Positions 1 to 64,000 of a DNA stretch of 64,000 nucleotides are shown in pieces. How positions within the stretch are numbered: position 1 is the first letter of the stretch; each line of letters opens with the position of its first letter. The notes beneath the pieces were generated by a model. It made no database searches, was not told the origin of the DNA, and saw only the letters and a list, made by a program, of their open reading frames with translations. The position numbers and the translations under genes were made by a program. The stretch comes from Blasia pusilla (taxonomy: Eukaryota): the NCBI GenBank assembly GCA_050084515.1, contig CM114271.1, forward strand, positions 23,374,001-23,438,000, given 5' to 3'.

Positions 1-3000
1 CTCGCTACGCGAATGGTCATTCGGGACGCGTTTGCGGGTTATCGGAAGTCCGTCTTTGGGCCGACGGATGCAAGCCGGAGCTCAAAAGATTAGAGCCCAT
101 TCTGGATGAAGCAAACCTGGAAAGTTCTGTAGATTTCGAGGTTTGGCTTGAAGACATCCGGGACAAGCCAATAAAAAACCCAAGATTCAAGACAATGTTC
201 AAGGTTTGCGTCCTCCCTCAGGCAGAGCTTGACGAAGAAATCGAGGGGAACAAACCGGATCAAGCAAAGAAGAAGCGAGATCTACAGGAGCAGACGGCCG
301 ATTCAGTTCGAGTTAAAGCTGCCCAACGGATGGTCTTCAGGTACCTCGTCCAGTGTAAGAATGCAAGTACCTGGGGAAAATTACCGGCAACCTTGAAATT
401 GTGGGCTTCGCCGCCTGATGGAGAGACATTCTCCATGTACGACATGGAGATGGGGCAGCACATGTCTGATTGGGAGGTGGAGAATTGCCTCATTTGGCTT
501 GACTTCAATGACCCAAAAGACATCACCGATAAGGATTTACGAAGTGCTTCATGATGTAGTGGCCTCATGACAAGACGACATCCCCAATTTTGTGCAGCCT
601 GAAGACTTCTTCGGAGGAGATGCGGAAGAGCAAGCCCACGAGACAGCTGAGTTGGCTTCCAAGGTCCGCATAGCCAAAGACAAATCCACAACGGGTCTCA
701 AAGGCAAGGCGAGGGGAGGGAAAAATTCCAAGGCCGAGTCTTCCCAAAGAGAGGCTAAAGATTCAAGGCCAGAGGCGGAATCGTCCGGACGAGCGGGGAG
801 AGAGGATCGGACCAGGTCCTCGGCGAAAAAACTCCACCAGAGTCTGAGGTCATAGAGATCCCGACAAGCCGTCCGCAGACTCGGGAGAAGCGGAAGCGAG
901 AGGTGCCAGGGTTGTCCCAAGGAGAATACATTCCATCATCCTTGGGAAGACATAGATAAAGAACGACCCGGACAAGCGTCCTCCTTCAGTTCACTCCTTT
1001 ACTGGATGAGCTGAAAAACTTCAGTTCTCAAGCGTCGACACCAGCCATCGATAAATTGACAACGCTGGGACGGAAGCTCTAACAAAACGGGCACGCTGCC
1101 TGGACGGTGAATGGAGTGGTCGAAGAGGTTGCGGTGGATCTCTTGATCGCTGATCTGCCCTCGGGGTTGCAACTGTGGGGCGAGAAACCGTCGGACGGGG
1201 TACTTGAGTGGAATGTGCCGCTCTCTTATGACCAAATTGCGCTATTGTTCTCCTTTGCAGACGCCTATCTGAGTGACAGGGGTTGCTTCTTGGAGTTGAC
1301 TGGAGGGAGCGAGGACGAGCTCTTCAACCTCCAGTGCGTCAAGAGGTCGCTAAAGTGGGGGACGGCGCAATCGTGGATCATAAAAAACGAGTACCCACTC
1401 CGATCCGCGACGAGTCAGATTCGGGTAAGGCTCAATGAGTGTTAATTTCAGATAGTATATCTCCGTTTTTTTTGTCTGTGAGCAACCGTCGGAAGGCGAC
1501 GGGTTGCTCGCTTAGGGCAGCCCATGCTCGGCTGAGAGCAACCCGTCGGTTTCCAACGGGTTGCATCTTTCCTAGATACACAGGGAAAACCGTGGTGTAC
1601 CTGAAACCCGTCGGAACCCGACGGGTTGTAGTTGCTTTTGGTTTTTCCTTGTGTTTCCGGAAAGCTGCAACCCATCTGATAGCGATGGGTTGCTCTCAGC
1701 CGAGCATGGGCTGCTCTAGGCCAGCAACCCGTCGCCTCCCGACGGGTTGTTTTGTCCCTGACCAACCCATCGGAAGGCGACGGGTTGGTCAGGGACAAAA
1801 CAACCCGCCGGACTCCGGCAAAGTTGATCCAAAGTTAGTAATTGAAAAAGTTCTCTAGGGTCAAGCCGACTTCTTTAGTTGCTGACATTGTTTCCAACGT
1901 GCTTCTTTACAGATGGACCACTCCTACTTGTACTACTTCGTTCGGCCCGAGCACAATTTCTAGGTGTTCAAGATCCAGGATCCTGTGGATCGATGCTCAG
2001 ATGGGTACAACTTAGATAGTTTGTACAATTCCCCCCCGGGAATTTACATGCAAGACAATACCCCACTTCTGGGAGGAAGGGAAAAATCGCCAGCCCTAAT
2101 GCAAATGCTCATCGAGCTCTGCTCAAGGCCGGGTGACTTGGTGTTTGACTTAGTGGGACTTTCAGGGGCAAGTATCAAAGGCGCCTGGCAAAGTGGCAAG
2201 AACATTCTCTGCCTCGAGGGAAGGCAGAACTCGTTTGACCTTTGCAAGGAGGCAAAGGCGAATACTGAAAGGCTCGTTAGGCACAACTCTCCACCGAAGC
2301 CGAGAGCTCCGGTTCCAGACCCACCATTGGTAGTGACTCCATCGTCACTTCCAACGATTCCGAAAATCGGGAGGGCAAGGCCGAAAGTAATTTTGCAAGA
2401 GCTCTCGGACGATGACGAGTGAGTTCAAAGAACTCAACGACCACTTGCTTGACTCGCAAGCGTTTGGAGTAGGGAGTTTTTGATGATGAGGCAAAAGATT
2501 TCATAGAATAGATCAAATGTACAGTTCCGAAATTTTTTCGGATGATATAAAGGAGAAGATTTTTTCGAACGATGGTGGTGCTTGTAAAAGTTTGCTGAAC
2601 AATTTTTATGTCTTTTCAAATGTGATCGTCTATGTACTCCGCAGACTTCTATTTTGCAACCCGTCGGATTTCTCCTGCTTGCAACTTTTCACTTTTTGAT
2701 GATAGTACCTTTTTACCACTTCCAGGCAACTTGTCGGATTCCGACACGTTGCCCGATCGGACTCTTTCCCTGTTGGTCCAACTTAAGAGGAAGTCTGGCG
2801 GGCTTCTTCCCTTGGCACCTTCCCCTCAACTCGTAAAGGCAGGCGTAGGCTTCTTTTCTTCTCTGAGACGTGTTGGATTCCAACTACTTGTGCGATTGCC
2901 ATCATGGTATTACCAAGGATGGAGCACATATTGATATTGGATGGGTGTCACATTGCAGAGCGTACAAGGTATACTGCCGAGGAAGGCGGTGGGACTCAAA

Positions 3001-3190
3001 TTAGGTTACATGGGATCGTTATGGCGTACCTAGGGGGGGGCCAAGGCTCTCGAATTCGCCAACATTTTTTATCCCCGTCTACAATCGGCTAGAGGAGCCA
3101 CTTGTATCCCAGGAAATTCCTTTTGTACTGTCACCCAGGAGAGTTAGGAGTAAATTTGTAGATGATGAGGCTGAAGAAATAATAGACTAG
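1..3190 (+). pseudogene. 3' part of ParB/amino-methyltransferase-like cargo gene, copy A (exons ..1424, 1913-2418, 2959-3190)
   Basis: VDLLIADLPSGL (motif IV-like) and YLSDRG in ORF 1107-1445. Intron 1425-1912 (GTAAGG..TTTACAG). Next exon reads MDHSYLYYFVRP..EKSPALMQMLIELCSRPGDLVFDLVGLSGASIKGAWQSGKNILCLE (motifs X/I/II of beta-class N4/N6 MTases). Intron 2419-2958 is phase-compatible with a last exon ending RSKFVDDEAEEIID*. Stops and frameshifts present. Confidence 0.75.
1480..1810. repeat. Palindromic CAACCCGTCGG/CCGACGGGTTG repeat cluster in cargo-gene intron, copy A
   Basis: Several degenerate copies, e.g. AACCCGTCGGAACCCGACGGGTTG near 1605 and CAACCCATCGGAAGGCGACGGGTTG near 1763. Confidence 0.85.
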
Positions 3191-4294
3191 GTCAAATGTA
3201 TATTTCCGAGGTTCCTTCGGAGGTAATAAAGGACGAGATTTTTTCAACCCATAATGGTGTTTGTAAAAGTTTGCTGGAATATTTTGTTGGACTTGTGGAT
3301 TGTGTTCTTTTAGCTACTCAGAATGACAATTTTGCAACCCGTATGATTCCGACAGGTTGCAACTTTTTGCTTTTTTCCCACTGCAACTTTTTAACCATTT
3401 CCAAGCAAGCTATCGGATTCCGACAAGTTGACTTCTTGAGTGATCGGACTCTTTCACTGTGAGACCAACTTCTGACGCATTGTGGCGGGCTTCTTAACGT
3501 TTGTCTCGTTCCCCTACATTCGTCAAACCAGTTGTAGGCTTCTTTTCTTGTCTAAGATGTGCAGGATTCCTACTACCTATCGGATTGCCGTTTCGGATTC
3601 CCAACCTGTTAGATCGTCGTGGGTGCAGGGTGGAAGAAAATCACTTCTAAAAATCTTTCCTTTCTTATGGTGAGCTTTCTTACGGGTTGGGAGGGGTGCA
3701 GCTTCTCAGTTTCTCAGCCTTAGGATTTGAATGAAGGGACATTAGTTCCTCTTTACTCTCACACAGCTAACAATCTTTTGGTTCAATTATCCTCTCATGT
3801 GTTCACATTTCACAAATTTGGTCTCGAGCAGACACCATTCATAACCAACAGAAAGTTGGTTATGGGGCAATTCAAGGGAGGCCATGATGCAGGCAACAAT
3901 CCCTACAAAAAGAGAGGTTGGCATCCGGGTGGTCCTCCAACAAAAATACCCCTTGGGCATTGCTTTTTGTAGACCGAGACAGGTAATGTTAAGAAACTTA
4001 GGCTCAGATGGAGAGTGATGGAAAAATGTTTGTAGTGGTCTTATGATGTCTACTTTTTTTTCGCCCCCAGGAAAAAGGAGGTTTTTTTAGGGCCAAATGT
4101 GGACCACTACCTACTCTCTTCTAAAGATTTCATGAATTTGAAAGCAAACAAAAATTTCAAATATGTCAAAAAGTTTTGAAGAGAGGAGGCGGATTTGGCC
4201 CTTTTTTTTTAAGAGAGACTCTCCTCTCTTCCTCTCTTCCTCTCCTCTCTTACTTTCTCCTGCCACAATACCAGCCCCCGATGTTGCGGAACAC

Positions 4295-5510
4295 CACGTT
4301 GTTTACACCCTTCTTGGCTTGGAAGGGGTTGTTTTAGCACTTGGAGGGACCACCCATGGATGATTACCATGAGTTTAGGAAGGACCATGTTGCTGAGATT
4401 GAGGCGTGGAGACAATATTGGTCTCCAGGCTATGTGTCTATCACCCATGGTGGTATTGGTAGTATTGTTCCTACTATGTCAGCCAGCCCGACGTTGAGTG
4501 GTACGAGTACGAGCTGGAGTGGGAGTACCAGTGGAGGTACCCATGGAGGTACCAATGGGGGTACTAGTGGAGGTACTAGTGCCCCACCATCGTTCAGCCC
4601 GGTTGCAGAGTTCTTCAAGAGGTTGAAGAAGAACTATCAGGGAGTGAAGACAGAGAAGTTGAGAAGTCTTCAGGAATTTGAGCGAAAGACATGTGAGAGT
4701 CTTCGTGAGGCATAAACTCGTATGCGATGCTTGATTTCAGTTACCCAGGGTGTGACTGAGGCTCAGACAGTCCAATTTTGGTATGGGATCTTGGACACAA
4801 AGTTACGCCGCAGGGTACATGATGCTACTCTTATGAGTGATGATTCACCCACATTGACCCATGTGTTTGCTCTACATGAGAAGATTGAGCTTAACATGGT
4901 GAAGGAGAGAGTGTTGACATCCATATTCAATAGGGATACAACTATTACTTCTCGTGTTTAGCACCCCAGCTTACAATCTCGTAGTAGTAGTGGTGGTGGT
5001 AGTAGTAGTGGGAGTTGTGGGGGGTACACACGACCTCAATCAGGTCCTAGAGGGACACTTGCACAGAGACCATTGCCTTCATTTGCTGCCCCGTAGCAAG
5101 GAAAGTCATGTTGGACATGTGGAGGTGATCATGTTAGGAAGTTTTGTCCCCAAGAGGATGGGAGACGGACTTTGGAGGATGGGCCTCATTTGGCCCCAAC
5201 TCAGTGTGATCATTGCGGGAGACCAGGTCATCCCCGAGAGCTTTGCTTTGATCTTCATCTAGAGTTGAGATCACCCTGTGGCCATGGTGGAGTAGCTCCA
5301 AGAGGCCGAGGTGGTAGAGGTGGACCAATGGTTGGAGAGCCTACGGTGGCCACCCCTACTACTACGACACATCCAGCTATGGCTGCGAGGATTGAGCAGT
5401 TGGAGCATAAGTTGGCTACTATGGCTAGTATCCAGCATAGATCAGGTTCGGGAGCAAGGGCTTCCACCTCTTATGGAGGGGATGATCTCTCTTATATGGC
5501 GAAAAGATAG
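4295..5510 (+). pseudogene. gag: gag (degenerate) of PHD-family Gypsy element
   Basis: Homologous to the gag ORF at 62737 (AWxGxFxHLEG..MDDYHEF..FxPVxEF..EKLRS..RESLxEA). CCHC knuckles present. Stops and frameshifts. Confidence 0.8.
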
Positions 5511-5728
5511 GTTGAGGCATCAGTGCGATTTGAGAGGAGCCACTCGGCGTCGAGCCACGTGGTGCTATTGTGAGTTGGACCCACAGAGGGGTGAGGCAGG
5601 GAGGCAGGCTAGGCTTCCCCAGTCATTCTTGTTGTCTAAGGTGCTTAGGACTCCATCCATGGTTCCTATGCAGCCTATTGAGCCGATAGTGGGGAGTGAG
5701 GCATCTACATCGCGTGTAGAAGGCCCAG

Positions 5729-7790
5729 TTGGTGGCGGCGCCTATCTTGAGGAGACCTATCAGAGGGCGCCCATTTCAGTTACACACTGATTGGAGTAGG
5801 TTGGGACTTGGAGCGGTGTTGACACAACATGATGATGAGCACATGCATTTTGTGGTGGCCTATGCAAGTCGTTCGAATAATGCAGCAGAGTCGCGCTATA
5901 GTTCATATGAGGGAGAGTGCTTGGCAATAGTGTGGGTTGTGCCACACTTTAGGTGTTACTTGTTTGGCACACAGTTTACCCTTGTTACTGATCACCAGCC
6001 GCTCAAGTGGTTGATGGAGTGTGACAAGCTTATAGGGAAGCTTGCATGGTGGGCTCTTATCTTACAGGAGTATGACTTCCAGGTGGTACATAGACCTGGA
6101 GTTGCCAACCTTGATGCTGATGGGTTGAGTAGGAACCCATGTACTAGCCAAGAGGATGCAACTGGGGCTAGATGGCATGGCAAAGTTGATGAGGAGATGG
6201 TGCCAGGTTGGCATGCATCCGCCTTTTTATGTTGGTTAGAGGTGGACTCTAGTATGGAGGACCACATGACATCTTACTCTAGTTAGAGGGTAGATGGCCA
6301 GCCTTCAGATCCTAAGGTTGGAGATGGTGGTACGGATCAGCGTGATATTCATGATGATGCATTGGTGTTGGAGTTCCTACGGACCAGTAGGGTGCCAGGC
6401 ATAGTGAGTGCCAAGGAGCGACACCATGTTTTTCAACGTGCTAAGAGGTATCGATTGGAGGAAACACATATTCTCCGTGTGTGGGAGGATGGTAGAGTAC
6501 AAGTAGTGCCGCATTTGGCTCAGAGAGAGCGCATTGTGCGACATGCCCGTGAGGAGTTTGGACATTTTGGGGTAAAGCGTACGTATAGCTTACTCCTTGG
6601 TCAGTATTGGTGGCGTGGCATGCATACTCAGGTGCAGCAATTGGTGTCACGTTGTATGGTTTGTGACCGGGTGAGGGCATCATTCAATGCCCCTACACCA
6701 CGATTACACCCCTTGCCTATTATGGGGTTGGGTTACCGTTGGAGTGTGGACTTTTTTGGACCGTTACCGTTGCATTTATGCGACATCATCGATATGTGTT
6801 GGTGATGGTGGAGCACTTCTCCAAGTGGATTGAGTTGGTGGCATTACCTGACAAGGCAAGTGAGGGAACGGCGTATGCGTTTCTTGATAGAAGGCTTAGT
6901 CATTTTGATGCACCAGCTGAAGTGCTAACCGACCAGGGTACAGAGTTTTAGGGTGAGTTTCAGGTCTTGTGTGACAAGGCGTTGATTGATCATCGAACCA
7001 CGTCTCGAGATCATCCAGAGGCGGATGGTTTGGCTGAGCGTGTGGTTCAACGGTGAAGAGGGCATTGCACAAGTATGGCCTACAAAAGGGGCATCTTGGA
7101 GATTGGGATATTCACTTGCCATGGTTAGCCATGGGGTATAGGTTCAGTCGCCAAGCATCCTTGGCTTCCTTCTCACCTTATTTTCTTTTATACGGCCGAG
7201 ATCCAAACTTGCCAGCAGCAATTTGTCGGGAGTCTAGTGAGGTGGTGAACCTTGATGACCCAGAGATGTAGATGAGGGTGTGTTCTCAGCGGGCAGAGCT
7301 CTTCGGAGAGTTATGCCAACAGCCTTTGAGAATCTTGCCATTGCTCAACATAGAGATACATTGCGGTATGCAACCACTCGGGGTGGAGGTTATCGACCAT
7401 CAATTCGTAGGTTCCATGTGGGGGACTATGTCTATTTGCAGCAGATTGCACCGACAACGTTGGATGTGACGGCAGGCCGCACTATTTTACGAGTGCGCGA
7501 GGTGTTAGCTTCTAGAGTTCTCATGTTGGAGGGTCGTGATGGAGTTTTTTGGAAGGACCATGTGCGTAATTGTGCACCATGTCATCTTTCCAAATATGGA
7601 TGGTACTGTTGACCCAAGCTTAGCCATGATACGTGCTAGCTTGAGGTGCATGTTGTGTGGGTCTGCTGGTAACGCAACCCGTATGTTGGTGTGTGATCGG
7701 TGTTCTAGGGGTTGGCACATGATGTGTTTGACTCCACGTATGGATGTTGTTCCTCTGGAAGGTGGGTTTATCCTTGATGTATTTAGGAGA
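5729..7790 (+). pseudogene. pol: pol remnant: RNase H, integrase (HHCC, DDE) and C-terminal PHD finger
   Basis: GHFGVKRT..YWWRGM..CMVCDR (integrase zinc finger); WSVDF, TDQGTEF, ADGLAERVV (core); CMLC..CDRCSRGWHMMC..W (C4HC3 PHD, ~7646-7780). Confidence 0.9.
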
Positions 7791-7961
7791 GGTAGATGAC
7801 TTGATCTTTGTATGATATGGATTACAGATGTGCGACTAATGATGGGGCAACCTAGCACCCGGCCTTCTCATTCGTGCACCCACGAAGGTGTATAACATGT
7901 AGTAGATGTATAGGGCTACCTAGGAGTTAGAGGGACCTAACCTCTAGTTAGGGGGGCGAGT

Positions 7962-8065
7962 TGTGGTACACTTATGTTTGTGGATGCTCTTGTCTATGTT
8001 ATGTATGTATGTGAGTATGGTATGTCAGCGATGTATGTTGTATGACGATATGGATTCGCACGACA
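7962..8065 (+). repeat. Short (104 bp) terminal repeat / putative 3' LTR, TGTGGTAC...GCACGACA
   Basis: Starts immediately after the PPT. Near-identical copy at 8437-8540 and a related unit at 38067-38201, all ending at GCACGACA. Confidence 0.6.
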
Positions 8066-8067
8066 GC

Positions 8068-8414
8068 TGTCATAACCATACGGATTATGTCGTAGAGTAT
8101 AGTGTGCTAGTCAAGGCCATACCTTATGTAGGACCGTAGTGGCTAGGTAGAGATACGGTTTCATACATAGGGTTGGGGGTTACTCACTTGGGGGTGACTT
8201 TCCCAATAGGGCCCGCTCTTAGGTTGGAGGATATAGTGTGGAGTGCACCCAAAGAACAGTCAGTTCTTTGAGTTGAGCCTGTTGCGTTGGGAGTTAGCCT
8301 TGGTAGTGAGTAGAGATCTTGGCTATGGTGTTTCCCGCAAGCTTTGACCTAGATTCTCCCATCGTGGGGTGGGTTTGGCTTGATTGTATGTGATTCTATA
8401 CATATTTTATGACA
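8068..8414 (+). repeat. LTR-like segment bounded by TGTCATAA...TTATGACA
   Basis: Perfect 8-bp terminal inverted repeat. Shares GCTATGGT..GGGTTTGGyTTGA with the LTR-like region at 60818-61390. No TSD seen. Confidence 0.4.
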
Positions 8415-8436
8415 AAAGTCTTTCACGGATTTCAGT

Positions 8437-8540
8437 TGTGGTACACTTATGTTTGTGGATGCTCTCGCCTATGTTATATATGTATGTGAATATGGTATGT
8501 GAGCGATGTATGTTGTATGACAATGTGGATTCGCACGACA
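8437..8540 (+). repeat. Second copy of the 104-bp short terminal repeat
   Basis: Aligns end-to-end with 7962-8065. Confidence 0.8.
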
Positions 8541-9104
8541 CACATGGGAGAGAGGAGAGATAAGTTTCAAGAACGTACATATTTTGGAACATAACTAGAT
8601 TCTGCTGCTAGTTTAAATCCTCTTGCCACTTATGAATTTGGTGATGATGCTTTGAAGATTTGGCGACATAAGAAGCAAAAATATATCTGGCATGACCTCC
8701 ATCCTTTGAGTAGTGATGAAGAATGTGCAAATTTAGAGACTATGCCTTAGTTGGAGCTAATAAAGTTGTTGTGGAGACTTTGAAGGAAGGGTTGCAAGAA
8801 GCAAGAAGCATGTGTATTATGATGCAGATGTGTCCACATTCATCTTGCAAGGAAACAGATCGAATATGGTGGGAGATGCCTTGGGAGGTGGAGAAAAAAA
8901 CTTGGTTGCGTGATTGCCAAGAATTATCAATTTTTTATCTGCATTGTGAAGTTGATTATGAAACAACCCTTATGAAAAACGAGCATGCAAGTTATCGTGA
9001 TGGTGTAAGGGCAAACATTTGGAATGATTTTGTTCCATTAGTTCACTCGTCTAATTTGTGGAATGAACCAAATCCTCCCTTAGTTCTCCCAAGTGATAAC
9101 AATA

Positions 9105-11816
9105 GGGGGCTGGTATTCTGGGAGGAGAGAGTAAGAGAGAGAGTAAGAGAGGAGAGTCTCTCTAAAAAAAAAAGGGCAGAATCCGCCTCCTTCTTTAAAA
9201 CTTTTTGAAATTTTGAAATTTTTGTTTGCTGTCAAATTCATGAAATCTTTAGAAGAGAGTAGCAAGTGGACCACATTAGGGCCAAAAGTAACCTTCTTTT
9301 TCCTGGCTTGGAAAAATAAGTAGACATCATAAGACCACTACAAACATTCTTTCATCACTCTTCATGTGAGCCCAATTTTCTTCACATTTCCTATCTAAGC
9401 CAGCTCTATAGACAGTCGGGCTGAGGGGTATTATTGTTGGAGGACCATCGGCAGATAATTTGACCAGAAGTAACAATTTCATCTCAATGAAAGGTTCAAA
9501 TAAAGACTCTAACTATGGTCTCAATAGACTCTTATGCCCTTCAAGGTTTAACTTCTCCAAAGATGTGGTTGATATTATGGATTGTTGACTCTTCTTGCAA
9601 AATGCATTAAATATCCCATCCCATCAATACTCATCCATGAGGGGGCTTTAAACAACAGAAAAAATCACTCATCACTAATGGTAGCCGAAGACTTTCATGA
9701 CAACATTGATGATGTTGGCTCATGAATGGGTGCATAAAGTATACCATGGAGTGCTATGCGTTTGAAAACTTGGTTTCACCATTCTCTCAGCCACTGAGAA
9801 ATGTATGCATCAAGAAGAAAATGTGATCAGACTGAGAGGACAATTGAAGCAAAAGGTTGATAGTTGTCAGGAGTAAAGAAGAACTGATGCACCCATGTCC
9901 CTTCATTTAGACCCTAAATGTCGGAATCCGACAGGTTGCAACTCTTGCAACCCGTCGGGATCCGATGGGTTGCACCCATTGCAAGCAAGGACACCACAAG
10001 AAAAGAAGGATCTTGATAAGTGATTCCATTCCACCCTGCAATCCATAAGAATCCGATAGGTTGGGAATCCAACATGAAAATCTGACACGTAGTAGGAATC
10101 CAACACGCCTCTAAAATACCGTGTTAGAGAAGAATGGTGTGACGATAATGGGGGAACCAGGCAAAAGTGAAGAAACCTGCTTGAATGCCTGAAAAGTTGG
10201 ACTAACAGGAAAAGAGTGGGATCACTCAAGCAGCCAACTTGTCAGAATCTGACAAGTTGCCTGAAAGGGGTTTAAAATATTGTGACAAGTTGCAACCCGT
10301 TGGAATCCGACGGGTTGCAAAATAAACAACATCGAGTAGATAGACCAACACAATTGACAAGAACAAAAAAAAATTCATCAAAATTTTACAAAAACCATCA
10401 TGGTTCAAAAACTTCTTGTCCTTTATTACATCCGAGGGAAGCTCAGAAATGTACATTTGATCTAGTCTATGATTTCTTCAGCCTCTTCATCTAAAAATTT
10501 ACTCCTAACTCTCCTAGGTTCTTGTACAAAAGGAATATCTTGGGATACAAGTGGCTCCTCTAGCCGATTGTAGACCGGGACTATAAATGTTGGGGAATTC
10601 GAGAGCCTTGGCCCCTCCCTAGGTACACCATAATGGTCCCATATAACATGATTTGAGTCCTAACCCCTTCCTCGATAGTAAATCTTGTATGCTCTACAAG
10701 GTGACACCCATCCAATATCAATATGTGCTCCGTCCTTGGAAAGCACTAAATCCCAACTCCAAAACACTTCAGTCAAGCTTGGTCCAATAAATCTTTGAAC
10801 TCACTTGTGATCGTCCGATAGCTCTTCCAGAATTACTATTAGCTTTGCCCTCCGGATTTTTGGAATAGTAGGAAGTGACGATGGTGTCTCTATCAATGGT
10901 GGCTCTAGAATTGGAGTTGTTGGCTTTGTAGGAGAGTTGTATACTCCCACTAGCCTCTCGTAATCCGCCTCTACCTCTTTGCAAAGGTCAAAAAGTTATG
11001 GCCTTCCCTCAAGGCAGAGAATGTTCCTAGCACTCTACCATGCGCCTTTGATACTTGCCCTTGATAGGCCCACTAAGTCAAAGACCAAGTCACCCAGCCT
11101 CAAGCAAAGCTCCATGATTGTTTGCATCAAGGCAGGTGACTTCTCCCTTCCTCCAAGTAAGGGGGTCCCTTCCTCCATGAAAATTCCCAGGGGGGAATTG
11201 TAGAGATTATCTAAGCTATACCCATCGGAGCATGGATCCACTAGATCCGGGATCAGGAACACCAGGAAGTTGTGCTCGGGCCTTATAAAGCAGTAGACAA
11301 ATGAGTGGTCCATCTATGAATAAGCAGGTGGAAAATAATGTTAGCAAAGAGAAAAAGCTAGTGGACCGCTGGTCTACTCTCAATATAGTAACACAATGTG
11401 CAACCGGTCGGGATCCAACGGGTTGCTCATTTGGCTAGGCAGAGGAGCAACCTGTCGGAGTCCGACGGGTTGCTTTTCAACCCGTCCTACTAGTCCATAG
11501 TGATTACCAACCCGTCCAAACTTGGCCTATAGGCCTGACAGAACAACAACCTGTCGGAGTCCGACGGGTTGTTTTACAACTCTAAGTGGATTCTTTGGCT
11601 ATGAGCAATCCTTCTAAAGCTGACCCGCCAACAAGTTGCTCATTTTGTTGGACAGAACCTCCACCTGTCGGAGTTTGATGGTTGGCTTACAACTGAATAC
11701 AATTGTTCAGAGTTGAGAAGTTCCTAATATCATAGCAACCCGTCGCTTTCAGAGAGATTGCATCACTCCAAAAACATGCGGAAAAGCAATGCTACTTGCA
11801 ACCCATTGGGTTTCGA
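9105..11816 (+). mobile_element. MULE-MTase element copy C (diverged left end, interrupted by copy B)
   Basis: Begins GGGGGCTGGTATTCTGGGAGGAGAGAGTAAGAG. Contains the subterminal block, the last two cargo-gene exons (minus strand) and a palindrome-rich intron. Confidence 0.8.
10462..11313 (-). pseudogene. Last two exons of amino-MTase-like cargo gene, copy C
   Basis: MDHSFVYCFIRPEHNF..GGREKSPALMQTIMELCLRLGDLVFDLVGLSRASIKGAW*, then a last exon ending VRSKFLDEEAEEIID*. Confidence 0.75.
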
Positions 11817-12825
11817 GGGGGCTGGTATTCTGGCAGGAGAGAGTAAGAGAGGAGAGGAAGAGAAGAGAGTCTCTCTTCAAGAAAAAGGGCCAAATCCGCC
11901 TCCTCTCTTCAAAACTTTTTGACACATTTGAAATTTTTGTTTGCTTTAAAATTCAGGAAATCTTTAGAAGAGAGTATTTAGTGGTCCACATTTGGCCCTA
12001 AAAAAACCTCCTCTTTCCTGGGGGCGAGAAAAAAGGAGACATCATAAGACCACCCTAAACATTTTTCCATCACTCTCCATGTGAGCCTAAGTTTCTTAGC
12101 ATTCCTTGTCTTGGTCAACAAAAAGCAGTGCCCTTGGTATTTTTGTTGGAGGACCACCCAGATGGGTACCTCTCTTTTTGCAGGGATTGTTGCCTGCATC
12201 ATGGCCTCCCCTAAATTGCCCCATAACCAACTTTCGGTTGCAGAATGGTGTCTGCTCAAGACCAACTTTCTGAAATGTGAACAAATCAGATCCTAAGGCT
12301 GAGAAACCGAGAAGCTGCACCCCTCCCAACCCGTAAGAAAGCTCACCATAAGAAAGGAAAGATTTTTAGAAGTGATTTTCTTCCACCCTACACCCACGAC
12401 GATCTAACGGGTTGGGAATCCGAAATGGCAATCCGACAGGTAGTAGGAATCCTACACATCTTAGACAAGAAAAGAAGCCTACAATTGGTTGGACGAATGA
12501 AGGGGAACGAGCCAAAAGTCAAGAAGCCCGCCACAATGCGTCAGAAGTTGGTCTCATTGGGATAGAGTCCGATCACTCAAGCAATCAACCTGTCGGAATC
12601 CGACAGATTGCCTGGAAATGGTTAAAAAGTTGCAGTGGGCAAAAAGCAAAAAGTTGCAACCCGTTGGAATCATACGGGTTGCAGAACTGTAATTCTGAGT
12701 AGCTAAAAGAACACAATCCACAAGTCCAGAATCATATTCCAGCAAACTTTTACAAACACCATTATGGGTTGAAAAAATCTCGTCCTTTATTACCTCCGAA
12801 GGAACCTCGGAAATGTAGATTTCAC

Positions 12826-15800
12826 CTAGTCTATGATTTCTTCAACCTCGTCATCTATAAATTTACTCCTAACTCTCCTCGGTGACAGTACCAAAGGAAT
12901 GTCCTGGGATTCAAGTGGCTCCTTTGGCCGATTGTAGACGGGGATCGAAAAAATGTTGGCGGTCGAGAGCCTTGGCCCCCCTAGGTACACCATAACGGTC
13001 CCATGTAACCTGTCTCGAGTCCCACCGCTTCCTCGGGCAGAGACCTTGTACGCTCGCAATGTGACACCCATCCAATATCAATATCCGCTCCGCCCCGGTA
13101 ATACCATTATGGCAACCGCACAGGTAGAAGGAATCCAACACGCCTCGAGAGAAGAAAAGAAGCCTCACGCCGCCTTTACGAGTTGAGGGAAGGTGCCAAG
13201 GAAGAAGCCCGCCAGATCGCCTCTTAAGTTGGACCAACAGGAAAGGGTCCGATCAGGCAACCTGTCGGAATCGCAGAGTTTCCCGGAGGTGGTAAAAGGG
13301 TGCGATGGTCAAAAGCGAAAAGTTGCAAGCGAGGAGAAACCGGACGGGTTGCAAAGTGGTCATAAAGTGAAAAGTTGCAAGCGAGGAGAAATCGGACGGG
13401 TTGCAAAATAGAAGTCCGTGGAGTACATAGACGATCACATTCGAAAAGACAAAAATGATCAGCAAACATTTACAAGCACCACCATCGTTGAAAAAAATCT
13501 TTTGCTTTATATCATCCGAAAAAGCTCTGAATCGACATTTGATCTATTCTATGAAATCTTTTGCCTCATTATCAAAAAACTCCCTACTCCAAACGCTGTA
13601 GTCAAGCTGGGTCGTTGAGTTCTTTGAACTCACTTGTCATCGTCCGAGAGCTCTTGCAAAATTACTTTCGGCCTTGCCCTCCCGATTTTTGGAATCGTTG
13701 GAAGTGACGATGGAGTCACTACCAACGGTGGGTGGGTGGGAACCGAGCTCGGCCGGTGGAGAGTTGTACACCCCAACAAGCCTTTCATATTCTGCCTTTG
13801 CCTCCTTGCAAAGGTCAAACAGTTCCTGCCTTCCCTCGAGGCAGAGAATGTTCCTGCCACTCTGCCAGGCGCCTTTGATACTTGCCCCTGAAAGTCCCAC
13901 TAAGTCAAACACCAAGTCACCGAGCCTTGAGCAGAGCTCGATGAGCGTTGCATCGTGGTCGGTGCAACTTTTCCTTCCTCCCGAAGTGGGGGTCTTGTCT
14001 TGCATGTAAATTCCGGGGAATTGTACAAACTATCTAAGTTGCACCCATCGAGCATCGATCCACAGGATCCCGGATCTTGAACACCTGGAAATTGTGCTCG
14101 GGCGAACGAAGCGAAGAGCGGGAGTGGTCCATCTCAGTAAATCAACACGTTGGAAACAATGTCGAAACTAAAGAAGTCGGCTTGAGAACATTTTCAATAA
14201 TCGACTTTGGATCAACTTTCGGAGTCGGATGGGTTGTTTTGTCCCGGACCAACCCGCCGCCTTCCGATGGGTTGGTCGTGACTAAAACAACCCGTTGGCT
14301 CCGTTTTTTGTCCGTGAGCAACCCGTCGGAAGCGCGACGGGTTCTTTCGCCTAGAGCAGCCCATGCTCGTTGAGAGCAACCCGTCGCTATCAGGACGGGT
14401 TGCATCCAAAACCAAAATCAACCGGGAAAAACCAAAAGCAAGCGCAACCCGCCGGTTCCGACGGGTTGCGTACACCGCGTTTTCCTGTGTATGTGGGAAA
14501 GATGCAACCCGTCGGAAACCGGCGTGTTGCTCTCACCGAGCACGGGCTGCTCTAAGCCAAAGCAACCGTCGCCTTCCGACGGGTTGCTCACAGACAAAAA
14601 CAACGGAGATATACTTCGAGAGTTGTTTTTGTCCATGAGCCTTATCCGAATTGAGCCTTATCCGAATCTGACTCGTCGCGGATCGGAGTGGATACTCGTT
14701 TTTGATGATCCACGATTGCGCCGTCCTCCACTTTAGCGACCTCTTGACGCACTGGAGGTTGAAGAGCTTGTCCTTGCTCCCTCCAGTCAACACCAAGAAG
14801 CAGCCCCTGTCACTCAGATAGGCGTCTGCAAAGGAGAACAAAAGCGCAATCTGGTCATAAGAGAGCGGCACATTCCACTCAGGTACCTCGTCCAACGGAT
14901 TCTCGCCCCGAAGTCGCAACCCCGAGAGCAGATCGGCGATCAAGAGATCCACCGCAACCTCTTCCACCACTCCATTCACCGTCCAGGCAGCGTGCCCGTT
15001 TCGTTGGAGCTTCCGTCCCAACGTTGTCAATTTTTCTATGGCTGGTGTCGACGCTTGAGAACTGAAGCTCTTCAACTCATCCAATAAAGGAGTGAATTGA
15101 AGGAGGACGCTTGTCCGGGTCGTTGTTTGTCTGTGTCTTCCCAAGGATGATGGACTGTATTCTCCTTGGGACAACCCGGGCACCTCTCGCTTCCGCTTCT
15201 CCCTAGCCTGGGGACGGCTTGTCGGGGTTTCTATGACCTCAGACTCTTGTGGCGTTTTTTTCGCCGAGGACGTGGTCCGACCCTCTCTCCCCGCTCGTCC
15301 GGACGATTCCGCCTCTGGCCTTGAATCTTCAGCCTCTCTTTGGGAAGACTCGGCCTCTGAATTTTTCCCTCCCCTCGCCTTGCCTTTGAGACCCGCTGTG
15401 GATTTGTCTTTGGCTGTGCGGACCTTGGAAGCCAACTCAACTGTCTCGTGGGCCTGCTCTTTTGCATCTCCTTTGAAGAAGTCTCCAGGCTGGACGAAAT
15501 TGGGGATGTCGTCTTTTCCTGAGGCCAGTGCATCATGAAGCACTCGTAAATCCTTATCGGTGATGTCTTCAGGGTCGTTGAAGTCGAGGCAAATGGGGCA
15601 ATTCTCCACCTCCCAATCGGACATGTCTTCGCCCCATCTCCATGTCGTACATGGAGAATGTCTCGCATCCGGCGCGGCCCACAATTTCAAGGCTACCGTA
15701 ATTTTCCCCACGCACTGCATTCTTACTTTGGACAAGGTACGAAGACCATCCGTTGGGCAGCTTTTAGTCGAACAGAATGAGCCGTCTGCTCTTGTCGATC

Positions 15801-18573
15801 TCGCTTCTTCTTCGCTTGATCCCGTTTGTTACCCTCTACTTCTTCTCAAGCTCTGCCTGAGGGAGGACACAAACCTTGAACATGGTCTTGAATCTTGGGT
15901 TTTTGGTTGGCTTGTCCCGGATGTCGTCGAGCCAAACCTCGAAATCTCCAGAACTTTCAAGGTTTGCTTCCGGCGGATGGGCTCTAATCTTCGAGCTCCG
16001 CTTGCGGGCCCAAAGACGGACTTCCCGATTACCCGCAACGCGTCCCATAACGACCATTCGCGTAGCCAGTGCGAGATCACTGGATCGGACACACCCGGAG
16101 GATGGTGTGCCGCCCTCTTCTGGGCCTCTGAGCCCTCGAGACTGATTTTCATCAGTCGTATCCTCCTAAACTCGCTTATCCGGACAATGCAAACCGATGC
16201 ACGCGATCCAGGGACACTTTCTCCCCAATCTGACCATGCGGATCTTCATCCCTTTTCCGCTGGCGCTTGATAATCGCCTTCAGCTCCTTGTAGAACTCCG
16301 GACCAAGTTTGGGGTTGAGAATGCTGATGTATCGCTGCATCTTGCTCGCCGTGTATTTCGTTGCTGCAGATACTGCAGCTTGGATGAATTTGGCGCGCTC
16401 AGACGCAGATACCTTCTCCCTCCGCTCCAGCTCTAGTGCAGCGCTTTTCTTCGCGGCGTGTATCTTTGACCAGCAAAGGATGGTTATGGCTGCATCTTGG
16501 GAAATAAACTTATTTGCCCAAGTTTTCTTTTTAATCTGAGCACCCTTTGCAAGCATCTGATTGACAAGGGTATCGCCCAAGAACCCCGTGTACTCTCCCG
16601 GGTGCGTCGTAAGCACCTTCCTCACCCGATCGCAGTCCTAGATCCAGTGGTGGGTGACATTCCCCTCCGATACAATCTTGCACATCCAAACTCAACCCGT
16701 CAGGAAATTACATGGGTTCCTGCAGCCCGGCCGGACTCCGGACGGTCGCCATGACTCAGGTCGGATTCTAGCAACGAAGCTAAATGATGCAACCCGTCGG
16801 AGTCCGACGGATTGCATTCAGATTTGCTAATGCGTGGTAAGCAAACCGTCGAGTCCGACGGGTTGCTCGACAGGCCGCCTTGTCAAGATGATTTTTGAAG
16901 AATGCAACTCATCGGACTTCCACGAGTTGTTCGAGTGACTGCAGGTTTAGAAGGTTTTTTCCCCAAAGCAACCCGTCGAGTCCGACGGGTTGCTTGCCTC
17001 GAAGGTGTTTTTCCCCAAAGCAACCCGTCGGACTCCGACGGGTTGCTTTGGGGAAAACCCTTCTAAACCTGCAGTCACTCGAACAACTCGTCGGAGTCCG
17101 ACGAGTTGCATTCTTCAAAACATCTCGAAACGGGTTGTCAAGCAACCCGTCGGACTCGACGGTTTGCTTTGGGCCAAAAACTAGTTAAATCTATGGTCAA
17201 TCAAACAACTCGTCGGAGTTTGACGAGTTGTATTCTTAAAAAAACATCCAAAAAAGCGTGCAGTCGAGCAACCCGTCGGAGTCCGACGAGTTGCTTTCGG
17301 AAAAAAATAAACCTAACCCATTCATCAATCGAGCAACTCATCGGAGTCCGACGAGTTGCGTAAGTGTTAAAGATACTCACGTGTTCATGGCATGCATTGC
17401 CATCTCCACCGTCGCCATGTGATGAGGGAATGGGTGAAGGACCACTGCCTTCACGCAGAAATGTGCCTCCAATGAGTTGGGCCGCTCCTGCGCAAACTTG
17501 GTCCACGCCATGAACCTGTGATTTCCATCCCAGATGAAGAAATGCAGATTCCTCATTCAGCTGAATTCGGTGCCCTCAATTTGCCTTCTGAAATCCTGGT
17601 CTCGCATCCTCCAGAATGTGTCGAGCTTTTCCAAGTCCTCCTTGGTAACCAGAGCTTGGGTTCCATGCTCGTCGTAAGGCTGAACAAAGAAGGGAGGAAA
17701 GTTGTCGACGTAGGATGTTGTCGCCGCCGATTGTTTAAGCTTCGCGATGTCCTCGTCGGACTGAATTTCGCGGACGTATTCCATTGTCCACAATCGGCAG
17801 AGTGGAATCCTCGGGGCGTTGTGGCCCTCCATGAGTGCCATCGGCTTTACCACCTGTCAGAACCGGGACAAGATGAATAAGCTACACTGAATTCCCAATG
17901 AATTGCAATTCACATAATTCAAAAAACCCATATCCTCTCTTACCCGCTCGAAAATGGGGTCGGTTTCTTGACCAGCTAACTTGTCTGAGACAGAAGCTGG
18001 CAAATCGACTGGGAACTCGTCGATCTGATAGAGGTCGATGTCCTCCGCCGGGCTTGGAGTCGAGAATGACCGCTCTCCGGCTTCTTCGGCCATGTCCACC
18101 ATCTCCACGCTGGCGGTCCTCATGACCTCGTCGTCATCGATTTCAACTTCTCGCGTTTCCACTATGTTGATTGTGTCCCCGGACTTTGTGGGGGACATTT
18201 CCCGCATCTCAACACTTGTGGTTGGACGGGTTGGGCTATCGTCAATGGCTATCGCTTTTTCCCTCCTCGCTTTAGCCAATTCTGCCCTCCTCACCGACGC
18301 GTCCAAACGCTTCTTTTCTCTCCTTTCGTCGGCGATCCTTTTCTTCAAGGCCTGCGACGTCTCAGCCTCTACGTTCTGTTTATCTAGTGCCTCTTGAACA
18401 CGTCTCGTAAGAAGCACTTTGTTGTGCATCTCCGCTTCCCTTTCCCGCTCCTCGATTTCCTGCTGCCTAATTTCATTCGCCGAACGAGGCCTAGGAGAAG
18501 CTGACGCAAGAGTCCTAATGGACTTCGGAGTGAAGCTCCCGCACTTGTTGGCTTGTGATTTTTTCCTCGTCAT
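12826..18573 (-). pseudogene. Cargo gene: coiled-coil + ParB-like (WDGNHR) domain + helical region + beta-class N4/N6 DNA methyltransferase-like domain, 5 exons (full extent, disrupted)
   Basis: ATG at 18573 (MTRKKSQ; MMRKKTQ in copy D). Introns 17943-17854 and 17380-~16678 sit at the same positions in copy D. HFFIWDGNHRFMAW, with WDGNHR at 17532-17515. VDLLIADLLSG at ~14920-14955, and IELCSRLGDLVFDLVGLSGASIKGAW in ORF 13637-14005. TGG>TGA stop at 17557, several indels, one splice donor mutated GT>AT. Confidence 0.75.
16785..17360. repeat. Palindrome array and nested hairpins in cargo-gene intron 2 (copy B)
   Basis: Perfect 24-bp-arm palindrome at 17009-17057 (TTTTCCCCAAAGCAACCCGTCGGA-C-TCCGACGGGTTGCTTTGGGGAAAA). 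~100-bp inverted arms span 16893-17120. Confidence 0.9.
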
Positions 18574-18863
18574 TTTTTTTCCGGAAATGCCTCCACCTAT
18601 GTCCACGATTTAATCCCTTGATCGTCGCCTTTGCTGATGTCTAGATGGGGAGCTCAAATCGCCTTGATGGGTAGCTCGAATCGTCCCGCGATCGCTCATT
18701 CGAACCGTCTCGCTGTCGTTCGGTCGAACGGTCTCGCTCTCGTTCCCTCCTATCGACTCGCGATGTGTCGCCGTGTGAAATGCCCTTCAGATCGATCACT
18801 GCCGCTGGGAGAGTGAGGAATGAAGATCGCAAAATGAGAAACCGAAATGAGTGATTTCTGCCC

Positions 18864-18871
18864 TATTTATA
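18864..18871 (-). promoter_or_regulatory. Putative TATA box of cargo gene (TATAAATA)
   Basis: Conserved in context in copy D (TATAAAA on minus strand, 41412-41418). Upstream of the cargo ATG. Confidence 0.45.
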
Positions 18872-18954
18872 CTTTTCTAGCCGTTGGGTGACGTTGGGTC
18901 CCGTCGTCCTTTCGACGGCGGCGCGCCGGATGTTACGGAAGTCCGGCGTGAAAA

Positions 18955-19670
18955 ATGGCAACCCGTCGAGTCCGACAGTTGCGCGCTCCGCCATCTCCGG
19001 TACGCCGCCACGTGCGCGAGCAACCCGTCGAGACCGACGGGTTGAGCGCTCCGTCGTCTTTGAAATGAACGCGAGGTACCCACGCAACCCGTCGGAGACC
19101 GACATGTTGCGCGCCTCCGCCATCCTGGGTACGTTGCCACGTGCGCGAGAAACCCGTCGGAGACCGACGGGTTGAGCGCCTCCGTCATCTTCAGAAAAGA
19201 ACGCGAGGTACCCGCGCAACCCGTCGGAGACCGACATGTTACGCGCCTCCGCCGTGTTTGGGACGGGAACGGGACGTATCTTGGGCAATCCGTCGGAGAC
19301 CATTGGGTTGCACGCTTCCCTCATCAAGTGTTAAGAACGAGGGCTTCCCGTGCAAGTTGTCGGAGTCTGGCTGGCTGCACCACAAGGCGATGCCCTTGCG
19401 CCACCCGTTGGAGGGCGACGGGTTGCACGCCTCGCCGTCTTTGGGCAAAAAGGTGAGGCACCCGCGGAACTCGTCAGGAACAGACGGTTTGCACGCCTCC
19501 GGCATCTTCGGGCAAGAACGAGCGGTATCCGAGCAACTCGTCGGAGAGCGACAGGTTGCTCGCTTCGACAATGTTTTGCAGAAGCGTGCAACCCGTCCGA
19601 TGCCGACGGGTTGCAGGCTTCGGTTAGCTCCGGGTAATTTTTGAGTTACCAGGACTCCGACGGGTTCCAA
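18955..19670. repeat. ~60-66-bp tandem minisatellite built on the palindrome, between the two divergent genes (copy B)
   Basis: Recurring GCAACCCGTCGGAGACCGACGGGTTG followed by related spacers (CGCCTCCGCC..CGAGGTACCC). Confidence 0.85.
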
Positions 19671-19823
19671 GTGTGATGCGCAACCCTCTGCTTCCCAAAT
19701 CCGGTGACATATTGCAACAAAATTGAATGTGTTACAGAATTGGATCCATTGTGTTAGACAATGTCACCCACCGAATTCATCTTGTCAATAAAAATCTGTC
19801 AGGAGTATCTGTTTCCTATTCAC

Positions 19824-19831
19824 TATAAATT
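19824..19831 (+). promoter_or_regulatory. Putative TATA box of transposase (TATAAATT)
   Basis: TATTCACTATAAATTAA is identical in copy D (42511-42527). Followed by (ATTCTC)n and an ATG ~60 bp downstream. Confidence 0.5.
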
Positions 19832-19887
19832 AAAAATTCTCATTCTCATTCTCATTCTCAGTCTCCTCCCGTTGGAATCTTCTTGGA

Positions 19888-22800
19888 ATGGATAATTATG
19901 TTAAGCTCACTTGTGGCAGTCATCTGGCGGCCTTTCCTCAATCAGAAATCATTCGACCCCAAGCTCGTAAGTCTTTCATGGTAGTGGATGAAAATTTTCT
20001 GTCTGTTCGATTTGTTCTCCAAATTGGAACCATCTTTGTATCCAAAGATGTTAGGTGGACGGTGCACGGAAGACATAATAGGTGAGATGGTCCAGCCAAG
20101 TGACCTCGCACCGTAAAGTATGGAATCTCCTACCTCTAGCAAATGGTCAATACAGAGTTAACGGCCCGCCCTCGAATTCGTCATTTCCCAAGTAGACGGT
20201 CTAGAATTTCCTAGTGCTCCGAGCTCTACGTTTGCAACTCCAAGCTCTGCAGATCCGGCTTCAACTCCAACTTTGCACGCTCGTAACAATGTTGTTCTTC
20301 CTGAAGAGATTTCGGATGTTATCAACCTCAGTGGATCCGCTTCGGACACCAATCGGGCCCTCTGTCGCCTACTGTTCCTCTTGCAGTATCAGGCAATAGT
20401 TTGCTTTCGTCTCGGCCTTGAAAATGTTCAAGCACATTCTTGTCGACGAGCTGCCGCCCACGTATGATGGTAATTGCATTTTTGAGTTGCCTCCACTTGC
20501 TGCTCTTGCTCAAAAGAAGGATGGAGGACGCATGAAGGGTATGGACAAAAAGTCTGATTGTCATTGATGGTGTAGGCTTCAACGGACTAGTGCTTCAATT
20601 CCAGATGGTCCTTGGATTGTCTCCTACCGCCAATGCGTGGGAGCCTTGGAGTGTAGAAGTCCAGCATGCCCGTATCTAGAGCGCAACGGGCGAGTCAATA
20701 CGTCGCAATTCCCTCCCAAGAATGCAGATACTCCATACGAGGTCGGTGCCACCATACCGCCGGGAGGCCATCGATGTCCTCATTGTCGTCGCATCGCCCT
20801 TCGCGTTGGAGCGTGTCCTGCATACATATTTTTCATTGTCCACGACTTGGGCTCCACGTCAGAGTATACAAGACTGGCAGTCCATGTTGGCTCCCACACT
20901 CATCCTGTGACCGATGCAATTCAAAGACACATCAAGGAGGATGTGGCGAAGAAAGTAGTCGAGGTCTACAAAAACTCTCCTGGTTCAAAGCCCGGAGTGA
21001 TCAAGCTCACAATGGCATCACAAATTTGTGAACAATTGCTTGGAATCCCTGGACAGGGCGAGATTATGGCGGTTGAGGAGAAACAACTCTGGGAGAATCT
21101 CGCATTTCTCGCTGATCGTGAATGCTTCCGGAATTTGCCGCGTCAAATACGAGTTTTGGATGGAAAGACGGCCGAAATGGATGCCATCGCCAGAATCAAG
21201 GCCAACTCCAGATTTCCATTCATTCAGAGATGGCAGTTCATGCGCCAAGGAGGCGAGGGATCGAGGGCCTATGTCTTCAAAATATCAACCACAGGTCCGT
21301 TGAGTGACCTCGATCTAATAGATCAAATGAGGGAAGGGGAAGATCTTTACGGGAGTTGGGTAAGCTTTGATATTTGCTACAGAGTGTTGAATGGATGGTT
21401 GACGATGGGTGCTCACGTTTATGACCATGTGGAGAAGGGACTCAAAACTATATTTTTCTGTGAAGTAAAGGCAGAAGACGTTGGCAGTTTGAAGATGTGC
21501 TGGTTACTCTTATTGGAGGTGGTGAAGGAAAACAAAAGGCCACCTCCGGAAATTTATGGGTTCATGGCAGACAATGCACAACTTGGGTGGATTGCTATCC
21601 GGGAAGTGTTCTCGGGTGGAGAGGTTCAACCGGAGAGGGAAAGGTCGGATGCTTTCCATTGGCAACAGTCTGTGACCCGGTACACCAAATCTTGCATCAA
21701 GGAGAATAAGAGGACAAAGCATGTGACTCTACTCCAACGCTGCAAGGACAGAAAAACCTTGAAGCAGGCCATGGAATGCCAGGAAGAACTTCATGGGTGG
21801 TGGAGGAAGCATGCGATTGAGGGGAAGTACAAAGAGTTGTGCTCTTGGTTGAGTTGGTGGATCAGACGTATGAGACAATGGGGAAACTTCATGTGGCAGG
21901 TGAGTTCACTATTTTGTCTTGTCAAGCTCACGCTGAGAATTTTTTGTAAAGTTGTAGCTCAGGGTGAGAAGCGTGGGAACTATATGGATTTCAAACCCAA
22001 GAAACCAAGCAAGCTGTCGGATGCGACGGGTTGCCCGAGTGTGCAACCCGACGGAAACCGACGGGTTGCATCTAGATGTTTGGTGCAACCGGAGTGTGCA
22101 ACCCGTCGGGACCCGACGGGTCACAGAGTCGTTCATGGGATGCCTCGGCCTTGCAACCCATCCAGTTCCGACGGGTTGCAGTAGGTGGGTTTAAGGTTAC
22201 AACACGTCGGGACCCGACGGGTCGCATAGTCGTTCATGGGATATCTCGGGCCTACAACCCATCTGGTTTCGACAGGTCGCTTATTTCTTTGACTCCTGAG
22301 TTATTTTTGTTCCCTTCTAACATTGCCGTCGTTGCAGGGATTGAACGTTCATGAAAATGCCCTCTGCCCCAACACAAGTGGAGCAGAAAGTGTTCATTCC
22401 TCTTGGAGGTCGTCACAAGCATGCCAACGAATTTCACTTGTGGAGGCATGCCAACAAGACCAGGCAAGAGCAATGCTATAGTTTGCAACATCCCATATCT
22501 TCCTCACAAAAGGCATAACAAAAGGAAAGGGGCGGTCGATCTACGAGCTCTATGTCAAGGCGGCTGTGAGATCTGGTGATGAAAAAATGTATGTCGAAGC
22601 CTTCAACCGGTGCGTAGCTGGAACTCCCCTCGAGCAAGACGTACACATTGGTGGGGATATTTGTGGGCAGATTTCAAGACGTCCCATACAGATGGTGGTA
22701 GAGCAGTCCGAACGAGACTCGTGGAGATCAGATAAGTATCTTGACTTCAGACAGGTGAAGAGGCAGCATCGAGGAACGAATCCGGTGATTGATTTGGATG

Positions 22801-23349
22801 AGGAAATTACACCGCCGAGGTATTCGGGGACCCCGGACCCGTCCCAAATCCGTGATGGAGTTACTCCTCCAAAATCAGTGAATGTTTTATTTCAAAAGCC
22901 CTCCGTTGCTGGAAGTTTGCAACATCCTGTCATTGGGGTGGTTCAACAATATGGGATTCCGGTAATGGAGGTGGATTGCAACCTAAAACGGTGGCATATA
23001 TCTCGGAGCAACCCAGGACGTGGACCCACCTGTAGGGCAGGATCTGATGGCATTAGGAGAGCATGCGGCACTTTCCTAAATAAGAATCTGACAAGGATCG
23101 GACGACCATCGCTGGGTTTTGGGGACTCAAAACCTTTGATCGTTTCACGAGGACGGGGATTAATTGAAGTACTTCTTACGCCCAAATGAATCTTGCGCTT
23201 TCGAAGTCTTATCCGCCGCCATAGGAGCTCCGAGAATACCCCCACGATTTGGCCCATCGCCGCAGGCACGAACTGCACTCAAGACGAAGTGGACAATCTT
23301 ACAAGTGCCGGTTTCAGACTCGTAGACGGGGGAAGTTTGGAGCATGTTC
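19888..23349 (+). pseudogene. Mutator-like (MULE) DDE transposase, copy B (3'-truncated; intron 21900-22337)
   Basis: Cys/His DNA-binding module (CVGALECRSPACPY..CPHC..CPA..HVGSHTHP, GCM/WRKY-like). Catalytic D in VSFD (21369), D in MADNA (21570), DAFHW at the C/DxxH position. After splicing, NTSGAESVHSSW supplies the E (22386), matching the MULE TNNxxESxH pattern. Confidence 0.8.
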
Positions 23350-24025
23350 AGGTCAGGGTCATTCATCACTGGCCGAGGATTTGGATTGTAGGATCCGAGG
23401 TCAAGGATGTTTTTGGGAGATGCCGCAAGTAGTACGACACTTGCAAGAGAGTCAAACATGTTCTCCAGCGTACATTTTGGAGAACGTGCCATTGTTGGGA
23501 GACACTCGTGCACGTGTGATGACGAGTGTGTATTAGGTGAGGTCTTGGTTGGGACTTGCTGTGTTGCTGGATGCAACGAGAGTTGGATCACGTGCCCATC
23601 GTCCTCGACTGTGGTGGACAAACCTGATACCATCAAAGGTACTGAGTCGAGCATATGATGGAGTCCAGAGAGCACCACATCTCAGGGCGTCAATCTTAGG
23701 TGGTGACGCGGGATGATAGACCACCGTTGGTGATGGCAAATAGGGTGGGGGAGTTGAGGGCAACCTTACCCAGGTTGGTGAGCTTCCCAGCATCCCATGC
23801 CTTTTGTCAGGGAGGGCCATGCATGATTTGGGATGAGGTGACCTGAGCATTAGAGGAGCCTATAGCAGATGAGCACGAGCGCGTCATGGGGTTCGCTACG
23901 GGTACTACGGCGGTGCCAAGGATGGCTGAGGCATCCCGGAGACAGGTGTTGGGGTAGGCGATGGACCTCAACTATCTCACATGGATAGTCAACCTAGGTA
24001 TGGCTGAGCAGAGACGGATGCAAGT
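23350..24025 (+). pseudogene. C5 cytosine DNA methyltransferase domain (DNMT3-like), N-terminally truncated, belonging to a Gypsy pol region
   Basis: In correct order: QGHS..GRGFGL*DPRSRMFWEM (end of motif IV, motif V), YILENV (VI, 23480), GSRAHRPRLWWTNL (VIII, 23585-23626), EHERVMGFATGTT (IX, ~23872), RRQVLG*AMD (X, ~23938). Confidence 0.85.
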
Positions 24026-24113
24026 GTAATCCATGCCATCACGTCCACAAGTTGGACCATTGCCTACAAGGTGTGTACATGCATTGGCTATGGGCGAGAC
24101 GAGGAGAGATAGG

Positions 24114-25221
24114 TGTGATACCCACAATTTTGTAATCTTGAAGAATAAATCTTTTTATTCAACGAAGACTCTTGTATATTATGATTTTGATTTTGATTAT
24201 TTATTATTATGAAGAAGAATAAGTGAATCACCAAGTTCCGAAGACAAGGCAGAGAGATGAAGATCAAGGATTTTCCTTAGAGGAGAATCAAAAAAAGAAG
24301 TATTTTCCTTGAAGCTCTTAAGCCCAGCTTAGCAAAGCTTAGCAAAGTCTAACGAAGCTCAAAGCTCTATACACTCAACATGATTGAAGAAGGAAATTTT
24401 GAAAGCTCAACATGATTGAGATTTGAAACGACACATAGTTTAAACAATGAGACTAGGAAAGGGTGCGACCCTTTGTATCAAATTGGTAGTTAGAATAGTT
24501 TTGTACCATGGATTCATAGGGATCGTAGGAAAAGCTAAGTGAACCATAGATCTAGGTAGTTACAGATATTGAAGAGACACCCCTTCATCAAGAACGCCGG
24601 ATCATAGAAACGATCCTACTCGTCAAGAATATTTAAGAAACAGAGAGAAGCTATTATCATCATTCGCTCATGAAGTCCTTATCTTTGAGGAATGGTCCGA
24701 GCAAGAGAGTTGTACCCTCTGAGCTTGTAGATACTTTGAAGTCTTCCAATTCTTGATGGAGTAGTAAAGCATTCATTCATTCATTCTGATGTGCGATGCT
24801 TATGTCTGAATATTTTTTGGGTGCCGAGTGAAGAGTGAATCAGGCGAACCTTTCTCATCAATGGAATAATCAAATATAAAGTTGTATGAAATTTGTTTGA
24901 CAGAGAGTAACCTACCCCGACGGATTGAGTTCCGAAAGTAGGAGAAGCCAGCTTTATTCTTGAGGTCTCTGTGAGGTTCCGAGATGATGAGAGAACAAAT
25001 TGCCTGAACGTCCTTTAAACTCCACTCGAGAGAATTGAAGAAGAAAATATAGGTACTAAGAAGGATCGGAAGCTGATACTGGAATATTACATTTGAATTA
25101 CATAACCAATTACACTTTTACAACATAATCATCACTTTATACTCTCTTTTCATCCAACAATGATCCTCTTGGGGATCGAACTCTACAATTGACTGTAAAT
25201 AAGAAACACTTACACATTACA
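24114..25221 (+). repeat. 5' LTR
   Basis: TG...CA. Nearly identical to 33634-34813 except for length variation in an AAGC/CGAAGC-rich tract. Confidence 0.95.
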
Positions 25222-25238
25222 TATAGTCGAAGACTTTT

Positions 25239-25258
25239 TGGCGCCGCTGCCGGGGATC
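25239..25258 (+). other. Primer binding site complementary to tRNA-Asp 3' end (TGGCGCCGCTGCCGGGGATC)
   Basis: One mismatch to the TGGCGCCGTTGCCGGGGATC PBS known from Athila-type elements. Lies 17 nt downstream of the LTR end. Confidence 0.8.
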
Positions 25259-25713
25259 ATATCCTTGGCTGAGAAGGGAGAGAAAGATCCATGGGGAAGC
25301 ACGGAACGGAGAAAGAAGCTTCGCTCCTAGACAACCCACATTCTAATTCTTACTAAAGACCATCGGCTAGCTCTAGCGACCCCCGTAAGACAATGTATGC
25401 TTGAAGATAACAATACAGTTGCTGCATTGGTGCTAGAGAAGATAGGCCAACTAATTAGAATGGTCAAAGAACCGGTCGCCGAACGGTGCTTCGCCCATGG
25501 ACGATAGTTGTACTTGGTGAAAACCGGTACTTTGTCTATGGGAGAAAACTGGCAGGAAGCGTAGGAGCACCAGGCACCCTCCTGTAGATGTAAAAAGAAT
25601 CAGTAGTTAACCTCCATCCATGGACCCTTACCCTATCGCCACCGTGGGGGTGATCGCGAGTTGCCAAATCCCCCAAGAGGCTTATGGAAGGCTCTCCGCC
25701 CTCTTCGCGAGCA

Positions 25714-28700
25714 ATGAGCCAATCGGGCGAGTAGGCAGAGAGAATAAAGAACCGGCTTGAAACCCCTGGTTTTTGTCTCGAGTCTTCGTCCTCGTCCGAA
25801 GGCGAAGACCAAGAAGAAAGAAAGGGACAAATTTCCCACTACGTCCCCTGCTTGTTCGCAGTCGGACGAAGAGTCGTCCTGGGACCCCTTTGGAGAGTCA
25901 GGGAGCGAGGAGCCGATCAGAGCACCTCGGGCGGCACCCTTACCTCCTCCCTCTCGAGCATCAAGCCCGGGAGCCAGCAAGAGAGCAGTGCCCATGGCCA
26001 ACACTAGAAAAAATTTGCTAAGGTACCCCACCTTTGCTGGAGGCCGACGAGACGATGTGGATAACTTTGTTCTTGAATTCACCCATGTCGCAAGAGCCAA
26101 TGGGGAAGGGGCAGAGGAGGATTTGTTACGAAGTCTTTCCAGGCCTGCTCAAGAAGCGAGCAAGCCAGTGGTACGAAGGTCTCGGAGCAGAAGTCACGGA
26201 AATCTGGAAAAGGGTCTTGGAATCCTTCCTACACGAGTTCCGCGACTTGGAGTTCGAGGACAGGCTTCTTACAAAGCTTCGCGACCTGAAGCGAAGAAAG
26301 AAGGAAACTCTCCGGGAATATACCCAACGGTTCCGGAGCCTTGTGAATAAGCTAGAACACACGACTACCTCTCAATTGGTAGATTGGTTCGTGTCTGGCT
26401 TGTCCAAAGAAATGGATCGGTATTGCCGGAGAGGCCAACGGGATTCCCTAGAGGCAGTCATAGCCTCTGCTGAGGCGTACAAAGCTTCAGAAAAGTCCCG
26501 CCGAACACGAAGACGGCGTCACCAACGAAGAGGGGCGTCGCAGACTAGTGCTTCGTCCGAAGACGAAACGTCCTCCACCGACACGGAGTCCTCTACAGAG
26601 GATTCGTCCTCGGACTTGGAGCAGGAGGTAAAAGCTAAAAGGAAAGGGAAGAGCAGGCGTCATCGCTCCCCCAAGCACCAGACTAAAACCCGACCAAGTA
26701 CCAAGCGTCGTCCTCAGCGGTCGGAAAGTCCGGTAAGAGGGACGGCAAGGAAGGCCGGCAAGTCGGCCATGGAGGAACTCAGTAAACAAATGGCTGAGTT
26801 GAAGGTACATCTGGCGGCCCAAAAGGACCCCAGAAGACGACCCGGGCTGATGAGGCCCAACGTTTGGTGTAGTAGTTGTGGAACCCAGGGGCATACTGTA
26901 CAATAATGCCCTGCGGTGGGTCCAGGAAGAGGCCCCTATTGAAGAAGGATGGTATGAACCAGAACAGTGGGAAGGGTGCTATGCCGTGCAAGCGGTGCCA
27001 CCCCCAAACCCTGGAAGAAGCTGGATCACGCGGTATGTACCTCCGGAATACGGGGAACAGAGACCCCTGAGACAGATTATGGGTGCGGCGGCCTTCACGC
27101 CACCCATCAAGAGAAATTATTGTTATAACTGCGGCGCAGCAGACCACTGGGCCAATAATTGCCCAAACCCGGGTTAAGCGACGGTGGGACTCAATCCCTT
27201 ATGCGGGAACTGCAAGAAGGGCGGGCACACTGCCGTGGAATGCCCGGAGCCTAAGGTCCCACGTTTGTTGGTCAGGTATGTAAATACTCCAGCGGCTCAA
27301 CCAGAGCCCAAGAACGATGTAAATGTACAACTGGTCCGGGTGGAAGAAGTAGTGTCCCCAAGACCAAAGCGAGTCACCATCAGCGAGGAAGACTCGACCC
27401 AAGGGGCCAACGAAGAATCATCAGACTGGCCCAAAGAATTTCAAGAAACAGTGTTGGCGGTCACCACGAGATCAAAGAGTCAGACCGTAGGGACCCCAAA
27501 GGTAAAGAAGGGTGCTTCGTTTTCGCGCGAAGCTCGGGAGCCCAAGAACAAAGCGGTGAACACCTTACGTGCCGGAAAGGCCATCCTCAAAGGCGATGTG
27601 GACCCGGCCTTTGACCGAAGTCATTCGAAATACTTCCATCAGGATGTGGAGGACCAGGTCCGTGCTCAAGTGCGGGAGGCCCAAGAACCAGAGGGGAAAC
27701 AGACCCCAGAAAAGGCAAAGGCCAACCCAAGTACGACAGTCCAAGCCATGGCGACATCACCACTGGTCCTAGAAGCGTACAATTTACTGAGGGACTTGGC
27801 GTCAACCCCGGCCAACATAACCCTGCTGCAGTTGCTAATGGATAACCCAGTATACGGAAAAATCCTGCAGCAGTGGAAAATCAGCCGCAAAAGACCCAGG
27901 AAGGCAGCGAAGCAGCTACCAGTGGTGGACCTGTTCCGTATCAAAGTCGAGGACTTGGGAGCCCCCGAAGTGGAGGTGGAGATTGAGGGCCATACTATTA
28001 AGAAGGTCCCCATTGATTCCGGAAGCGGAATCAATATTATGACAGAGCACACAGCTCGGGCCCTAGGGTACACGGTGTACGAGCCCACAGACAAGTACTT
28101 GCGGTTTGTGGATCAATCCCGGAAGAGACCCCTCGGACAGCTCACGCAAATTCCGACCATGCTCGGGGGGGTGTTGTTTATGTTGGACTACTTAGTCTTA
28201 CAGCCCATGACCGCGACGGGCTATCCTTTGCTCATCGGAAGACCCTGGCTGTATGGCGCGAGAGTGACTACAGATTGGAAAAGGCGACGGTTCACATTCC
28301 AGGCGCCGAATCAGGACTCGAAGCGGCTCATCAAGTTGTCGTGGAAATCTCGACCACCCCAAGGAGAGACGCCACCGACTGACGACGGCTATACGTCAGA
28401 TCAAGACAACACCACCGCTACCGAGTCCTCGTCCAATGTATATTATTTAGAATGTTATGAAATAGATGAGCAGGCAATACCCTCCAAGCCAAGGTCGACT
28501 CGAGAGGAAGAGAAGCTAGGTCATAGCACCTTCCGTTTATCAAAACATGGTTCGGGAGCAGGACTATGTCCATGTCAATATTGCAGATCAAAAAAATCTC
28601 TACGCCTTTCGGCGGATTTGTCTCCTACCACACTTATAAAATATAAAAGACTACTGTTTGAGTATTTGGATGTCTTTGCATACTCTATGGATGAAATGAG

Positions 28701-31356
28701 AGGCATTCCCGCACAATATGGTGAACACCGAATTGATCTTAAAGAAGGCGCGGTCCCGGTGCGAATGCGACAATATCGACTGAACCCAAAGTACTCATTG
28801 TTAGTCAAGGATGAGATCGATCAGCGTCTCGAGGCAGGAATAATCTATCCGGTGTTAAGCAGCGAGTGGGTGTCGCCCATCGTAATTGTGCCTAAAAACA
28901 AACGGGCAAAACCGAGTGTGCCAGGACTATCGGAAATTAAATGCGCCACCTTAAAAGACCACCATCCTCTACCTTTCACCGACAGTATTTTGGATAAAGT
29001 GGCCGGGCACGAGCGTTATACCTTCTTAGACGGGTATTCGGGGTACAACCAGGTATCCATAAGAGAAAAGGATCGTCCCCTCACAACGTTCACGACGGAC
29101 TAGGGAACTTTCGCATATCGCGTAATGCCTTTTGGGTTGTGCAATGCCCTGCCTACTTTCCAACGGATGATGATCTCCATCTTCCAGGAGTATCTTCGGA
29201 AGTTCGTCGAAATCTTTTAGACGATTTTTGTATCTTTAGCACGGAGGCGAACATCTTGAAAAGTTAGAGTTAACACAGACGTCGCCGCAAAAGTGCATTT
29301 GTCCCTTCATCCGAACAAATCCTATATCGCTATGAAACAAGGAATTTTGCTGGGACACCGAGTGTCGGCGCAAGGGAATTGAGGTCGACAAGGCGACAAG
29401 GCCAAGGTGGATATTATCGTCGCATTGGAACCACCCACTAATCTCCGGAATTGAGAGGATTCTTGGGACATGTCAGGTATTATCGACTGTTCATTAAAGA
29501 TCACGCGGTAAAAGCAGGGCGCTCTTACTGCATTACTTAGAAGACCACCGAATGGGAGTGGACACCAACGCGTGCCAAGTGGCATTTGACACCTTAAAAG
29601 ACGATTGCAAAAGGCTCTTGTATTTCCGGTCCCCGATTGGACCAAACCCTTCCACGTGTATGTAGACACATCCTCATTTGCCATTGAGTAGTGCTCAGCC
29701 AATTGGATGAGCACAAACATGATTTTCCAATTTGCTACGCCGGCCGACAACTATCGGCGGCAGAGCAGAAATATACAACCACCGAACGAGAGGCGTTAGG
29801 CATGGTCTTCTCGTGTAAAAAGTTCGACACTATTTATTAGGGTACGAATTTTTCTTTCATGTGGATCATTTTGCACTTTCGGACCTTTAATGGTGAAAGC
29901 CGACTGGGGACGCATTGCACGATGGATCTTGTTGCTACAAGAATTCACATTCGATGTGGTGACCCGTGCGGCAAGGTGCATACCAATGCCGATTTTCTTT
30001 CCCGTTGAGGATGACAAACGCGACCTCACCCAATCATCGATGATACCTTTCCCGATGAAGATCTGTTCGGATAATGAGGAACGGTTGAGCCGATCGTTGT
30101 ATGCGGATATTCTCGCGTTTTCTAATGACTCGCGACTTCGCCCGATGACGGAAGCACGCGCAGTTTTTTACATCGGATAGGCCCTTATGAGCTCTGGTCA
30201 AGGGTCTTATTCAAATTAGGTGCTGATGAAGAGCATCGAAGATGCTTGGAAGCTGAAGAGGTTCCCCAAGTCATCAGAGCTCTGCATATGGCTGATTCCG
30301 GTGGACACTATGCGGTAAAAAATACCGTGAAGAAAATTTTGGCCGCACGATATTGGTGGCCGACTAAGTACAAAGACGAGGTAATTTTATTCGAGTTGTG
30401 ATGCTGTCAAAAAGGTGTCGACCCACGGCGACTCACGCGGTGGCCTTTGGTCCCCATCATGCCCCTAGCTCCTTTTGAAAAATGGGGCATTGACTTCGTA
30501 GGCCCTATCTCCCCGGCCACTCGCCAAACCCGGCGGAAGTATATTCTTATCGCCACGGACTATTGTTCTAAGATGGTTGAAGCAGTAGCCACGCGGAAAG
30601 ATGACAGTGAAATAGTGGCTAAGTTTTTATACGAGATGATTATCACGCGTTATGGCTGTCCGTTGGAACTAGTCAGTGATCGGAGGACGACTTCCGAACC
30701 AGACTATTGAGTCTCTCACTTCCCACTTTCTCATTAAGCATCGGAAAACCACTCCCTACAACCCAAAAGCCAACGGGTTGACGGAAAAATCGAACGGCCT
30801 CATTTGCCGAATATTGAATCGATTAACGGTAACCTATTCCTATGATTGGGACACAAAAATTGCCCCAGCATTATGGGCGTACCGAACAGCTGAGAAGGTG
30901 ACGACAAACTACACCCCGTTCTTCCTGACTTATGGCGTACATCCCTTAACACCTATTCAATGGGCGTTGCCCACTTATCGGGTATTGAGGGCACAAGAAC
31001 GGAAGTCATGCGGACGGTTATCGAACACGTGAATGAGACCCTAGTGGAGTTGGAAGAAGCACGATGCTCGCGTTACGACGGACAGACAGCCCAAGTGCAA
31101 AAGAACGTAAGAAACGTTATAATCGACATCTCCGCCACAATCTATCGATGTTGGCGACTTAGTGATATTGTATGATAACCGGCGACTAAAGTTCCCCGGA
31201 AAATTAAAATTAAATTGGATGGGACCCTACCGGGTATTGGCCATCTATGATAATGGATCCCTCCAATTAGAAACCTTACAGGGAGAATCCCTACCCACAC
31301 GAGTCAATGGAATGCATGTGCGCCGGTATTATGAGCCCGAACCTGAGGATGAGTGA
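25714..31356 (+). pseudogene. gag-pol: gag-pol polyprotein (frameshifted)
   Basis: Gag core (FPGLLKKRASQWY, ETLREYTQRF), three CCHC knuckles, protease PIDSGSGINIM, RT (EWVSPIVIVPK, FLDGYSGYNQV), RNase H (RIARWILLLQEF), integrase (KWGIDFVGP, TTPYNPKANGLTE, WMGPY). Start position approximate. Confidence 0.9.
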
Positions 31357-31701
31357 AACATGAGGAAGGGGTAGGCAAACGCCCCGTGCTTCGCAAAGTA
31401 GCGGCACGCAGGTTCAAAGACATGATTAGCCAGCGGCAAATAGCGGCAAGTTCAGACATACAAAGTTCGTGGAAAATATACCGAAGTTCAAAATATACCG
31501 TGATCCGCGAAGTAGCGAAGCACCGAGGTTCCAGACAGCCCATGCTTCGCGAAGCAGCGAAGCGCAGGAAGATAGGAAGGGGAAGCGTGGCGAAGCCGCG
31601 AAGCGCCCACTTTCTTGTTACTGACCAGCGCCCGCGACCGACCAAGAACGACAAGGGGAGCGGACTATAAAGCGATCTGGCGTACCCAAGCGGGTATTTT
31701 C

Positions 31702-33594
31702 ATGGACGGATCACCACAAAGTTGCGTGAGATGTGCCAAAGCGCGGTGTCCATCGAGATCGACCTAGCAACATGCCTCGCGAAGACGCCACACCCATTCT
31801 GCAGCGGCGATGCCAACGGTCAAGTGCCACCGGAGTGATCGAGGCTGGAGGAGCGATCGTTGGAAACTTTCTTTCAAGCCAATGGACTCTAACATCCGGA
31901 GAACTCTGGCGAGCTTCGCTCGGCGTCTGCAGTCGCCAAATTTGAAAGAAGGGTCTTCGGTATCGAGCTCAGCCCCAACACCGACGGGCGGACGATCGAG
32001 AGCAACTTATTCGCTCCGGCCGCGCTTTTGAGTACGAAAGTATGACACGGAGTTGCTCGTCAAACATGAAGATCTTTTAGCACTCGGCTGTGTCACGTCT
32101 GAGCGCTGGCGAGAACGGCTACAAGGCTTCGTCACTCTCTCCGCCGTCTTTGGTCAGTTTTGCAAACATCTTGATGACCTGTTTTATCCCGCTCGTTCTT
32201 ACTATCTTGACAAACAAGATCTTGAAGATGTGCTACATCATCTGGAATCAACACCTTGACCCCGAAGCCCCAGGAGTCGACTTTGCTGCTTTTGTGGACG
32301 GGCACGTACGAGGAATGGTGGACGTGCTTCATCCAAGCACGAAGTCCTTCCTCTCTCCTTTCTTGATTCACCTTTATATTCACAAGCAGGAATTAACCGC
32401 AGAGGAGGCGTTAGATTGGTCACAAGTGACCCCGTCCGACTACCACGGAAAGGCGCAACTAGTACCGGGGTAGGTAGCCGCGAAGTCACCCCGCCCTCCA
32501 AGCACCTCAAGAACATCCGCACACCCGGCTTTGAAGAAAGACGGTTATCAACGAAATGCCTTGGCCAAAGCGAGGCGGGTCAATTTTGAATCACCGGACC
32601 CTTAACATGTCATGCAGAGGATTCCGACGAGACCCCGCGGGCAAGGGATCATCAACCTACGCTTCGTCTCATGTCGCAGACGGCAGACGACATGATGTGG
32701 TTCTTGCAATTGGCAGTTCCCGTCATGAACCAACTCCAGCGGTTCTTCACCTCGAGGATACGGCGTCCGTGGACGATTATTTAGAAGGCTTGCACGACCT
32801 CAACTGCAGAGCCCAAGCCCGTCGCACGGACCACGAATCTGGTCGAGAGCAGCGTAAACGACCGCAAATACGGAATCGGGAACTCGAAGAAACGCACCAC
32901 GCCGCCAAAACTCAGAGCGACTTGGTCCGAAGTGTCGACAAAGCACCGGAACGCACGCCAATGGGAAAGTTTGGCGCTTAAAATGAATGTGGGGCGGATC
33001 GTTAGTTTCGCAGATCAAGGAGGCCGCACCTCATTGACAAGTATCGACATCGATCAAAGAGTTCACACCGAATTCAAGAAGTTGTCGATCCAGCATGCCG
33101 AGTCTTCGAAGCTGCTTCAAGAACATCAAGAAGCTAACAAAGACTTAGTGGCACAGTGGGCGGAGGCTACCGGGAGGATCGCAGTCTTGGAGGCAGAGCA
33201 GAAGCTACTCAACGAAGCCCAGATGGATCCGGACGATGTCAAAGAGCTGGTCGACGAAGCAAGCAAGAACTTCGAAGAACAGATGAACGAGGAAATCGAC
33301 TACATCAACAAACATTGGAAGCGCCAATTCGACAATCATACTAAGTCTCTTCCAGAAGTAGTACCCACTCTTTCCATTACTCTTGAAGAATTACCAACAT
33401 TCACTCCATCTGATGTCTTAGTCCAGAATGAAGTCCTCGGGAGTCACTTAGTTGTTAACAAGTCGCGAGAAAGAATGCGCAATCATACCCCTAACATTAT
33501 CAACAAACCTTCTACGATTCATGGCCGTTTGGTGCCTACCCCTGAATTTGATAGTTTAGACGACACATTTATGGAGATAGCAGATACATCATGA
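31702..33594 (+). pseudogene. Additional sense-strand ORF between pol and 3' LTR (unknown function, C-terminal coiled coil)
   Basis: Chain of overlapping + ORFs (32053, 32090, 32556, 32932) ending 40 bp before the 3' LTR. TATAAA at 31666. No recognisable env signature. Confidence 0.55.
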
Positions 33595-33620
33595 AGTGTT
33601 CGCCGGGGCGGCTCACATTT

Positions 33621-33633
33621 GAGGGAGGGGGTA
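33621..33633 (+). other. Polypurine tract
   Basis: GAGGGAGGGGGTA immediately before the 3' LTR. Confidence 0.85.
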
Positions 33634-34813
33634 TGTGATACCCACAATTTTGTAATCTTGAAGAATATATCTTTTTATTCAACGAAGACTCTTGTATATT
33701 ATGATTTTGATTATGATTATTTATTATTATGAAGAAGAATAAGTGAATCACCAAGTTCCGAAGACAAGGCAGAGAGATGAAGATCAAGGATTTGCCTTAG
33801 AGGAGAATCAAAAGCTGTAAAGAAGTATAAAGGATCAAAGCGAAGCTCAGCGAAGCCCAGCGAAGCCTAGCGAAGCTTAACAAAGTCTAACGAAGCTCAA
33901 CGAAGCTCTATACACGAAGCACGAAGAGCGAAGCACGAAGCACGAAGAAGAAGGAAGCACTTCGTCCTCCGGAAAATTAGCGCAACGAAGCTCAACATGA
34001 TTGAGATTCGAAACGACACATAGTTTAAACAATGAGACTAGGAAAGGGTGCGACCCTTTGTATCAAATTGGTAGTTAGAACAGTTTTGTACCGTGGATTC
34101 ATAGGGATCGTAGGAAAAGCTAAGAGAACCATAGATCTAGGTAGTTATAGATATTGAAGAGACACCCCCTTCATCAAGAACGCTTCGGATCATAGAAACG
34201 ATCCTACTCTCAAGAATATTTAAGAAACAGGACAGAAGCTATTATCATCATTCGCTCATGAAGTCCTTATGCTGTAGGAATGGTCCGAGCAAGAGAGTTG
34301 TACCCTCTCGAGCTTGTAGATACTTTGAAGTCTTCCAATTCTTGATGGAGTAGTAAAGCATTCATTCATTCATTCTGATGTGCGATGCTTATGTCTGAAT
34401 ATTCTTTTTGGGTCTGCCGAGTGAAGAGTGAATCAGGCGAACCTTTCTCATCAATGGAATAATCAAATATAAAGTTGTATGAAATTTGTTTGACAGAGAG
34501 TAACCTACCCCGACGGATTGAGTTCCGAAAGTAGGAGAAGCCAGCTTTATTCTTGAGGTCTCTGTGAGGTTCCGAGATGATGAGAGAACAAATTGCCTGA
34601 ACGTCCTTTAAACTCCACTCGAGAGAATTGAAGAAGAAAACATATGTACTAAGAAGGATCGGAAGCTGATACTGGAATATTACATTTGAATTACATAACC
34701 AATTACACTTTTACAACATAATCATCACTTTATACTCTCTTTTCATCCAACAATGATCCTTTGGGGATCGAACTCTACAATTGACTGTAAATAAGAAACA
34801 CTTAGACATTACA
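33634..34813 (+). repeat. 3' LTR
   Basis: TG...CA, followed by TSD ATAGG. Confidence 0.95.
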
Positions 34814-35199
34814 ATAGGCACCCATGGACTTCTTGGGACGTCGTTCGAGTAGAGAGTGTGAAGGCGGCCAAAGTAGCACATGTTCATTTTTTGGATGCAG
34901 AGCATGGTATAGGAGGTCAGAGTGGAGTGGTTATTGTAGAGGGGGCTAGGGTTGCTACATAGCAACCAAAGCCGAACGTTGCGTCCCCTCCAAGTGAGGT
35001 CATGATGGAGACATGGGAGCCTATGATAGGTCTCAAGTTGATAGGAGGAGAGCGCGGCGAGTTCATAGGTTTTTGAGAGGGCATGTCAGTTGTTTTGCCT
35101 TTAGTATAAGAGACTTGGGTAAGTTGAAGAGTCTCGGGATACGCATTGAGTTGGCTAGTCCATCCATCATTCTTTATATCCTTCTTTAGGCATGTATTT

Positions 35200-37990
35200 T
35201 GAGATGGATAGCCTTGATAACTCCACAAAGGACTTGTTGGAGGCAGGACTTGTGGAGTTATCACATGGGGAGTATACATCTCCCACAATCATGCCCGCAA
35301 AGAAGGATATATATGGCAATTGGATGGATAGGCGGATGTGTGGAGATTACCGTCCTATCAACCGACAGACGAGGTGAGATCGGTATGCCATGCCTACTCG
35401 TGAGGAGATCTTTGATGCGGTAGGGCATGCAAAGATCTTCAGTACTTTAGATCTCCGTGATGGCTATCATCAGCTTCCTATCAGGTTGGAGGATAGGGAG
35501 AAGACAACATTCTGGGGGATAGATCGGTTTGGGAGAGATTGATACACGATGTTACATAGATGATATTCTTATCTTCACTTCCACGGTTGAGGAGCATGAG
35601 CAACATCTGGAGGAGGTGTTTCGGCGATTGTAGTTACATGGAGTGAAGTTATATCCAAGCAAGTGCAGATTCTTTCAAGAGCAGATTGAGTACTTGGGAC
35701 ACACCATATACCCAAGTGGGTTAGGCGTTCAGTAGACGAAGGTAGAGGCTATTGCATAGATTCTACGCCCTACAGATGTGAGTCGAGTCCAAGCATTTCT
35801 TGGACTGGAAAACTTCTATGGACAGTATGTCAAGGGTTTTAGTGCGATCGTAAAGTCTTTGACCTTGTTGACGAGACTTGATCAGTTTTGGTTGTGGGGA
35901 GATGATCAGGAGCAAGCATTTCAGGAGCTCAAGGATAGGTTGACGTTCTCACCCATTTTACAGAGACCGGTTAGGGGTCGCCCATTCCAGTTACAGATGA
36001 ATTCAAGCATGTTGGGTCTATGAGCAGTGCTTACTCAGAGGGATGACGAGGAGAGGGAGTTCTTTGTGGCTTACGCGAGCCGATCGAACAACCTTGCAGA
36101 GGCAAAGTACAACTACTACGAGGGAGGGTGCTTGGCTGCAGTATGGGTCGTGGCACATTTGAGGTGCTATTTATTCGGCAATCCTTTCACACTCATCACT
36201 GATCATCAACCGTTGAGGTGGTTGATGGAGTCCGACAAGCTTACGGGAAAACTCGCCAGGTGGGCTCTATTACTACAAGAGTATGAGTTTGAGGTGGTTC
36301 ATAGGCTAGGCCGGCTGAACCAATATGTGGATGGGTTGAGTCTTAACCCATGTCCGAGTTAGAGAGATGATAGAGGAGCTCGATGGCACGGAGAGAGTGA
36401 TGAGGAGATGGTGCTCGATTGGCATGCATCTGCCTATCTTTGTTGGTTGACTATGGTAGGTCAGCCACAAGTGATGACTCTAGTGGTGGGGTTGGATGAT
36501 GAGTCTTTGGATCCGGAGGTCAATGAGGAGGCGACAAGTGGTCGTGATATCCATGACGACGTGGAGGTTGTGGAGTTCTTGCGCATTGGCGTCATAGCGA
36601 GCACACTTAGTGCTAGGGAGCGCGATCGGATCCTCTAGCGAGCTAGGAGGTTCAGGTGGGAGGGGACTCACATCTTGCGGGTATGGGGAGATGGTAGGAT
36701 ACGAGTGGCACCTCATCCTTCCCAACGAGCACGTGTAGTGCAACATGCCCATGAGGAGTTGGGACATTTTGGAGTGAAGCGTACTTAGAGCTTACTCCAT
36801 ATTCAGTATTGGTGGCGCGGCATGCATATTGGGGTACAGAAGTTTGTGGCGAGATGTATGGTATATGACAGAGTGCAAGCATCCTTCAATGCTCCCACTC
36901 TGTAGTTACATCCTTTTCCGATCATGGATTTAGGTTATCGATGTAGTTTAGACTTTGCGGGACCTTTGCCATTGACGAGGCATCATCATAAGTACGTGTT
37001 GGTCATGGTGAAGCATTTCTCCAAGTGGATAGAGTTGGTGGCACTACTGGACAAGGCGAGCAAGGAAACAACTTATGTGTTTCTAGATCGTGTGCTTAGT
37101 CACTTTGGTGCATCAGTGGAGGTGTTGACTGACCAGGGTATCGAGTTCAAGGGAGAGTTTCAGGCCTTGTGTGATCAGGCGCTGATAGATCACCGCACCA
37201 CGTCGAGAGATCATCTTGAGGCAAAAGGTTGGCGGAGAGAGTAGTACATACGGTGAAGAGAGGATTGCGCAAGTATGGCTTGTAGTGAGGAGAGTTGAGG
37301 GAGTGGCACCTACAGTTGCCATGGTTGGCTATGGGTTATCGCTTTAGTCGGTAGGCATCCTTGGCGTCATTTTCACCATACTTTTTGCTCTTTGGGAGAG
37401 AGCCAGATTTACTTGCAGCTATTTGACGTGACATGGCGGAGGTGTTAGATCTTGATGATCCAAATGTAAGGGTACAAGCATGTTCTCAAAGGGCGGAGAT
37501 TTTTCGTAGAGTTATGCCTATGGCCTTTGGGAACTTAGCTATTGCTCAGCATAAAGATACATTGAGGTACGCAACTATTCGTGGAGGAGGTTATCGTCCA
37601 GGGATTAGGAGGTTTCATCCTACAGATGACGTGTATTTACAGCAGGCGGCACCCACGACGCTAGATGTCACTGCAGGGCGCACGATCCCACATGTGTGCG
37701 AAGTATTACCGACATGAGTCCTCATGTTGGAGGGACGGGATGGTATGGTTTGGAAGGATCATGTGCACAATTGTGCGCCATGTCATCTTCCGAACGTAGA
37801 CGAGATAGTGGATCCAAGCTTGGCAGTGGTACCTACAGGCCTGAGGTGTGTGTTGTGTGGATCTGCGAGGGGTGCAGCCACCATGTTGGTATGTGATGGT
37901 TGTTCTCGAGGGTGGCATATGTCATGTCTGACCCCCCCTCTTGATGTAGTTCTCATGAGACAATGGATTTTTCTGAGATGTGTATGGGGT
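35200..37990 (+). pseudogene. pol: pol remnant (RT, RNase H, integrase, PHD finger) of the DNMT-bearing Gypsy
   Basis: RRMCGDYRPIN, STLDLRDGYHQ, YIDDILIF (RT); YASRSNN..YEGGCLA..TDHQPL (RH); LDFAGPLP, TDQGIEF (IN); CVLC..CDGCSRGWHMSC..W (PHD, ~37847-37982). Co-linear with 5729-7790. Confidence 0.9.
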
Positions 37991-38066
37991 AGTAGGTCAT
38001 GTTAGAGAGATGTGATATTTTCTATCTGGAGTTGGGGGGATCCAACTGCCAACTAGGGGGCCGGTT

Positions 38067-38201
38067 GTGTGATCTCTATGTATATGTATGAGTTGATTTC
38101 TGTACATGTGTGGATCTACCCGTGTGTGGGGAAGATCGGTGTTGTGTGGTGTAGATGTGACCAGCAATGTATGTTGTGTAGCAATATGTATGCGCACGAC
38201 A
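38067..38201 (+). repeat. Short terminal repeat / putative 3' LTR of DNMT-Gypsy
   Basis: Follows the PPT. Its last 40 nt (CAGCAATGTATGTTGT..CGCACGACA) match the end of 7962-8065. MULE sequence resumes immediately after. Confidence 0.55.
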
Positions 38202-41104
38202 TAGTTCAAAATCTTCTGCAGCCTCTAGGTTTCTTTCCTCTGGAACAGGCTCAATCTTCTTTAGCTCCGCTTGTAGACCCACGATCATGGACTTCCCGAG
38301 GAGGCGCAACGCGTCCCAAAATGACCATTCCCCTAGCCAATTGGAGATCACTAGATCTGAAACTTGTGGAGGATGATGTACCACCCGCTTTTGGGCCACA
38401 TTGCCCTCGAGACTGATTTTCATCAGTCGAATTCGCCTAAACTTGGATATCCCAACAGCGCAAACCTATGCACGTGGTCCACAGACACTTTCTCTCCGAT
38501 CCGACCGTGTGGATCTTCGTCTCTCTTCTGCTGGCGCTTGATTATTGCCTTGAGCTCCTTGTAAAACTCTGGGCCAAGTTTGGGGTTGAGAATTGCAATG
38601 TAACGTTGCATCTTGCTTGCAGTGTACTTTGTAGCCACAGATACGGCAGCCTGAATAAACTTTGCACGTTTTGACGCGGACACGTTCTCCCTTCGCTCTA
38701 GTTCCAATGAATCACTCTTCTTGGCGGTCTGGATCTTGGACCAACATAGGATTGTGATGCTGCATCTTGGGAAATGAAGGTATTTGCCTTGGTCTTGTTT
38801 TTTATTTGAGCTCCCTTCGCCAACATCTCATTTAACAGATCGTCGCCCAGGAATCCCTTGTACTCTGCCAGGTGCGTCATAAGCACCTTCTTGATCATGT
38901 TGCAATCTTGGATCCACTGTTGAGTGACGTTCCCCTCGGATAAAATTCTGCAAATCCAAACACAAGGTAAGAATACTGCAACCTATCGGGTTCCTGCAAC
39001 CCGTCGGACTCCGAAGGGTCGCAATTTTGTCAACCCATCGGGGTCCAAATGTTAGCACAGAGATAAGTGTTGCAACCCGTCGGACTCGACGAGTTGCAAT
39101 TATGTCAACCCATTAGGGTCCAAATCGTAACACATAGATAAATGTTGCAACCCGTCGGAGTCCGACGGGTTGCAACACTTATTGCAACACTCTTGAAATT
39201 TTTAGAGAAAATTACAACCCATCGGAGTCTAACGAGTTGCACTCTCTATGCATGACTCTCTGGTCCAACCGATCGGTTCCTCTTATTCCTTTGGTTCCAA
39301 CCCGTTAAACTCCGACGGGTTGTAGAATGACTTCCATTCGGAGATAGGTTTTTTGGATTAAAACTGCCCATATCAACCCGTCGGAGTCTGACGGGTTGCG
39401 CAATGGCCTTGTTAAGCTAGAATTGGATGCCTAAAAGCAAGTTGTTGGACTCTGACCATGTACCTTGGGGGGGAAATGCAACCCGTCGGAGTCCAACGAG
39501 TTGCTTTTGGCCAAAAGTATCCAAAAAATAGAAGACAATCCAACAACTCGTCAGACTCCGACGAGTTGCTTTTAGACGTCCGATGATTTGTTACCCCTCA
39601 TTGTGCAACTTGTTGGAGTCTAACGGATTGAAGAAAAACTAAATCATGCAGTCATTATTCCACCCGTCGATATTCGACTGGTTTCAATATCCCGAATTAA
39701 TCTGGTGTGCTTGGCCACTAGGCAACCCGTCAGACTCCAACGGTTTGCTTGACTATGACCTTGACCACAAACAGGATGGTGGCAAGAGATTCAAATCATT
39801 CATGCCCATCTTTAAGCTTTCCAATTATGCAACCCGTCAGACTCCAACGAGTTGAAGTAATCAAACTTAAGAATGAGGAAACTTACGTATTCATCGCATG
39901 CATTGCCATTTCCACCGTTCCCATATGATGAGGAAATGGATGGAGCACAACTGCCCTCACACAAAAATGTGTCTCCAATGAATTTGGGCGCTCCTCTGCA
40001 AACTACATCCACGCCATATAGCTATGGTTCCCATCCCATATGAAGAAGTAGAAGTTCCGAATCCAGCTAAATTGGGTTCCTTCAATCGCTCTTCTAAACT
40101 TATGATCTCTCATCATTCAGAATGTATGATGAGAGATCATACATTCTGAATGACTCCAAGTCCTCTTCCGTCACCAGAGCTTGGGTTCCATGTTCATCGT
40201 AAGGCTGAACATAGAATAGAGGGAAGTTGTCGATGTAGGATGCAGTCGCTGCGGACTGTTTGAGATTTGCAATGTCCTCCTCCGACTGAATTTTGTGGAT
40301 ATACTCCATTGTCAGCAAATGACAGAGTGGAATTTTTGGGGTATTTTGGCCCTCCATCAGTGCCATCTGCTTAACAACCTGCCACAATGGGGACAAAGTC
40401 AATAAAATATTGTGTTTTGCCAATGAATTGCATAATGAGCCTTCACATAACCCTATTTTTTCTTACCCGCTCAAAGATTGCGTCGATGTCTAGGCCGGCC
40501 AAGTGCTCTGGAACACGAGCTGGCAAGTCCACGGGAAACTCATCGACCAGATAAAGGTCGATTTCTTCCACCGGGCTCAAAGACGATGAAGATTCTTCTC
40601 CTGCTTCTTTAGAGATGTCCACCATCTCCATACATGCTGTCCTCATGACCTCATCATCCGTCACTTGAACTTCGGCCGTTTCTCAGCCGATTTTAGATTC
40701 ATGGTGTCCCTAGACCTCATCGATGACATTTCCTACATCTCAACACTTTGTGTTGGACGGGCAGAGCTTTCTTCAATGGCGATTGCTTTTTCTCTTTGAG
40801 CTTTTGACAATTCTGCTCTCCTGACGGAAGCATCAAGACGCTTCTTCTCACGTTGCTCGTCCGCAACTCTTTTCTTCAAGGCCTTCGATGCCTCAACCTC
40901 AGCGTTTTGCTTTGCGAGCTCCTCCAGAGCACGTTTTGCTAGCACCTCCTGCATGTGCATATGTGCTTCCCTTTCCCACTCCTCCATTTCTTGTTGCCTT
41001 TTCTCATTTGCCAAACGAGGACGTGGAGATGGTGACGCAAGAGTCTTAATGGACTTGGGAGTGATGCTCCCTACTTTGGTTGCTTGTGTTTTCTTTCTCA
41101 TCAT
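38202..41104 (-). pseudogene. 5' half of ParB/MTase cargo gene, copy D
   Basis: MMRKKTQATK.., PKIPLCHL..YIDNFPLFYVQPYD.., FFIWDGNHSYMAW (WDGNHS at 40038-40021), ASKMQRYIAILNPKLGPEFYKELK. Same intron positions as copy B. Confidence 0.75.
38975..39855. repeat. Palindrome array in cargo-gene intron 2 (copy D)
   Basis: Includes perfect TGTTGCAACCCGTCGGA-G-TCCGACGGGTTGCAACA at 39143-39177. Confidence 0.9.
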
Positions 41105-41499
41105 GGTGCACGTTGGGTCAGTTCTTCCTCCTCGACAGTCTCATATGCTCCTGTGCATAACAGATCCCTCAAAGCTTTGATGGAGTCCCTAAACCCAACT
41201 CTTGAAGCGTTTCATGATGAAGCGCCGTGACCCTCGAGCGGATGGGCTTGCCGAAATCTAACCCTCAAAGCATCGGGTGTTGGATTGTCGTAACCTTCCA
41301 GTAAAGGGGTGAATGTAATCGACTTTGGCAGCGGAAAGGTAACCTCAGCTACTGCGAGGAAGAGCACATGAAATCGCAAAATGAAAAACGGAAAGGACCA
41401 AAATCTCAGCCTTTTATACTTTCAAGCCGTTGAGCTGACGGTTGGGTCGTACAAATGGCGACGTGTCGGCCGTTATGGAACTTTGCACGTAGGAACCGG

Positions 41500-42430
41500 G
41501 CAACCCGTCGGAGACCAAAAAGTTGCACGCTTCCCTCATCCTCAGGTAACAAGGAGAGGTACTTAGGAAACCCGTCAGAGACCGATGGGTTGCACGCCTC
41601 CCTCGTTTTGGGGTAACAAGGCAACCCGTTGGAGGCCGACGGGTTGCACGCTTCTCTTGTCTTGGGGTAACCAAGCAAGGTACCCAAAAAACCTGTCCGA
41701 GACGGATAGGTTGCACGCTTCCCTCGTCCTCGGGTAACAAGGCGAAGTACCCAGGCAACCTGTCGGAGACCGACGGGTTCCACGCTTCCCTTGTCTTGGG
41801 GAAACAAGGCGAGGTACTCGCGCAACCCGTCGGAGATTGACGTGTTGCAAGGTTCCCTCATCTTGGGGTAACAAGGTGAGATACCCGGGCAACCCCTCGG
41901 AAACCAATGAGTTACACGCTTCCCTCGTCTTGCGGTAACAAGGCGAGATACCCAGGCAACCCGTCTTAGATCGACAGGTTGCATGCTTCCCTCGTCCTCG
42001 GGAACAAGGCGACAAAGCATAGTCCTGAGGCAATCCATTGACCTCCGATGGGCTACAAAGTCTACCCTGGGTTGGACACTTCCCACCATACGGCAAAATT
42101 GCCCTCACGATTTGCATGGTTCATTGGACAAGAGAAATCAACGTGAGATCCCCCCGCAACTCGGTTACCTCAAAAAGGGAAAGCAAGGTGAGGTGCCTTT
42201 TCAACCCATCGCAGTCCCCAACGGATTGCCGTAGGAAATCCATGCGAGGTCTCGTGGATCCCGACTCCAATTAGACAGGTCACACAGGCTACTACTAACA
42301 ACTGCGTTCAACCCAACGGACTCCGACAGGTTGCAAGTTGCACTCAGAAGATGATACTATGTGGCTTTGCAACCCACGTGTCTTAGTCCCAAAATTTGCA
42401 ACCCGTCGGACTCCGACAGGTTGCAATAGG
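41500..42430. repeat. ~60-bp palindrome-containing minisatellite in the intergenic spacer (copy D)
   Basis: Unit approximately GCAACCCGTCGGAGACCGACGGGTTGCACGCTTCCCTCGTCTTGGGGTAACAAGGCGAGGTACCCAG. Confidence 0.85.
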
Positions 42431-42587
42431 ATTGAATCCATTCCGTCAGACAATCTCACCTACCAAATAGCATCTTGTCAGTCATATTCTGTCAGGAGAA
42501 TAACGGTCACTATTCACTATAAATTAAGCATTCTGATTCTGATTCTTATTCTTATTTTCATTCTCCACCCGGTGGAATAATCCGGGA

Positions 42588-45500
42588 ATGGATAATTATC
42601 TAAAACTCACTTGTGGCAATCATCTAGCGGCCCTTCCTCAATCAAAAATAATTCGACCGCAAGCTCGTGAGTCTTACATGCCAGTGGAAGAAAATTTCCT
42701 CTCAATGCGATTTCTTCTCCAAATTGGAACAATCTTTGTTTCCAAGGATGTTAGGGTGGATGGTACGGAGGACGTTGTAGGTGAGATAGTCTAGCCAGTG
42801 ATATCAAATTGTACAGTATGGAATCTGCTACCTCTCAAAAATGGTCAATACAGAGTTTATGGCTTGCCTCTAAATTCCTCCGTTTCCAAAGTAGACGGTC
42901 CAAAATTTCCTAGTGCACCGAGCTCTACGTTTGCCACTCCCAACTCAATAGATCTAGCATCGACTCCAACTTCACATGTTCCTAACAATGTTGTACTTCC
43001 TAAAGACATTTTGGATGTCGTCAATCTCAGTGGATCCGTTGGACACCAACCGGGCCCTGTGTCTGCCTACTCGTTCCTCTTGCGAGTATCAGGCAATAGT
43101 TTGTTGTCGTCTCTGCCCTTTAAAATGTTCAAGCACATTCTTGTTGACAAGCTGCCGCCCACGTACAATGGTAATTGTATTTTTGAGTTGCCTCTATTTG
43201 CTAGTCCTGCTCAAAAGAAAGATGGAGGACGCTTGAAGGGTCTGATTGTCATCGATGGTGTAGGCTTCAACGGACTAGTGCTTCAATTCCAGATGGTCCT
43301 TGGATTGTTTCTCGCAGCCAATGCGTTGGAGCCCTGGAGTGTAGAAGTCCAGGCTGCCCATATCTAGAGCGCAAGATGGCCCTTTAGATGGCAGTTCATG
43401 GGCCAGGGAGGCAAAGGATCTAGGGCTTATGTCTTCAAAATGTCAACTACATGGCCGTCGAGTGGCCTCGATCTTATAGATCAAATGAGGTAAGGGAAAG
43501 ATCTCTATGGCAGCTAGGTAAGCTTTGATATTTGCTATAGAGTGTTGAATGGATGGTTGACCCTGGGTGCTCACGTTTACGATCATGTGGAGAAGGGACT
43601 CAAAAATATATTTGTCTATGAGATAAAAGCAGAAGACATTGGCAGTTTGAAGATGTGTTTGTTACTCTTATTGGAGGTGGTGAAGGAAAACAAAAGGCCA
43701 CCTCCTGAAATTTATGGATTCATGGTGGAAAATGCACAACATGGGTGGATTGCTATCAAGGAAGTTTTATGGGGTGGAGAGGTTCAACTAGAGAGGGAAA
43801 GGTCGGATGCTTTCCATTGGCAATAGTCTGTGACCCGGTACACCAAATCTTGCATCAAGGAGAATAAGAGGACAGAGCATGTCACTCTACTCCAACGCTG
43901 CAAGGACAACAAAACCTTGAAATAGGCCACGGAGTGCCAAGAAGAACTTCATGGGTGGTGGAGGAAGCATGCGATTGAGGGGAAGTACAAAGAACTGTGC
44001 TCTTGGATTAGTTGGTGGACTGTACAAATGAGACAATGGGGAAACTTCATGCGGCAAGTGAGTTCAGTATTTCGTCCTTTCGAGCTCATGTTGAGAATCG
44101 TTTGAAAAGTTACAGCTCAAGTTGAGAAGCATGGGCACTATAGGGACTTCAAACCGCAGAAACCAAGCAACCCCTCGGATGCGACGGGTTGCTTGAGTGT
44201 GCAACCCATTGGAAACCGACATGTTGCATCAAGAATGTTTGTGCAACCCGTCGGAACTCGACTAGTTGCATGAGTGTCACACCCATCGGAGCGCGATATG
44301 ATGCACTAGGAATGTTTGTGCAACCCGTCGAACCCAAATGGTTGCATGAGTGTGCAACCTGTCGAATCCCAACGGGGTGCAAGTTGCATGTATACAAGGC
44401 CTACAAATAGTTTGACCCGAATGGGTTGCAAGCCACAAGGCTGTGAGTTAACTCGGTCTGCAACCCGTCGGATTTCGATAAGTTGCGTCTGTCTGCAACT
44501 AGTCGGAATCCGACAGGTTGCAGACAGACGCAACCTGTCGGATTCCGACTAGTTGCATCTTTATGCGACTTCTCGCATTCAGACAAGTTGCGGTTGCCTC
44601 CAAGTCCTCGCATCCAGACACGTTGCATCAGTGCAAGTTGACTGCAACCCCTCAAATTCCAATAGTTGCAAAGCTCTGTGTGTGGACACTTCTTGCAAGC
44701 CAACGGAATCCGACGGGTTGCACAAGGATTTTCGAGACCGGACCGACCTGCTTCTCACAACCCGTCCGATTCCCACGGGTTGCAGTAGCAGGTTCCTGGG
44801 TGCTAGGTTGCGGTAAAAGGTTATTGAGACATTCCAGGGATGTTTCCAATTTACAACCCGTTTCAAGTCGGAGGCTGGAAAATCAATGTGCGACTCATCA
44901 GATTCCGATGACTTGCACTTGGATCTTCCAACCCGGAGTGGCCAAAGTTACTTGCAACCCGTCTGAATCCGACGGATGCACTAGGTGGTTCCTGGGTGTT
45001 GCTACACGTCGGAAACCGACGGATTGCAGAGTCATTCATGGTATGCCTCCGACTTGCAACCCGTCTGGTTCCGACAAGTGGCTTTTTTCTTTGGTCATAG
45101 AGCTATTTTCGTTCCCTTCTCTCATTGATGTCGTTGCAGGGATTGAACATTCATGAAAATGCCCTCTGCCCCAACACACGTGGAGCAGAAAGTGTTCATT
45201 CCTCCTCCTCACAAGCATGCCAAAGAATTTCACTTGTGGAGGCATGCCAACAAGACCAGGCAAGAACAATGCTACAGTCTGCAAAATCCCATAACAAAAG
45301 GAAAGGGGCCTTCAATTTACGAGCTCTATGTCAGGGCGGCTGTGAGATCTAGTGACGAGAAACTTTATGTGGAAGCCTTCAATCGGTGCGTAGCAAGAAC
45401 TCCCCTCGAGCAAGATATCCAGATTGGTGGGGATATTTGTGGGCGTGTTTCAAGACGTACCATACAGATGGTAGTAGAGCAGTCCAAGTGAGACTCGTGG

Positions 45501-46616
45501 AGACTAGATAAATATCTTGACTTCAAGCAAATGAAGAGGCAGTATCAAGGAACGAACCCAGTGATTGATTTGGATGAAGAAATTACGCTGCCCAGGTATT
45601 CAGAGACTCCGGATTGCTCCCAAATCCGAGATCCAATAACTTCTCCAAAATCAGTAAATGTTTTATTTCAAAAGCCGTCAGTTGTTGGAAGTTTGCAACA
45701 TACGGTCTTTGGGATAGTTCAACAGTATGGGATTCCGGTCATTGAGGTGGATTGCAACCTCAAAAGGTGGCATATATCTTAGAGCAACCCTGGACGTGGA
45801 TCCACTTGCAGGGCAAGATCTGATGGCATTAGGAGAGCATGCGGCACTTTCCTAAATAAGAACTGTACAAGGACTGGACGACCACTTCCTGGATTTTGGG
45901 GACTCAAAACCTTTGATCGTTTCACGAGGACCGGGGATCAATTGAAGTACTTCTTCTGCCTAGATGAATCCTACGCCTTCCGAAAGTCTTATCCGGCTGC
46001 CATTGGAGCTCTAGGGAATATCCCCACGATTTGGCCCATTGCCGCAAGTACGAATTGCACTTAGGACGAAGTGGACAATCTTACAAGTGTCGGTTTCAAA
46101 CTCATAGACGGGGGAAGTTTGGAGCATGTTCGTATTACAGAGACCTTCGTATTTTGTATTCAATCCGGGTACATGTTGATTGATGTCAACATGTACCCGG
46201 AGAAGGTGGATGATCTCAATCCACTATTTTTGTTTGAGTGTAGAAATGGGGTGAAGAAAAATATAATGTATAGGCCAACGGTGGAGAGAGCAAAGCGAAT
46301 CGCATCAACTCCGGAGGCAAACATGGAAATCATCGCCACAAAAGATGTCGAGAGTGGCAATGGAATAGGAAGGATGTATTGGGTCAGGAACAACACTCTA
46401 AATTCAAGTGTTATAGGGGTGTATGTGGTGCATATTTGTTGCTTTCCCACATGTTCCTGTGATGACTTTGTCCAAAGAGAGACAAGTGGGAAAAGGTATT
46501 TCCCTTGTAAGCACATATACTATGTGTTGCTTGTAGTTTTAAGAGAGTTGGAGGTAGGAGTAAGAATCCACCAACCAATTCTATCCCTCAAAGAAGTGCG
46601 AAGTATGAGGTCTTAG
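42588..46616 (+). pseudogene. MULE transposase with C-terminal SWIM zinc finger, copy D (internal deletion near 43375; intron 44058-45139)
   Basis: Same N-terminus as copy B (MDNYLKLTCG). VSFD, DAFHW, NTRGAESVHSS, and SWIM CSCDDF..PCKH (46452-46514). Stop at 46616. Multiple internal stops. Confidence 0.85.
44165..45075. repeat. Expanded palindrome array in transposase intron (copy D)
   Basis: Many TGCAACCCGTCGG..CCGACGGGTTGCA variants at irregular spacing. Intron is 1082 bp versus 438 bp in copy B. Confidence 0.85.
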
Positions 46617-46959
46617 ATTGTACTTTCATTTGCCAGAACCTTCACTTTGAGCTTGAACTCTATTCAGCCCAGGGCAAATGATAGATTTTTTCCCGACCTT
46701 GGATGGAAAAGTGATTTGTTCCATATTTATGATTCCAATGATTTTTCAAATTTGAAAATTTTGTGCAAATTGCAACCCGTCGGATTCACATGGGTTGCAA
46801 TTCAGAAAATTTTTCCTCTCTTCAACCCAACGGAAACTCTCTTCAAATCACTGGAAACTCTCTTAAAAAAAAGTATCTCTTTGGGTTGAAGGTAGTTTCC
46901 TTTCGCCTCTCTCAACTCTTCCTCTCCTCTTACCGCTCCTCATGACAATACTATAGACT

Positions 46960-47170
46960 ATGGTTTAGATGATAGTGATGTAGTTGGACATGAGGTAAGA
47001 CATGTTATGAATGAGGTTATGCACGAGAGTGTTGGAGAAGAAAACGTTAGAAATTTTGATCCTACTGTTACATATGAGGGGAAAACTATATATAAGTCAA
47101 CACTGGTGAGCCAACTTGTTGGAAATCCTATGCTTTCAAAAGATAGACTATTAAGAGTGAGAAGCTAATT
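46960..47170 (+). pseudogene. Degenerate coding fragment, probably transposon-derived (IYKSTLVSQLVGNPMLSKDRLLRV)
   Basis: Protein-like open frame with no start next to the MULE end. Family not identified. Confidence 0.25.
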
Positions 47171-47999
47171 GACATTTAGTATTCCTAAAGTTCATTTACA
47201 ACCTTCAGATACACCCAACGTCATGCCTAATAGATATTGGTAGTACATAAGTTGTGTTGTTCAAAGAGGAAGCTTTGCAATCTTCTACCTTGAGGACTGC
47301 AACATCTAGATAAAGAGGAAAAAAGATTCAAGGAGTCCCTACAAATTGCATTGAAAGAGGATATACTTAGAAAGCTTGGATAAGTAAAGTTCGAAGTTAA
47401 GGAGAAAAATAGGAAAGTGTTATACAAAAATAAGACATGAAGTATCATTACATAGTAGAGGTAGATCTGAACATGTTGGAGGATCTATAACGGAAAACGA
47501 TGGGATAGAGTGTATGTTTAATTGGTTTACTTATGGTAACAATGTTGTACAATGGATTGAATTAGATATGGTAATTGCTTGTGTTACAATGGAATACAAG
47601 CAAGGAGTGAGAGATGTTTGGATATTAGATCCTCATTATAGAAAAGTTGTAGATGCATTCTTAAAAGACAAGAGAACCTTGAGTCTTTAAAATATTTATG
47701 ACATAAATTACATGAAGCTCGTTGTATATTTCATTGAAATATATTTGTTTGATGTTTAAGTGTATTGTGTGTACTGTTTTTCATTAATATCCAATTGGCT
47801 CATTGAACTATGCTTCTTTGGTATAAATTGTATATGCATGCAAAAGAGGCCGTAGGTTTTTCAAAGATTTTAATAATAGTGAAAGGGTTATTAAAATCCA
47901 TAATTGAAGAAATTATAATAGTGATGCCTCAATTAAAATTTTCAAAAAAAACTAAATAGGGTCCAATTAATTAAAAAAATTTAATAGCGAAGGGTCATT

Positions 48000-48700
48000 T
48001 TAAAGGCATGAGATCACATATGATGTGTTAGACCATCTAGGTGACATCCCAAAGAAATGAAAGAACAAGATGTAGAACAAAGAGATATGGATTTTCTCAA
48101 TTGGTGCATAACCAGAGAATATGGTTTGTAAAGTGAAAAGGGCTAAATAGTTGCTTTGACCTTAACTTCATGTAATCAGGGAAAGAACCAATACTCGGAA
48201 AGATTCCCTGAAGATATGGAAATAGAAAGGGAAATATTCTTGTTTCTATGGTTAGACTCTTATCAGTGAAAGAACCTATTGAGTCTCTTAAGAAAGGTTC
48301 TCTATAATTGGCTTCATTTCTGAAAAATAGGCAACTATCATGAAATCTATCAAAAGCATTACTCCTGCAAACGGGTAGGGAATAAGTCACATCTTGTAAC
48401 AAATTAAGTTCTGGTTTGTAGGGACCATAGGACATGCTATGTGTTACTTGGCCTTTATTTTTTAATGATTAAATTAAGAATACTATTGACTGCAGTAGAA
48501 GGTAGAACAACAAGGCCAAAAGATGGATTTGGTAGCTCAAGTAAGCACTTATAACCCTTGTAAAGCCCGTTTATCTCTAGACTTATGGCCGTGATCTTTG
48601 TCAAACCTATGATGGTGGTTTTCATATTACTCATACTAGCAGAGTCTAAGTTCCATGCTATTAGAGGGGAGTCTATAAGCAATGTTGAATTGAAAAATCA
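48000..48700 (-). pseudogene. Possible Helitron Rep-like relic
   Basis: ETRIFPFLFPYLQG resembles the E..FPxLFPxGxG motif of the Helitron Rep N-terminal region. No HUH or helicase motifs seen. Confidence 0.25.
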
Positions 48701-50382
48701 CTCGTGGAAGCCGTTATATTTTTGAATAATGCTAATACGGGGATCAACTATCAATAGTAGTTCAAGATGATGGGGATTAACGACTAGAATCTGCCTAATA
48801 TAAGAGGGTGTCATGTGGACATTGTGTGATGTTATTGGTTCTATAGTGGTACAAAGATCACAAGGATAAAGCTCACGTGCTCTCAGTATAATATAATGTG
48901 TGAGAAAACTGTTACATTAGGCATACGGTCGATACTGAGATATAGAGATTGTGGACATCTGGTCCTTTAGAGTAGAGTACTTTACGGTTCCAAAATAACC
49001 ACAACATTGCATGTGTGAAAGGATGGATGAACACGTCAACTCCCACTTGGAGAGTACAACAAATGGCCAATGATAGGCAACAGGTTTGCAAGCTAACCTA
49101 TTAGCCAAGGTGTGCCTATTGCAAGATCTTTGCCTAAAAATATGCAGGCAAGATTTTCTAAGGGCCAAGAAAGTTATTCTTCTCTTTGAAATTGTGCGAG
49201 TAGAAGAAGAAGTATTCCGTGCGCACAAAAATAGTCAAACTCTCATGTCTAACCTTTGTAATGTTTCATTGAAAAAATGATGGGAGCAAGCATGTTGGTC
49301 ATCCATTGTATGGCTGTGACTAATGTGTTGATAAGATATAGTGTCAAATATACGGGCTAGGAGACAAGTTGAATAAGAAATGAGATTTACTGTGTATGAA
49401 GGGAATGTGTAGATTGTACAATCAGCATGAAGAGTGCAATATGTAGATATAAAAAGAGCAATAGTAGGTAGCTAAAAGTGTGGAACATCAATCACATGTG
49501 TATGAAAAGTACTTGGCTTAGTTGTAGTTGGTAGGGGATGATTAGTGATCAAGAGATGCTCAGACATTTGAGGAAGAAAATACATAAATTTGTGTGAAGT
49601 ATGCACGTAGTGACCTATTGCTCTAGTAAGGAGTAGCACTTAAAATTCACAACATGAAAATAATAACAAGTGAAAAGTAATTTATCTTTCATGATGTGTG
49701 GCCGATAATAAGATAACAAGAAGAAAATTGTAGGGAGAGGATACTATGCATCAGAAGCACTCAACGATTTAAAAGTGTCAGAATAAATGGTAAACGTGAA
49801 GGCAATCCTGGAATAATTTTTTTCTTCACGATTAATAAGAAGTGATAGTTAATGCACGTGAACATTGGTGAATATCTTCCAAAGAGTACCAAAGGGTGAT
49901 TACTTTTAGGTGGATTGGTTTGATGTGAAAGTTATCACCTTTGGTTGAACTTTAGAAGAACAATTAAATTAGTTGTGTGTTTTGGATTCAAGAAACTACA
50001 TAGCTAAAATAAAGAGAAGATTTTCTCCTATAAAAGATGGCAAAAACTATATCCAAGACACATATCGAGACAACCCCAAACCCAACGTTTTAGTGTCTAT
50101 TAGCGGCTGCATGCCATAGAAAAAGCTCGGGTGGGCAAAAATACTGGATTGAATTGGTAAATGGGAAACTCACGGAGAAAGAGCAAGGCCACACTCGGGA
50201 TTGGATGGATTGAATAGTCTAAATGCTCTCTAGACCGCATGACTACAAGGCGCAAACTATTGCTTTGATCTCTCTCACAAAACCACAATTGGGGAGAAAA
50301 GCAAGAGGCAAAAATAAGCCAAGGACCCTAAACATCCTCCCATCCCATCTCATTGACAGTTCAGACCAACAAAGATAGAGTA

Positions 50383-50472
<90 letters not shown>
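50383..50472. repeat. (GT)n(GA)n compound microsatellite
   Basis: Seen directly. Confidence 0.95.
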
Positions 50473-50475
<3 letters not shown>

Positions 50476-52090
50476 CCCTTCAAAAGAATTTCAAACTTTG
50501 CATCCTCAAAAAAGTCTAGATCCCAAAGTTAAAGAGGACGTAATGCAAAATGATCAACACAAATATAAAGGAGCGTGAAGTGCAAGGCCAATGAGGTACG
50601 TGTACGAATTGGAGGTGATAATGGATAGAAGCAAAAATTCTAGAAATGAGAGAGAGACAGAGAAGCAGTGCCGATGTTTAGGGTAAGTTAGATCATGAAC
50701 TCGAGTCCAAACGGAGACACTACGAGGCCACCAATTAGATGAAACAACAAGGTGCAGAACAAGGTAGAGTGTGATCCTATTGGCGTTTCCTCACAATGGG
50801 AAAGAATGCGAATAGTGCACGAACGAATGAGCGAGAATGAGAGCTAGTGTAAAACTCCTTCCTTAGAGTGTAGAATGTGGACTTGAGTGTGATTGAGTAA
50901 GTGAACCCGAACGTATGAATGAGAGATGGATATGGAAGCGTAAGGCAAATGGTGCACAATTGCGTTAGTAGAGTATGTGCCACATGATGAAATACAAGTA
51001 TGATCGAAAAATTCCGAGAAGGAATGAGAAAGATTGAAGGTGACAGGACCATGAGAAGACAAAAACATGTGCACACATCAAGTCCGTCGTAGCCATGCAA
51101 ACTACGGTACATTGAGAGGTAGAGTGGCTAGTCTAATGCAATCCATAGAGCCCGCTTCCAAGCAAACGCGAGTGAAACAAAGAAAAACGCGGCTCAAATG
51201 GTGTCGCGCAATGAAGGAGAAGTAAGGCCAACAATTAGGCCTACGATGAATGGACAACGGCTCCAATTCATCGAACTTAGCGACCTCTTGCGAGATGTCA
51301 GAATAAAGATAAACGGTTGCCATGGGACGGTTTTAGGTCCTCCACGTAAGAGTGATGAACACTTGGACATGCCCAACTAGCTTAGAAAAAAAGGGCACAC
51401 ACGACGCACCTTAAAGAGGGAATCTAAGAGCAGGGCAGAATAATAAACCAGGTAAGAACATGATCCCGTAAGTATTTTATTTAGCCACATATTCGAAGTG
51501 AGTTGGTCCGCCCACCCCTGTCCGTATGACGCTCAGAGCGCCCAGATTTGAAACAGGATGCAGCATACTTTCCATCCGCCCCGAGTGAAACTCGTGACAC
51601 GTCCTAGTGCTCCGTCCCTCGAGAAGAAGCTAGCAAGTGACGCGAAACGCGTCACGGTGGAGCGAAAAGGATTACGAGGATCCGTCCGTCCGTCCGTCCG
51701 TGCGTACGTGCGTGCGCGGGTGCCAGATTGAAGGTAGATCCGCAGAATCGGCAGGTGTGCAGAGTGATGGGAATCATGGGATCCGTCGACGGAAGTCATG
51801 TGATGCACCGCCACGAGACCGAGGAAGGGACGGAGGCCGGTGGTGGGACCGACACGAGAGCTGGAGCCGAGACGAGAGTCCCGTCACAACACAAGCGAGA
51901 GAGTGCTGACAGAACGAACGTGACCGTCTTGGGGAGAGATGCGTCGCAGACGAAAGAGGAAGGACCGCGCCTCGCGCAGAGAGCAGAGCACGGCATGTCA
52001 CGGCACCGCGCTACTTCTGTGAGCCGTCGTCGCTCGATGAGTTCCGAGCCGTGCTCCTCCGCCCCTGCCCTCCGAGTCCCCAGAACGCGG

Positions 52091-52115
52091 AGTAGAGTAG
52101 AGTAGAGTAGAGTAG
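52091..52115. repeat. (AGTAG)5 microsatellite upstream of APY7
   Basis: Seen directly. Confidence 0.9.
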
Positions 52116-53641
52116 CTTCTCGCAATGCGTTGGACGCGTTCTTCGTCCAGAGAGGAAATCAGTGCTCGGTACGATGGGGATGCGTTTAGGTGATGGAGGC
52201 CTGAGGGTGGAAGACCTGGGAGAGCCGGTGGGTTGGACGCGGTGAGGATCGGAGTCGGGGAGGTGCGCGTGCGTGCGCGAGTGAATGTAAGTGTATGTAC
52301 AGTTGGAGTCGGGAGGAGTAGGAGCGGAGGAGTGCTTTCGCGGGAAGGAGGAAACGGTGAGTGAATGACAGGAAAGTAGACGCAATTGCGGTCTTCTGGA
52401 TGTTTCTGCTTCTAGATGGATTGGAGCATTGTTTGGTAAGAGCTCTGCATTGCGTGCAGACCACGTGGATCGGGTGGTCGTCGCTGGCATCTCGCAATCT
52501 GGCTACACAATCTGGCTTTCCTCAACGCTGTCGGGAGGATCGGAGCTGGTTGTTCATCGGGTGCAAGGCAAATATGAACCGAATATCAATTTGTTATTGT
52601 TTCATTGTGTAGTTTCGGCGAGCAGTTTGGACCTACTATGTCGTGCAGATCTACTAGGATCCTGTCTTCATCACTCGTCTTTGTCCGTCGTTCATCGCCA
52701 AAAGAATTTTCTACATGCATGCGTGTGAGCGTGTGATTAATGAACTCATTAGAAGAACAATTAGAAACTACCTTTGCGTACTTGGTGGTTGGTCTTTAAT
52801 GGAGTTTCTGATGCAAAAGTCCAGTCGATTGTTTAGATTGATCTCATTCTTTGATGCTTTTAGGGTGACCTTGGCTCAAGAGAGAGAAGTCCCCGATCCG
52901 TAGAAGACTATTGTGCGCAAGGTTCGAACGGGACTTAGAGTGAGGCTGTCATGTTCTCGTATTGTCTGTGAGGGAGTAAATTTTGACTGCTATTTGTTGA
53001 CCTGGTACGGTTCCTGCTGTGTGGCATGTAGGGAAAGGACTCTGCAGACAACAGCTGGAGCTTATACCCATGTTCAGCTCGCATAGATACAAGGCTGGGA
53101 CTGTTGATGCAGGGAACTCCGAAACATTTTGAACCTCGCCAATCGCCCTACCTAGGTGTTTCGGTTCTGGTGACTGAGCGAAACCATCCAGCACTGGGAG
53201 TGCGAGAAATTTTGAAGGAGCAGCAGAGTGAAAAGGAAATCAGAAAATTATAACGAATTTAAGTATACCGGGTCCTCATGCCCAAGGGTCACCGCATTTC
53301 GCCAATGACAAGAAGGGAAAGTCAAATACGTGCATACTGGAATCTGGGAATAACTCTTCCTTCTGAATTACGTTTGGACATGGTGCAATTTGGAATTACG
53401 TCTGATATCAGATTCATCTGAAGAAAAAGGGAGATGTATCTACCCTGGGTTGACGATCTTTTAATCGAGGGGTTGGCATTTGGACACCTGATGGAACATG
53501 GATAAAAGAAGGACTACATATTTTAGGTCAAGAAAGCAAACCTGGAAGTGGATCATTGCAGGCCATGGGCATATGGCAGTCGGGGTCGTTTAAGCGTGTT
53601 GACCACGCCGTTGTGTGTCCGTTTACTTTGCGCGATTCATT

Positions 53642-56417
53642 ATGGGTGTTGGTGGGATTCCAATTGGTGCGCAGCAATTTGCAGCAGTGTCTTCCTCTTC
53701 TCAGCTTCCAACACTATCAAGTGGGATTCCCCGAACTGGCCAGCCAAGGGAAGCTGTCTTAAGAGTATCAGCTTCTTTGCAAGATTTTTCTAATGTCCAT
53801 CGGAATGGGGCCTCTTCTGCTGGAGTTGTGAGAAGTTCTTCCACCGTGAATGGCTTTGGGTTAACAGTACCTAGTCAGCAAGTGGCCAGGAGTGAAAGTG
53901 GGCCACCCGTCTTAACGACGATTAAGAGCAATCTAGTAAGAAGGCCCTCTGGATCTGTGAATGTTCAGTTTGGCTACAGTGCTATCTGCTGGTCGAAGGG
54001 AGGAGCTATTTTGGGGTCTGTTGCGTTAGTCCTAGCTCTGCTCTATCTGGGCTTTGTTTGGGCAGGGTTTAACTTTGCTCCGGATAATCTGGAATATGCT
54101 ATCGTCATCGATTGTGGGAGCACTGGAACGAGGATTCATGTGTATGGATGGACGCATGAGATGGATGTAGGAAAAGATTCACTTCCAGTAATGGTTCTAC
54201 CTTTGCCTCCAGTACATCCAGGTGCTCAAAAGAATGATGGAGCACCGAGTTTTGATAAGGGAAAGAAACAAGGAGAGGGTCGAGCATACAAACGGATGGA
54301 GACAGAACCTGGAATGGACAAACTGTTGCATAATGAGTCAGGAGTGAAAGTTGCTATTCAACCCCTTATTGACTGGGCAGCCAATCAAATTCCTCGATCT
54401 GCTCATGGGAAGACCCAACTTTTCTTCATGGCCACAGCAGGTCTCCGCAAGTTGTCACCCACTGATTCAGGTTGGCTACTGGACAAAGCTTGGTCTGTAT
54501 TGAAGCGATCTCCTTTCATCTGTAGGAGGGAATGGGTACGAATTATCACTGGACAGGAAGAGGCATACTATGGATGGATTGCTCTAAATTATAATCGGGA
54601 CAGACTTGGGTATGCCTCTAAGCAGTCTTCGTTTGGTGCCCTTGACTTGGGTGGGTCATCTTTGGAAGTTACTTTTGAACCACATGAGATTCCCAGGGCA
54701 GAATATGGAGTGAATGTGACTATTGGGTCTGGAGAACACCACCTCTATGCATACTCACATCCTGGATTTGGGCTTAATGATGCTTTTGAAAAATCAGTTG
54801 CATTATTGATACAGCGTGGGGCATATAAAAGAAGAGCGGGTACTATTCATGTGCAGCACCCCTGCTTAAATCAGGGCTATAAAAAACCTTTTGTTTGTTC
54901 ATCTCGCTGTGTCCTTCCACCCTTCCCTCATGTAAATGAACCACATAAGGGACAGAGAAGCATGTTGGCTGGAGAGGAGTATGCAGGAAAAATAGAGCTT
55001 ATTGGGAAAGCAAACTGGGCCTCTTGTAGGAGTTTGGCACAGTCCGTGATCAATGTGTCAGGGCTTGCTGATGGGAGAGAATGTGAATTTCCTCCTTGTG
55101 CTTTGGGGAAGCACCAACCACAACCTCAGGGCCAATTTTACGCCCTGGCAGGATTCTTTGTTGTGTACAAGTTCTTTGGATTGACATCGAGACATTCCCT
55201 TGATGACCTTCTTCAGAAGGGTCAAGAGTTCTGCAATCTGAAGTGGACTGCTGCTCAAGAAAGTGTTGTGTTTCAACCAAGCATAGATCGTTATTGTTTT
55301 CGGGCACCATACGTCGTTGCCTTGCTTCGGGAGGGTCTGCACCTTGGAGATGATCAGATTGTAATAGGTTCCGGAGATTTTGCATGGACACTGGGGGCAG
55401 CTCTGAATGAAGCTGGTGCATTACTTCCGGCAACCCTTAAAGGAGGAGATAAATACAGTGGCCTCATTCGCTTTAGACAATCAGTGTTTATTCAAGATGT
55501 ACATTCCCTCACATTTCTGGTCCTCTTATTTTTCCTGTTTATGTTCGCACTGATTACTTGCTACCGGCGGATCCCCCCTCGTTCCTGGCGACGACCAGAC
55601 CTACCTCTATTTGTTCCACCATCTGTGAGCGGTGGCCCTTTTTCTTCTTGGTTTCCTCCTTCATTCCTCTCTCAAGTGCGCCTTGGTGGGAGCACTAGTG
55701 GGACTTCAAGCCTCTCTGGTATGTTATCTATGAGACCAAGGTTTCTGTGGCTTGAGATCCACAAGGCAAACTTGTGCCATTGTTTACAATTTTGGATAAC
55801 TATCACTGGCTGTGCTTGAATTGCAATGAATGATGGTGTTTTCTGTTTGATTTTCAGCTTTCATCTTAGATTTGAATGTTTTGTCAATCTTGAAGTAGAA
55901 CTCTGCCTTCTATCCTTTACTAATCAATAGATAGCTATCCAAAATTACGGTAAGTTCTGAAAGAGCTCCACTTTTTGCATGTTTGAGGAATCAGTACTAT
56001 ATCTTATGTATATGAGTGGCTTTCCTACGGAAAGGTTTTTTACGATGTTGGGTCCAGCTAAGTGCTTTGAGACATTGTGGCCTTGATTTTCCTCATCTTT
56101 TGGATGAAAGTACAGGTGAGGGTAGGGTGAAGCAGCCCCACAGTCCGGCACCATCAGCCTCAAACAACAGCTTTCATCATCAGATGTTTGGATCAGGAGC
56201 CATGCTTGCGGGCGGTGATGGACCAGTCTTGGAGTGTGATGCTCTGCAGCCTTCAATGGCACCTGGGGTGATCAACTCAGGTGGAAGACCACAGATCCAG
56301 TTGGCTACCCTCAAAATGCATAATAAAGGAGTGTCAAAGCTGCAGAGTCGCCGTACCCAATCAAGGGAAGATTTGAGTGCGTACATGGCAGACAATCCAC
56401 ACATTCCAAAGGTCTGA
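53642..56417 (+). CDS. APY7: Apyrase 7-like GDA1/CD39 nucleoside phosphatase; join(53642..55718,56116..56417), 792 aa
   Basis: Apyrase conserved regions IDCGSTGTR, MATAGLR, ITGQEEAYYGW, LDLGGSSL, WTLGAAL. N- and C-terminal TM helices. APY7-type motifs LRVSASLQDFS and LQSRRTQSREDL. The phase-1 GT..AG intron 55719-56115 joins in frame to GEGRVKQPHSP. Confidence 0.92.
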
Positions 56418-59400
56418 ATGTCACTATCTATCTTTTCAGAAACTTGCTTAATTTTACTTGCCTCTTCCTTTTATGTGTAGCAACACTTGCAACTCCAGCA
56501 TATGAGTGGCTGTAACTGTATTGTGGATAAACCAGCCCTTTTGACAATCAGTAATGTTTTTGCTGGTTGATCATGTGTACTATGAAGAATGTTATTAGGG
56601 GCTTAAAAGTTTTTGCTTGTTGGTTGGTTTGGTACAAAGCAGCCACCCATCACATGAACTCAAAGCTTTGACTGTGTGGCTGTTTGTCCTAACGTTAAGC
56701 TCAATTATCTTGTCATAGCTTAGGTAATACTACAAATATATATTTGTAAGACGTCATGAGATATGGGGTATGGACAGTTGTCTACTACTTTGATATGCCA
56801 TGACTCCAGAGTAAGTAGCCCTTAAGCTATCAGCTGAAATTCATCTGCATTCTGTTCTCTAGATAGAAGATTTCATCTCTTGAACACTCAATACAAAATG
56901 GCTCAAAAGAAATCACAATGTCACAGTTTTTGTGTTATGCAGGTAATGATTCCGCGGGAAATTTGACCTGTAAGAGTCTATACAGCATTGTGCCAAGATT
57001 TAATCATCTAGTAATACTGCTTGTGACCTCACAAAGTGAGAGCATTTGAAGACTTGGATACCTATGCAACAGCTTCTTTTAACTGCAGCCATCACCCAAA
57101 GCATGTCTGCTTGGGATGCTACGACTGAAGATCACTGCCAATCCCGAGAGAAATTTTTTCTGAGAAATGTTTTTCTCAGTTGCTAATGGTCGGTCATTCA
57201 TTGGAGTAAAAGCAGGGTGTAGATTATTGAATGAGGAAGAATTGAAGTCTGGATCTGGTGTTTGGGTCAGGCATTGATTTTTGTTATCTGCAACCATCCT
57301 GTGTATTATTTATTCAGTCCACAACGCAATGGACTTTACTTGGGCCTCCATGGGTGGAGAACTATTGGACTTGGCTGAGAATATTGTCAGGGTAGAAAGG
57401 ATTCTGAGAGCTGATGGTCTGTAAGCATCCTCTTCCAAGTTGGAAAACGTGGAAGTTATCTGCATCCACTGCCATCGCATATGGGCTTTGGTGAAATTCG
57501 TCTTTTGAGGTGTAAGGTATATACATACCCTGGTCCGGTGTATGACAGACAGCTTGAGAGTAGTAGAGGCAGTTATCAAAATTCCGGCTGACTACTCCAT
57601 TTGTGTCAGCCGTCAAGTCTTCGGCTTTGTAGTTTGGGATTGTAGATGTGGGACATAAAACTCACATCTGTTAAATCCACTGTAGGTGGTTACAATGATT
57701 GAGGGGCATTCAGAATTCCGACGATTGAAAACACACATCCTTCAAACAATATCTCTGCTAATCTTGACACCGATTTGCTGATAGTGGCATTCCTCTGCCT
57801 CCCTGGTTTTGAATCCCACAACCAGTTTTTGTCTAGGACTGCTGCTACTTCAAATGTGGCTTGTAGTGATTGATAATATTTCTCCCTGTTCCACTGCAAG
57901 ATGAGGGTCCCTTGCTGCTCACTCACAATGAAACTAGATGATGTATCTGGCTGCCATAGCTGTCACTGTTCAGCTTGATCGTGTACAAATGCCTGTCCAT
58001 GTTTTCCTAATAAAGGATACTGTGACTGACCTGGGTTTGTGAGGGCGTGGAAGGAATGTTTAGGGTTTTATCTTACTCTCAAATGCCATAAAGAATCAAT
58101 TTATCTGATAAGCATGTAGTGGATCATTCTCAAATGTTGTTTAGTCTGTGTTAGTGTCGATAGTGAGATCCTTTGGGGGAATACTAATTATCAGTGGATT
58201 TGCTATATACAGTACTTACAATACTTACAACATCCCTCACTATCTGCACATTTAAGTGGTACATTCAGTGCCATTTTATACCAAAGATATGGATTTAGGG
58301 TCTTTCTGTGTGCGTAGATTGAACATGCACTCTGTGGGTTCCCCTCCTTAGATTTCCCTCACGACCGAGCTTTGTAGTTCTCCTTCCTGTTTAAATACCA
58401 AGTATTCTTCTTTTAGTGGGACTGTCAAGTCTGGGGTTCCTTATTTTCCCAAGTCTTAGTTATGGGTTTTCATCGGGGTTGAATTGTGCTTCTAAATTTG
58501 CATGTTAGTACATCTGGCAGCTCTAGTTGTGTCTATCATAGAAGTTGTTCCTTGATGGGTTTGGTATTAGCTTGATTTGTCATGTAGAATAGGTAGGATT
58601 GATTACCATTCGGAAAATTTGCTTAATGTTTGTGCCCACAATGCTCTTATTGTGCTTGTGATCGTGCTCCTCCTCCAGAGAGGGCCTCTACCCTTACTTC
58701 TACTACCAATGTTGCAATCACGAGGGAGGCGGCGAGCAACCCCTATACGATATGGCCATGGTAGGACCTCTTTGAGACACATTTCATCAAGCCCAATGAT
58801 AATGCCACAACAGGGAGGGACTCAAGTAGTTTCTTCGCAGGATGGTCCTCCATTGGCTTCAAATCCAGGGGAGCAAGACCCTGGAGGCACCCCAGATTGG
58901 GCTCAGCGCATGGAGGATCAACTGCATGAGACACTAGTAGGTCTGTTCAACGATGTGGGTGTGGCAACTCTTTTATGAACTTTGGGAGGTTCAAGTTGAA
59001 TCAAGAGCTAGCAGCCACCAAAACATCACCCCAAGGACACCAACAGCTAGTTACTGTAGGATCACCCGAAGCTAGTTACTGTAGGATGATCCAACAGTGG
59101 AGGATACCAGCCAATGGCATGGTTTGAAATGCTCATAAGAAACATACACTTCAAGTCCCGTTTGCTCTCTTTCTTCAGTAGAACCACGACATCCCTTGAC
59201 TTCAGCCAATACCCAATCAATACGTGTGAGATGGAGCAAAATCAACCTTCATCCCACTCGAGTGATCTTGACTACGACGTGGAAATGCTGCTGAGAAATA
59301 TTGCAGGAGTCTTGAGGGAGGTCATAGGATGGGGACGCCAACAGCAGAGCATGAACAAAGTCTAGATTAGAGATAGGTAACCTTGAAAATAGGGCCGGAG

Positions 59401-61134
59401 GCTTAAGTCAGTTCACTGTGCAAGTGTTATGGCCTCGTGTACTAAAGTAGGTGAAACGGATCTTCCCGTACAGGTCATGAAAGATGTAGATGATAGCCCA
59501 ATTTGTATTTGCAAATACCCACAACTAGGCCCTCTTTGGGTGAGCACTCTTCAGAATTCTTTAAACAAACTTGACATAAGTCACTTACAGATGCTTGGAA
59601 TCATAGGCTCTCTTACATTGTGCTACATTCATAGCTAGAAACCACTCTCCTTATGAACAAGACTTGTTGAAGTCTTGATTCATAACGGTGGGTCAAGGGT
59701 GTTGCAAGGAGTACGTTTTTATCTTATGTGAAAACTTTTTTGGATACTATCCCTTTAACGAGCACCTCACTACTTGTGTCCCAAATAATTTTCTGACTTT
59801 TGTACCAGTTTCCATTTCTCATTAAAAGTAATTCCCACTCCTCCATTTCTTGGGTAAGTATCAAAGAAATTGAATCTCTCCCAAGATTTAAGTACGATCG
59901 TTTTACACTCATCAAAGTGTCAAGTTTAAAATGGCATTTCTAAACAATAGACGTGTTATTCTACGGTTATCTAACACATGAAAACAGTATGTATAACACT
60001 ACAGGGAGTGGGGGTTGTTATTTGATGGAAATTTTAGGTCCTTTTATAAACTGAAAGAATACACATTTTTTGAAGAATCTTGAAGGGTTGGTATGCTATT
60101 TAAAAAAATTATTTCAAGTAGTACTTTGAGATTATTCTTGCGCTTGCTTTGCTAGGATTGGATTGCTTTTACAATTCAAATAATGCTAAGAAGTGTATCA
60201 TGTTGTATTAGATGTGGGATATCCTAACTAGTAATAGTGGATAATATATTTGTAATTCAACTCCCAATAAATTAGGTTGCTTTGCAAATGTAAACGTTAT
60301 GCTTTTCTTGTTCCCAAAATAAACAAGAACAAATTTGTCTTGTTATTATTGGAGAGAATATCGCATCATAATTTCTAGTTTAGGTGTAAAGGACATGGAT
60401 TTGAGGGATAACGGTCTTGTTTAAAAAAGGTAGTGGACGTGAGGTCTTTTAACATCACTTTGACACTTTAAGTATGAGTGGTTTAACTCATGCTTAAGGA
60501 GTAGCTAGGTTTGAGAGATGAATGGTTTTTCTTAATAAATTTTTTTGAATTATATATATTTTGAAATAAATGGAAGGGGAAGGAAAATTTTCTCTTATAA
60601 ATTTAAAATTATGCATTGTATGGTAATGAAAATTAGTGTATACTAGTAAGAACATTCATACAATGTTGTGGCATATGTAAATATCTTCAATGTTTACCTG
60701 CTTTACGAAAATTTTAAATCAAATCATATATCTTTGCTACATCTCTTGGAGTCTCCAACATATCTAAACTCTCCCAAGTGTCTCCTCCTTCTCAAGAACC
60801 TTTCGTGGAGTTCTCATTGTCACGACTTTTTAGGATAGATCAGAAAGTTCTGGTAGAGTATCTTCGCGAGTAGAGGAGGACAGGCTCAGGAGGTCGAGGA
60901 TGACCTGCTGAGGTCTCGGGAAACCTGAGAGAGCAGGTTTTTCCTTCGTTTCGGCTCATTTGGAGCCATATAGAGAAACTTACTATTTTGGATAAGTTTC
61001 CATGTTTGGTCGAGTTGACTTTTCACTTTGGGAAGTGGTCCTTGACCCGCTACAGTAGGTCAAGAGCCAAGGAGGTGACAACGAGCATAGGTTATCAAGG
61101 AGAGAGCTTGGGAGAGGGAAGGGGGTATACCTCA

Positions 61135-61243
<109 letters not shown>

Positions 61244-62736
61244 AGAGCTCATTCTCTCTTTGTTGAATCCTCGGCACGAGGCGGCGGAGCTATGGTCCCT
61301 TGCCTTGTGAGTGTAACCCAAGCCTCTCATTAGGAGAGTGGGTTTGGTTTGACATTGAGAGAGACATGTGAGAGTGCATACATTTGAGAGCTATGGTGTT
61401 GAGAGAGATTGGATCTTATGGTGTTGAGAGGGATTGGGGGGTGTTGACCCTCAATCTTAGGAGGGATTTGTGGCAAAGCAATCAATTTGCAGACCTGTCA
61501 AGAGGGGGGCTGTCAAGTAAGGAAATATGGAGGAGATCCAATTTTCTCGGGGGGTTATTCTAGTTAAATTTTTTTTTAAAAAAAAATTAGAAAAAAATTT
61601 GGCGGGGAACAATGTCTGTCCTACCACGTCATAGCCGACTGTCCCGGAGACGCACAAACCGGATGTGCACTTGCTATCGTCGTTGTATGCTATGTGGTCT
61701 GTCGACGCTTGAGGGCGGCTACTCGGTTGTCGGATCTCCTAGTGCCGACAAAATACAGAGCCGCCGCGTAGCCGTGCGCTGCTCCGTTCGACCGTTAGTG
61801 CCGCTCGTAGAGCCGAGCGTCTGAATCTCTGTCCCAGACCGCCGTGGCTGTCTGTATTTGCGGCAGGTCGTTTGCATTTTTGGATTGATGGGGTCGTAGT
61901 GTTCTGTCCGCTTTATTATGCTGTGATTTGTAGCCGCTCGAGGAGGATGGAATACCGTGTTGTGACGCCTATAACCGCAACGTGTCGTCGATTTCCGCAC
62001 CGCGCCGCTTGTGGCCGCACCGCATCGTCTTGATCACCAAGCCGTGCCATCATTGGAGAGCAGAGCGTGTATTGTTGTTGAGGAGGGTATGTCGCTGAGT
62101 GCCGTACCCTATTACCGAGTGTCGTGCTGTTTGTAGCCCTTCTGTGCCGAGAGTGCCGCACCGTACTGCTGGACCCGCACCACACATCGAGGAGATTTGA
62201 GCATCGTCAGTACCAGAGCAGTACGACTTGCTGCTTGGAGGATTTGTCTTCACGATGGAGATAGGGTCGAGGTTTTTCAGTTGCTGAGGTCAAGTTATCC
62301 ATTCTGGTCTTTTGCCTTGCACATGTTAGGGATTTCCGGGTATTGGGCAGTTCTTTGGGATATTGGGTTTCGTGTTGATGCCGAGAGCATCATTGATGTA
62401 TGGGTTAGGGGACATAGACTGTGTGGGATGTCTAGAGTTGAGGGCGTGTCCTGTCGATGGGATGATAGGACAATAGACGATTTGCTGCACCATGTGCTTG
62501 TTGCCGTACAACACACGTCTCAGTGAGAGAGTGTAGATTGAATGCCGCATGTTGGATTGAGTGATTACTCACAAGATTGAGAGTGATCGTGTGAGAGGGG
62601 CACAAGGGTCATCACGGCGTCCTTTCAGGACTTTGAGAGGCGAGGTGGTGGACCTGAGAGTAGCTCTAGAGAATTTACCCGAAGTGGTGCGAGGTTTCTA
62701 GAGTCTTTACGTGAGAGACCACCTCGATCTCCTTCT

Positions 62737-64000
62737 ATGTCGTCTTCAAACAAGGGGAAGAGTGTAGAGGAGTGTGCTAGTGATCCACCGCACATATTGA
62801 GTGGTCCTACCAGTTGGGCGTACGAGATGGACGACCGGGGTAGAGGACCGCGTAGGTTGTGGGGTGCTATAGGCACTATAGAGTTACAAGACTTCATTAT
62901 GGAGTTTAGGAGTTGGTGTGACTCACAGCGGGCTAGGAACTCCAAAGAGTTTGACCCGTTTACAGCATGGAATGGAATATTCCAACATTTAGAGGGGGCA
63001 TCCATGGACGATTACCACGAGTTCTCGCATAGATATGCCCATGACATTGAGTCCTGGAGACTCTACTATGACCTACACTATGTATCATGGACTGAGCCAT
63101 TTCTAGATGAAGAGGAGGAGCCACGAGAGGATTCCTTCACCGGTGATGTTGTAGGAGGGGTGACTCGCACTACAACAGTTGCATCGTCCATTCAAGTTTG
63201 TCCCTCGTTCAACCCCGTGGTTGAATTCTTAGGTGAGTTGAGGGCGAGCTATAAGGGGGTACAATTGGAGAAGTTGCGGAGCATCCATGACTTCCAGAGG
63301 TGCCCACGTGAGAGTTTGGGTGAGGCCTACACCCGCTTGCGCCGGTTGATTAACGTCACTCAGGGGGTGATAGAGCCTTAGGCTATCTAGTCATGGTACG
63401 CGATGTTGGGCTAGACCCTGCAGATACGTGTGCGAGAGGGGGTGCTTCTTATGAACACCTCCCCTACGTTAAGAGATGTTTTAAGGACCGCCAAGAACAT
63501 TAAGCGCAACATGGCGGAGGAGACCGTAGCCACCATGGGTTCTCAGTCACGATTGCATGCACCACCAATGCAGCAACATGGATTCTGAGATAGGTCTGTG
63601 GCACCACGAGCTCAAGGAGGATACCGGGAGGCCATGCCACAGAGACCTGGGCCTTCATATGTGGCTCAGCAGTAGCCGCCTACGATTACTTGTTGGTCAT
63701 GTGCTGGAGCCCATCATTAGCGCGATTGCACCTGTCAGGGTCATAGTCGCGTGCCTCAGCATGGAGGAGGAGATGGTGCTGCCCTAGGAGGTTATCAATG
63801 TGTCTATTGTCAAAGGTATGGTCACACACGTGCTAGGTGTTTCAGCTTGCACCCTGAGTTACGTTCGGACCGAGGTATAGAGAGGGCACCAGAGCGAGTT
63901 GCTGGTCCGGGTGGGCGTACAGGTCGTACACCAGGTGATCCCGTTGGGGGACGAGGAATGAGATTCACCCGAGGGGATGGTGAAGTTTCCCATGGAGTAG
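62737..64000 (+). pseudogene. gag: gag (degenerate)
   Basis: AWNGIFQHLEGASMDDYHEF..EKLRSIHDFQR..ESLGEAYTRLRRLI, knuckles CWSCAGAHH and CVYCQRYGH. In-frame stops. Confidence 0.8.

What the first reader, a model, noticed from the sequence alone, without database searches (positions are those of the whole stretch)
11817..23349. Mutator-like transposon carrying a spliced ParB / N4-N6 DNA methyltransferase-like fusion gene
Seen: four partial copies (1-4279, 9105-11816, 11817-23349, 38202-46951) reconstruct one ~12.4-kb unit with a shared terminus, a MULE-SWIM transposase and a head-to-head 5-exon cargo gene. The cargo has WDGNHR followed by beta-order MTase motifs (IV first; KS..L..LIEL.SRPGDLVFD..G.SG..GKNILCLE last). 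Established: ParB-like + beta-class amino-MTase fusions are typical of phages and bacteria, and bacterial-derived N4mC MTases occur in Marchantia and bdelloid rotifers. Inference: this is a stable, intron-bearing two-gene DNA transposon that may mark or read its own DNA with a non-5mC modification. The cargo is kept in diverged copies with the same intron positions, unlike random Pack-MULE capture.
Basis: partly seen in the sequence, partly recalled or inferred. Interest (0 to 1): 0.92.

Follow-up and report, generated by a model that had tools for sequence, protein, structure and literature searches.

The report
Plant Mutator-like transposon with methyltransferase-like passenger gene
The window holds four decayed copies of an abundant Mutator-like DNA transposon that carries a second, intron-containing gene ending in a bacterial-type DNA-methyltransferase-like domain, an arrangement so far described only in algal transposons.

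Summary
The repeat is real. Self-BLAST finds four partial copies, and three share one sharp terminus with unrelated flanks. Two genes lie head-to-head.

The transposase is MULE-like by language-model features (top score 0.97) and a sub-threshold SWIM hit. Pfam finds no MULE domain. No TIR or TSD could be checked.

The passenger gene's last exon is homologous to the AdoMet-binding end of beta-class N6_N4 DNA methyltransferases (hhalign 97.4%, E 9.5e-12; PHROGs 3e-5). The upstream half aligns to motif IV-VI only weakly (P 0.008). It has DLP[STK] or DIPT, never [DNS]PP[YFW], in 0 of 5 family members.

ParB-likeness rests on the WDGNHR motif and a sub-threshold DUF1015 hit. Six other searches and one profile comparison found nothing.

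I count four exons, not five. Intron positions are shared between diverged copies. dN/dS is 0.04-0.5 in all tested coding parts except exon 1.

All four copies are broken. RNA reads are sense-stranded but sparse, and only the transposase intron has split-read support.

A ParB-like + DNA-methyltransferase accessory gene opposite the transposase is already published for the Ectocarpus Sola1 element, so this is a new member of that kind. An element-specific 27-bp palindrome fills all non-coding parts.

The parts
11817..23349 (.). Copy C of the element: left terminus to a truncation point inside the transposase gene
   Evidence: Self-BLAST; termini
11817..11900 (+). Left terminus GGGGGCTGGTATTCTGGCAGGAGAGAG..., shared with copy A (4279 downwards) and copy B (9104/9105 onwards), each with different flanks
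13630..18573 (-). Passenger (cargo) gene of copy C, about 1,190 codons if intact; broken here
17944..18573 (-). Cargo exon 1 (210 codons, charged and low-complexity). The start ATG is conserved in D. dN/dS is 1.29.
17854..17943 (-). Cargo intron 1, GT..AG at the same position in C and D
17381..17853 (-). Cargo exon 2, putative ParB/Srx-like. WDGNHR lies at 17532-17515. C has an in-frame TGA at 17559-17557 where D has TGG.
16673..17380 (-). Cargo intron 2. The GT donor is conserved in C and D. The AG acceptor is intact in D and displaced by 1 nt in C. The intron is full of 27-bp palindromes.
14662..16672 (-). Cargo exon 3 (about 670 codons): helical region, CPICLDF region, charged linker, then the N half of the methyltransferase-like domain. 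The motif IV-like DLLS lies at 14934-14923. C has several frame breaks.
14085..14661 (-). Cargo intron 3. The donor is AT in C and GT in A. A 17-bp duplication sits at the donor. The bin 14127-14511 inside it has zero RNA depth.
13630..14084 (-). Cargo exon 4: C-terminal half of a beta-class methyltransferase-like domain (motifs X-I-II). Motif I (GDLVFDLVGLSG) lies at 13921-13886. C has frame-shifting deletions; copy A's version (1964-2419 +) is intact.
18574..19887 (.). Divergent intergenic region with a tandem array (65-bp unit, 4.6 copies, 18958-19253) of the 27-bp palindrome
19888..21899 (+). Transposase exon 1. The MDNY start is conserved in C and D. The 538-codon open frame runs 20568-22184. 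An in-frame stop lies just upstream where homologues have R.
21900..22337 (+). Transposase intron, GT..AG. It is seen as a joint in 14 RNA reads over 3 runs and not in DNA run X1.
22338..23349 (+). Transposase exon 2, truncated at 23349. C has a frame break relative to D.
1..4279 (+). Copy A (cargo on the + strand): exon 3 part to 1424, intron 3 1425-1963 (GT..AG), intact exon 4 1964-2419 plus stop, then the 3' region and terminus at 4279. DLPS lies at 1152-1163.
9104..11816 (-). Copy B: terminus, 3' region, exon 4 (two in-frame stops) and part of intron 3. It abuts the terminus of C.
38248..46783 (.). Copy D: a diverged subfamily covering cargo exons 1 to 3 (part), the intergenic array, and the transposase with an internal gap of about 540 bp. 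A SWIM-like finger lies at about 46443-46535. The right end is undefined.

Best explanation
These are four dead, partly nested copies of a very abundant DNA transposon family. The host is a eukaryote, probably a plant: the cargo's only named relatives are from liverworts. An intact element would carry two divergently transcribed genes.

Gene 1 is a MULE-type transposase: an N-terminal Cys/His region, a D..D catalytic core, an intron, and a C-terminal SWIM finger.

Gene 2 is a passenger gene of about 1,190 codons in four exons. Its C-terminal 270 or so residues form a divergent beta-class (N6_N4 family) DNA-methyltransferase-like domain split by an intron. The AdoMet-binding motifs are kept, but DLP[STK] stands where DPPY should be. 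Its second exon carries a WDGNHR motif typical of ParB/Srx-fold modules.

The passenger gene was maintained by selection while subfamilies diverged, so it serves the element.

Most likely mechanism (inferred, not shown): the accessory protein is made from the shared divergent promoter region. It docks on the element's own non-coding DNA, where the element-specific 27-bp palindromes are the obvious candidate sites. There it uses its AdoMet-binding domain to modify or occupy that DNA, counteracting host silencing or licensing transposition. This is the role proposed for ParB-like + methyltransferase accessory proteins of algal transposons.
For: Transposon. Self-BLAST finds the copies. Three copies share one terminus with unrelated flanks. 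115,415 contigs of DNA run X1 lie on the 11.5 kb, most at 90-99% likeness.

MULE. In the Atlas feature search the top cluster scores 0.97 with 198 shared features and carries PF10551 in 61% of members. Nine of the ten best family-bearing hits share that family or clan. SWIM scores E 0.0048. VSFD and FMADNA..ERERSDAFH are invariant in 4 of 4 aligned sequences.

Methyltransferase end. PF01555 matches at E 0.0025 on profile positions 165-217 of 221. All 4 PDB hits at E<=10 are M.RsrI and DpnA. PHROGs DNA-methyltransferase families match at 3e-5 and 6e-5. All 8 PADLOC hits are MTase_II or MTase_III. tblastn finds 231 phage records, and every listed match with a named function lies under a DNA methylase or methyltransferase gene. 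hhalign gives 93.8% against one phage enzyme and 97.4%, E 9.5e-12, against a six-phage profile. In the Atlas, 24 of 30 nearest clusters are PF01555.

N half. The best hhalign alignment puts DLP on DPPY and the following helix-strand on motifs V-VI (77 columns, P 0.0079).

Selection (dN/dS with one-sided binomial p). A-C exon 3: 0.37, p 3e-4. C-D cargo exon 2: 0.14, p 5e-7. C-D exon 3 start: 0.05, p 3e-22. Transposase: 0.22 and 0.31, p 7e-8 and 1e-6. Exons are 78% identical between C and D. Introns are 63-65% identical, with 27% gaps in intron 2.

Introns. Splice sites sit at identical positions in C and D (introns 1, 2) and in A, B and C (intron 3).

RNA. Sense-strand reads cover both genes in 3 of 3 RNA runs.

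Palindrome. 96 of 96 12-mers (0.12 expected by chance) and 29 of 29 full palindromes lie inside the copies, and those in C are all non-coding.

Precedent. PMC12477816 (passages) and 10.1101/2025.02.11.637652 (section 8).
Against: Pfam finds no MULE domain in the window ORF or in homologues P0001 and P0002.

No TIR was found, no complete copy is present, and TSDs could not be tested.

ParB: there is no hit to ParB_N or any ParB family in Pfam, NCBIfam, PHROGs, PADLOC, PDB or phage tblastn. hhalign against three plasmid ParB_N proteins gives P 0.45.

The PF01555 score of 18.2 bits is below the gathering score of 26.7. The six phage templates were picked because they matched this exon, which flatters the hhalign E-values.

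The N half is not significant against a single phage enzyme or against PDB. hhalign probability is only 5%.

Motif IV lacks the second proline and the aromatic residue in all 5 members.

Both AlphaFold models were unusable, with pLDDT 39.8 and 36.6.

No cargo splice junction appeared among the joints listed, and reads also fall in intron 2. RNA reads are few (276-416 per run) and mostly 90-95% alike, so they come from other copies.

Every copy in the window is broken. Exon 1 shows no constraint (dN/dS 1.29). CpG decay can inflate synonymous counts.
Confidence: 0.7

Rival explanations
1. The methyltransferase-like domain is a pseudo-enzyme. It still binds AdoMet or DNA but does not methylate bases. 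The accessory protein then acts as a reader, scaffold or anti-silencing factor, like VANC of VANDAL elements, rather than as a writer of 4mC or 6mA.
For: 0 of 5 family members have [DNS]PP[YFW] at motif IV; they have DLPS, DLLS, DLPT, DLPK and DIPT. Motifs X-I-II are well kept. The N half is under constraint (dN/dS 0.40 over 113 codons) and has invariant D, W, N and G columns down to 27-33% identity. From recall: METTL14 (EPPL) is a precedent for a non-catalytic methyltransferase-fold partner.
Against: The invariant Asp of motif IV and one proline remain. A conserved Trp about 19 residues later could supply stacking. Non-canonical motif IV variants may still be active on other substrates. No biochemical or methylome data were available.
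Confidence: 0.35
2. The passenger is a chance capture of a host gene, Pack-MULE style, with no function for the element. The copies merely descend from one non-autonomous amplified variant.
For: All four copies are defective. C and D share a frame change near 16185. Exon 1 evolves neutrally. Pack-MULE capture is common in plants (recall).
Against: The full-length intron-bearing gene is kept next to a transposase gene in both copies that span the junction. C and D have dS of 0.3-1.8, yet dN/dS is 0.04-0.24 in cargo exons 2 and 3. Intron positions are conserved while intron sequence has diverged. The same architecture recurs in unrelated algal transposons (PMC12477816).
Confidence: 0.08
3. The element is not a MULE. 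It belongs to another DDE superfamily, for example a Zisupton/KDZ-like or novel lineage that also uses SWIM fingers.
For: There is no Pfam MULE, Transposase_mut or FAR1 hit in 3 of 3 proteins tested. No TIR was found. Only 2 close homologues were found among 5.8 billion clustered proteins. In red algae related accessory genes caused misclassification as Mutator (10.1101/2025.02.11.637652, section 21 passage).
Against: Atlas features point to MULE in 9 of the 10 best family-bearing hits, with a top score of 0.97. The tool states that shuffled proteins reach 0.95 or more about once in 100. The D..D spacing, the ...FH motif and the C-terminal SWIM fit MULE architecture (the pattern itself is recalled).
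Confidence: 0.15
4. Exon 2 is not a ParB/Srx module. WDGNHR is a coincidental motif in an unrelated domain, so the protein is simply an N-terminally extended methyltransferase-like protein.
For: Seven negative tests. The AlphaFold model was uninformative.
Against: The motif is conserved in the diverged copy D (WDGNHS) inside an exon with dN/dS 0.14. The only sub-threshold Pfam hit is DUF1015 (E 0.013) over the motif region. DUF1015's best structural neighbour is the kinase SbnI (10.1101/2024.10.14.618325, passage), which I recall as ParB/Srx-fold. Published algal counterparts are annotated ParB-like + methyltransferase (PMC12477816).
Confidence: 0.4

Closest known systems
Accessory gene of the Sola1-1_Ec32 transposon of the brown alga Ectocarpus (PMC12477816, passages read)
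   Same: It is a large protein (1104 aa there, about 1,190 codons inferred here) on the strand opposite the transposase inside a DNA transposon. [quoted passage not shown] The same self-binding, self-modifying hypothesis is proposed.
   Different: The transposon superfamily differs (Sola1 versus MULE-like), as does the host lineage (brown alga versus a relative of liverworts). Here motif IV is non-canonical and ParB-likeness is unproven. Sequence relatedness to the Ectocarpus protein could not be tested because no sequence was available.
Plavaka accessory genes PAG2 and PAG3 of red algae, also reported on Chondrus Mutator elements (10.1101/2025.02.11.637652, section 8 read)
   Same: These are DNA transposons carrying DNA-modification-type accessory genes and a ParB-like module. 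Tandem arrays of inverted repeats lie beside the ParB-like gene. Most copies are degenerate and transcript levels are low.
   Different: There the ParB-like module is fused to a 2OG oxygenase (PAG3), and the N6-adenine methylase is fused to SET (PAG2), in separate genes. Here one protein carries the WDGNHR module and the methyltransferase-like domain.
Prokaryotic and phage beta-class N6_N4 DNA methyltransferases (PF01555; M.RsrI, DpnA, N15-type phage methylases)
   Same: The C-terminal motif X-I-II region is homologous. The motif order is the beta order, with a IV-like segment upstream.
   Different: DLP[STK] or DIPT stands in place of DPPY. The domain is split by a spliceosomal intron. It sits at the end of a protein of about 1,190 residues. 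Pfam's gathering score is not reached.
VANDAL (MULE) elements of Arabidopsis with the anti-silencing protein VANC (cited in the Bostrychia preprint; details recalled)
   Same: It is a MULE-type element that carries an extra gene acting on the element's own chromatin, with sequence-specific targeting of motifs spread over non-coding parts of the element.
   Different: VANC is unrelated in sequence and is not methyltransferase-like. It causes loss of methylation.
MpDN4MT1a/b of Marchantia and N4CMT of bdelloid rotifers (10.1101/2021.02.12.428880, passages read; PMC8885841, listing only)
   Same: These are bacterial-type amino-methyltransferase domains in eukaryotes, one of them in a liverwort.
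   Different: Those are host genes with canonical (T)SPPY and shown 4mC activity. They are not transposon passengers. No similarity to them was tested here.
Pack-MULEs
   Same: A Mutator-like element containing non-transposase coding sequence.
   Different: Pack-MULEs lack a transposase and carry gene fragments. Here a complete multi-exon gene is kept under selection beside the transposase.

Membership tests
MULE (Mutator-like) transposon superfamily | DDE transposase core recognised as the MULE domain (PF10551) | tested here: inconclusive
   Pfam gives no hit at E<=1 for the 538-aa ORF or for P0001 and P0002. Atlas features: top cluster 0.97 with PF10551 in 61% of members, and 9 of the 10 best family-bearing hits agree.
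MULE (Mutator-like) transposon superfamily | C-terminal SWIM zinc finger (common, not universal) | tested here: inconclusive
   PF04434 scores E 0.0048 and 16.8 bits, below the cut-off of 19.6, in copy D only. A CSC..(n)..PCKH motif is visible.
MULE (Mutator-like) transposon superfamily | Terminal inverted repeats | tested here: not met
   No inverted copy of the first 40 or 500 bp of the element occurs anywhere else in the window, apart from copy A's own terminus. No copy has its right end, so the test is weak.
MULE (Mutator-like) transposon superfamily | 8-11-bp target-site duplication | not testable with these tools
   No complete copy lies in the window and no genome is held.
N6_N4 DNA methyltransferase (PF01555, beta class) | AdoMet-binding region, motifs X-I-II (..KP..L...I....GD.V.D.F.GSG......GR....E) | tested here: met
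   hhalign gives 97.4%, E 9.5e-12 over 77 columns, and 93.8% against one phage enzyme. PHROGs matches at 3e-5. M.RsrI matches at E 0.036. The hhalign templates were chosen by similarity to this exon.
N6_N4 DNA methyltransferase (PF01555, beta class) | Pfam gathering score reached | tested here: not met
   18.2 bits against 26.7, E 0.0025, on copy A's last exon only. There is no hit on the N half.
N6_N4 DNA methyltransferase (PF01555, beta class) | Catalytic motif IV [DNS]PP[YFW] | tested here: not met
   0 of 5 aligned members have it: DLPS, DLLS, DLPT, DLPK, DIPT.
N6_N4 DNA methyltransferase (PF01555, beta class) | Beta order: motifs IV-VIII upstream of X-I-II in one fold | tested here: inconclusive
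   The best hhalign alignment of the N half is in the expected register, at P 0.0079 and probability 5%. Nothing was found against a single enzyme or PDB. AlphaFold gave pLDDT 39.8.
N6_N4 DNA methyltransferase (PF01555, beta class) | DNA methylation activity | not testable with these tools
   No methylome or enzyme data.
ParB/Srx-fold domain | Sequence match to ParB_N or another ParB-clan model | tested here: not met
   No ParB family hit in Pfam, NCBIfam, PHROGs, PADLOC, PDB or phage tblastn. hhalign against 3 ParB_N proteins gives P 0.45. The only hit is DUF1015 at E 0.013, below its cut-off.
ParB/Srx-fold domain | DGxHR-type motif after a beta strand (motif recalled) | tested here: met
   FFIWDGNHR in C and FFIWDGNHS in D.
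ParB/Srx-fold domain | ParB/Srx fold | tested here: inconclusive
   The AlphaFold single-sequence model has pLDDT 36.6. No fold search was run on it.
ParB-like + DNA methyltransferase transposon accessory genes (algal class, PMC12477816) | Large gene inside a DNA transposon, on the strand opposite the transposase | tested here: met
   Head-to-head in C and D. RNA strandedness is opposite for the two genes.
ParB-like + DNA methyltransferase transposon accessory genes (algal class, PMC12477816) | Homology to the published algal proteins | not testable with these tools
Pack-MULE | No transposase; captured host gene fragments without constraint | tested here: not met
   A transposase gene is present. 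Cargo dN/dS is 0.04-0.5.

The most novel reading that the evidence does not exclude
The intact accessory protein is a self-targeting epigenetic writer of a new catalytic type. Its WDGNHR module binds the element-specific 27-bp palindromes (GCAACCCGTCGG-N3-CCGACGGGTTGC) that fill every intron, the divergent promoter and the subterminal region. Its DLP-motif methyltransferase domain deposits a non-5mC mark there. This would give a land-plant transposon its own private DNA-modification system to escape or steer host silencing.
Probability: 0.12. Interest if true: 0.8.

Novelty: new member of a known kind. Interest (0 to 1): 0.5.

Why it matters
Transposons that carry their own DNA-binding and DNA-modifying accessory protein have only recently been noticed, and only in brown, red and green algae. 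None has been tested functionally.

This family would extend the class to a Mutator-like element in a lineage whose nearest database relatives are liverworts. Liverworts are a group in which bacterial-type 4mC methylation is already known to matter in sperm.

The family is very abundant and its passenger gene shows clear purifying selection. It also offers a concrete candidate binding site, a 27-bp palindrome confined to the element. Together these make the idea that a transposon writes or reads its own mark directly testable by EMSA, heterologous methylation assays and long-read modification calling.

The non-canonical motif IV raises a second question: whether such passengers are enzymes at all.

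Tried and rejected
- No whole genome is held for the window, so copy census, TIR/TSD and linkage at other loci could not be done.

Structure and complex prediction.
- AlphaFold2 of the methyltransferase N half (5-row alignment) gave pLDDT 39.8. AlphaFold2 of exon 2 (single sequence, X at the stop) gave pLDDT 36.6. Both are too poor, so no fold search was run.
- Complex prediction of the two methyltransferase halves returned no verdict (score 0.07, mark 0.34). It is not used as evidence.

Homologue and locus searches.
- 'Longer' forms of the 431-aa ORF: none.
- Relatives of C's last exon: none at E<=10.
- The metagenome scan with the transposase alignment gave one 2,078-bp contig at 46% identity, too short to test linkage. 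The palindrome is absent from all 14 fetched loci.

Sequencing runs.
- No RNA holder was listed by the run index. Only raw-read RNA runs of the same species label could be laid.
- The joints at 16826/17021 (CT..AG, 14 letters between) and 17020/17268 (opposite strands) lie in palindrome-rich intron 2. I read them as copy variants or palindrome artefacts, not splicing.

ParB template search.
- PF02195 searches found nothing in five phage records. They found three plasmid ParB_N proteins, and the comparison with those was negative.
- The phage and plasmid methylases that match the last exon carry no ParB domain.

Gene-structure ideas rejected.
- A micro-intron as the explanation of the shared frame change near 16185. 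It would remove residues conserved with Riccia proteins and gives the wrong phase.

Full report
**1. The observation**

A self-BLAST of the window confirms four partial copies of one repeat.
- Copy A (1-4279) matches copy C in reverse (C 16069-11817) at 86.6-89.1% identity.
- Copy B (9104-11347) matches C 11816-14103 at 74.7-81.0%.
- Copy D (38248-46131) matches C 15980-23349 in five blocks at 67.5-88.2%. It has a gap of about 540 bp corresponding to C 20687-21227.

A, B and C start with the same terminus (GGGGGCTGGTATTCTGGCAGGAGAGAG...), and the sequence outside it is unrelated in each. That marks a true element boundary hit three independent times. C's terminus directly abuts the inner end of B, which looks like a nested insertion.

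No inverted copy of the terminus exists in the window. C breaks off at 23349, where C and D diverge. No copy shows a right end.

When Logan contigs of DNA run X1 were laid on copy C, 115,415 contigs matched. 26,692 were at 99% or more, 42,575 at 95-99% and 40,781 at 90-95%. The family is very abundant and heterogeneous in that organism.

**2. Host**

No genome is held. The sequence is eukaryotic: it has spliceosomal introns and retrotransposon fragments.

The only database relatives of the cargo ORF were 4 proteins in 1.84 billion representatives. Three of them are hypothetical proteins of the liverworts Riccia sorocarpa and R. fluitans, at 27-33% identity. I therefore call the host a relative of liverworts only loosely.

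**3. The transposase gene (+ strand)**

An MDNY... start is conserved in C (19888) and D. C has a 538-codon open frame at 20568-22184. It is preceded by an in-frame stop where homologues have Arg.

Only two close homologues were found, Logan proteins at 38-39% identity, plus one 2-kb metagenome contig at 46%.

Pfam finds no family in the ORF or in the homologues. The Atlas feature search on residues 1-445 returns MULE clusters:
- The top score is 0.97 with 198 shared features.
- PF10551 is present in 61% of that cluster's members, which are from Streptophyta.
- 9 of the 10 best family-bearing hits share the family or clan.

VSFD and FMADNA...ERERSDAFH are invariant in 4 of 4 aligned sequences. 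This fits the D..D..(C/D)xxH pattern I recall for MULE cores.

Copy D carries CSCDDF...PCKH in ORF 46065-46616. It matches SWIM at E 0.0048 and 16.8 bits, below the cut-off of 19.6.

One intron (21900-22337, GT..AG) is supported by 14 split RNA reads in three runs and is absent from the DNA run. Downstream of it, C and D disagree in frame, and C has an extra frame break.

I accept 'MULE-like' at about 80-85%. TIRs and TSDs are untested.

**4. The cargo gene (- strand) and its structure**

Coordinates in C are below.

| Feature | Coordinates in C | Note |
|---|---|---|
| Exon 1 | 18573-17944 | ATG conserved in D |
| Intron 1 | 17943-17854 | GT..AG at the same place in C and D |
| Exon 2 | 17853-17381 | |
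| Intron 2 | 17380-16673 | GT conserved in both; AG intact in D, displaced by one base in C |
| Exon 3 | 16672-14662 | |
| Intron 3 | 14661-14085 | GTAAGG..TCTAG in copy A at 1425-1963; the donor is AT in C, beside a 17-bp duplication |
| Exon 4 | 14084-13630 | |

In copy A one frame runs uninterrupted across the supposed intron. The stretch (ANLESSVDFEVWLEDIRDKP...RVKAAQRMVFRYL...DWEVENC) aligns to Riccia P0003 residues 200-281 in the same frame as the methyltransferase-like part.

The intact product would have about 210 + 158 + 670 + 152 = 1,190 residues.

Riccia gene models P0003 and P0004 both stop at the exon 3 / intron 3 boundary. This fits a conserved intron there.

RNA evidence for cargo splicing is weak.
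- Reads are sense-stranded. The first mate is on + across 12587-18746, and on - across the transposase.
- The bin 14127-14511 inside intron 3 has zero depth in all three RNA runs.
- No cargo splice joint is among those listed, and reads do fall in intron 2.

**5. All copies are dead**

- C has an in-frame TGA at 17559-17557 (D has TGG there) and a TAG at the start of exon 3 where D has CAA (D's frame stays open).
- C also has the shifted intron 2 acceptor, frame breaks around 16090-15980, the lost intron 3 donor, Pro to Leu in the motif IV-like segment, and 1-nt and 4-nt deletions in exon 4.
- A has stops and two frame shifts in exon 3, but an intact exon 4.
- B has two stops in exon 4.
- D has WDGNHS followed by a stop, a broken exon 2 and the transposase gap.

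**6. Is the cargo methyltransferase-like?**

*Last exon: yes.* Copy A's intact version (window 1964-2419) was tested in several independent ways.
- Pfam: PF01555 at E 0.0025, on profile positions 165-217 of 221, below the gathering score.
- PDB phmmer: 4 hits at E<=10, all beta-class adenine methylases. M.RsrI scores 0.036-0.038 and DpnA about 1.
- PHROGs: four (DNA) methyltransferase families, the best at 3e-5 and 6e-5.
- PADLOC: 8 of 8 hits are MTase_II or MTase_III.
- tblastn: 231 phage records and 209 plasmid records. Every listed match with a named function lies under a DNA methylase or methyltransferase gene.
- hhalign: 93.8% (E 1.8e-7) against one bona fide PF01555 phage enzyme, and 97.4% (E 9.5e-12, 77 columns) against a six-phage profile.
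- Atlas, on C's version: 24 of 30 nearest clusters are PF01555.

The aligned segment is EKSPALMQMLIELCSRPGDLVFDLVGLSGASIKGAWQSGKNILCLEGR. It corresponds to motif X (..KP..L), motif I (GD.V.D.F.GSG) and the acidic residue of motif II.

One caveat applies: the phage templates were picked through similarity to this exon.

*Upstream half: weak.* The end of exon 3 has no hit in any library and none against one phage enzyme.

Against the six-phage profile, the single best alignment is in exactly the expected register. vaiDLLI-DLPtG lies on s-d-i-tDPPY, and AnaLlsD-GC-Iil-pGS lies on the motif V-VI helix-strand. It covers 77 columns at P 0.0079, but probability is only 5%.

The low-confidence AlphaFold model shows strand-loop-helix-strand-helix around these segments. 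At pLDDT 39.8 it is not evidence.

I put 75% on a complete beta-class fold split by intron 3.

*Motif IV: not canonical.* None of the 5 members has [DNS]PP[YFW]. They have DLPS (A), DLLS (C), DLPT, DLPK and DIPT.

The family therefore fails a defining catalytic feature of N6_N4 amino-methyltransferases. It should be called methyltransferase-like. Activity is open.

**7. Is exon 2 ParB-like?**

The motif is real and conserved: FFIWDGNHR in C and FFIWDGNHS in D. It sits in an exon with dN/dS 0.14.

Nothing else supports it.
- Pfam ParB_N, NCBIfam, PHROGs, PADLOC, PDB and phage tblastn (E<=10) all give no ParB hit.
- hhalign against three plasmid ParB_N proteins gives P 0.45.
- The AlphaFold model has pLDDT 36.6.

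The one sub-threshold hit is DUF1015 (E 0.013), over residues 69-127, which include the motif. A 2026 preprint reports the serine kinase SbnI as DUF1015's best structural neighbour (10.1101/2024.10.14.618325, passage read). That SbnI has a ParB/Srx fold is my recollection.

I put about 60% on a ParB/Srx module. That figure leans mainly on the motif and on the published algal parallels.

**8. Selection**

Nei-Gojobori estimates are below, each with a one-sided binomial test for excess synonymous change.

| Comparison | Region | dN/dS | Synonymous changes | p |
|---|---|---|---|---|
| A vs C | Exon 3, 15585-14662 | 0.37 | 27 of 61 | 3e-4 |
| A vs C | Methyltransferase N half | 0.40 | | |
| C vs D | Cargo exon 2 | 0.14 | | 5e-7 |
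| C vs D | Exon 3 start | 0.05 | 67 of 98 | 3e-22 |
| C vs D | Transposase | 0.22 and 0.31 | | 7e-8 and 1e-6 |
| C vs D | Cargo exon 1 | 1.29 | | 0.84 |

Over the whole C-frame ORF, A vs C exon 4 gives 1.2, because C is frame-shifted there. The in-frame core gives 0.49.

Exons 2 and 3 are 78% identical between C and D. Introns 1 and 2 are 65% and 63% identical, and intron 2 has 27% gaps.

The cargo was therefore under purifying selection while the subfamilies diverged, and its intron positions were kept. This is the opposite of random Pack-MULE capture. CpG decay was not masked.

**9. An element-specific palindrome**

The 12-mer GCAACCCGTCGG (up to 1 mismatch) occurs 96 times, against 0.12 expected by chance.

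All 96 lie inside the four copies: 9 in A, 11 in B, 41 in C and 35 in D. The copies make up about 43% of the window.

In C all 41 are non-coding. They fall in the 3' region, intron 3, intron 2, the intergenic region and the transposase intron.

29 of 29 full 27-bp palindromes (12-bp arms, mostly a 3-nt spacer) are likewise inside copies. Four to five units form a 65-bp tandem array between the two start codons. Some variants change both arms in a matching way (AACTCG...CGAGTT). Positions are not conserved between C and D introns.

The red-algal paper notes tandem arrays of inverted repeats next to its ParB-like accessory gene (section 8). I take the palindromes as the best candidate binding sites for an element-encoded protein. 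This is inference only.

**10. Comparison with what is known**

The Ectocarpus transposon survey (PMC12477816, passages read) describes, in the 21.5-kb Sola1-1_Ec32 family, a gene on the strand opposite the transposase. [quoted passage not shown] It proposes that they bind and modify their own transposon.

The Bostrychia preprint (section 8 read) describes PAG2 (N6-adenine methylase + SET) and PAG3 (ParB-like + 2OG oxygenase). They occur on Plavaka, Zisupton and Fanzor-encoding elements and on Chondrus Mutator elements.

My full-text searches found no paper linking such a gene to a transposon in bryophytes or other land plants. Subscription literature and supplements were not searchable.

Marchantia's MpDN4MT1a/b are host genes with TSPPY (10.1101/2021.02.12.428880, passages). 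They are a different case.

**11. Verdict**

This is a new member of the recently recognised class of DNA transposons with a ParB-like/methyltransferase-like accessory gene. It differs in sitting in a MULE-like element, in a liverwort-related genome, with a DLP motif and a dense private palindrome.

Function is untested and every local copy is dead. Interest is moderate (0.5).

Noticed in passing
window 16170-16200 (copy C) and 38440-38470 (copy D), minus strand: C and D share, without any indel between them, a change of reading frame between ...DRVHRFAL and ISEFRRIRLMKISLEG. Riccia proteins read straight through this point. Both sides are under purifying selection in the C-D comparison (dN/dS 0.04 upstream, 0.24 downstream). 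Possible explanations are recoding, a shared old lesion or a systematic assembly indel in a short G run. A micro-intron does not fit.
   Followed up: partly
window 1496-3360, 9928-11746, 12587-22225, 38996-46783: A 27-bp palindrome, GCAACCCGTCGG-N3-CCGACGGGTTGC, is confined to the four element copies and to their non-coding parts. It includes a 65-bp tandem array at 18958-19253. Some variants carry matching changes in both arms.
   Followed up: partly
window 24114-25226 and 33634-34817: A direct repeat pair, 90.5% identical over about 1.2 kb and about 9.5 kb apart, looks like the two LTRs of a retrotransposon lying between copies C and D.
   Followed up: no
window 5752-7752 and 35963-37952: Two 2-kb stretches are 70% identical. 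The first contains an integrase-like translation (..HFSKWIELVALP.., ..LTDQGTEF..). They are probably fragments of another retroelement family.
   Followed up: no
window 11817-12201: RNA reads over the element's terminus are mostly in the opposite orientation to the cargo transcript (first mate on the - strand). They have many loose ends at 11882, 12041 and 12097, suggesting transcripts that enter or leave copies at the terminus.
   Followed up: no
window 14636-14667: An exact 16-17-bp tandem duplication (TGAGCCTTATCCGAAT x2) sits at the cargo intron 3 donor of copy C. It is absent from copy A.
   Followed up: yes
window 46000-50000: G+C drops to 36% just beyond the last recognisable part of copy D. 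An open frame at 46896-47168 has unknown identity. It is unclear whether this is the element's right portion or another sequence.
   Followed up: no

Follow-up and report, generated by a model that had tools for sequence, protein, structure and literature searches.

Genes and ends of the host element

The window analysed here, a stretch of 64,000 nucleotides from contig CM114271.1 of the liverwort Blasia pusilla, contains five copies (A to E) of one transposon family, which occupy 27 kb (4-4285, 9098-23349 and 38248-~46950). Copy B is the left part of the same element as copy D, and copy A is inverted relative to copy B. The element carries a transposase gene and a divergently oriented cargo gene, and it is plausibly a MULE, judging from ESM-Atlas neighbours, a weak SWIM match and imperfect terminal inverted repeats (TIRs) rather than from Pfam. 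The copies in the window are degenerate (in-frame stops and a deletion), and the RNA coverage of the family is very low, with 59-70 reads per run in three runs. The mapped ends and genes are as follows (coordinates, strand, feature).

11817..11864, +, left TIR (GGGGGCTGGTATTCTGGCAGGAGAG...) of the element formed by copies B and D; same end at 9105 (+) in copy C and at 4279 (-) in copy A
46905..46951, -, imperfect right TIR of copy E; scores 48 in local alignment, where the best of 500 shuffles scored 39
13633..16676, -, cargo-gene exons; 5' exons further on at ~17381-18609
13633-14084, -, methyltransferase-like exon of the cargo gene; intron 2 at ~14085-14646
14536-15828, -, cargo ORF of 431 aa; homologue support stops near 14647
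16179-16637 (ORF) and 16045-16167 (HSP to a homologue), -, parts of cargo exons
20436..21899, +, main exon of the transposase gene in copy D, interrupted by an in-frame stop (20565-20567); 39% identical to the orphan proteins P0001 and P0002

RNA reads from three runs break exactly at 11817 and 11856; they share only this 40-bp piece of the TIR (11817-11856) and have other flanks. Two introns that bear palindrome arrays were confirmed by RNA junctions. The minus-strand cargo intron at ~16677-17380 (junction 16676->17380, three reads from run X20, splice sites checked) encloses the array at 16789..17359, and the transposase intron 21900-22337 (GT..AG; junction at about 21895->22334, one read from X19 and three from X21) encloses the array at 22009..22225.

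The N-terminus of the transposase has a Cys/His pattern that is conserved in two relatives, with C23, C29, C34, C70, H72, C73, C83, H106, H110 and H112 invariant. Two structure models were too poor to be of use, with pLDDT 44 in one case and 41 in the other, the AlphaFold model of this N-terminus, and the ORF scans identified no DNA-binding domain in either element protein.

The initial annotation had taken the cargo product for a ParB-methyltransferase protein, and neither part of that name was borne out. Pfam scans did not find the ParB domain (PF02195) in any ORF of the copies (ORFs of at least 70 aa, E<=1 or E<=0.01) or in the two 3' cargo arms (frame segments of at least 28 aa, E<=0.5), and VANC-type domains (DUF1985, DUF287) were found in none of the ORFs scanned. 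For the methyltransferase part, we obtained one match to PF01555 below the cut-off (18.2 bits against 26.7; E 0.0025) and one weak match to M.RsrI in the PDB (E 0.036). A working methylase is doubtful because the catalytic position, located by eye, has DLLS in the present copy, while the sole relatives found have DLPT, DLPK or DIPT there; the motif is without the aromatic residue, the glycine-rich motif reads VGLSG, and none of the four relatives showed any Pfam domain. The cargo protein is an orphan with a weak, degenerate methylase match.

Abundance and anatomy of the palindrome

The palindrome, GCAACCCGTCGG-(A-N-T)-CCGACGGGTTGC, is 27 bp long and was found at 70 sites in the window by a relaxed scan (12-nt arms with up to three mismatches per arm and five in sum, centre of 2-5 nt). 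The 9-mer CAACCCGTC occurs 69 times against 0.44 expected (both strands of the window), a count matched by none of 100 dinucleotide shuffles, and the full 27-mer with up to three mismatches occurs 32 times against 0 expected, two of the 32 (at 17020 and 39147) being perfect.

The palindrome is a discrete, sharply bordered unit with a free central base. The arm positions (1-12 and 16-27) carry 0.8-1.9 bits of information and position 13 carries 1.1 bits, whereas the 20 nt on each side do not exceed 0.52 bits; the central base has 0.07 bits, and the profile is symmetric. Conservation spans the whole arm of 12-13 nt and peaks at CAAC/GTTG. Of the 70 sites, 58 have a centre of 3 nt, nine a centre of 2 nt, two a centre of 4 nt and one a centre of 5 nt. 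Identical flanks of 5, 8 or 9 nt, as expected of target-site duplications, were seen at none of the 70 sites.

According to the initial annotation, the centre varies by region while the arms stay constant. The first part stood: the centre is AGA in intergenic sites (5/9 in copy D, 4/5 in copy E), AGT or ACT in cargo intron 1 (5/8 in copy D, 8/9 in copy E) and AAT or ATT in six of the seven isolated arm and end sites. The arms, however, are not constant. The palindrome contains four CpGs, and its changes (96 transitions, 59 transversions) are mostly C>T and G>A at CG and CCG positions; changes affect both arms in 15 cases (10.6 expected), nine of them symmetric, and one arm in about 125. Two short motifs lie within the palindrome. 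GANTC, which we take to be the CcrM-type methylation target, arises at the centre when this is A-N-T (27/70 sites) and is missing from the intergenic variant with the centre AGA. Each arm contains CCGAC, in the intergenic variant ACCGAC, which matches the core of DRE/CRT, the element recognised by AP2/ERF factors.

Arrangement of the palindromes in the copies

The palindrome forms the conserved core of tandem arrays with periods of 35, 52-54, 65-67, 75-77 and 122-132 bp (35-132 bp in all) and differing spacer sequences. These arrays occupy two introns of the cargo gene, the divergent intergenic spacer and one intron of the transposase gene, with a few single sites in the arms. Long inverted duplications (49-110 nt) were present in four of the seven arrays examined. 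The arrays and isolated sites, to which no strand is assigned, are listed below.

1496..1811, copy A, cargo intron 2 array; 5 palindromes and degenerate ones, 87-nt inverted duplication
2726..3360, copy A, two isolated palindromes in the arm (2726-2752 and 3334-3360); half-site at 2656
9947..10318, copy C, two isolated palindromes in the left arm, one at 9947-9973 within a 27-bp indel against copies A and B and one at 10292-10318
11400..11746, copy C, array orthologous to that of cargo intron 2, adjoining the TIR of copy B at 11817; 3 palindromes, half-site at 11735
12585..12682, copy B, two isolated palindromes in the left arm, centre AAT; position conserved in copies A and C
13257..13404, copy B, degenerate half-sites in the left arm, in a 52-bp tandem duplication missing from copy A
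14249..14587, copy B, cargo intron 2 array, between the exon of the 431-aa ORF (14647-15828) and the methyltransferase-like exon (13633-14084); 5 palindromes, half-site at 14576
16789..17359, copy D, cargo intron 1 array; 8 palindromes and 3 degenerate (16692, 16904, 17205), centres mostly AGT or ACT, tandem periods 52 and 122 bp, 103-nt inverted duplication (16893-16995 / 17018-17120)
19020..19614, copy D, array of 9 palindromes in the promoter spacer between the divergent genes, and a degenerate one at 18958; centre mostly AGA, periods 65 and 132 bp
22009..22225, copy D, array of 5 palindromes in the transposase intron
38978..39855, copy E, array in intron 1 of the cargo gene, with 9 palindromes and degenerate ones; centres AGT or ACT
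41500..42424, copy E, intergenic array; 8 palindromes, AGA in 67-bp repeats, ACT near the transposase gene
44167..45082, copy E, array of 11 palindromes in the transposase intron, ~600 bp longer than in copy D
46772..46798, copy E, one isolated palindrome, ~150 bp inward of the right end

All 70 palindromes lie inside the five MULE copies, and the relaxed scan found none in the remaining ~36.8 kb of the window, which include the Gypsy elements and the apyrase (APY7) region, as the initial annotation had stated. Unpaired half-sites with up to two mismatches numbered 29, of which five (7370, 7674, 24917, 30770, 34510) lie outside the copies, each with two mismatches and no partner arm. The palindrome exists in at least one other context, since in one RNA run it was read beside flanking sequence absent from the window (at the loose ends 17020 and 17268). 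The avoidance of exons, claimed at the same time, was also confirmed: exon-bearing segments (11,913 bp) contain no palindrome and the other element segments (13,878 bp) contain all 70, although these sites are not independent events because the five copies are related and the arrays are tandem repeats. Small unrecognised introns may hide in the exon-bearing segments, because these were drawn by hand from ORFs, HSPs to homologues and the two RNA junctions. Within arrays, the density is 6.0-12.5 palindromes per kb. Most palindromes lie 2.5-7 kb from the element ends, in introns and the central spacer; counted inward from the three mapped left ends, the first palindromes come after 768, 842 and 919 bp, and that near the right end of copy E is the sole palindrome less than 500 bp from a mapped end.

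Conservation of the core

We compared copies D and E by BLASTN with the palindromes masked. The spacer of cargo intron 1 aligned over 26 of 409 bases, the intergenic spacer over 0 of 634 and the transposase-intron spacer over 132 of 304, whereas the neighbouring exon-bearing segments aligned over 1202/1202 and 666/668 bases with 75-90% identity. The palindromes of both copies differ from the consensus by only 1.6-3.3 mismatches per 24 nt. Between the consensus intergenic units of the two copies, 26 of 27 core columns match, against 26 of 41 spacer columns (Fisher p 0.0014). The core is therefore conserved more than the array spacers between D and E, and this CpG-rich motif is retained even though no kind of sequence mutates more readily in a methylated transposon. 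Concerted evolution of tandem arrays could mimic such conservation. Cores of isolated left-arm sites are barely or not at all better kept than their surroundings (46/54 against 391/546 between B and C; 49/54 against 505/544 between B and A).

The arrays themselves are unstable in length, that of the transposase intron holding five palindromes in D and 11 in E. Contigs of a DNA run showed skips and back-steps at the arrays, and among 30 bins the four made up of arrays came last in summed contig depth (256-1252; 1343-74281 in the other 26), so that the arrays, taken as a whole, are either the least conserved parts of the family or the worst-assembled ones. Because the same core recurs with differing spacers and periods, local duplication alone does not account for its spread between regions.

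Possible roles of the palindrome arrays

We tentatively favour, at somewhat less than an even chance, the reading that the palindrome is a cis-acting recognition site of the element and that the arrays are putative dimer-binding sites for an element-encoded regulator, through which the element would recognise and regulate copies of its own. The initial annotation had proposed a dimeric site for the GCM/WRKY-type transposase domain or the ParB-methyltransferase protein; the general idea agrees with the sharp symmetric borders, the fixed spacing in 58/70 sites and the core kept while spacers diverge, whereas the domain scans did not support a ParB-methyltransferase, and the GCM/WRKY-type fold of the transposase N-terminus, modelled at pLDDT 41, is at most putative. 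Two half-sites of 12-13 bp at a fixed spacing would suit a protein dimer, and dozens of them, at 6-12 per kb, may have been kept as conserved cores of the fast-evolving tandem repeats that fill every large non-coding segment of this liverwort MULE. An element-encoded protein would bind the arrays, the orphan cargo protein being the first candidate and the transposase, with its zinc-finger N-terminus, the second, and the dense sites would target it to copies of its own family. Binding might then act on the chromatin or transcription of the element, for example by opposing silencing based on DNA methylation. Exons would be free of the motif because a 27-bp insert or repeat is not tolerated there. 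Where the sites lie, their discreteness, their tandem arrangement, their presence in introns and the better conservation of core than spacer are observed; the binding, the identity of the binder and the effect on silencing we infer.

It is rather unlikely that the palindromes are functionless minisatellite cores, prone to recombination and slippage, which spread and became homogenised within the element by tandem and fold-back duplication and gene conversion and persisted because they were tolerated in non-coding DNA. Every array is indeed a tandem repeat whose unit number differs between copies, and the inverted duplications in four of seven arrays, the skips and back-steps, the low conservation of the array bins in the DNA run and the isolated sites no clearer than their flanks all agree with such an origin; the absence from exons would be expected of any such insert. 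However, whole-unit duplication cannot yield the same sharp-bordered 27-bp core in at least seven contexts with unrelated spacers, and between D and E this core is far better kept than the spacers despite its CpG richness and decay by deamination. Neither correction from arm to arm (15 changes in both arms against 10.6 expected, ~125 in one) nor target-site duplications marking the insertion of a mobile mini-element were seen.

We consider it quite unlikely that the transposase binds the palindromes through its zinc-finger N-terminus, either assembling a transposition complex, as at subterminal repeats, or regulating itself. The Cys/His pattern shared with two relatives, the palindrome ~150 bp from the right end and the array in the divergent promoter spacer, which would permit autoregulation, are in line with this idea, and TnpA of En/Spm binds a 12-bp motif partly arranged as inverted pairs. 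The position of the sites, a single one of which is closer than 500 bp to a mapped end while the bulk is 2.5-7 kb away, argues against a classical subterminal role, and the reads sharing 40 bp at 11817-11856 suggest that the TIR is the shared end signal; with a pLDDT of 41, the fold of the N-terminal domain is not established either.

The arrays might also be enhancer or promoter modules that are bound by host transcription factors and drive the two divergent genes by tissue or condition, which appears distinctly improbable. The densest arrays do occupy typical enhancer positions, namely the divergent spacer and, towards the 5' end of each gene, introns, and the arms contain CCGAC (ACCGAC in the intergenic variant). 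Against this, the whole arm is conserved, longer than typical plant sites and most strongly at CAAC/GTTG outside CCGAC; arrays also lie in the 3'-proximal cargo intron and single sites in the arms, none lies near the apyrase gene, the sole host gene in the window, and the family is expressed at a very low level in the three RNA runs.

That the palindromes are parS-like loading sites of a ParB-methyltransferase cargo protein, or its methylation target, is very improbable: the weak similarity to beta-class N6/N4 DNA methylases at their AdoMet-binding end, the GANTC centres and the four CpGs, together with the use of prokaryote-type N4-cytosine methylases at CG sites described for liverworts (bioRxiv 10.1101/2021.02.12.428880), are outweighed by the missing ParB domain, the sub-threshold score, the degenerate motifs, the relatives without Pfam domains and the AGA-centred variant without GANTC.

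Comparison with known systems

As proposed recognition sites of an element-encoded regulator, the arrays can be compared with four kinds of known system. Bacterial REP/BIME sequences and the Rickettsia palindromic elements are dispersed palindromic mini-elements and are likewise short, GC-rich, present in many copies and sharply bordered in otherwise unrelated flanks; the palindromes described here, in contrast, are confined within the window to one transposon family, form tandem arrays and are accompanied by neither target duplications nor a Y1-type transposase. In bacterial ParB-parS systems, a palindromic site of similar size is present in several copies near the gene of its binder, as it would be near the gene of the proposed binder here. 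Our case differs in the undetected ParB domain, in having dozens of sites in tandem arrays instead of a few and in belonging to a eukaryotic transposon. Cut-and-paste transposons such as En/Spm (with the 12-bp TnpA motif), Ac and Hermes carry subterminal repeats in a few hundred bp at each end. These are element-specific short motifs, repeated many times within the element and partly as inverted pairs, and are bound by an element-encoded protein, whereas 69 of our 70 sites lie more than 500 bp from a mapped end, mostly in introns and the central spacer.

The closest known case is VANDAL21 (Hi) of Arabidopsis, whose anti-silencing protein VANC21 binds a 9-bp motif, YAGTATTAY, arrayed in non-coding regions (Hosaka et al. 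2017, PMC5735166; see also Sasaki et al. 2023, PMC10398659, for the target motif arrays). The VANDAL21 motifs are arranged in tandem repeats whose units are gained and lost from one copy to the next, and specificity comes from motif density (PMC5735166). The systems differ in the motif, which is asymmetric and in one orientation in VANDAL21 and here a palindrome of two inverted half-sites of 12-13 nt; in the host, a flowering plant there and a liverwort here; and in the accessory gene, here an orphan with degenerate methylase-like motifs, no VANC-type protein (DUF1985/DUF287) being found among the ORFs scanned. Binding and anti-silencing by VANC21 were established by experiment, whereas here we infer them. 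In other respects the two agree: both are MULEs with a transposase and one or more accessory genes, and both carry a short motif in introns, intergenic and terminal non-coding regions and none in exons. In both, the motifs are the cores of tandem repeats whose unit number varies between related copies, and high local density rather than single sites marks the element.

Palindromes in the non-coding parts of the MULE copies

Self-comparison of the window resolved five copies (A to E) of one transposon family, plausibly Mutator-like (MULE). The copies, their genes and their neighbours are as follows.

4-4285: copy A, inverted relative to copy B, running off the window
5720-6805: older Gypsy fragment with RNase H and integrase, flanking copy A
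9098-11816: copy C, partial, abutting copy B
11817-23349: copies B and D, one contiguous element whose left terminal inverted repeat starts at 11817 and which is cut at 23349
13633-18609, minus strand: accessory (cargo) gene, long, with several exons; in copy A at 4-2419, plus strand
Plus strand, divergent from the cargo gene: transposase gene
24114-34817: Gypsy-type LTR retrotransposon (LTRs at 24114-25226 and 33634-34817), about 0.8 kb past the truncated end of copy D
36117-37952: older Gypsy fragment, flanking copy E
38248 to about 46950: copy E, cut at 38248, with an imperfect right inverted repeat
50399-50472 and 61137-61239: perfect (GA)n microsatellites of 37 and 51.5 units
53603-55819: uninterrupted ORF of 738 aa for a GDA1/CD39 apyrase

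The 9-mer CAACCCGTC occurs 69 times on both strands of the window against 0.44 expected, none of 100 shuffles came near these 69 occurrences, and the 27-mer GCAACCCGTCGGA-N-TCCGACGGGTTGC occurs 32 times with up to three mismatches against none expected, two of the 32 being perfect. A relaxed scan (two 12-nt arms with at most three mismatches each and at most five summed, and a centre of 2-5 nt) gave 70 palindromes, 58 of them with a centre of exactly 3 nt. All 70 lie inside the five copies in the 64-kb window, and the scan found none in the Gypsy elements and none in 17 kb around the apyrase gene. A further 29 half-sites are solo, and almost all of them can be seen to be the better-kept arm of a palindrome that has decayed; the five located outside the element copies have two mismatches each and no partner arm. 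The information content of the aligned sites is symmetric: it amounts to 0.8-1.9 bits over the arms, with 1.1 bits for position 13, drops almost to zero for the central base and does not exceed 0.52 bits in the flanks. The palindrome is a discrete unit.

Within the copies, no palindrome falls in the 11,913 bp of exon-bearing segments, and all 70 fall in the 13,878 bp of other element segments. Seven are isolated in the element arms, and arrays with a density of up to 6.0-12.5 palindromes per kb are found in cargo intron 1, cargo intron 2, the divergent intergenic spacer and one transposase intron. RNA junctions support the transposase intron (21900-22337, GT..AG) and a cargo intron (about 16677-17380, minus strand). 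The centre is specific to the region, and copies D and E agree in it: AGA in the spacer, AGT/ACT in cargo intron 1 and AAT/ATT in the arms. The initial annotation had described the motif as abundant in the non-coding parts of the MULE, absent from exons, from the Gypsy elements and from the apyrase (APY7) region, and variable at its centre from region to region, and the scans bear out this description. Near the right end of copy E, in the subterminal region, there is also a 21-bp tandem repeat of 2.5 copies (46816-46868), the unit of which contains CAACCCAACGG, two mismatches from the half-site.

Ends, neighbourhood and transposase of the element

None of the copies in the window has both ends. 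A common end sequence at 11817 (plus strand), 9105 (plus strand) and 4279 (minus strand) reveals terminal inverted repeats, and at 46905-46951 there is an imperfect inverted match with a score of 48, the highest score of 500 shuffles being 39. The palindrome array of copy C ends at the first base of the terminal repeat of copy B (11351-11817), and it looks as if copy B was inserted into, or beside, this array; the remainder of copy C is outside the window. RNA reads break at 11817; reads of all three RNA runs match the 40 bp of 11817-11856 alone and run into other sequence on both sides, with identical foreign flanks in every run, which suggests a transcribed locus with another element or fragment having the same end. 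In the RNA of run X21, four reads join the palindromes at 17020-17046 and 17268-17294 on opposite strands, and, since the flanks of these reads are found nowhere in the window, the palindrome is present in at least one other transcribed context. In data sets of the same species label, 69,372 contig pieces of the DNA run match the family and 59-70 reads match it in each of the three RNA runs; thus, the family is very abundant in DNA and barely expressed in these runs.

As for the neighbours, the LTRs of the Gypsy element at 24114-34817, which has a gag match at 26022-26906, are 97-98% identical, and the element is judged young from this identity and its CpG observed/expected ratio of 0.97. With 71% identity to a protein of Marchantia polymorpha and 68% to two proteins of Riccia, the apyrase ORF puts the window in a liverwort of the complex-thalloid group, but not in M. 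polymorpha.

The hallmarks of MULEs are a MULE/MuDR-type DDE transposase (Pfam PF10551 or PF00872) and a target-site duplication of 8-11 bp; a C-terminal SWIM-type zinc finger is common, though not universal. Pfam gave no match for the 538-aa transposase ORF at E<=1 and none for its two relatives at E<=0.1. The nearest ESM-Atlas clusters of the transposase carry PF10551 (scores 0.94-0.95, 178-182 shared features), and one family or clan is common to nine of the ten best matches having a family. By eye, we take WVSFD, YGFMADNA and the spliced NTSGAES to resemble the D, D and E blocks. A weak match to the SWIM profile PF04434 at 46065-46613 (E 0.0048, 16.8 bits) is under the cut-off of 19.6. The ORF has only two relatives among 5.8 billion clusters, at 38-39% identity, and its AlphaFold model (pLDDT 41, from a three-row alignment) is unusable. 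In metagenome contigs, the transposase alignment gave 144 pattern matches, not one of which was verified as a relative, and the exact 27-mer palindrome had no match. The transposase genes of both D and E are, by their reading frames, defective: copy D has in-frame stops at 20565-20567 and, after splicing, at 22479-22481, and copy E (43374-43386) is without 541 bp that correspond to 20687-21227 of copy D, or to residues about 224-409 of the orphan relative P0001.

Turnover of the arrays and conservation of the core

The palindrome lies at the core of tandem repeats, the periods of which (TRF) are 35, 52-54, 65-67, 75-77 and 122-132 bp and the spacers of which are unrelated from region to region. 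Array units are gained and lost whole; D differs from E, and A, B and C differ from one another, in the number of units and in the spacers. A 52-bp duplication and a 32-bp insertion of copy B are missing from copy A, a 27-bp indel marks one palindrome of copy C, and the transposase intron contains 11 palindromes in copy E versus five in copy D. Contigs of the DNA run skip and step back at the arrays, and nowhere in the element is the contig depth of this run lower than in the array bins. Such turnover would fit non-functional palindromic minisatellites, an explanation which we consider unlikely.

We compared the spacers of D and E by BLASTN with the palindromes masked. In cargo intron 1, 26 of 409 spacer bases aligned, in the transposase intron 132 of 304, and in the intergenic region none of 634; the exon-bearing segments next to these regions aligned from end to end with 75-90% identity. 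Both copies keep 5-11 palindromes per compared region, with 1.6-3.3 mismatches per 24 nt. In the consensus intergenic units of D and E, 26 of 27 core columns match versus 26 of 41 spacer columns (Fisher p 0.0014), a comparison which array homogenisation could inflate. The isolated sites of the left arm match slightly better than their surroundings between B and C (46/54 versus 391/546) and no better between B and A (49/54 versus 505/544). The comparison of D and E speaks for constraint on the core; the left-arm sites and the low contig depth of the array bins speak against it. Changes in the core are mainly C>T and G>A at CG and CCG positions, a pattern that reads as the signature of methyl-cytosine deamination; judged in this way, the core is kept although it is the most mutable sequence present. 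The CpG observed/expected ratio is 0.93 in the array spacers, 0.76 in exon-bearing element segments and 0.55 in the arms of the element. The raised ratio of the spacers is suggestive of youth or hypomethylation, and it does not discriminate, because the young Gypsy element also has 0.97.

Inverted duplications with arms of 49-110 nt, 79-87% complementary, are present in four of the seven arrays examined.

1486-1745: inverted duplication
14334-14572: inverted duplication
16893-17120: inverted duplication
44459-44591: inverted duplication

Intron RNA could fold into long hairpins there, but, being present in only four of the seven arrays, long hairpins were rejected as a general array feature. 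Helical phasing of the site spacing, although nominally significant (Rayleigh p 0.001-0.002 at 10-10.5 bp and 0.049 at 11 bp), was not accepted either, since all 51 distances were taken within tandem repeats and thus depend on one another.

Candidate readers of the palindrome

Feature for feature, the anatomy of the arrays matches the cis side of the self-recognition system of the Arabidopsis MULE VANDAL21. From this match, we infer protein binding, the identity of the binder and the effect of the binding: the palindromes would be arrays of binding sites for a dimer of an element-encoded protein, the arrays would let this protein recognise the copies of its own family, and the bound protein would then act on the chromatin or transcription of the element. 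We hold this to be the best explanation, with a likelihood that remains somewhat below even.

That the binder is the transposase, and the palindromes its binding sites, seems a rather improbable alternative. Transposase-binding repeats of the En/Spm type are confined to subterminal stretches of a few hundred bp at either end. Unlike these, the liverwort palindromes are mostly internal; only one of the 70 is less than 500 bp from a mapped element end, the first palindromes after the left ends come at 768-919 bp, and a classical subterminal role is weakened accordingly. No DNA-binding domain was identified in the element proteins. There is a small probability that the arrays are instead enhancer modules bound by a host factor.

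The initial annotation had proposed a further version, in which the cargo product is a ParB-methyltransferase protein and the palindrome is its parS-like site or its methylation target. For the 431-aa exon of the cargo gene, four relatives were found among 1.84 billion representatives, and not one of the four has a Pfam domain. In copy A, one downstream cargo exon matches PF01555, the profile of N6/N4 DNA methylases, at its AdoMet-binding end (profile positions 165-217 of 221) with 18.2 bits, under the cut-off of 26.7; in the methylase-like exon of copy B, PF01555 is absent at E<=0.5. The methylase-like exon also weakly matches M.RsrI (E 0.036), and a search for relatives longer than this exon found none. 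Beta-class methylases have a catalytic (D/N/S)PP(Y/F/W) motif and an AdoMet motif FxGxG. Motif I of the cargo protein reads DLVGLSGAS, and the presumed motif IV, assigned by eye, is DLLS in the window, where the relatives have DLPT, DLPK or DIPT; as far as the sequence tells, the methylase-like motifs look degenerate and inactive, contrary to the proposed methylation target. The ParB domain PF02195 was found neither in the ORFs and frame-segments of the five copies nor in the four cargo relatives, which weakens the parS-like reading. The cargo profile had no match in the PDB at E<=10, and the predicted structure of P0005, a relative of the cargo protein (pLDDT 44, from a five-row alignment), was too poor to use. 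This ParB/methylase version is, in our opinion, very improbable.

Three other candidates were rejected: hairpin maintenance or arm-to-arm correction, as both-arm changes (15, of which nine are symmetric, versus 10.6 expected; about 125 changes affect one arm) are not in excess; a mobile mini-element, as direct repeats of 5, 8 or 9 nt flank not a single one of the 70 sites and shorter repeats are as frequent as in permutations; and a known RNA family, as no Rfam family reached its gathering score over the whole window.

Dimer-binding arrays and the methylase-like cargo can be joined in one bolder scheme, to which we give little probability. The orphan cargo protein, as a descendant of a prokaryote-type N6/N4 DNA methylase whose catalytic motifs are lost, would be the dimeric reader of the CpG-rich palindrome, load on the dense intron and promoter arrays, and shield the element from methylation silencing or mark it differently, as a second, independently evolved self-recognition system of plant transposons. 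Prokaryote-type N4-cytosine methylases are used in liverwort sperm, as stated in a preprint (bioRxiv 10.1101/2021.02.12.428880). The dimeric-reader system might be linked to this sperm N4-cytosine methylation pathway, and it is worth testing whether the degenerate cargo is related to the liverwort enzymes.

Comparison with known systems

VANC of the Arabidopsis VANDAL elements is the one system in which sequence-specific anti-silencing by transposons has been worked out in detail, and the liverwort element has the same cis-architecture, i.e. arrays in introns, promoter spacer and arms, with tandem-repeat turnover. If the binding is true, self-targeting of transposons would have arisen repeatedly and early in the history of land plants, an orphan family with four detectable relatives among 1.84 billion representatives would gain a function, and the 27-bp site, restricted to element copies within the 64-kb window, would make with its partner protein a possible tool. 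If it is false, the arrays still offer a clear case of palindromic cores driving repeat turnover in transposon introns.

In VANDAL21, the element-encoded VANC21 binds a 9-bp motif (PMC5735166), the motif forms tandem repeats that differ between copies and gives specificity by its density (PMC5735166), and the binding leads to removal of DNA methylation (PMC5735166; PMC10398659). Likewise, the liverwort motif is located in the non-coding regions of the element (70 of 70) and out of its exons (none in 11,913 bp), and its palindromes form tandem repeats varying between related copies. Unlike the 9-bp motif of VANDAL21, it is a 27-bp palindrome, and the liverwort element carries an orphan methylase-like cargo and no VANC gene: the VANC domains DUF1985 and DUF287 gave no match in 186 ORF and frame-segment queries over the five copies (74 + 52 + 60, partly overlapping). 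A narrow literature check, in which a full-text search with the 12-mer arm was judged from titles and the beginnings of abstracts, gave no transposon or plant paper among the matches listed, and a search aimed at the element itself matched a single paper, on a red-alga genome. That a MULE carries motif arrays in its non-coding DNA is of a known kind, and what is new is the long palindrome, the orphan methylase-like cargo in place of VANC, and the liverwort host.

Follow-up and report, generated by a model that had tools for sequence, protein, structure and literature searches.

A decayed Ty3/Gypsy fragment in a liverwort genome from a retrotransposon family that pairs a DNMT3-like methyltransferase with a PHD finger

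The window (the whole stretch of DNA that was analysed, 64,000 nucleotides) holds three copies of one Ty3/Gypsy family, designated G0, G1 and G3. G1 (23350-38201) is very probably an old, dead internal fragment of this family, whose members carry a DNMT3-like writer and a PHD finger. The features are as follows.

4284-8065, + strand: G0, a second, diverged family copy (profile positions 38-517, E 4e-97)
15980-23349, + strand: X1, an unrelated repeat adjoining the cut 5' end of G1, broken at 23349
23350-24025, + strand: DNMT3-like C5 methyltransferase remnant of G1 (motif IV after Pro-Cys, then VI, VIII, IX and X)
24026-24113, + strand: DNMT-RT linker of G1, first part (the profile match reaches 24119)
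24114-34813, + strand: nested, unrelated Ty3/Gypsy LTR retrotransposon (gag, PR-RT, integrase), starting with TG and ending with CA at 34813
34819-35300, + strand: DNMT-RT linker of G1, remainder (tblastn aligns P0136 residues 702-750 to 35031-35177)
35303-35706, + strand: reverse transcriptase (RT) of G1, by tblastn
35760-36362, + strand: RNase H of G1 (Pfam RT_RNaseH_2 at 35760-36020, E 9.5e-8; RT_RNaseH at 36024-36359, E 7e-27)
36546-37717, + strand: integrase of G1, with zinc-binding, catalytic core and C-terminal parts (Pfam rve at 36906-37241, E 9.5e-12; tblastn)
37718-38002, + strand: PHD finger, C-terminal end of the G1 polyprotein (PF00628, E 1.2e-8, 35.2 bits, cut-off 24)
38003-38201, + strand: 3' non-coding tail of G1 (likeness to G0 stops at 38201; 38162-38201 matches 8026-8065)
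38248-46131, + strand: X2, a second copy of repeat X, 65-88% alike to X1, 46 bp past the G1 tail
62833-63897, + strand: gag region of the third family copy, G3 (E 3.5e-58 over profile positions 5-386)

The original prediction had placed C5 methyltransferase motifs IV (in part), VI, VIII, IX and X across stops and frameshifts at 23350-24025, and we located all of them. The remnant opens with Q-G-H, right behind the Pro-Cys of motif IV, and continues with ILENV (VI), SRAHRPRLWWTNL (VIII), ERVMGF (IX) and LGxAMDLN (X). When positions 23000-24200 were searched by tblastn with P0136, an intact Marchantia protein, 23354-23683 matched at 64% identity and 23688-23987 at 58% (joint E 2e-64). A profile built from 12 intact gag-PR-DNMT proteins matched the six-frame translation at 23408-23686 (E 1.3e-45) and 23685-24119 (E 1.8e-58). 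The reading is interrupted by four in-frame stops (23534-6, 23697-9, 23844-6 and 23955-7) and three frame breaks, of which one, at 23683/23688, also involves a small deletion and the other two, near 23368 and 23410, compensate each other. At E<1e-5 the remnant was matched by 41 of the 149 family proteins compared, and its identity to polyprotein-borne DNMTs was 55-65%. Judged from these alignments, the likeness of the remnant to the predicted family DNMT is far beyond chance. We observed no PF00145 match by hmmscan in six stop-free pieces or in two in-frame read-throughs with X at the stops, nor any match between the remnant and PDB chains; its identity as a DNMT therefore rests on the intact relatives. 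The PF00145 search that had been suggested thus failed on the remnant and succeeded on those relatives.

The nested element is bounded by copies of an ATAGG TSD at 24109-24113 (left) and 34814-34818 (right). Its LTRs (24114-25226 and 33634-34813, the likeness running to 34817) are 90.5% alike over 1187 bp, its Pfam matches include Retrotrans_gag at 26022-26903 (E 9.6e-13) and rve at 30402-30707 (E 1.5e-8), and it shares just 23-26% identity with G-family proteins. By tblastn, P0136 is colinear with G1 across this insert, residues 495-694 aligning to 23411-23987 and residues 702 onward to 35031-36680. Among reads of the same species label, counted at a likeness of at least 85% to the window sequence, 568 WGS loose ends past 24113 run on as the sequence at 34819 (29 of 30 letters), and 24113 is likewise joined straight to the 34819 sequence in 6+6 RNA reads that stem from other copies. 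The nested element inserted later than G1, splitting the DNMT remnant from the RT-RNase H-integrase-PHD part (34819-38201). The TSD, the LTRs, the colinearity of P0136 and the joining DNA reads all bear out the proposal that excision at ATAGG brings the DNMT beside RT.

RNase H, integrase and PHD finger were recovered downstream by Pfam and RT by tblastn, in the arrangement that had been predicted. The RT bounds were guided by the Pfam RVT_1 positions in P0176; about 34 residues are gone between 35518 and 35544, where P0176 residues 647-680 are unmatched. The integrase is interrupted by stops and shifts frame at 37229, and damage outside the DNMT comprises 14 further stops and the RT deletion. 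The left edge of G1 lies inside DNMT motif IV, directly past the catalytic Cys, and its right edge ~200 bp beyond the PHD finger. DNMT motif I and the catalytic Pro-Cys are missing, as are LTRs, gag and protease, and for want of these last three the copy is inactive. We found no LTR pair, PBS or PPT for G1, G0 or G3 in the window, so their status as LTR retrotransposons is assigned from protein order alone.

G0 consists of gag with zinc knuckles (4284-5715), RNase H from 5720, integrase and a PHD finger at about 7650-7760 (Pfam RNase H, E 1.9e-34; Integrase_H2C2, E 1.1e-14), an internal deletion having removed PR-DNMT-RT. Its 5' end is truncated by repeat Y at 4282, and it is 70% identical to G1 over 2016 bp of nucleotide sequence. 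The window stops short of the PR/DNMT slot of G3. A 538-aa ORF in X1 (20568-22184) had no Pfam match, and X2 extends beyond 46131, where an ORF shows weak likeness to SWIM (E 0.0048, below cut-off). G1 is flanked on the left by X1, whose right end is broken, and on the right by X2, whose left end is broken, a setting that might be an assembly artefact in which repeats were joined. Each of the two junctions (23349/23350, 38201-38248) falls within high-copy repeats, just 97 of 11,996 reads are at least 99% alike to the window, and the read tables give no proof of reads spanning 23349/23350. However, depth in the bin 23332-23385 is not zero (376+388), and X1 and X2 are too dissimilar to be a collapsed duplicate. 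We consider such a join improbable, and it would leave untouched the DNMT-linker-RT continuity, which is backed by other copies. Past 23349, 732 reads of other X copies run on in the same way as X2.

The complete anatomy of the family was read from intact relatives. In P0216, Pfam places zf-CCHC at 515, protease at 787-878, DNMT at 969-1266, RT at 1415-1569 and RNase H at 1632-1760; in P0192, it places DNMT from 82, RT from 550, then RNase H, integrase and a PHD finger at 1470-1513 of 1516 residues. The family polyprotein, as carried in one frame by intact public proteins, has the order gag/zinc knuckle-protease-DNMT3-like C5 methyltransferase-RT-RNase H-integrase-PHD finger. Among the 120 matches listed, the closest RNase H relatives included 8 with precomputed PF00145 and 35 with PF00628, and a DNMT was present before RT in all seven relatives whose frame extends at least 550 residues upstream of YxDD. 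The DNMT region of P0136 matched 32 proteins (16 Marchantia, 1 Calypogeia, 1 Sphagnum, 1 Closterium and 13 others), and with P0248 as query phmmer gave, at E<=1e-30, 281 cluster representatives, many of them 1000-3400 aa long. The family is thus shown to be multi-copy in liverworts and to occur also in a moss and in Closterium, grouped with Gypsy relatives of Klebsormidium. On DNMT trees, which contained no host DNMT3 or DRM sequence, the remnant fell in a bryophyte clade (12 rows in FastTree, SH-like 100; 9 rows in IQ-TREE quick, SH-aLRT 99). The host is identified as a liverwort, a land plant, by an apyrase gene at 53603-55819 that shares 75% identity with Marchantia, 74% with Riccia and 65% with Calypogeia. 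The anticipated Gypsy family of a land-plant genome, with DNMT before RT and PHD after integrase, is therefore supported by P0216, P0192 and the seven far-reaching relatives, none of which lacks a DNMT before RT.

These relatives also bear on whether the DNMT-like segment is instead a host DNMT3 pseudogene that adjoins a Gypsy fragment by chance. Gag, PR and LTR are absent from G1, an unrelated repeat cuts the 5' side of its DNMT, and continuity within this window is seen on the RT side only. Nevertheless, one-frame DNMT-RT fusions colinear with G1 are known in Marchantia, Closterium and other proteins, and the linker past motif X leads into RT as in P0136. DNA reads of other copies join the DNMT end to pre-RT sequence, depth points to many copies, and the identity to polyprotein-borne DNMTs likewise argues against a host gene. 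A chance neighbour is so improbable that we treat the DNMT as part of the retrotransposon.

The family is high-copy in this genome: WGS depth over the DNMT bins was 489-1178, compared with 29-37 in the least covered bins. Loose ends before 23352 (n = 348) translate to ...I-A-G-W-P-C, so motif IV is whole in other copies, and in the majority of reads the sequence at three of four remnant stops and at both compensating shifts is not that of the window. In three RNA runs, 56, 64 and 48 reads matched, mostly at <95% likeness. Those over the DNMT fell almost solely in first-mate-on-minus columns, which means sense RNA if, as we assumed, the library was of the usual stranded type.

The family belongs to a kind described from an alga and now found abundant in a land plant. 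KnitGypsy-Dnmt3 of Klebsormidium nitens carries an unrearranged DNMT3-type domain within a Ty3/Gypsy Pol (de Mendoza et al. 2018, PMC5890265), and resembles the liverwort family in its streptophyte host, many copies and conserved catalytic residues. In that account Klebsormidium is the only green host named, the main text mentions neither a PHD finger nor Marchantia, and DIRS-like split repeats are reported, whereas no terminal repeats were definable for the liverwort copies (PMC5890265). By RNase H, the relatives of the liverwort family include retrotransposon proteins of Klebsormidium (54-64% identity), one of which, P0208, has a PHD finger. The annotated frames of P0175, P0181 and P0208 contain no DNMT segment, and no DNMT-bearing Klebsormidium protein was among the relatives retrieved; kinship with KnitGypsy-Dnmt3 is therefore indirect. 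SymbioDIRS-Dnmt3 and SymbioLINE-Dnmt of Symbiodinium are likewise retrotransposon-borne C5 methyltransferases, but are described from other classes (tyrosine recombinase DIRS, LINE) in another host kingdom, without integrase-PHD (PMC5890265). EpiLTRs of Cymbomonas and Euglena are LTR retrotransposons with a DNA methyltransferase and a chromatin reader; their DNMT is given as sister to DNMT4 and is accompanied by a chromodomain and a Dam-like adenine methylase, in contrast to the DNMT3-like domain and PHD finger seen here, and in the preprint "streptophytes (Gypsy-DNMT3)" count as a distinct acquisition that was already known (bioRxiv 10.64898/2026.05.21.726589). Retrotransposon-encoded PHD fingers were reported in 2005 and are called widespread in eukaryotic retrotransposons; those reports, as cited, lack the coupling to a DNMT found in the liverwort family (PMC6673714). 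We found no paper reporting Gypsy-DNMT3 in liverworts.

The 12-protein profile matched DNMT3A (E 6e-15), DNMT3C (3.5e-14) and DNMT3B (4e-13) best in the PDB, with weaker matches to M.HaeIII (1e-6), tobacco DRM (7e-5) and DNMT2 (0.04), showing that, by sequence profile, the family DNMT is nearest to DNMT3 among solved structures. Atlas structure look-alikes were also headed by DNMT3A (TM 0.73), a model-based lead only. Conceivably, the DNMT is part of Pol but no working methyltransferase, serving as a structural or DNA-binding pseudo-enzyme and leaving the chromatin function to the PHD finger. In a wider set of 143 near-full domains, 80 fit the Pro-Cys pattern and 68 have E-N-V; P0216 has E-C in place of P-C in motif IV; and KnitGypsy-Dnmt3 showed no activity in yeast, from which its authors draw no conclusion (PMC5890265). 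Against this, the P-C-Q, E-N-V and S-x-A-H-R...W-T-N columns (motifs IV, VI and VIII) are invariant in the 12 bryophyte-type profile proteins, which are 31-94% identical, and motif IV is whole in the 348 read ends from this genome's other copies. The DNMT3-like domains of SymbioDIRS-Dnmt3, moreover, methylate CG in yeast (PMC5890265). We regard a pseudo-enzyme as unlikely.

In intact copies, the DNMT would be produced as part of Pol and may methylate cytosines de novo, either in newly made copies of the element itself or in their surroundings. The PHD finger at the C-terminus could link integrase to the tails of histone H3, probably those without methylation at K4, and thereby direct insertion into silent, repeat-rich chromatin. 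The best solved relatives of the finger are DPF3, PHD1 of KDM5A/B and Lid, PHF21A, KAT6A, ATXR5, AIRE, CHD4 and UHRF1. Most of these PHDs bind H3 with unmethylated K4. The proposed role would match that of the chromodomain in chromoviruses, Ty3/Gypsy elements in which this module behind integrase is thought to steer insertion (Gao et al. 2008, via PMC6673714); both groups have a histone-reader module at the integrase C-terminal end, here a PHD finger by Pfam and not a chromodomain. We offer this mechanism, a Pol-borne DNMT that methylates and a PHD finger that steers integrase, tentatively, as a possibility short of even odds. The identity of G1 and the family anatomy, as described above, are very probably correct. 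The presence of three family copies in 64 kb of repeats could reflect either retention in repeat-rich DNA or targeting.

Positions 23350-24025 hold no single reading frame, and comparison with intact proteins identified this stretch as a C5 cytosine methyltransferase (DNMT) domain of which the rear two thirds remain. When we searched the window by tblastn with P0136, a related Marchantia protein, it aligned at 64% identity over 23354-23683 and at 58% over 23688-23987 (joint E 2e-64), and A1, a profile of 12 intact gag-protease-DNMT relatives, matched 23408-23686 (E 1.3e-45) and 23685-24119 (E 1.8e-58). The remnant starts with Q-G-H, where the intact protein reads I-A-G-W-P-C-Q-G-H, and continues with ILENV, SRAHRPRLWWTNL, ERVMGF and LGxAMDLN, which we take to be motifs VI, VIII, IX and X in the usual C5-MTase numbering. 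Alignment to P0136 and two further family proteins (P0128 and P0216) placed motifs VI (ENV), VIII (RxR), IX and X in the right order. The reading frame is broken by four stops (23534-6, 23697-9, 23844-6 and 23955-7), by a small deletion accompanied by a change of frame at 23683/23688, and by two mutually compensating shifts near 23368 and 23410. The tblastn and A1 matches thus bear out the original prediction that C5-MTase motifs lie here across stops and frameshifts. Motif I (FxGxG, cofactor binding) and the catalytic Pro-Cys of motif IV, both of which were found in relatives, are not in G1 (the Ty3/Gypsy fragment at 23350-38201), and no upstream piece was present within the window; across the entire window, the A1 profile detected no further protease or DNMT piece besides this remnant. 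The expected match to PF00145 was obtained for the intact relatives (26.7-50.2 bits vs. a cut-off of 22) but not for the remnant, for which six stop-free pieces and two read-throughs (X at stops) gave no Pfam match to this family. The first read-through also had no match when searched by phmmer in the PDB.

The remainder of G1 is interrupted by an unrelated Gypsy retrotransposon.

Features of G1 (23350-38201)
23350-24025, DNMT remnant
24114-34813, nested Gypsy element with LTRs at 24114-25226 and 33634-34813, 90.5% alike
35303-35706, RT (tblastn), about 34 residues absent at 35518/35544
35760-36362, RNase H (Pfam E 7e-27 for 36024-36359)
36906-37241, integrase core (rve; Pfam E 9.5e-12)
37718-38002, PHD finger (PF00628; E 1.2e-8, 35.2 bits, cut-off 24), after the integrase

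The nested element begins with TG, ends with CA, and is flanked by ATAGG at 24109-24113 and 34814-34818. It carries its own gag and integrase (Pfam), its Pol is only 23-26% identical to that of the G family, and unlike G1 and the further family copies G0 and G3, it has LTRs and a target site duplication. Residues 595-694 of P0136 aligned by tblastn to 23688-23987 and residues 702-750 to 35031-35177. Excision of the nested element therefore joins the DNMT end to a linker and then RT, the same arrangement as in P0136, and this colinearity across the insert agrees with the prediction that removing the element at ATAGG places the DNMT just upstream of RT. A protease C-terminus at 34750-34815, suggested by three-frame translation, was rejected, as this is the end of the nested element's LTR. 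Tblastn and Pfam recovered the Pol order RT, RNase H, integrase in G1, and the DNMT shares this order as colinear broken frames, not as one open frame. With P0176, another public family protein, as a guide, the region from RT to PHD contains 14 stops, and its frame changes at least three times. The PHD finger stands after the integrase, in the chromodomain place, as had been proposed; no chromodomain was found after the G1 integrase, and Pfam gave PHD-type families alone for the C-terminal frame. We conclude that the observation of a DNMT remnant is confirmed and that G1 is a dead fragment; the locus itself is without function.

No gag or protease of the G family was found near G1 in the A1 profile search, and self-comparison of the window for direct repeats revealed no LTR pair bounding G1, G0 or G3, G1 being cut on both sides. 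On the left, G1 adjoins at 23349 the broken end of X1, a copy of the unrelated repeat X, and on the right a second copy, X2, starts 46 bp past 38201. A reading of X1 and X2 (~7.4 kb each side) as giant LTRs of G1 was rejected because their shared limits only mark the truncation points of X1 (right) and X2 (left), because X2 continues into a SWIM-like frame, and because 732 reads of other X copies run past 23349 as X2 does. Repeat X (15980-23349 and 38248-46616) is high-copy in the whole-genome reads, with a depth of ~1000-1300 at 22900-23330. A 538-aa open frame in X (20568-22184) had no Pfam match, a frame downstream in X2 matched the SWIM zinc finger weakly (E 0.0048), and judged by eye, X may be a Mutator-like transposase. 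Both X copies contain arrays of a 67-bp unit (41433-42004 and 19004-19579); long frames stay open over these arrays on either strand, probably as repeat artefacts.

Two more family copies were located in the window with the A1 profile.

Other family copies in the window
4284-8065, G0, gag with zinc knuckles (A1 profile positions 38-517, E 4e-97)
62833-63897, G3 gag (A1 profile E 3.5e-58); the window ends short of the DNMT slot

An internal deletion in G0 has removed protease, DNMT and RT, and RNase H, integrase and a PHD finger follow; its DNA is 70% identical to that of G1 over 2016 bp. A sensitive blastn search for terminal repeats in the G1 tail, in the G0 tail and upstream of G3 returned just one repeat, a 107-bp direct repeat in the 3' tail of G0 (7959-8065 and 8434-8540, 93%). 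The likeness between G1 and G0 (G1 38162-38201) stops exactly at the end of the 107-bp unit. By analogy, this unit may be part of split terminal repeats as reported for KnitGypsy-Dnmt3, the Klebsormidium Ty3/Gypsy element with a DNMT3 in Pol (de Mendoza et al. 2018, PMC5890265).

Reads with the same species label were aligned to 22900-24500 at ≥85% likeness, with roughly 1% of the whole-genome run sampled. Among 11,996 aligned whole-genome reads, only 97 were ≥99% alike, and summed depth was 489-1178 in the DNMT bins vs. 29-37 in the two bins of 22900-24500 with the lowest coverage; most reads therefore come from other copies. We take the copy number to be dozens to hundreds, a range read without a single-copy yardstick in 22900-24500. 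Translated in the remnant frame, 348 loose ends before 23352 (agreement 0.97) read ...I-A-G-W-P-C, and therefore other copies have the whole of motif IV and G1 is truly cut at this point. Behind 24113, 568 loose ends continue as the sequence at 34819 (29 of 30 letters), so other copies are without the nested insert. Most reads also differ from the window at the three stops listed, of the four in the remnant, and at both compensating shifts, and those breaks are private to G1. In three RNA runs of 10-12 million records each, 56, 64 and 48 reads aligned, and these derive from other copies, since most are <95% alike. RNA reads over the DNMT fell almost only in first-mate-on-minus columns, so the RNA would be sense if, as we assume, the library is of the usual stranded type. 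Six RNA reads in each of two runs joined 24113 to the pre-RT sequence.

Intact relatives place the DNMT within Pol. A search of longer proteins with the RNase H of G0 returned 687 matches, and the following figures refer to the 120 listed. PF00145 (precomputed) occurred together with RT and RNase H in 8 of these 120 (two Marchantia, one Closterium and five others), our own profile detected the DNMT domain in 15, and 35 carried a PHD finger, one of them from Klebsormidium. The DNMT lay upstream of RT in all seven listed relatives with a frame of at least 550 residues upstream of YxDD.

Pfam domains of three intact family proteins, in order
P0216: zinc knuckle (zf-CCHC) 515, protease (Asp_protease_2) 787-878, DNMT 969-1266, RT 1415-1569, RNase H 1632-1760
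P0192: DNMT, RT, RNase H, integrase, PHD finger 1470-1513 of 1516
P0278: zinc knuckle, DNMT, RT, RNase H, integrase

In the intact relatives, the DNMT is in one frame with a Gypsy Pol, and a PHD finger after the integrase was also present in P0192, P0218, P0283 and P0311. The domain order of these proteins supports the proposal of a land-plant Gypsy family with both a DNMT3-like writer and a PHD reader. With the DNMT part of P0136 as query, we retrieved 32 proteins, half of them (16) from Marchantia, single ones from Calypogeia, Sphagnum fallax and Closterium, and 13 others. Of 149 fetched family proteins, 41 matched the remnant at E<1e-5, with 55-65% identity for the best. Searched exhaustively by phmmer, P0248 (Calypogeia) matched 4631 cluster representatives (E≤0.001); 925 of them reached ≤1e-10 and 281 reached ≤1e-30, and many of these have lengths of 1000-3400 residues. 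One of ten clusters looked up was a Scenedesmus 'pol'. The best 150 of the 4631 were all polyprotein-borne, with no host DNMT3/DRM or Klebsormidium DNMT among them, and the word-indexed search likewise returned polyprotein-borne domains only and none of these others. Family proteins appear in public databases as hypothetical proteins of Marchantia, Calypogeia, Sphagnum, Closterium and Scenedesmus.

We compared the A1 profile with the PDB.

A1 profile matches in the PDB
DNMT3A, E 6e-15
DNMT3C, E 3.5e-14
DNMT3B, E 4e-13
M.HaeIII, E 1e-6
tobacco DRM, E 7e-5
M.HhaI, E 9e-5
DRM2, E 0.02
DNMT2, E 0.04

DNMT3A, 3C and 3B came first and all others followed at 1e-6 or worse, this being a ranking of profile matches rather than a tree with host DNMT3, DRM, DNMT1 and CMT. 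The profile alignment paired the family SRAHRPRLWWTNL with AHRARYFWGNL of DNMT3A and the family ERERAMGF with EMERVFGF, which upholds the assignment of AHRxRxxWxNL and ERxxGF as DNMT3-type signatures. Invariant columns across the 12 proteins of A1, which share 31-94% identity, include Pro-Cys-Gln, Glu-Asn-Val and Ser-x-Ala-His-Arg...Trp-Thr-Asn. Among Atlas structure look-alikes of residues 300-650 of P0248, a chordate DNMT3A ranked first (TM 0.73), which we treat as a lead only.

The family proteins occur in two layouts, one with the DNMT before RT (layout A) and one in the order RT, RNase H, DNMT, integrase, PHD (layout B), the latter seen by Pfam in P0218, P0283 and P0311 (Scenedesmus 'pol', 3225 aa). 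DNMT trees were built, without an outgroup or host DNMTs, from 72 of 197 domain-bearing proteins (those near-full with a decidable layout, named ones and a few more) and a row for the remnant. Layout B formed one side of a branch, with an SH-like support of 97 (FastTree, 73 rows) and an SH-aLRT of 97 (IQ-TREE quick, 36 of the 73 rows). The remnant grouped with proteins of Marchantia, Calypogeia and Sphagnum and with three others (clade support 100 in FastTree and 99 in IQ-TREE quick).

Intact copies encode a single polyprotein that runs from protease through a DNMT3-type domain, its catalytic motifs conserved, to RT, RNase H, integrase and, at the end, a PHD finger; copies are numerous and give rise to some RNA. 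The DNMT would carry out de novo cytosine methylation on the new copy or around it, and the integrase would be tethered to H3 tails through the PHD finger. The best solved relatives of the PHD finger are DPF3, Cph2/PHF12, PHD1 of KDM5A/B and Lid, PHF21A, KAT6A, ATXR5, AIRE, CHD4 and UHRF1. Most of these proteins bind H3 when K4 is unmethylated, and such reading would point to silent chromatin. Steering by the PHD finger would then parallel that described for the chromodomain in chromoviruses (PMC6673714). The presence of three family copies amid nested repeats within 64 kb fits targeting by the PHD finger; it fits equally well the survival of copies in repeat-rich DNA. As for element-borne DNMTs, the DIRS-borne DNMT3 of Symbiodinium gave CG methylation in yeast, and the Gypsy-borne DNMT3 of Klebsormidium gave no signal there, a result its authors call inconclusive (PMC5890265).

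KnitGypsy-Dnmt3 is the closest known system to the G family; the link to Klebsormidium is a likeness of RNase H to Klebsormidium retrotransposon proteins and not a comparison of the DNMT domains themselves. The hosts named in the report describing that element are dinoflagellates and the charophyte Klebsormidium; neither a PHD finger nor Marchantia occurs in its main text (PMC5890265). A 2026 preprint (bioRxiv 10.64898/2026.05.21.726589) refers to 'streptophytes (Gypsy-DNMT3)' by citing the same report, and PHD fingers in retrotransposons are already known (PMC6673714). We found no papers on DNMT-bearing Gypsy elements in liverworts, mosses, other land plants or Zygnematophyceae in a search that extended to literature other than subscription journals and supplements. 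What is new here is a land-plant (liverwort) member of Gypsy-DNMT3, the kind itself being known, and this family-level reading is supported.

A cytosine methyltransferase borne by the element inverts the usual picture, in which the host methylates the transposon. Documented so far in dinoflagellates and one charophyte alga, such elements now include a high-copy liverwort family with a PHD finger added. The question thereby moves to land plants with good genetics, as Marchantia is transformable and its methylome is mapped, and bryophyte DNMT gene counts may include element-borne copies. We raise tentatively, as a rather doubtful extension, that Gypsy elements with a DNMT3 writer and a PHD reader are an old green-line lineage persisting into land plants and not a Klebsormidium oddity, here high-copy and transcribed with many copies free of G1's breaks, and with two fixed layouts that each make up one side of the DNMT tree. 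If this were true, DNMT3-like genes counted in bryophyte genomes could be partly element-borne, and if some copies were also active, their DNMT3 could contribute to methylation in bryophytes.

Elsewhere in the window, the repeat Y is present in three copies, at 1-4282 (+), 9102-11347 (-) and 11817-16069 (-), which are 72-89% alike and have a common end point. A Y frame at 1964-2419 gave a sub-threshold match to N6_N4_Mtase (E 0.0025, 18 bits vs. a cut-off of 26.7) and to M.RsrI (E 0.036). This likeness to N6/N4 DNA methylases may be a chance match; if real, a further type of DNA methylase carried by a liverwort repeat would be noteworthy. The only clear host gene noticed in the window marks the host as a liverwort other than M. 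polymorpha: it is an apyrase (GDA1/CD39) at 53603-55819 (+), one open frame of 738 codons whose product shares 75% identity with Marchantia, 74% with two Riccia species and 65% with Calypogeia.
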